Positions 1-24,743 of a DNA stretch of 24,743 bases are shown here, in pieces. The notes below the pieces were generated by a model. The model worked only from the letters and a program-made list of their open reading frames with translations. It did not search any database and was not told where the DNA came from. A program made the position numbers and the translations under genes. The stretch is from an uncultured delta proteobacterium (lineage in GTDB: Bacteria > Desulfobacterota > Syntrophobacteria > Syntrophobacterales > Syntrophobacteraceae): assembly GCA_963808625.1 (NCBI GenBank), contig CAWEHK010000009.1, positions 1-24,743 of the forward strand, written 5' to 3'. The stretch's first letter is position 1. Each line of letters starts with the position of its first letter.

Positions 1-17
1 CTGATGCTCCCTAAGTA

Positions 18-1883
18 GTGATATCAACAATCGTTAGGCGTCATGACGGTTCAGTACAGGATGACCAATCCAGACTGGCCCTTGCCCTTTCGCCAGTCCT
101 GTCGTCAGAGAACAACTGGGGAAGAAGGAGCAGGCGAGGACGAGCGAAGGCACGAGGCAGCACTGACGAGCCGAATAAGTCTTTCATGCAGCATTGCCAA
201 AAGGATTGGTATGAGATCGGGCAAAAGAAAAAGGTAGAAGGACCTCTTTCCGACAAGGGAGCAGACGTTGAAAGGACTGAGACTGTCAGGACCCCAAATT
301 CTAGCGTTCTTGGTGAAACCATTGCCACAACGGGTATTGCTCGTGATATTAGCGAGCGCGAGCAGGCCGAGGAGGCGCTCAGTGAGTCCGGGAATAAATA
401 TCGAACTGTTTTTGAAACAACTGGAACCGCAACGATACTGGTGGAGGAGGACACCACAATCTCGCTGGTAAATGTGGAATTTGAAAAGCTCTCCGGATTT
501 CTAAAAGAGGAAGTTGAGGGGAAAAAGAGTTTCTCGGAGTTCATTGCCGATGATGACCGGGAAAGACTGCTCCAGTACCATCATCTAAGAAGGATTGATC
601 CAAGCGCGGCACCACGCGAATATGAAGCCCGGGTTGTTGATCGGAAACTCAACGTTAAAGATGTTATTTTTACGGTGGGAATGATTCCAGGGACAACAAC
701 AAGTGTGGCTTCCATACTCGACATCACCGATCGCAAACGAGCTGAAAACGCACTGAGAAAGAGTGAAGAGCGCTTTCGTTCCCTCACTGAGAATTCACCT
801 ACAGGGGTTTTCATCATCCAGGACGGACATGTTGTCTACCACAATACCGAACAGGAGAGACTTTTTGGGCGAGGCTCACCACAAAAGATTGTCGATTTCA
901 GTCGGATTCATCCCGACGATGCGGAAGGGGTGAGAGCCCTTTACTGCAGCATGCTCAGTGAGGAAGGTCGGAAATGTGATATCGACTTCAGATTTTATCC
1001 GTGCGGTGAGAGTTGATGAGTTGTCGAGAATGCGATGGATTCATTGCCAGGCAAGCGTGATACAACATTCGATGGCAAAGAGGCCATACTCGTGAATGCG
1101 AGCGACATCACCCATATTAAGGAATTGGAACACCTTCTGAGGATAAAAGCCCGAATGGCCTCCCTTGGCCGAGTCGCTACAGGTATTGCTCATGAGCTGA
1201 GAAATCCTTTATCAGGTCTTAATATCCATTTAACCAACCTGGAAAGAACGTTGGATGACTTGCCCATGGAAGTGCCAACAGCCCAAAGGATAGGAGACAT
1301 TGTCGAGCAACTCAGATCCGTTTCCAATAGAATCGAAGGCGTGGTGAGAAGGGTCATGGACTATGCCAAACCATCGGACCCCCAATTTGCTCTGGGAGAC
1401 ATCAACCAATGCATTGAACGAGCCCTTCAGCTTTCTTCCGTTACCTTGCAAGACCGCGGTATCACCATCAGGAAACTACTGACTGAGAATCTCCCGGAGT
1501 GTTGTGCGGATTTCCACATGATCGAACAGGTCATCTTGAACCTTATTACCAATGCTGCTCAGGCTATGAAAACAACAGAGCAAGGCAAGATCATAGAGAT
1601 CTCTTCATCCGTCGTAAATGATTCTATTTTCATCAAGGTTTCCGACTCGGGACCAGGGGTTGCCCCTCCCTTGAGGGACAAGATCTTTGATCCTTTCTTT
1701 ACCTCTGACAGCGGAGGGACCGGTTTAGGGCTCAGCATCTGTCAGAGAATTATTGTCGACCATGGAGGGTCCTTGTATCTATCCGCAGGCAACTTGGGAG
1801 GGGCTCAGTTCGTGATCGAGCTCCCCGTCGGAGAAGGTGAGCACATAACCGATGCTCTCATACTCTATACATGTAGTCGATGA
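18..1883 (+). CDS. PAS-domain sensor histidine kinase (HisKA/HATPase_c), split by a frameshift near 1016-1035; true start uncertain
   Basis: ORF 18..1016 has PAS/PAC motifs (TGIARDISEREQAEEAL, LDITDRKRAENALRKSEERFRSL). ORF 1035..1883 has H-box GIAHELRNPL, N-box QVILNLITNA, G1 DSGPG, F-box IFDPFFT and G2 GTGLGLSI. Confidence 0.85.
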
Positions 1884-3231
1884 CGATAAAGCAATCAGGA
1901 AAGGTGTGGGTATGGCTTTGGAGCCGAGCTACCGGGTCAAGACCTTTCCCTCGGCTGAAGATGCCCTTCGCGTCATCAAAGAGAGCCCGCCCGACCTGGT
2001 GTTGCTTGATGTCCGACTCCCCGGCATGAGTGGAACGGATGCGCTCAAAGAGATCAAGAGCCTCTCTCCCGATACTCTGGTCATCATGATAACCGCCTAT
2101 GAGGACTATCGAACGGTCATCTCTGCCATGAAGCTCGGGGCTTATGATTATGTGGTGAAACCGATTCACATGGAAACCCTGGAGCTCAACATTCGCAATG
2201 CTCTGGAAACAATTAGACTCCGAAAAGAGGTCCAAGCCCTTCAGGAAAAATATCTCGGAGAGAACCTGCCCTTCTTCATTGGCGAAAGCGATGCCATCCA
2301 AAAGGTGATGGAGCTGGCAAACGCCGTTGCTATGAGCCCGGATACCCCGGTCCTCATTTTAGGAGAAACGGGTACGGGTAAAGAGTTTATTGCCGGCAGC
2401 ATCCATTACAAGAGTCCGAACTTCCGGGGGCCTTTTATTGCTTTGAACTGCGCCAGCATTCCTAATGATCTCGTAGAAAGTGAAATCTTCGGATACGAGA
2501 AAGGGGCCTTCAGTGGCGCCCGTATTGCGGGAAAGGAGGGTTTGATTGAACAGGCCGAGGCGGGGTCGCTTTTTTTGGATGAGATCGGAGACCTGAGCCT
2601 GGAGGCCCAGGCAAAACTGCTCCGCTTCCTGGAAACGGGCGATTATTACCGAGTTGGCGGGACGAAAAAGGTACAGGTAAAAACCAGGATCATTTCCGCC
2701 ACCAACAAAAGGCTGGAAGCCATGGTAGAGGATGGTCGCTTCCGAGAAGACCTCTATTACCGGCTGGCGGTGATCAAGATAGAAATTCCTCCCTTAAGCC
2801 AGCGGCGTGATGACATCATCCCTATTGCCAGGCATTTCCTCTTGTTCTTCGGTCGAAAGTACGGAAAACCTTTCGCTTCCCCCTCCCCTGAAGTTGAGGA
2901 TTTTCTGATTAACTACAACTGGAAGGGGAATGTTCGGGAATTAAAAAATGTCATTGAACGAGCGGTCCTCATCGACAAAGGGCCGGAACTGACCCTCGAA
3001 GCTCTCGATATCGTCAAACCTGGAAACGCTCAAACCTCACCACGGGGAATCGCCTTTCCCTCACTGGCACCCACCGGCGCCGATCTCTCTGCCATGCGCG
3101 AGTCCATGGATCGCTATTATTTCGAGGAGGCTCTCAAACTTGGCGAAGGCAGTGACAGCAAGGCCGCCCAGCTTCTTAATCTGAATTACTACACCTTCCG
3201 GCGCCGCAAAAAACAGCTTGGGCTCAAATAG
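1852..3231 (+). CDS. Sigma-54-dependent response regulator (REC-AAA+-HTH, NtrC/AtoC type)
   Basis: Receiver motifs VVDDD, LLDVRLPG and KP; Walker A GETGTGKE; GAFSGA loop; Walker B LFLDEIG; FREDLYYRL; WKGNVREL; C-terminal Fis-like HTH. Overlaps the kinase 3' end. Confidence 0.95.
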   Translation: MLSYSIHVVDDDKAIRKGVGMALEPSYRVKTFPSAEDALRVIKESPPDLVLLDVRLPGMSGTDALKEIKSLSPDTLVIMITAYEDYRTVISAMKLGAYDYVVKPIHMETLELNIRNALETIRLRKEVQALQEKYLGENLPFFIGESDAIQKVMELANAVAMSPDTPVLILGETGTGKEFIAGSIHYKSPNFRGPFIALNCASIPNDLVESEIFGYEKGAFSGARIAGKEGLIEQAEAGSLFLDEIGDLSLEAQAKLLRFLETGDYYRVGGTKKVQVKTRIISATNKRLEAMVEDGRFREDLYYRLAVIKIEIPPLSQRRDDIIPIARHFLLFFGRKYGKPFASPSPEVEDFLINYNWKGNVRELKNVIERAVLIDKGPELTLEALDIVKPGNAQTSPRGIAFPSLAPTGADLSAMRESMDRYYFEEALKLGEGSDSKAAQLLNLNYYTFRRRKKQLGLK

Positions 3232-3338
3232 CCCCGCCCCCCTCTCCTGTGGTTTGGCAATCTTTCCAAATCACCTCAGCTCAAATTTATTCGTAAGGTC
3301 CCTTTAATACAGAGAAAAGGTTCTGCACCGCGAGGATC

Positions 3339-3380
3339 TTGCACTTTTGCCAATCGGTGCCTTGCATTTTTGCACAATCG
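3339..3380. promoter_or_regulatory. Tandem candidate enhancer (UAS) boxes for the adjacent sigma-54 activator
   Basis: Direct repeat TTGCACTTTTGCCAATCG (3339-3356) / TTGCATTTTTGCACAATCG (3362-3380), each with TGCA-N-TGC dyad character, about 70-110 bp upstream of a -24/-12 motif. Confidence 0.55.
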
Positions 3381-3450
3381 AGCCCGAAGGCGATGCCCTT
3401 CGGCAAGTGCAAAAGGTTGGTCCATAAGGTTCTCCTGCTATCCCCGCTTC

Positions 3451-3467
3451 CTGGTATGGTTGATGCA
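3451..3467 (+). promoter_or_regulatory. Sigma-54 (-24/-12) promoter
   Basis: CTGGTATGGTTGATGCA has GG-N10-GC spacing, resembling TGGCAC-N5-TTGCA. It lies downstream of a bEBP gene and upstream of the secreted-protein cluster. Confidence 0.7.
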
Positions 3468-3606
3468 AGTCCGAAACACCACTACCTCGTGGCGATAGCG
3501 GGGTTGGCAGTCGCCCTGGTTATTCTTTTTGGCAGCTTCGATCGAGCAGGATTTCACCGGACGATTCCGGCTTGCTCCATCACTTAACCTAAATTTGGAG
3601 AGTATC

Positions 3607-4424
3607 ATGAAAACGCAGAAGAGTTTCCTGATTGCCGTCATTTGCCTGTTTCTTGGATTCATTGCAGCCATTTCGCTGGCGCAACAAGCACCAGGATGAT
3701 TTCTGGCTGGGGAGTGGGCGCCGGGGCCAATCTGGTCGTTACATCCGTCTCTGGTCCTGCCACGGCCATTCATAATCAGACCATATCGGTGACCTACAAG
3801 GTGAAGAACCAGGGTGACGTAGCTTCAGGTTCCTACCAGGTGGGGCTCTACCTGTCGACGGACAATAAGATTGACCCTGCCACCGACCGCCTGTTGGGAA
3901 ATGTGACGGTTTCCACAGGGCTGGCACCTGGGCAAAGCAAGAAGACGACTTCAAAGGTATTGGTTCCGATCAATGGATTGTCCGGGAAGTATTACTACGG
4001 TGCGGTGGTGGCAAGCAGCAAGAAGGCTTCATCGAAGCAGGTTTACCTCGTCCGTTATTCATTGGCGGACAATAATGACACCGTGACCGACCACAAGACC
4101 GGCTTGATCTGGCAGACGGCTGATGATGGACAAGCAAGAAATTGGGCTGATGCCAACCAGTACTGTGTGGATTTGGTTCTTGGCGGTAAAGCGGACTGGC
4201 GGCTGCCGAGGATTGATGAGTTGCAAACGATTATGGATTATTCCCGATCTCATCCTGCCATCGATCCGGTGTTTGAGTGCCGCTCGACCAGTTACTGGTC
4301 GAGCAGCTACCGTCGTCTACAACCCGGACTACGCGTGGCGCGTGGATTTCGACTATGGCAGCGTGACGGGACGATAAGACCTACCAGCTATTACGTCCGG
4401 TGTGTGCGCGGCGGATCTTGGTAA
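3607..4424 (+). CDS. Secreted CARDB + Lcl C-terminal (DUF1566) protein, paralog 1 (frameshift ~3690-3715; compensating indels in the 3' end)
   Basis: GGAG RBS then ATG 3607 with signal peptide MKTQKSFLIAVICLFLGFIAAISLA. CARDB-like ANLVVTSVSGP..VTYKVKNQG; DUF1566 motifs VTDHKTGLIWQ, WADANQYC, DWRLPRIDEL, YWSS, YVRCVRGG. Confidence 0.85.
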
Positions 4425-4579
4425 TTTGGTCCCTTGACCTTTAACAAATCAGACTCGGGTACGCGTCGGGTGACCGGTGAACCGACGCGGATAGAGTGTT
4501 GGACGAGCTGCCTTTCCCAGACCGCAAGCTTAGGGTACTTGGCTTTTGTTTTTTTATCAGCTGCCCTTAGAAGGGGGAC

Positions 4580-4698
4580 GTGTTCGATAGCTCTGTAAGT
4601 CTATGGAGCTTTCAGAGCATAGTAGGGATGGAAAGCCAGGGATTGTAAAGACAGCCGAGCCGGGTTGCCTGGAAAATGGTAGCTTGGCTTTTGTTTTT
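4580..4698 (+). ncRNA. Candidate GEMM-I (c-di-GMP-I / c-AMP-GMP) riboswitch with overlapping intrinsic terminator
   Basis: GGGATGGAAAGCCAGGG...ACAGCC..GCCGGGTTGCC resembles the P3/P1 3' half of Geobacter-type GEMM-I aptamers as recalled (GGGACGGAAAGCC..AGGG..GACAGCCGGGATGCC). Hairpin GCCGGGTTGCC/GGTAGCTTGGC plus TTTTGTTTTT at 4659-4698. The P2 region is atypical. Confidence 0.5.
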
Positions 4699-4737
4699 CT
4701 GTATCAACTACTAATAAAGGAAGACAAGGTGGACACT

Positions 4738-6912
4738 ATGATCAAGAGAACCATTGGAGTTTGTTTGTGTTTGTTGACATTTCTCTCACTAGCATCAGTG
4801 GCCACCGCGGCTGAATCACCTTCCGCGTTGGGAGGATATACATATACGACAATCATTCCTCCTGGATCTACGTACGCAGAAGTTCGAGGAATCAATAATA
4901 ATGGTGAAGTCATTGGACATGCCATCCAATGGTGGGTTCCCTAGGGCTTTTCTCTACAGTGGCGGGACGTATACCGAATTGAATCCTCCTGGATCGATTT
5001 ATTCGATTCCTACAGAAATCAAAGATAACGGTACGGTGATAGGATATTTCGGAGACAGCTCGGGGAAATGGAAGGGTTTTGTCTACAGTAAAGGGATGTA
5101 TACCGAATTGAGTGCTCCTGGATACACTGAATGGGATTAGTATCCTCAAGGAATCAACAACAATGGTATCGTTATTATAGATGGAATTAGTAATAATGGT
5201 GCGCATCCCTGCTGGATTCCTTTACAATAGAGGTACATATATCCAATTGCTTTCTTCTCAATTTTACGCCAGCATGCAGCCGAAGGGATCAATGATAAAG
5301 ATGTTGTGCTTGTAGTTGGAACGCGCTATGATGAATCATCTGGAACCTATAGACAGCCATGTTTTTATCTACAGCGAAGGAAGGTTATTCGAATTAAATC
5401 CTCCTGGACCGAACTTATGCACATTATATTGGGAAATTTTGTCTATTGAATGGAATCAACAATGACGGTGAAGTCATTGGATATGGTTATGACAGCTCTT
5501 TGATAGGTCATAGTTATCTCTACAGCGGCGGGACCTATACCGAAATACTTCCTCCTGGTTGGATTAACGTAGACGTTCAATCTCCATTTAATAAAATCAA
5601 CAATAACGGTGAAGTGATTGGAGGTGGCATTGACAGCTCCGGGAACTATAAGGGTTTTCTCTACAGCAAAGGGACCTATACCGAACTGATTCCTCCCGAA
5701 TGGAGCCTTAGTTCAGGCTGCTTATGGAATCAATGATAAGGGAGCGGTGATTGGGTCTGGTGCTGACAGCTTTGGGAACAATAAGGGGTTTGTATACAGT
5801 GAAGGGGCCTACACCGAATTGAGTCCTCCTGGATTCTACAGCACCAGCTCCTAGAGCAATCAATAATAACGGAGCGGTCATTGGATCTTTTTTCTGAGGG
5901 CCCCTATGCGGTCCCGAAGTGTTATCTAGCCATACCCCTTCCCACTCAACCCACCACCAATAACCCTCCAGTGGTTGATGCTGGAATTAACACAGAACTA
6001 TCCAGCGATACATTCCAGACTATCTCTATTCATGGTAAAGCAACGGACCAGGACCAAGGCGATATACTCAGTTATCGCTGGCGAGAAGGGGCAGACTGTT
6101 CTGTTTGACTGGACATCCGTGGGTTCGAATGGCGAATGTCCTCTCGATCATGGTATGGTTTCACTCTCCATCGGTAGTCACACCTTAACCCTTGAAGTGT
6201 ACGATGGAAAGATGCTACATCGGACGACATGATCTTAACCATCGGAAACTCTACTCCACATGCCGTAGCAACCGGGGCTGGAACCTATCCGATCAATGCT
6301 CCGGTGACTCTGAGCGGAAACGTATCTGATTATGACGGGGACAAGTTGACTTACGAGTGGCGGGAGGGGGCAAACGTGCTCTGCTCCGGCACTGTGCAAA
6401 CCGCTCCGGGAGGCGCCCCGGTAACCCTGCAACAAGATTGTATCCTGATACATCCCGGCTTGGGTGAGCACCCGATATTCCTTCAGGTTGCCGACGGTAT
6501 CAACGATCCAGTGGCAAGTAACCTTATCAAGGTTGAGGTCATCGATAATCAAGCCCCTGCCCTGGCTTCCGTTGCGAATCAAACTATCTTGTGGCCACCC
6601 AACCATAAGATGGCTCCCATTACCATTCAAGCCAATGCCAGTGACAACAGCGGATTACCGGTAACCTTGACGGCTTCCATCACGAGCAATGAGCCGGAAG
6701 ATGGTTTAGGTGATGGCGATAACGCACCCGACTGGACCGAACCAGTGGTAGACCAGGAGAAAGGGACGATCACGCTACAGATCCGAGCTGAGCGCTCCGG
6801 AAAAGGAAAAGGCCGCGAGTATTTCGTAGCAATCACAGCCACGGATTGCTTCGGCAACTCAAGCTCAGCAAGTGTGAAGTTTATTGTGCCTCACGATCAA
6901 GGCAAAAAATAA
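4738..6912 (+). CDS. Secreted protein with HAF-like extracellular repeats, PKD/Ig-like domains and a C-terminal LWPPNHKM domain; multiple frameshifts
   Basis: ATG 4738 with signal peptide MIKRTIGVCLCLLTFLSLASVATA. Repeats of GINNNGEVIG..KGFLYSxGTYTELxPPG are spread across ORF fragments. Also NNPPVVDAG..ATDQDQGDILSYRW, SDYDGDKLTYEW, ILWPPNHKM..RAERSGKGKGREY. Confidence 0.75.
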
Positions 6913-6942
6913 TCCATTCCCAAGGCGGTAACAGCGCCAATG

Positions 6943-6980
6943 AGGCAGGGTCAGCAATGGCTCTGCCTTTCTTTGGGTTT
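6943..6980 (+). terminator. Rho-independent terminator
   Basis: AGGCAGGGTCA-GCAA-TGGCTCTGCCT stem-loop followed by TTCTTT, 30 nt after the stop at 6912. Confidence 0.6.
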
Positions 6981-7081
6981 CACCTAAGCCTGAACGCTAT
7001 CTGACGGCTGTGACCGATCAACCAGCGGAAGTTTGATGCGACATTACCAGCCCCAATGTTAACCTCAATTTGGAGAGTATC

Positions 7082-7903
7082 ATGAGAGCACAGAAAAGTT
7101 TCCTCTTTGCAGTCAGTTGCCTGTTTCTGGTATCCATTGCAGCCATTTCTCCGGCGCAACAAACACTGGATGATCTTGTGGCTATACATGTGGGCGCCGG
7201 GGCCAATCTGGTTGTTACTTCGGTCGCTGGTCCTGTCACGGCCCTTCATAATCAGAAAATATCGGTGACCTACACTGTGAAGAACCAAGGCGACGCAGTT
7301 TCAGGTTCCTACCAGGTGGGACTCTACCTGTCGAGGGACAATAAGATTGACCCTGCCACCGATCGCCTGTTGGGAAATGTTACGGTCTCCACAGGGCTGG
7401 AGCCAGGGCTAAGCCAGAAGACCACTTCGAAGGTATTGGTTCCGATCGATGGACTGTCCGGGAAGTATTACTACGGTGCGGTGGTGGCGAGCAGCAAGAA
7501 GGCTTCATCGAAGCAGGTCTACCTCGTCCGTTATTCACCGAATAATGATGACACCGTAACCGACCACAAGACCGGCTTTACCTGGCAAACGGCTGATTAT
7601 GGACCACTAGGGAGTTGGGCTGATGCCAACCAGTACTGTGTGGATTTGGTTCTGGGCGGCTATGATGACTGGCGACTGCCGCGGCTCGATGAGCTTCAAA
7701 CGATTGTGGATTACTCCCGATCTCATCCAGCCATTGATCCGGTGTTCGCCGTCGACCCCACGCCCGGTTACTGGACGAGCACTACCATCGTTGGCTACCC
7801 TGACCACGCGTGGTACATGGAGTTCTCCCAAGGCCTCGTGGGGGGGGCGCCCAAGGCCGGCGCCGGAGGTTACGTGCGGTGTGTACGCGGGGGATCTTGG
7901 TAA
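7082..7903 (+). CDS. Secreted CARDB + Lcl C-terminal (DUF1566) protein, paralog 2 (intact)
   Basis: Same RBS/leader as paralog 1. Signal peptide, CARDB-like domain, VTDHKTGFTWQ, DDWRLPRLDEL, YWTSTT, AWYMEF, YVRCVRGGSW. Confidence 0.9.
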   Translation: MRAQKSFLFAVSCLFLVSIAAISPAQQTLDDLVAIHVGAGANLVVTSVAGPVTALHNQKISVTYTVKNQGDAVSGSYQVGLYLSRDNKIDPATDRLLGNVTVSTGLEPGLSQKTTSKVLVPIDGLSGKYYYGAVVASSKKASSKQVYLVRYSPNNDDTVTDHKTGFTWQTADYGPLGSWADANQYCVDLVLGGYDDWRLPRLDELQTIVDYSRSHPAIDPVFAVDPTPGYWTSTTIVGYPDHAWYMEFSQGLVGGAPKAGAGGYVRCVRGGSW

Positions 7904-7925
7904 TTTGGCCCTTTGACTTTTTGGG

Positions 7926-7957
7926 AAGCCGGAGAGAGATCTCCGGCTTTTTGTTTT
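7926..7957 (+). terminator. Perfect 10-bp hairpin with GAGA loop plus T-tract (terminator and/or DGR target hairpin)
   Basis: AAGCCGGAGA-GAGA-TCTCCGGCTT then TTTGTTTT, 22 nt after the stop of paralog 2. Confidence 0.7.
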
Positions 7958-8229
7958 CGGGGCCCAGGAGCCAGGAGCAAGTTCCTGGTGATAATGAAAG
8001 CCCCAAAGGCGAGCCCAGGAAATGTCGCAAGACCTGGGCTCTTTCGTAGAGGCCCTCGACAACTCTCATAAGGAAGGGAGGTTTTCCAACCCGCCAGGCT
8101 GCCATTTTGCCCTTATACAGACACATCCGAACCCCAGGGAGTGACAAAGGCTTCAGTCTCGATCATCTTTCATTCCCTTCCCCAAACTCGGAATCTCTAT
8201 GGTAGAGATACATATCCTCCCCGCTGGCC

Positions 8230-8466
8230 CTTACACCACCCATTCCATTGGCTTGCCGCAGCCGAAAACGGAGACGCGAAGGCCATGCCGAACTCGGCCT
8301 CATTTACAAGCGTGACGGCAAAGCGGATTTCGAGCTTTTCATCAAGAAAGGCGGCAGGTGGAAGCTTCCAAAGAAGCCCTCGCCTGGATGCGATAGGCCT
8401 TTGTCGATCAGCGAAAGAAAGAGGGCAGCCAATGCTGGGAAGCGCGATGAAAAGGCACCCCAATAG
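8230..8466 (+). pseudogene. Possible Sel1-like repeat gene remnant
   Basis: Joining frames gives WLAAAENGDAKAM(A)ELGLIY, and nearby KEALAWMR, resembling the Sel1 consensus. There is no intact ORF. Confidence 0.3.
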
Positions 8467-8548
8467 GCGATTTTGTCACAATTTTGGCTTTTGCACTGTG
8501 TATCCACATTTGAGCTCGATCTTCGACACATATCGTGGTCCTGGTGGT

Positions 8549-8966
8549 CTATCCGAATCTCCCCAGAACAGCACGCATGAATGCTCGAAGATCTTCCAAA
8601 CATTCCCATGCTGCCCGATAGACGATCCCAAGGTTCACCTTCCCGTATTCATGCACAATCAGATTCCGAAAACCCACCGCCTGGATCATCTTCTCCGTTA
8701 ACCCAGAATCGATAATAGTATTCTCTTCAAGAAGGTAAAAAAGCTCATTAGGTGCTGCCGGCGATGCCGAGTTCTTCATCACTGACCACATGCGCCGCCA
8801 TATCGATGCAATTCTGTACGGCCATCTGAAGGTTGAAAAGAATGCTTTCCTGCCGGTCCAAATCCTTCAGGAACACATCGAGATCTATCTGTCGTTTGTC
8901 GACGACGCGGGCCAAATGGTGTTCGGTGGTACTGCATTTTGCAGCGAGAATTCGCTTATTGACCAT
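8549..8966 (-). CDS. hepT: HepT-like HEPN ribonuclease toxin (DUF86), frameshift ~8760
   Basis: Two ORF fragments: LQMAVQNCIDMAAHVVS and GFRNLIVHEY (HEPN Rx4H motif). Overlaps the stop of the upstream MNT gene. Confidence 0.85.
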
Positions 8967-9384
8967 CGTGCTTCACTCCGAGATGATCCTTTAGCCTTCG
9001 ATGGCACTGATCAAGGAAAGGTGCAAAGTCGGCAAAAAGGGAAACACTGACCATTTTGAAGTGAGCAAGCGCATCTTCATCTCTCACATGGAGGCACCGG
9101 CCTCTGAAGATGGCTTCGATCCTGGCGAGATACGAGGCATCATTCAGGATGAGTATGTGGACATCCTTGCGCAAAAGACGTCCGAGATCCTGCAACAAGC
9201 GTCGGATGACCAGGGTTCGGTCTACTCTCCCATAACGATCATCCAAAAGGACCGCGATGCCGACATCGCTCAGTGGTCGCTGGCGGCTGCGCGCGAATGA
9301 GCCAAAGAGATAGGCTGCAACGATGCAAGGGACATCGCTGAAGTAGGATTCCAGGTTTTGTATCATTTCGGTATCTGAGGCCAT
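8956..9384 (-). CDS. mntA: Minimal nucleotidyltransferase (MntA-like antitoxin), copy A; DxD motif reads DVG
   Basis: AAYLFGSFARSRQRPLSDVGIAVLL. Paired with the HEPN gene. The ORF extends to 9435; ATG 9384 chosen by analogy with copy B. Confidence 0.85.
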   Translation of the reverse strand: MASDTEMIQNLESYFSDVPCIVAAYLFGSFARSRQRPLSDVGIAVLLDDRYGRVDRTLVIRRLLQDLGRLLRKDVHILILNDASYLARIEAIFRGRCLHVRDEDALAHFKMVSVSLFADFAPFLDQCHRRLKDHLGVKHDGQ

Positions 9385-9536
9385 CTCAAAACTCTGCGCA
9401 TGCCATTCGTGGTCTCGATCCTGCACTGACCGCATTTCAGCAAAAGGAGCGGATCATTTAGGCCCCTCTCTTCAATGGCTTCGCCACAGAGCTAAGGGGG
9501 ACGCCACCGGCCGAGGGCTTAAGGATGGAACTTGTG

Positions 9537-10488
9537 TCAATGCCTGGTTTCTCTGTCCTTCCTGCAAACATATTCAAGACCGCCGAAAACATACCGGGCG
9601 ATTTGTTCTCTTGCGAGCAGATCTGGATGGTTCGCTGCAGATCTCCCGGTAGCACGCCAAGGGACGCAGCCATTTCATCGACCGTGCAGGGGCGTCTCTG
9701 CACCATGTCCATAATCCGCTGGTCGGTGTTCAGATCTCGCTCCAGACCTCGAAAACCTTTGAAGTACCCGATGATCTCGGTGCTGCCGGCAGGAAAAAAC
9801 TTACGCACCGCCTCCATCTTGTCTGACGAAAGTCCCTGGCAACAGGGATCGGCGGGCGGGCGCACCACGGTGTTGAGCTCGACCTGATCAGGATGCAGGA
9901 GGTCGATTAGCGGACGCATCTTTTTCAGTTCATCGGGGTGGTTGTTGAAGCCGGAAACGAGCATGATTTCGAGGTGGAATTGCCCTCGGTAATCTTTCCG
10001 AAAGGCCTTCAAACCTTCGAGAATGAGCGAGAGGTCAAGACTCGGATGGGGCCGGTTCAGGCTCCTAAAAACGGCCTCCGTAACCGCATCCAGGGAAGGC
10101 ACCACGCAGTCAGCAGCAAGGAGTGCCTCGCGCACCCTGGAATCCCAGAGCAGCTATCCATTGGTGAGTAACACGAGCGGTAGTGACTGGAAGTGCCTTT
10201 TAATGACCCGGATGTGCTCGCCAAGAGGTGTTCATACAGGGTAGGTTCGCGCCAGCGCTGGAAGAAGTCAGCACGTCAGCACTGTCAGGAAAATCCCGGA
10301 AATAGGCCAGTAAATCCTCGATCACTTGATCAGGATCAACAAAAGTTTGCATCTTCACCGTAAGGTGCGTCGTCGGGCCGGACTCGCGGTACAACGCCAT
10401 CGTAACTGCACGTCTTGGGAGGAATCACATCGATTCCAAGTGATCGCCCGAAGCGACGTGACGGCACCGGCCCAAAAATTACTGACAT
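9537..10488 (-). pseudogene. Radical SAM protein (COG0731-like Fe-S oxidoreductase), copy A, degraded
   Basis: [43 protein letters not shown] and RRPCT are spread over several frames. The 2nd and 3rd Cys codons of CxxxCxxC read GGC and CGC. Stop placed by homology to copy B. Confidence 0.75.
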
Positions 10489-10538
10489 ACGGCCACCTTC
10501 GTTCATCTTTGGATTAAGCAACTCTGTGATGGGTAATT

Positions 10539-11504
10539 CTATTGGACGATTCCGACACGGGAAAGGAGATTCTCACGGAAATCCCTGGATTCTTCGGATG
10601 TTCCATCAGCAATCAGGTCGATATGGTAGAATCTATCGGTGGTAGGGGATTCTTTTTTAGCCAGTTCCACATTCAGATCGGTCACACCAACCATCGTCCA
10701 GCATTCGACATAACCATCCTTGCGAGCCTTTTGGTGGCTTTTCTCTGCTTCACCGATTCTATTGTGGATATTCGAGTAGTCTTTCCCGCCCTTGATCTCA
10801 ATTGCCACCAGATTGTGAAATCTACCTGAGGGCAGCTCTTCTCTGATGCATATGTCCGGATCATTTGCAAATTCGACCCTGACAATGCGGCCGGCCGCGT
10901 TTTGAAGTTTGAAATATTTCTGAGTGCTCGACACTACGGCAGGAGCAACCATTGAGTCTATCAATTCAAATACGCGCCGTGTTGCTCGACTACCATACAG
11001 GTTTAAAGCGCCGCCGCGAAGCTGTGGGCCGAGGGTGAGCAGCGTGAGTTCATGCACTAAATTTTGTGACAAATGGCCAGTTCCGGCAACGAGAAGCTCG
11101 GCGCTGGCGCAAAGCGCTCGACAGAGCTCATACAACTGGTCCCCCTGGTTGGCAATGAGCCGTCCCTTATCCTCCATTGATTTGAAAGGAGCAAATCCAT
11201 ATCGTTCACCGTAGAATTGTTTCTGGGAAAACCCCAGTAGCAGACGATAGTATCCCAATAATCTGGGCTGACTTCTGAGGACATAGGGCACAGCAAAGAT
11301 GATCTCGCCTCGCAGCCCCCAGCTTGCCAGCCTTTGCAGAGCTGAACCGGGCACCAGATCGCCAAGTTCCTTGTCGATGTCGGGGATCGACAGGTTCGAA
11401 ACGGCGGAAAGCAAAGCGTCAAGGAGATAGATTTCCCGGACTTGCATCAGCCGCTGGAAGAACTCCACTTGCAGATCAGGTTCCGGGATCTTGAATAACG
11501 TCAA
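10539..11504 (-). CDS. Type II restriction endonuclease, XcyI/Cfr9I/XmaI family (predicted CCCGGG)
   Basis: [49 protein letters not shown] (PD-(D/E)xK, characteristic of RE_XcyI as recalled). ATGA overlap with the MTase stop. Confidence 0.85.
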
Positions 11505-12376
11505 TTCATTTGCTCCCTGTCATAAGTGAATAACAATAGCTGGGTATTTTGAATCCGTTTGACAGCGAGCTGAACATAATCGGCATTGAGTTCAATGCCT
11601 ACATATTTCCGGCGCTGTTGCTCGCATACAGCGCCCACTGTACCGGACCCGAAGAACGGATCGATGACCCAATCGTCAGGCTGAGATCCAGCCAAAATGC
11701 AGGGTTCGACCAGCTTGGACGGAAAGGTCGCAAAGTGGGCCCCCAGAAATGGCTCTGTTGGGATGGACCAGACGGTGCGCCGGTTTCTCCCGTTCGGTTC
11801 CGTGACGTTTTTAGAATTATAATAATATTTCGAAGACTTGGTCAGAAGAAATACATATTCATGAGCCCGGGTTGGTCGGTCCCTGACGCTTTCCGGCATG
11901 CAGTTGGGTTTCTCCCAAATGATATCACTACGAAGATACCAGCCCGCTTCCTGAAGGGCAAAGGCAAGACGCCAGGGAATTCCCACGAGATCTTTGGGTT
12001 TCAGACCTGAAGGCGTTGGCGCCCGGTAGGACATTGCCCTGATGGGGTTCTTCTTGTCAGGCGCCCGGTATGCCCTGTTACCGCTCGTATAGGAATCGCC
12101 TATATTCAGCCATAGCGAACCATCTTCCGTGAGAATGCGGCGAACCTCTTCAAAAACCGCAACCAGATGCTGAATGTAGCTTGCGGGTTCTTCCTCCGCG
12201 CCGATTTGCCCCTCCGCGCCATAATCCCTTAGCCCCCAATAAGGCGGAGAGGTGACACAGCATCTGAAAAAATTCGCCGGACACGATTTGAGCAAGAGTT
12301 GCGCATCACCCAAGAATATTGTGGACTCTTTGATACCGGCTATGTCCTGCCTACCCGGTTCACATAAGACTTTCAT
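11501..12376 (-). CDS. Beta-class N4-cytosine DNA methyltransferase (M.Cfr9I/M.XcyI-like)
   Basis: Motif IV VTSPPYWGLRDY precedes motif I DPFFGSGT; also HFATFP. Adjacent to the cognate REase. Confidence 0.92.
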   Translation of the reverse strand: MKVLCEPGRQDIAGIKESTIFLGDAQLLLKSCPANFFRCCVTSPPYWGLRDYGAEGQIGAEEEPASYIQHLVAVFEEVRRILTEDGSLWLNIGDSYTSGNRAYRAPDKKNPIRAMSYRAPTPSGLKPKDLVGIPWRLAFALQEAGWYLRSDIIWEKPNCMPESVRDRPTRAHEYVFLLTKSSKYYYNSKNVTEPNGRNRRTVWSIPTEPFLGAHFATFPSKLVEPCILAGSQPDDWVIDPFFGSGTVGAVCEQQRRKYVGIELNADYVQLAVKRIQNTQLLLFTYDREQMN

Positions 12377-12534
12377 ACATTAAGCCACTCTGGTTTGGTT
12401 TGGAAAGCCTGCATAAAGTTCACCAAATGAGGCAAACCTTTCAATCTCAGTGCTTTCGGCAGCGGCAAGGAACAGGTCCGCCGTGTGGCGCTCTTACCGG
12501 CCGCCCCTCTCATGATTGAACGTCGGATATCCTT

Positions 12535-12618
12535 ATCTATCTGTCGTTTGTCGACGACGCGGGCCAAATGGTGTTCGATGGCACTGCATTTTGCAGCGAG
12601 AACTCGTTTATTGACCAT
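12535..12618 (-). pseudogene. Truncated hepT 5' fragment (28 codons) fused to unrelated sequence (ORF 12373..12618)
   Basis: MVNKRVLAAKCSAIEHHLARVVDKRQID is near-identical to the N-terminus of 8966..8883. Homology ends abruptly at 12535. Confidence 0.85.
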
Positions 12619-13036
12619 CGTGCTTTACTCCGAGACGATCCTTAAGCCTTTGATGGCACCGGTTGAGGAAAGGTGCAAAGTCGGCGAAAAGAGAAACACT
12701 GACCATTTTGAAGTGAGCAAGCGCATCTTCATCTCTCACATGGAGGCGCCGGCCTCTGAAGATGGCTTCGGTCCTGGAAAGATACGACGCATCATTCAGG
12801 ATGAGGACGTGGACATCCTTACGCAAAAGACGTCCGAGATCCTGCAACAAGCGTCGGATGACCAGGGTACGGTCAACTCTCCCATTACGATCATCCAAAA
12901 GGACAGCGATGTCGACATCGCTCAGTGGTCGCTGCCGGCTGCGCGCGAACGAGCCAAAGAGATAGGCCGCGACGATGCAAGGGACTTCATTGAAGTAGGA
13001 CTCCAGTTTCTTTATTATTTCGGTATCTGCGGCCAT
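12608..13036 (-). CDS. mntA: Minimal nucleotidyltransferase (MntA-like), copy B, intact GSx10DxD
   Basis: AAYLFGSFARSRQRPLSDVDIAVLL. GAGAGG RBS before ATG 13036; the ORF extends to 13087. Confidence 0.88.
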   Translation of the reverse strand: MAADTEIIKKLESYFNEVPCIVAAYLFGSFARSRQRPLSDVDIAVLLDDRNGRVDRTLVIRRLLQDLGRLLRKDVHVLILNDASYLSRTEAIFRGRRLHVRDEDALAHFKMVSVSLFADFAPFLNRCHQRLKDRLGVKHDGQ

Positions 13037-13199
13037 TTCAACCCTCTCCACATACCATCCGTGGTCCCGCTTTTGCACTGGCGGCATATCAGCAAAAAGA
13101 GCGGATCATTCGGCCTCCCAGGAGGCTCCCCTCTTCGATGGTTTCGCTATGGAGCTCAGGAGGACGCCACCGGCCGAGGGCTTTAGCATGAGATTTGTC

Positions 13200-14148
13200 T
13201 CAATGCCTGGTGTCTTCGTCCTTGCTGCACACGTATTCGAGACCGTCGAAAACTCGATGGGCGATCTGTCCTCTGGCGAGCAGATCAGCAAGGGTTGTTT
13301 GCAAGTCTTCCGGCGGCACACCGAGGGACGCTGCCATTTCCTCGACGGTGCAGGGGCGCCTTTGCACCATTTCCAACACCCGTTGGTTGATATGGAGGTC
13401 TCTCTCCATTCCCTGGAAGCCCTTAAAGCGCCCGATGATTTGCGTTCTTTGAGAAGGAAAAAACTCCCGTACTGCCTCCATCTCGGCTAACGAAAGTCCC
13501 CGGCAACAGGGATCGGCCGGCGGGCGCACCACGGTGTTCAGCTCGACCTGATCAGGCTGCAGGAGGTTGATCAGCGGGCGCATCTTTTTCAATTCATCAG
13601 GGTGATCGTTGAAGCCGGAAACGAGCATGACCTCGAGGTGAAATTGCCCCCGATAGTCCTTGCGAAATGCCTTCAAGCCTTCGAGGATCACCTCGAGATC
13701 GAGGCTCGAATGGGGCCGGTTCAGGCTCCGAAAAACCGCTTCCGTAACCGCATCCAGAGAAGGCACAACGCGGTCGGCTGGCAAGGAGTGCCTCGCGCAC
13801 CCTGGAATCCCAGAGCAGCGAGCCATTGGTGAGCACCACGAGCGGCAGTGACCGGAAATGCCTCTTAATCATCCGGATGAGGTCGCCCAGAGGTTCATAC
13901 AGCGTGGGTTCGCCGGCGCTGGAAAAAGTCAGAACATCCGCGCTATCAGGAAAATCCTGGAAATAGGTCAGTAAATCCGAGATGACCTGATCGGGATCAA
14001 GAAAAGCCTGTCGCTTGACCGTAAGATGCGTCGTCGGTCCGGACTCGCAGTAAACGCAATCGTAACTGCAGGTCTTGGGAGGAATCACATCGATTCCGAG
14101 GGATCGCCCCAGGCGGCGTGACGGCACCGGCCCAAAAATCGTTGTCAT
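13200..14148 (-). CDS. Radical SAM protein (COG0731-like), copy B, one frameshift ~13780
   Basis: [28 protein letters not shown] (CxxxCxxC), SSAGEPTLY, LTNGSLL. The C-terminal half is in ORF 13200..13826. Confidence 0.9.
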
Positions 14149-14233
14149 GCTGGTCTTTCCAGTCACTGCAGTGGCCTCATTCGAAACAGGATCTCATAAC
14201 CTGACGATGTTTCCATAAAGGTCTGCAATTTTC

Positions 14234-14297
14234 AGGGCAGACACTCCAGCTTGCCCTTTTGGCAGGTCGGCATGGCAGGCTGGAAAGCCTGCCCCAC
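14234..14297. repeat. REP-like palindrome pair (GGCAGGCTGGAAAGCCTGCCCCAC family)
   Basis: GGCAGGCT-GGAA-AGCCTGCC-CCAC at 14274-14297, with a degenerate inverted partner at 14234-14256. The same unit occurs at 19579-19634. Confidence 0.7.
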
Positions 14298-14694
14298 ACG
14301 GCTTGGCACGCTGTCAATGGTTCGTCCTAGTATTGAGAATCTCTGACAAAGTATATAGCGGACGCATTGTCAAAATACCACCGTATTGTAAATCTTGCTG
14401 CCTTCTCTTTCCCCTTTTATCCTTGCCAAGATTATCCGGGATAAAGTAATTTTCAACTCAGCGGTCAATGACTCCCTGTCAGTGACCGGATGGATAAGGA
14501 ATTCCAATGCACTCAAGGATGCTCATGCGCTCGGGAGGGACGATGCCGGTTCCTTCTCTTCAATGGCTTATATGCGAATGACACCAGGCAGGGCGGTTTT
14601 TTTGAAATGATGGGAAGGGACCCAGAAACGAGTCCTGCTGAAGAGCTTCGGATATTATTCACGATTGAAACCATACACTCAACTGGAGGCAACA

Positions 14695-16370
14695 ATGCGC
14701 AGTGATTTAATGAAAAAAGGGATCGAGAAGGCCCCTCACCGTTCCCTCTTTAAAGCCATGGGCTACACGCAGGAGGAGCTTGACCGGCCGCTGATCGGCG
14801 TCGCGAATTCTGCCAACGAGATCATTCCCGGGCACATCCATCTCGACAAGGTGAGTGAAGCGGTAAAAGCCGGGATCCGTCTTGCCGGAGGCACTCCGAT
14901 CGAATTCAGCACCATCGGGGTGTGTGACGGCATTGCCATGAACCATCAGGGCATGCGCTATTCGCTGGCAAGCAGGGAACTGATTGCGGACTCGGTTGAG
15001 ATCATGGCCATGGCGCATCCCTTCGACGGGTTGGTCCTCATTCCCAACTGCGATAAGATCATCCCGGGAATGCTGATGGCCGCCATGCGGCTCAACATTC
15101 CGTCCATTGTCGTCAGCGGCGGTCCCATGATGGCCGGGCGCGCCGGGGGCAAAGCCGTGGACCTGGTGTCCGTCTTTGAGGCGGTGGGCTCGTTCAAATC
15201 CGGAAAAATTACTACCGACGAACTCCAGCAACTGGAGGATTACGCCTGTCCCGGATGCGGCTCCTGTGCCGGCATGTTTACCGCGAACTCCATGAATTGC
15301 CTTACCGAGGCCCTGGGTATGGGCCTTCCCGGCAATGGCACGATCCCCGCCGTCACGGCCGCCCGGATCCGTTTGGCGAAGGTGGCGGGAATGAGGATTA
15401 TGGAACTGGTGCATCACAACCTCTGTCCGCGCGATATCGCCACCAATGAAGCCTTCGAGAATGCCATCGCGGTGGATATGGCCCTCGGGTGCTCCACCAA
15501 CACCGTCCTTCACGTCCCGGCCATCGCCCACGAAGCGGGGATTGATCTCGATCTGGAGACCTTCAACCGGATCAGCGCCCGCACCCCTCACCTTTGCAGC
15601 CTGCGGCCCTCGGGCGCGCATTTCCTCGAAGATTTGAATGCTGCCGGAGGCGTCCAGGCGGTCATGAACGAACTCGCTGCCAGAAATCTGATCAATTTGA
15701 ACGCCATGACCGTCACGGGTAAGAACGGTGGGCGAAAACCTCAAGGGATTCCCCGTTCTTGATCGCGATGTCATTCGCTCCCTTGAGCAGCCCTATCATC
15801 GTGAGGGCGGAATCGCCGTTCTGTATGGCAACCTGGCCCCGGAAGGCGCCGTCGTCAAGCAGTCCGCGGTCGCTCCCGAGATGCTCCAGCGGACCTGCCG
15901 GGCACGCGTATTTGAGAGCGAGTCCGACGCGGCAACAGCGATTCTCGATGGGGTTATCAGGCCCGGAGATGTGGTCGTGATTCGCTACGAAGGACCCAAG
16001 GGCGGCCCGGGTATGCAGGAAATGCTCACCCCCACAGCCGCTCTCATCGGTATGGGTCTGGGCAAAGAAGCTGCCCTCATCACCGACGGCCGCTTCAGCG
16101 GCGGGACCCACGGGGCCGCGATCGGGCACGTGTCGCCGGAAGCCGCAGTGGGCGGGCCCATAGCCCTGGTGGAAGAAGGAGATGACAATTGTCATCGACA
16201 TTCCGAACAAGAAACTCGAACTGCGTGTCGATGCGGCCACTCTCCAGCAGCGCCGTGACCAATGGACCGCTCCCGCTCCCCGGATCAAGGAGGGATATCT
16301 GGCTCGCTACGCTCATCTGGTGACTTCCGGTTCCCGTGGTGCTATTCTTGAATGGGGTAACTGCAAGTAG
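14695..16370 (+). CDS. ilvD: Dihydroxy-acid dehydratase (frameshifts ~15730 and ~16185)
   Basis: [105 protein letters not shown]. Confidence 0.95.
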
Positions 16371-16386
16371 CCGAGGAGTAGGTCCC

Positions 16387-17205
16387 GTGGGCTATGTCTT
16401 CCAGTTTGAAGATGCTCTGCGCTACGACCACTGGTTCACTTCTGAGCCGGGGCGCACCGCGGCCGCGATCGAGCAGGGTCTGCTCTCGCGGTTGTGGGCG
16501 CCCAAGGCGCCCCAGAGTGTCCTCGAGGTCGGTTGTGGCACCGGGCTCTTTCTGGAATGGTTCGTGCGCATGGGGCATCAGGTTACCGGCCTGGACCCCT
16601 CGCCTTACATGCTCAATGTTGCGCGCCGCCTGGCCCCGGAGCGCGTGGCCCTGGATCGGGGGTTTGCGGAAGAGCTGCCGTACGAAGACAACGCCTTCGA
16701 CACGGTGGCGCTGATTACCGCTCTGGAGTTTGTGAACGACCCCCATCTGGCCCTCCAGGAAGCCCTGCGAGTGGCGCGGCGACAGGTGCTCCTGGGGGTG
16801 CTGAACAAATATTCGGTAACCACATGGCAGCATTGTTGGGGGAGACTCTGGCGGCCTTCCATTTACAGTCATGCACACTTCTTCAGCATTTCTCAACTCC
16901 GGCACATGGTCACCGAGGTCCTCAGCGGAGCGGTCCCAATTCAATGGCGCACATGCCTCTTTTTCCCTGTACACTGGTTGCGTTATCTCCATTTCCTCGA
17001 ATGTTCCCGGTTGCTCCATCGGCTTCCCTTCGGTCACTTCATCGGGATGCGGATTGACCTGCGCTATCCCCTCAGGACGGTGCAGCAACCGCTATTGTGC
17101 AAAATCGGCTCCGGAGTTGGACAGACGCAGCTCCACACGCTCTCTTGGCGAAGTCCGGGAGGAAGAGGCCGCAATCAGAATTCTTTGCACTCACCTGATG
17201 GTTGA
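16387..17205 (+). CDS. Class I SAM-dependent methyltransferase
   Basis: VLEVGCGTG, GLDPSPYML, AEELPYEDNAFD. GAGGAG RBS before GTG 16387. Confidence 0.88.
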   Translation: MGYVFQFEDALRYDHWFTSEPGRTAAAIEQGLLSRLWAPKAPQSVLEVGCGTGLFLEWFVRMGHQVTGLDPSPYMLNVARRLAPERVALDRGFAEELPYEDNAFDTVALITALEFVNDPHLALQEALRVARRQVLLGVLNKYSVTTWQHCWGRLWRPSIYSHAHFFSISQLRHMVTEVLSGAVPIQWRTCLFFPVHWLRYLHFLECSRLLHRLPFGHFIGMRIDLRYPLRTVQQPLLCKIGSGVGQTQLHTLSWRSPGGRGRNQNSLHSPDG

Positions 17206-17255
17206 TGGTTGATGGTTGAAAGTTGATGGAAAGTTGATGGTTGATGGTTGATGGT
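17196..17255 (+). repeat. Heptamer tandem repeat (TTGATGG)n with variants
   Basis: TGATGGT TGATGGT TGATGGT TGAAAGT TGATGGAAAGT TGATGGT TGATGGT TGATGGT. Confidence 0.9.
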
Positions 17256-17301
17256 GGGCATCGGGAAAGGGCGAAACGTTCATGCCCAGAGGAACCACAA
17301 C

Positions 17302-18314
17302 ATGAAAGAGGCGATGTTTTACAGAAGACTGGATGGCGGCAAGGTCGCATGCTTTCTTTGTGCTCAGTTCTGCCGGATCGAACCTGGGAAACGAGGCCAA
17401 TGCGGAGTGCGTGAAAACCGCGACGGTACCCTCCTGACCCTGGTCTACGGGAGGCTCATCGCCCAGAATGTGGACCCGATTGAAAAGAAGCCTCTGTATC
17501 ACTTCTACCCCGTCACCCGAAGCTATTCGATTGCCACGGTAGGGTGCAATTTCCGTTGCCTTTTCTGTCAGAATGCCGACATCTCGCAGGCGCCGCGAGA
17601 GTACAAGGCCATCTTCGGACACGATGTCCTCCAGAAGACGTCGTCGCTCAGGCCCGAAACACCCATTGTGCAACCATCTCCTATACCTACACCGAACCCA
17701 CGATGTTTATGGAATATGCTCTTGACGTTGCCAGGAAAGCCCACGAGGTGGGCATTCGCAATGTTTTTGTGAGCAACGGGTACATGACCAGGGAAGCCAT
17801 GGAGGCCATCGGCCCCTATTTGGATGCGGCCAATGTCGATCTCAAAGCCTACTCCGACCACTTCTATTCCGAACAGTGTGGGGCCCACCTCAAACCGGTG
17901 CTCAAAACTCTTCAGGAAATGAAAAAAAGGGACATCTGGCTCGAGGTCACCACCCTCCTCATTCCAGGTCTTAACGACGGTCCTGATGAATTGCGACAAC
18001 TCGCAGCATTCCTGGCCTCATTAGACCCGGAAATTCCATGGCACATAAGCCGCTTCCATCCCACGTATCGTCTTACCGATCGCCCAGCCACCCCCGTGGA
18101 AACCTTGCACATGGCCCGTGAGATCGGTTACGAGGCCGGCCTGCACTACGTCTATACCGGCAATGTACCGGGTGACGACGGGGAGAACACCTATTGTCAT
18201 CGATGCAAGCGACTGCTCGTCGAGCGTTTCGGTTTTTCCATCCAGAGGCGGGGGCTTACGGAGGGAAGGTGCACCCAATGTGGGACCCCGCTGTGCGGGG
18301 TTGCGATCGGTTGA
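17302..18314 (+). CDS. amrS: AmmeMemoRadiSam system radical SAM enzyme (frameshift ~17625)
   Basis: MKEAMFY..CFLCAQFC..GQCGVREN, DPIEKKPLYHF, GCNFRCLFCQNADISQ, SYTYTEP, HISRFHP, YVYTGNV, CHRC..CTQC. Confidence 0.92.
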
Positions 18315-18972
18315 CGACGATGGAAAGACGCTTGGCGCTGCTCCAGGAGTATTCGAACGGCTCCTTTCCGCTCTTGGCCCACAGTATTGGTGGCCGGCGG
18401 ACAGTCGTTTTGAAGTAATAGTGGGGGCGATTCTCACGCAAAATACCGCGTGGAAAAACGTGAAGCAGGCTATCAGGAAGCTCCGCGAGAACAATCTCTT
18501 GAGCGCTGAAGCAATCTGTTCCGTTGCGCTCCCGGATTTGGCAACATTGATTCGTTCGTCGGGATATTACAATCAAAAGGCCCGAAAACTGATGGTCTTT
18601 TGCGAGCATCTCCGGAATCACTGGCGGGACAATCTCGGTGATTTTCTTTGCCAGGACATGGAAAAGCTGCGCGCGGAACTTCTCGGTCTCTATGGCATCG
18701 GCCCGGAAACCGCCGACAGCATTATCCTTTATGCCGCCAATCAACCCTCGTTTGTTGTGGACGCTTACACCTATCGCATCTTTCACCGTCATGGCTGGGT
18801 CCCTGAGGCGATAAGCTACGAGGAATTGCGTTCCTTTTTCATGGACGCAGTCGAACCGGATGTGGCGTTCTTCCAGGAATACCATGCCCTCCTCGTGCGC
18901 GCCGGTCATCTCTACTGCAAAAGGAAGCCGGCGTGTGAGGCCTGCCCTCTCAACCAATGGCAAGAGACCTGA
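18311..18972 (+). CDS. Endonuclease III-related HhH-GPD protein with FES cluster motif (start region frameshifted)
   Basis: GPQYWWPADSRFEVIVGAILTQNTAWKNV, IRSSGYYNQKA, GIGPETADSIILYA, FVVDAYT, CKRKPACEACPL. Confidence 0.88.
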
Positions 18973-18978
18973 GGGGCC

Positions 18979-19512
18979 TTGAGAACAGAAGAATCCTCCC
19001 TTTATCGGCAGCCGATGAGCAGTTCCCGGTGGCGGGAAGTCACCGAAAGCTTGAGGACCGGCCTCGCGCTGCTGGACCAGGAAGCGGTCCAATCATCAGC
19101 CGGACAAATTCGCGAGGCTTTGGAGTGGCTGGACCCGATTATGACAAAATACTGTGCGATTACGTGCCCGCATTGTAAAGACCCATGCTGCCGGGCGCAC
19201 GCCATCTTTTTCAACCGGGCGGACCTGCTTTTCCTGATCGCTTCAGGGACCAGCCTGCCGACGGGACAGACCCGCGCCAGCCCCCTCGCACCATGCCGCT
19301 ACCTGCAACCGGCGGGCTGCTGCCTGCCGCGCACGGCCCGGCCCTATGTCTGCGTGTGGTATCTTTGCGAAGCTCAGATGGACCTGTTTGGGGAGGAGCG
19401 TGCTGCGACCCAGAGACTCTTTGTGATGCATCTTGAGAAGATCAGACGAAATCGGCTGCGGCTTGAGTCGCTCTATGAAAGTCACTGTGCTCCGGGGCTT
19501 CGCTTGAGTTGA
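18979..19512 (+). CDS. Cys-rich hypothetical protein (CxxxCxxCxxxCC..C..C..RP..C; YkgJ-like metal-binding)
   Basis: CAITCPHCKDPCC, PCRYLQPAGCCLP, RPYVCVWYLC. Directly follows the HhH-GPD gene. Confidence 0.65.
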   Translation: MRTEESSLYRQPMSSSRWREVTESLRTGLALLDQEAVQSSAGQIREALEWLDPIMTKYCAITCPHCKDPCCRAHAIFFNRADLLFLIASGTSLPTGQTRASPLAPCRYLQPAGCCLPRTARPYVCVWYLCEAQMDLFGEERAATQRLFVMHLEKIRRNRLRLESLYESHCAPGLRLS

Positions 19513-19578
19513 CACCCAGGATGGTGCGGCGGTCTGGTGGGAGACGGTCAAACCCTGACCGGATGGACCAATGGCTTG

Positions 19579-19634
19579 GTGGGGCAGGTTTTCCAGCTGG
19601 TCATCGTCATGGCAGGCTGGAAAGCCTGCCCTAC
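19579..19634. repeat. REP-like inverted pair (same family as 14234-14297)
   Basis: GTGGGGCAGGTTTTCCAGC...GGCAGGCTGGAAAGCCTGCCCTAC. Confidence 0.7.
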
Positions 19635-19755
19635 AGACCTGATGGCCTCTCCTAAAGACGCGAAAGCCTGTCCGAAGACAGGCATCAGATTGCGCCACTT
19701 AATTTCGAAAAGTCCGTAAGTACGGAGCCACCTGCATGGGTGTCGGGATTTCCAT

Positions 19756-19824
19756 CGTCATGCCCGCGAAAGCTGGCATCCAGGCTTTGTTATTGGATTC
19801 CCGCTAAGAGCATGCGGGAATGAG
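19756..19824. repeat. Palindromic CGTCAT-CCCGC...GGATTCCCGC..GCGGGAATGA repeat, copy 1
   Basis: Multi-hairpin ~70 nt unit. A second copy lies at 21690-21759. Confidence 0.7.
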
Positions 19825-19862
19825 GTTCTTGGTTTATGGTCACTTCATTCTGTGGTGCTTTG

Positions 19863-20004
19863 CTAGGGGGCGTCCAAATACAAAGGGCCCTTCTTTACCA
19901 CGAAGAACACGAAGGACACGAAGAAATCACTTCGTGCCCTTCGTGTTCTTCGTGGTTCAAAAAAGAGTTGAAATGGGTGCAAGTTATTTTTGGACAACTC
20001 CTAA
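19863..20004. mobile_element. MITE-like element with imperfect terminal inverted repeats enclosing a 9-mer palindromic array
   Basis: Left end TAGGGGGCGTCCAAATA vs right end (revcomp) TAGGAGTTGTCCAAAAA. Internal ACCACGAAGAACACGAAGGACACGAAG / CTTCGTGCCCTTCGTGTTCTTCGTGGT (19897-19956). Confidence 0.5.
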
Positions 20005-20345
20005 GCAGGCTTGAAGATCTTCTCCAGGGGCCGCCGTTCAGGGACATAGATGTCCGTTGCTATTGTTCCTTCATTCCATGCCTGCGATACGTAAAGACCA
20101 CAGTAGCAGCTTCCATATTCCTCAACGTCGGGCACCCGATGGATGCAGGGACAAATGATGTCTTTGTCCCATTCGCGATCGGCGGCGGACAAGCGGCACG
20201 GGCAGCTCATGTAGCCATACCGCTCCTTGTTGGTGAGCAGGCCTTCCAGGAGATCGAAGACCCTCTTTTTCTCCCGGTTAAAGAAGTAACCCTTTGGTTC
20301 CTGGGTTTTCCTGAGCATCTCATAAAGCTGCTCGACATCGCTCAT
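20001..20345 (-). CDS. Ferredoxin-thioredoxin reductase catalytic-subunit family protein
   Basis: YGYMSCPCR, DIICPC, YGSCYCGLYV (CPC/CPC/CxC motifs). Confidence 0.92.
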   Translation of the reverse strand: MSDVEQLYEMLRKTQEPKGYFFNREKKRVFDLLEGLLTNKERYGYMSCPCRLSAADREWDKDIICPCIHRVPDVEEYGSCYCGLYVSQAWNEGTIATDIYVPERRPLEKIFKPA

Positions 20346-20596
20346 AAGTTGAGCGCCTCCTTGAGCTCGTCCTGTTTGAAACCGACGATCACCTTGTCGC
20401 CGATAACGATCGTGGGGAACGAACAGCGCGGATTGTGCTGCTTCACTTCATCGATGATTTTCTGCCGTTCTTCACCATCCAACTTGTCAACTTCAATACA
20501 TTTATAGTCGATCCCGCAGGTGTTCAGGAACTCTTTGGTATTCCTGCAGTGGATGCAGGTGCTCAGAGCGTAAAGCGTAATATCACATTGACTCAT
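20342..20596 (-). CDS. Glutaredoxin / NrdH-like redoxin
   Basis: LYALSTCIHC, SFPTIVIGD..IVGF. 4-nt overlap with the FTR gene. Confidence 0.92.
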   Translation of the reverse strand: MSQCDITLYALSTCIHCRNTKEFLNTCGIDYKCIEVDKLDGEERQKIIDEVKQHNPRCSFPTIVIGDKVIVGFKQDELKEALNL

Positions 20597-20651
20597 GTCC
20601 TCTCTCCTCTCGTCTCTCGAGTTTTGAACGCAACTTGCCCAAGACTTAAAA

Positions 20652-21431
20652 TCAAATCTTTATATCACGAATTCCCAGGCGTGTCAGGGCGAAGTCATAG
20701 CGCACCGGATCTTCGGGGGCGATTGCCCGAAAAGCTCGGGTAACCTCGAGGGCCGTCTGCATGTCCGCCTGTTTGCGCCGGGTCAATCCCACTTCAAGGG
20801 CAACGCGATGCATATGAGTATCGAGCGGCACGATCAGCTTGCAGGCCTCGACTCCGCGCCATCCTCCGGGGTCGACCTCATCAGAGCGCACCATCCACCG
20901 GAGAAATAGATTCAGGCGTTTGCAGGCGCTCCCTTTACCGGGTGAAGGCAATAACATCGTCATTTCCTCCGGAGCATCTGCACGCAGTTCCCGAACCAGG
21001 GCGGTCAGAGCGGGAAGAACCGTAGCGTCTCGCGCTTCACAATGGGCAACGAAACACGCCTCCAACGATCCATAGCGCTCGATGACGCGCTTGATGCCTC
21101 CGAGAAGGGCAGCCAACTGGTCGCCTCGGGTGAAGCGATGTCTGAAGTCCGCAAGCGTTTTCTGAATGCTTCCCCGGGAATGGGTCAGGACGAATTCCGC
21201 CGGAGATCCACCCATGCGGCGCAAGACCTCAGACACACTCTTCAGGATCTGACGGACCCGACCATAGGCAAGAGCTGAGGCCACCATGCCGACGACTTCA
21301 CGATCCAGCGTACTCGAGTATTGGTGCACAAATTCCAGGGGGTCCGGGTGGATGAATTCTCGACGATTATAGTCAGCATAGAGCTGTTCCAGTGATTCTC
21401 TACAAAACGCTGAAGAATCAGACCATCTCAT
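20652..21431 (-). CDS. TIGR02757 / DUF2400 family protein
   Basis: HPDPLEF, LAYGRVRQI, SACKRLNLFLRWMVR, PLDTH, DPVRYDFAL. Confidence 0.9.
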   Translation of the reverse strand: MRWSDSSAFCRESLEQLYADYNRREFIHPDPLEFVHQYSSTLDREVVGMVASALAYGRVRQILKSVSEVLRRMGGSPAEFVLTHSRGSIQKTLADFRHRFTRGDQLAALLGGIKRVIERYGSLEACFVAHCEARDATVLPALTALVRELRADAPEEMTMLLPSPGKGSACKRLNLFLRWMVRSDEVDPGGWRGVEACKLIVPLDTHMHRVALEVGLTRRKQADMQTALEVTRAFRAIAPEDPVRYDFALTRLGIRDIKI

Positions 21432-21689
21432 AGGGTCGCATCCAGATCTGAAAATGTGCCACACGGACACTGCAAGTTGGCCGCTGTCCGGTTCTACTCA
21501 CCGCAACATGAACGCTCATTGCAGGCGGTGCGACGATAAGACATTAGTATAATGGCCGCCGATCGACCTGTCATCCCCTTTCGCGTGAAGCAGTTGAACG
21601 GTTGCATCGTTATTCCAATAACAGACCGGCTTCCAGAAACACTTAGAGCACCAAGTACTGTGCCGCAGAAACGAGTGTCCGCATCCACC

Positions 21690-21759
21690 CGTCATGCCCC
21701 CGAAGACGGGCATCCAGGCTGTTCTCCTGGATTCGCGCTAAAAGCATACGGAAATGGCG
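21690..21759. repeat. Palindromic CGTCAT-CCC.. repeat, copy 2 (degenerate)
   Basis: CGTCATGCCCCCGAAGACGGGCATCCAGGCT..CTGGATTCGCGCTAAAAGCATACGGAAATGGCG aligns to 19756-19824. Confidence 0.65.
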
Positions 21760-21878
21760 TCCCGGGATTATGCCGACTTTATTCTGTGGTGCTCTACCAA
21801 GCAGTAGGGTATTACTTGTGCTGTCGGGGGTCCTCGAAATTTGACGAGGTTTCCAGGAGGCTCTCCCAAGGGGTGGTC

Positions 21879-23129
21879 ATGACACCTGAGTTTATGCCGA
21901 TTTTGTCGGCTGATGGACGGTTGCTCTTCTGCACCAGGATCGTCCGGCTGTTCGCCTACGGATTCCTGTCGGTGATCCTGGTGTTGTACCTGGTGCAGGT
22001 CGGCCTTACCGAAACGCAGGTCGGGCTGCTGCTGAGCCTGACCCTGGTCGGGGACACGTTGATCTCTCTCTGGCTCACCACCGTGGCCGACCGCGTCGGA
22101 AGACGGCGTGTACTCATTGTGGGGACCATCCTGATGATCTTAGCCGGGGTGCTCTTCGCCCTCACGCGCAACTTCTTCCTGCTCCTCGTTGCTGCCACCA
22201 TCGGCGTAATCAGCCCGAGCGGCTACGAAGTGGGTCCGTTCCTCTCCGTCGAACAGGCAGCACTCTCCCAGATTATTCCCGACGAACTTCGGACCAGGAT
22301 TTTCGCCTGGTACAATTTGGTCGGCACCTTCGCCACGGCGTTCGGTTCCATGGTCGGAGGCGCATCGGTCCAGGTTTTGGAAAGTATCAGTCTGACTCCC
22401 CTGGGAAGCTATCGCGTCGTGGTGGCGAGTTATGCGGTGCTCGGACTGGTGATGACGATCCTCTTCACCCGCCTTTCGCCCGGCGTGGAAGCTTCTCCCA
22501 TCGGACGCAACGCGGGGTCGCACCTGGTCCCCGGGTCCTGGTTCGGGTTGCGGCACTCCCGTGGGATCGTCCTCAAGCTCTCCGCCTTGTTTTCACTGGA
22601 CGCGTTCGGCGGCGGGTTTGTCATCCAAAGCATCGTTGCTTACTGGTTTTACCTGCGTTTTCATGTTGAACCGGCGACCCTCGGGGGCATTTTTTTCGGG
22701 GCCAACATCCTTGCCGGCCTGTCCTACCTGGCCGCCGCGCATGTCGCTTCCAGGATTGGGCTCATCAGGACCATGGTGTTTACCCATATTCCCTCGAACA
22801 TCCTGTTGATCCTGGTGCCGCTCATGCCGAACCTGCCGCTGGCAATTGCGGTGCTGCTGGTGCGGTTCAGCATTAGCCAGATGGATATTCCGACGCGGCA
22901 ATCCTACACGATGGCAGTTGTTGCTCCCGAAGAGCGGTCAGCCGCAGCGGGAATAACCGGCGTTGCCCGCACCATCGGGGCCTCCCTGTCACCGCTTTTG
23001 GCCACGCCCATGCTGGCCAGCGCTTCCCTGCTCAGCGTGCCTTTCTTTCTCGCCGGAGGATTGAAAATTGGCTACGATCTGGCCCTCTACCGGAGCTTTA
23101 AGGCCGTCAAACCTCCGGAAGAGAGATGA
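21879..23129 (+). CDS. MFS transporter
   Basis: About 12 hydrophobic segments; motif A-like ADRVGRRRVL; SQMDIPTRQSYTMAVV. Start placed at ATG 21879; the upstream ORF extension overlaps a repeat. Confidence 0.92.
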   Translation: MTPEFMPILSADGRLLFCTRIVRLFAYGFLSVILVLYLVQVGLTETQVGLLLSLTLVGDTLISLWLTTVADRVGRRRVLIVGTILMILAGVLFALTRNFFLLLVAATIGVISPSGYEVGPFLSVEQAALSQIIPDELRTRIFAWYNLVGTFATAFGSMVGGASVQVLESISLTPLGSYRVVVASYAVLGLVMTILFTRLSPGVEASPIGRNAGSHLVPGSWFGLRHSRGIVLKLSALFSLDAFGGGFVIQSIVAYWFYLRFHVEPATLGGIFFGANILAGLSYLAAAHVASRIGLIRTMVFTHIPSNILLILVPLMPNLPLAIAVLLVRFSISQMDIPTRQSYTMAVVAPEERSAAAGITGVARTIGASLSPLLATPMLASASLLSVPFFLAGGLKIGYDLALYRSFKAVKPPEER

Positions 23130-23149
23130 GGCCCATGAGAACAAGGTTC

Positions 23150-23177
23150 CACCGCAGAGGCGCAGAGGACGCAGAGA
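23150..23177 (+). repeat. 9-mer array CACCGCAGAGGCGCAGAGGACGCAGAGA
   Basis: Matches the reverse complement of 24611-24638 at 26 of 28 positions. Confidence 0.75.
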
Positions 23178-23317
23178 ATTCACCCTTGGAATTGACATGG
23201 GGCAAAGGAAACTAGCATTAAGCAGGGGCAAAATCCGTTGCCGCCGCGCGAGATGATTTTGAGCAGCAAACCGATGTGCGGAGAACACATGTGAAGAGAT
23301 TTTCCTTGGTGAAGACC

Positions 23318-24421
23318 ATGACCGACACGATTAGCCATGGATTTTCGTCCTGGTTGTTCCACAACTGGTACGCCCTGCCCTTTTCACCGCCACCATGGCC
23401 TCTGTACAAGGTGCTCCGTCTTGGCGTCACCTTCTACAAAGCGGGTTTGCACCACCACCAGCAGGAGGCGAGGCAGCGCCGGAGGCGACTCCCGGCCTAC
23501 GTCATCAGTGTTGGCAATCTGGTTGTTGGAGGCGCCGGGAAGACCCCCCTGACCCTGTGGCTGGCAAACCATCTGCGGAGCCTCGGCAGGAAGCCCGCTG
23601 TCCTCAGCAGGGGATACAAGAGAAAAGGTCTGGCCCCGGCGAGAGTGCCGTCAACCGGGCAAAGCTCCCAGCAAGTGCCGGCGTTCGGGGATGAACCGGT
23701 CCTCATGGCGTGCAAGGCAAAACCGGTCCCCGTTTGGGTCGGTAGAGATCGCTGGCAGTCAGGAAATCAGGCCATTCAAAACGATCACGTGGATACCCTG
23801 GTCCTGGATGACGGCTTTCAGCACCTGGCGCTGGATCGCAACCTGGATTTGGTCCTGCTTGATGCGCATAACCCCTTCGGGAATGGTGCCCTGCTGCCCC
23901 TGGGTCCGCTGCGGGAACCGCCGGCACACCTTGACCGCGCGGATGCCATTGTGCTCACGCGTGCCGAAGATAGACAACTGACCGAGGCGACGCGATCGAA
24001 GATCACCGGGTTGTTCCCTCGAAAACCGATTTATTCCTGTGTTCATCGTTTCACCGGGCTGAGGGTGGGACTTGGCGGTGAACGCATCCCGCTTGCAGCC
24101 CTGCATGCGGAGAAGGCGGTCGCCTTTGCCGGCATCGCCCGACCCGAGAGCTTTTATCATCTGCTCCGAGAGGCCGGAATTGTCGTTGGTCCAAGCTTTG
24201 CTTTCCCTGACCATCACCAGTACTGCGGAGCCGACCTGGCGATGGTGCTGAAGGTTGCGGCAGAAAGCAATGCAGCCTTCCTCATTACCACCGAAAAAGA
24301 CATGGTTCGACTCCCGCCTGAGTTCCAAGCATTCACTCTCGCCGCCCTCCTGGAAATCGACTTCCTTTCCGAACACCAGGCCTTTTGCAACTTTCTCACG
24401 GAAAGACTTCCCTCCCACTGA
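23318..24421 (+). CDS. lpxK: Tetraacyldisaccharide 4'-kinase
   Basis: VISVGNLVVGGAGKTP, LSRGY, GDEP, LDDGFQH, LLPLGPLREP, AGIARPESF, FPDHH, ITTEKD. Confidence 0.95.
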   Translation: MTDTISHGFSSWLFHNWYALPFSPPPWPLYKVLRLGVTFYKAGLHHHQQEARQRRRRLPAYVISVGNLVVGGAGKTPLTLWLANHLRSLGRKPAVLSRGYKRKGLAPARVPSTGQSSQQVPAFGDEPVLMACKAKPVPVWVGRDRWQSGNQAIQNDHVDTLVLDDGFQHLALDRNLDLVLLDAHNPFGNGALLPLGPLREPPAHLDRADAIVLTRAEDRQLTEATRSKITGLFPRKPIYSCVHRFTGLRVGLGGERIPLAALHAEKAVAFAGIARPESFYHLLREAGIVVGPSFAFPDHHQYCGADLAMVLKVAAESNAAFLITTEKDMVRLPPEFQAFTLAALLEIDFLSEHQAFCNFLTERLPSH

Positions 24422-24444
24422 TCCTTCTCTTTGACGGACTTAAA

Positions 24445-24640
24445 GACTCACCGCAGTCACTCATGTCCCTTCGGGACACCCGAAGACACATGAAAAGAAA
24501 CTCTTCGGAGCTGAGGCTCAGAGAGCGCAGAGGAAACCAATCAAGTCTCTCTGCACTGCAACTTGCAGTTTGTTGGAATTCTATCACAATATTGCCTTAA
24601 TTTATTGTTATCTCTGCGTTCTCTGCGTCTCTGCGGTGAA
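24445..24640. repeat. Composite intergenic repeat: GTCCC-TTCG-GGAC hairpin plus (CGCAGAG) 9-mer arrays
   Basis: TGTCCCTTCGGGACA at ~24465-24479, degenerate GCTCAGAGAGCGCAGAG at ~24517-24533, TCTCTGCGTTCTCTGCGTCTCTGCGGTG at 24611-24638. Confidence 0.55.
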
Positions 24641-24743
24641 AGAAAAGGATTGTGACTCTTATGGGTGTAAAATTGATGTTTGCTTTTTTTCAGGACGGAG
24701 ATGGTCTTTATTGATAAGATATTTGCGAGTGACGAAGCATTAA

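Follow-up and report, generated by a model that had tools for sequence, protein, structure and literature searches.

Two sister genes in a 24,743-nt window, the whole stretch of DNA analysed here, end in divergent tips that resemble variable regions (VRs) of a diversity-generating retroelement (DGR), which raises the question of what wrote them. In a DGR, a reverse transcriptase (RT) uses template repeat (TR) RNA to make cDNA in which adenines are miscopied, and this cDNA overwrites any VR that is sufficiently homologous and has the correct 3′ end. AAC and AAT codons become NNC and NNT, while the remaining positions revert to the template sequence. The original prediction held that the window contains no RT or TR and that the tips are diversified in trans by a DGR elsewhere or are fossils of one. 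The first part was borne out, as RT matches in the genome lie only on contigs C36, C43, C38, and C54.

Both genes are on the forward strand, 3.5 kb apart, in a duplicated unit (3584–4442 and 7059–7921) that aligned over 868 nt at 84.0% identity, confirming the predicted duplication. Paralog 1 (3607–4424, ATG and TAA checked) and paralog 2 (7082–7903, intact, 273 aa) each encode an N-terminus of ~25 aa that reads as hydrophobic, followed by CARDB and Lcl_C domains. Pfam E values for CARDB and Lcl_C were 7.6e-10 and 7.2e-23 in the 3642–4421 frame of paralog 1, and 6.5e-9 and 8.6e-29 in paralog 2. Both products are predicted to be secreted, ligand-binding CARDB-Lcl proteins with a C-type-lectin (CLec) fold. 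A model of paralog 2 (pLDDT 86.9) matched CARDB and the folds of the Legionella Lcl C-terminal domain (8q4e; Z 13.7, rmsd 5.0, 119 aligned), TvpA (2y3c; Z 9.6, rmsd 3.1, 122 aligned), and Mtd (1yu0; Z 8.9, rmsd 3.0, 115 aligned). These three share the CLec fold with paralog 2 at 8–20% identity, and paralog 2 has no collagen-like region. A PDB sequence search returned Lcl alone (E 0.008), and Foldseek results were dominated by the Ig-like domain.

Paralog 1 had been taken as readable in frame, which is not so as assembled; indels had been passed over. Its reading frame is shifted by a net one base at ~3690–3713, and four indel clusters lie within its VR (~4307, two at 4366–4372, and 4385–4391), or 4 in 135 nt against a background of 0.36–0.74 per kb. 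Between the paralogs lies a broken gene (4738–6912, forward strand, many frames) with HAF-type repeats (TIGR02913 HAF_rpt, E 2e-10), then PKD/Ig-like domains, with PKD-like matches under the cut-off and internal repeats D3/D7. It does not belong to a DGR. Contig C9, which carries both paralogs, has a tetranucleotide correlation of 0.955 (second-lowest of 54 contigs, median 0.989), and this low value makes mis-binning of the contig possible.

The variable stretch was confirmed as the last ~45 codons, with starts ~12 nt upstream of the predicted 4290 and 7766. VR1 (4278–4412, forward strand) appears recently written and is of a 46-codon 'alpha' template type; VR2 (7754–7891, forward strand) appears old and drifted, probably a frozen allele. 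Both lie at the 3′ end of the Lcl_C domain as defined by Pfam, and the fold matches cover residues ~150–272. At codon positions 1 and 2, the paralogs differ at 33/89 VR sites and 13/126 sites of the upstream Lcl part (Fisher p=3e-6). By codon position, differences number 22/20/39 in the upstream coding part (655 nt) and 21/12/9 in the VR. The per-codon table contains all seven predicted codon pairs (GTC/ATC, TAC/GGC, AAC/TAC, TAC/CAC, CGC/TAC, GAC/TCC, and AGC/CTC) and the non-NNC exceptions CCG/CCT and GAT/GAG. The NNC signature is real. Its strength in this literal pair had been overstated, since third positions differ at 9/44, a weakening due to drift in paralog 2.

Matching templates occur in complete avd-TR-RT cassettes of other organisms, which upholds the reading of both tips as DUF1566/Lcl-class DGR VRs carried by CARDB-Lcl proteins. 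TR and VR mismatches in these cassettes fall at 18/42 A and 0/93 non-A positions in L131, 21/46 and 25/46 A against 0/89 non-A for each of two VRs in L125, and 17/39 A and 1/93 non-A in G037. Judged by sequence, these Lcl-class cassettes with the same scaffold behave as true DGRs. Both VRs of the window differ from the L131 TR disproportionately at template adenines. VR1 mismatches it at 17/41 A and 8/92 non-A positions, and VR2 at 28/42 A and 23/93 non-A, which confirms the suspected drift of paralog 2. The two VRs differ from each other at 24/41 template adenines and 18/92 other positions. The genome holds six such VRs: VR1, VR2, and copies on other contigs designated C47a, C47b, C50, and C33. 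On the L131 TR, 14/15 pairs among these differ preferentially at adenines (p 1e-4 or lower), the sole exception being paralog 2 and C33. As in category 'd'/CLec2 (Legionella LdtA type), the VRs lie at the DUF1566 3′ end with appended Ig-like domains, and the cognate elements are avd-TR-RT cassettes whose RT has a MutS-like C-terminal extension (PMC5758913), seen here in the L125 RT (NF003810, E 0.007). This placement is based on the overlap of the VR with DUF1566 and its alignment with cassette TRs. The passages of PMC5758913 on appended domains do not name CARDB, which is present here.

Third positions bear on when each tip was written. VR1 differs at third positions from C47a at 1/44 (upstream 9/63), C47b at 1/44 (upstream 38/62), C50 at 3/44 (upstream 31/62), L113 at 0/44 (upstream 34/63), and L114 at 0/44. 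L113 belongs to a different organism, and its protein is 52% identical to paralog 2. Different TRs differ at 11–25/45 third positions (10 pairs). Because third positions are shared despite saturated upstream DNA, a near-identical TR probably wrote VR1 recently, and the paralog 1 tip was likely rewritten not long ago. Between VR1 and VR2, third positions differ at the upstream rate (14/63) with no homogenisation, and the paralog 2 tip was likely frozen long ago. The reset is found in 4/6 copies of the genome, VR1 among them, and is absent from paralog 2 and C33. Frozen alleles exist within the CARDB-Lcl family: the VRs of P0007 and C33 differ at 3/44 residues, and of 41 pairs of close homologs, 9 reach an identity of 0.6 or more at variable sites and 27 stay at 0.3 or less. 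VR2 is nearly unchanged in sequencing run X1, where a contig of 222 nt (7767–7988, depth 2.2) carries 1 other letter; this contig may come from the source sample of the genome. VR1 had no 99% piece among the 24 of 128 pieces listed from the sequencing runs. Runs X1–X3 share only 0.05–0.07 of words and carry no evidence of habitat or strain.

The own assembly is 4.8 Mb in 54 contigs and 84.6% complete. Neither nhmmer --max, queried with the six VRs, nor blastn, queried with three homologous TRs plus flanking sequence, turned up a cognate TR in it. Nhmmer, blastn, tblastn, and profile searches of the 54 contigs yielded no fragment of a cognate RT, avd, or TR. Profiles built from 5 cognate RTs and from 7 avds matched only the C43, C38, and C54 RTs, MutS, and generic four-helix proteins. 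A scan for AAC/AAT density gave 19 windows, of which only the C43 FGE TR was template-like; the scan missed the C38 TR and is not exhaustive. Eight PF05635 matches were rejected as cognate avd: each is either the avd of C43 or a four-helix protein of a generic kind. Weak tblastn matches of the RT to the C47 spacer (E down to 3e-5, three places) were judged spurious, apparently repeated Fn3-like sequence, and the C38 sequence that matched the RT tail is MutS. Remote targets were assigned in PMC5758913 only on near A-only differences to a TR of the same genome; unlike those, VR1 and VR2 have no such TR, and the FGE-type DGR of C43 is the only case here. The predicted choice between trans-diversification and fossils divides by gene, with paralog 1 a probable recent target and paralog 2 a probable fossil; current trans-diversification gains no support from the 84.6%-complete assembly, in which no cognate TR, RT, or avd was found.

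A cognate cassette could nevertheless be hidden in the ~15% of the genome that was not assembled, or be carried by a mobile element in some members of the population; it would then go on rewriting C47a and paralog 1 in trans, whereas paralog 2 would have escaped. We give this active remote targeting appreciable weight while leaning against it. TR/VR repeats are prone to assembly drop-out, so the cassette could be missing from the assembly, and remote targets are published (PMC5758913). Near-zero third-position drift in VR1 and the conserved post-stop element agree with ongoing activity. Indels are concentrated in VR1, C47b, and G001 VRs, as a mixed-allele consensus might give, and the four VR1 clusters could be mixed VR alleles in the reads, that is, current activity; however, indels in C47a and C33 are frequent upstream of the VR too. 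Action at a distance has parallels in G131, where a VR on a separate contig matches a surviving half-TR (10/23 A vs 1/52 non-A), and in the C38 DGR, which has A-biased matches on other contigs. Against it stand the 54 contigs free of any cognate fragment, 95 other genomes of the order without a cognate RT at E<=1e-30, and a cognate TR found only in G037 among 96 genomes of the order. The order-wide RT search missed the G004 DGR RT, caught by another query, and so has limited sensitivity. Across 401 genomes of the phylum, the motif matched in the own genome alone.

Repeated core deletions in related genomes also count against a surviving cassette. G006 (99% complete, 10 contigs) has target 1, a broken avd, and target 2, without TR or RT. 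G023 retains an avd scrap of 15–19 aa, and G003 has nothing between its two targets. L108/L130 retain avd, identical to that of L131 across 123 nt, followed by 110 nt that match the 3′ end of the RT and then by target 2. In these relatives, the cognate core has been deleted between flanking targets. In the own genome, the C50 gene lies ~12 kb inside a contig of 175 kb. Its N-terminus is of target-1 type (65% to G037) and is fused to an extension of target-2 type (36% to L125 over 374 aa), a hybrid that would fit core excision by VR-to-VR recombination. The hybrid is of the 45-codon template variant and VR1 of the 46-codon variant; because the variants differ, it is no proof that VR1's own template was lost.

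Given adenine bias against homologous TRs, a reset confined to part of the copies, and a core absent from the assembly, we favour on balance the reading of VR1 and VR2 as orphaned DGR targets, written from elsewhere in the chromosome, recently in paralog 1 and with writing long stopped in paralog 2, the cognate avd-TR-RT core having probably been lost from the lineage. An Lcl-class DGR elsewhere in the chromosome would have written the last ~45 codons of both genes. A near-identical TR would have overwritten the paralog 1 VR recently, while rewriting of paralog 2 would have ended long ago and its allele may have been retained by selection. The core would then have been lost, perhaps when its two flanking VRs recombined. 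As VR1 has 0–1 third-position differences to the shared template, any loss must be recent, which counts against loss. More tentatively, the course may have been 'hit-and-run': a mobile Lcl-class avd-TR-RT core would enter, rewrite the resident multi-copy CARDB-Lcl family in trans, and be excised when the VRs on its two sides recombine, leaving behind scars in the form of hybrid genes and a layered record of binding specificities. If true, specificities would be datable by third-position drift, and a large binder family would have been built by episodic, self-limiting hypermutation.

It is improbable that both tips are old fossils inherited through gene duplication, alike among copies through ordinary gene conversion with no recent retrohoming. 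Paralog 2 and C33 fit such an origin, and paralog 1, C47a, and C33, with 5–8 frameshift clusters each, may be pseudogenes. Conversion, however, copies all codon positions, and VR1 differs from C47a, C47b, and L113 by 19–20 changes at first and second positions and 0–1 at third; the other organism of L113 also counts against conversion. For VR1, these comparisons largely refute it. Positive selection on a ligand-binding surface could mimic NNC in a GC-rich genome with no DGR at all, since the binding site is expected to lie in the C-terminal CLec residues and third-position C is common at 54–57% GC. This is very unlikely and is refuted by the template-specific third-base pattern: T at the third base of five AAT template codons is kept 5/5 in VR1, C47a, C47b, C50, and C33 (2/5 in the drifted VR2), VR third positions are more conserved than those upstream, which amino-acid selection does not yield, and genuine TRs share the scaffold. 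That the resident C43 or C38 DGR diversifies the paralogs has almost no probability and is refuted for their TRs: although both are in the same assembly and the C43 TR is intact (A mismatches 16/16 and 15/16), their FGE-type templates give no meaningful alignment with either VR of the window (best match E 0.23, spanning 10–14 nt), and identity of the C43 RT to Lcl-class RTs reaches only 39%.

Orphaned targets as a concept are already published for Treponema and cyanobacteria, which limits the surprise. Treponema denticola has dispersed VR-bearing CLec genes with a core gained and lost among isolates, and isolates without RT and TR keep targets, one of which matches another TR type (PMC4891356). 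Dispersed targets likewise remain here without a core. Unlike the Tvp proteins described in PMC4891356, they are DUF1566/Lcl (CLec2) proteins with CARDB; the cognate TR is known from other organisms only, and loss is backed by deletion scars and the hybrid gene. Cyanobacterial CLec paralogs, such as Nostoc all3226, are also duplicated and dispersed, with remnant TR-VR homology, and discarding of diversification components after selection of a good variant was proposed (PMC7517822). The cyanobacteria described there kept their DGRs, and their targets are mostly cytosolic kinases or peptidases; in the present assembly the core is missing and the proteins are predicted to be secreted. The discard-after-selection idea becomes directly testable through the deletion scars and the hybrid gene. 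The sister genes would offer a clear natural case of DGR targets after loss of the machinery, one freshly overwritten and one frozen, and third-position reset allows targets to be dated when no template is at hand. RT-anchored surveys overlook target genes lacking an RT (PMC8144416), so DGR-made diversity is undercounted; the ~100 CARDB-Lcl homologs may be DGR products.

Viral contigs gave 0 loci with the strict motif, 1 locus without RT with the loose motif, 0 loci with paralog 2, and 3 distant RTs alone (33–36%) in the cognate-RT search; these searches gave no sign of phage carriage of an Lcl-class DGR.

The VR1 3′ end with ~18 nt kept after the stop codon (4413–4442, forward strand) is a candidate IMH by presumed function, as is the VR2 3′ end with its conserved post-stop stretch (7892–7921, forward strand). 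In DGR target genes, the IMH that closes the VR differs from the IMH* found at the TR 3′ end. Paralog homology stops at 4442. This VR-type 3′ end is common to paralogs 1 and 2, C47b, C33, C50, and cassette VRs, and the ends of the three TRs compared differ from it. DGR target hairpins have a 7–10 bp GC-rich stem and a GRNA loop downstream of the VR (PMC3240598). An inverted repeat downstream of VR1 (4462–4489, forward strand) folds as DNA into an 8-bp GC-rich stem with a 12-nt loop that is not GRNA. After VR2, a predicted DNA hairpin (7926–7949, forward strand) has a 10-bp stem and a GAGA (GRNA) loop, then a T run. It is likely a terminator, although it was not among the terminator-scan results, and its shape also fits a DGR target hairpin. 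Since a GRNA hairpin also reads as a terminator, it was rejected as a decisive DGR mark; none lies within 80 nt of four cassette VRs. A GRNA-loop hairpin with a T run follows C33 as well as VR2, and AAGCCGG..CCGGCTT repeats number 8 genome-wide.

Two duplicated CARDB-Lcl genes, paralog 1 (window 3607-4424) and paralog 2 (7082-7903), end in putative variable regions (VR1 and VR2) of a diversity-generating retroelement (DGR). The duplicated unit of the original prediction is borne out, with 84.0% identity across 868 nt, and every codon pair quoted there is present. At codon positions 1 and 2 the paralogs differ at 33/89 sites within the VR and at only 13/126 upstream. Paralog 2 is intact; its 273 aa comprise a hydrophobic N-terminus followed by CARDB and Lcl_C. 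Its predicted structure (pLDDT 86.9) aligns to the C-terminal domain of Legionella Lcl (Z 13.7, rmsd 5.0, 119 aligned), TvpA (Z 9.6, rmsd 3.1, 122 aligned), Mtd (Z 8.9, rmsd 3.0, 115 aligned), and a CARDB domain (Z 10.2, rmsd 2.8, 94 aligned). Paralog 1 has five frameshift clusters relative to paralog 2, four inside the VR. Frame switches are so frequent in the assembly (4.8 Mb, 54 contigs, 84.6% complete), at 28 per 78.7 kb (19/62 genes) or 61 per 82.9 kb by a second estimate, that these frameshifts may be either error or true decay. The assembly's indel load also shows in split housekeeping genes at 14665-16288 and 17248-18314, which we take to be dihydroxy-acid dehydratase-like and radical SAM. 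Indels cluster within VRs in two indel-prone assemblies, at window 4278-4412 and G000:C47:26270-26407 here and at L045 and L046 in genome G001. L045 has zero indels across 666 nt upstream and several inside the VR. A consensus built from mixed alleles, or from paralogs, may explain such clusters.

Templates of the class matching the VR scaffold exist in other genomes and loci. Metagenome loci with the motif numbered 43, and 41 were examined after removing two overlapping duplicates. Two of these loci, L131 and L125, hold complete avd-TR-RT cassettes, in which mismatches between template repeat (TR) and VR fall at 18/42, 21/46, and 25/46 adenines and at no other base. Their RTs (L131:796-2607, L125:5898-7469) are long (604 and 524 aa), and the C-terminal extension of each is weakly similar to MutS domain I. 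In G037, a genome of the same order, a target-avd-TR arrangement lies at the end of a contig (mismatches at 17/39 A, 1/93 elsewhere). Eight matches outside the own genome, among 151 phylum genomes, include three further members, G147, G269, and G131. The G131 Lcl-class DGR (L163/L171, G131:C4) has a TR split by an inserted segment a few hundred bases long; the L175 VR, on separate contig G131:C7, mismatches the surviving half at 10/23 A and 1/52 non-A.

Six VRs in the own genome share the scaffold: VR1 and VR2 on contig C9 (the window), C47a and C47b on contig C47, and one each on C50 and C33. They were projected onto the L131 TR using a base-neutral aligner. Mismatches are at 17/41 A and 8/92 non-A for VR1, and at 28/42 A and 23/93 non-A for VR2. 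Sites differing between VR1 and VR2 comprise 24/41 A versus 18/92 non-A (p=2e-5). Adenine bias holds in 14/15 pairs of own VRs, the exception being paralog 2 and C33 (p=0.1). Five own copies keep T as the third base at 5/5 AAT template codons, and VR2 does so at 2/5. The C/T third-base match to the L125 TR, more distant than L131, is poor, as expected of differing templates. Adenine bias against homologous TRs upholds the predicted DGR variable regions at both tips, whose DGR origin appears nearly certain; current diversification is not upheld, with no cognate avd-TR-RT core found in the assembly.

Every non-adenine position returns to the template base upon retrohoming, so co-targets should agree at third positions even between distant genes. 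VR1 differs from C47b at 1/44 third positions (38/62 upstream, p=3e-11), from C50 at 3/44 (31/62 upstream), from C47a at 1/44 (9/63 upstream), and from L113 and L114, of another organism, at 0/44 each (34/63 and 31/63 upstream). Between distinct TRs, 11-25 of 45 third positions differ, so the low VR1 counts place these copies in one template lineage. VR1 shows no reset against VR2 (9/44 in VR, 14/63 upstream) or C33 (8/44, 14/63). VR2 differs from L113 at 11/46 (35/63 upstream); this greater similarity of VR2 to distant VRs, compared with the sequence upstream, fits an old overwrite. By alignment judged by eye, there are two template variants: a 46-codon type (VR1, C47a, L113, L114, and VR2 as a decayed form) and a 45-codon type (C50, probably C47b, and C33 as a decayed form). 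L113/L118/L122 and L114/L115 have two target architectures with all 46 third positions identical, 44/44 identical to VR1, and no RT within these loci. The 46-codon template is common to distant hosts. Over 7767-7988, a contig from run X1 (depth 2.2), which may be the source sample, has one other letter. Paralog 1 is likely a recent DGR target and paralog 2 a frozen one.

No cognate TR, RT, or avd was found in the 84.6% complete assembly using cognate queries. Among 96 order genomes, with at most eight candidates scored per genome, a cognate TR was found in G037 only; a cognate RT at E<=1e-30 was found in 0/95 other order genomes by a search that missed a DGR RT found in G004 with another query. 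Several other loci are empty or half-empty Lcl DGR cassettes. L125 has two target types, one on either side of the core. Both types also occur in G006 (99% complete) at L042 (G006:C2, 7734-10665), separated by a broken avd (71-78% identity, 49 aa), with TR and RT missing there. G023 (L044) retains between its targets an avd scrap of 15-19 aa, and G003 (L041, 8048-9783) nothing of the core. L108/L130 has avd identical to L131 across 123 nt, then 110 nt resembling an RT 3′ end, then target 2. A hybrid gene at G000:C50:10746-13441 (minus strand) joins a target-1-type N-terminus, a VR, and a target-2-type extension. Of 14 other target-1-type entries, some of them redundant, 12 end directly after the VR and two continue into a second Lcl-like domain. 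Recombination between two flanking VRs would excise avd-TR-RT and leave such a hybrid, possibly making the C50 gene an excision scar. Because it carries the 45-codon variant, it is no proof that VR1's own template was lost. Loss of the cognate core is somewhat favored; a core that is unassembled and active is a tentative alternative.

The resident DGRs on C43 and C38 were rejected as sources, since neither template aligns to VR1 or VR2. They carry two of four own-genome RT matches, the others being on C36, presumably group II intron-like, and an unrelated RT on C54. C43 holds a complete DGR of another template class, FGE-type (G000:C43:89579-97540; RT 93240-94553, TR 94684-94803, avd-like gene 95236-95565), with two VRs whose mismatches to the TR are at A in 16/16 and 15/16. 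One VR sits on a long multidomain protein with what we take to be a P-loop-type NTPase region. The C38 DGR (16600-23150) has a frameshifted RT and a presumably HRDC-like accessory gene. Matches with adenine bias to its template region lie nearby and on C12, C37, C33, C43, and C30, and those on other contigs are likely remote or decayed FGE targets.

The CARDB-Lcl family is large, with ~100 homologs among the best 120 of 925 matches, and Lcl_C genes are present in 8/8 genomes of the genus. Protein P0007 matches the C33 VR at 41/44 residues. Among 41 close pairs (>=80% N-terminal identity; not independent) from 86 of the first 100 homologs, variable residues are kept in 9 and not kept in 27, suggesting that VR freezing is common. 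A similar ~18-nt sequence retained after the stop codon of both paralogs, which other VRs also have and three TRs lack, is a candidate IMH element. A 10-bp hairpin with a GRNA loop follows VR2 and C33 and resembles the hairpin reported in PMC3240598; it was given no weight because T's follow and it is absent behind four cassette VRs.

Remote, DUF1566, and leftover DGR targets are already known as concepts, from reports on remote and DUF1566 targets (PMC5758913), core-less isolates with leftover targets (PMC4891356), and remnant VR paralogs (PMC7517822). A literature search found no paper on a CARDB-Lcl DGR-target family; CARDB may be among the targets tabulated in the PMC5758913 supplement.

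Window 1-13,200 has only scattered matches in five genus genomes, whereas ~13,200-19,500 is common to them, placing the paralog pair within a variable region. Between the paralogs (4738-6912) lies a predicted secreted HAF-repeat and PKD/Ig-like protein with many broken frames. A second duplication (8549-10488 and 12373-14166, spacing ~3.65 kb) contains a nucleotidyltransferase/HepT-like pair along with a portion of a radical-SAM-like gene. Its copies flank an XcyI-type restriction endonuclease (10539-11504) and a DNA methylase (11501-12376), and the 8549-14166 arrangement resembles an insertion whose flanks are long duplications.
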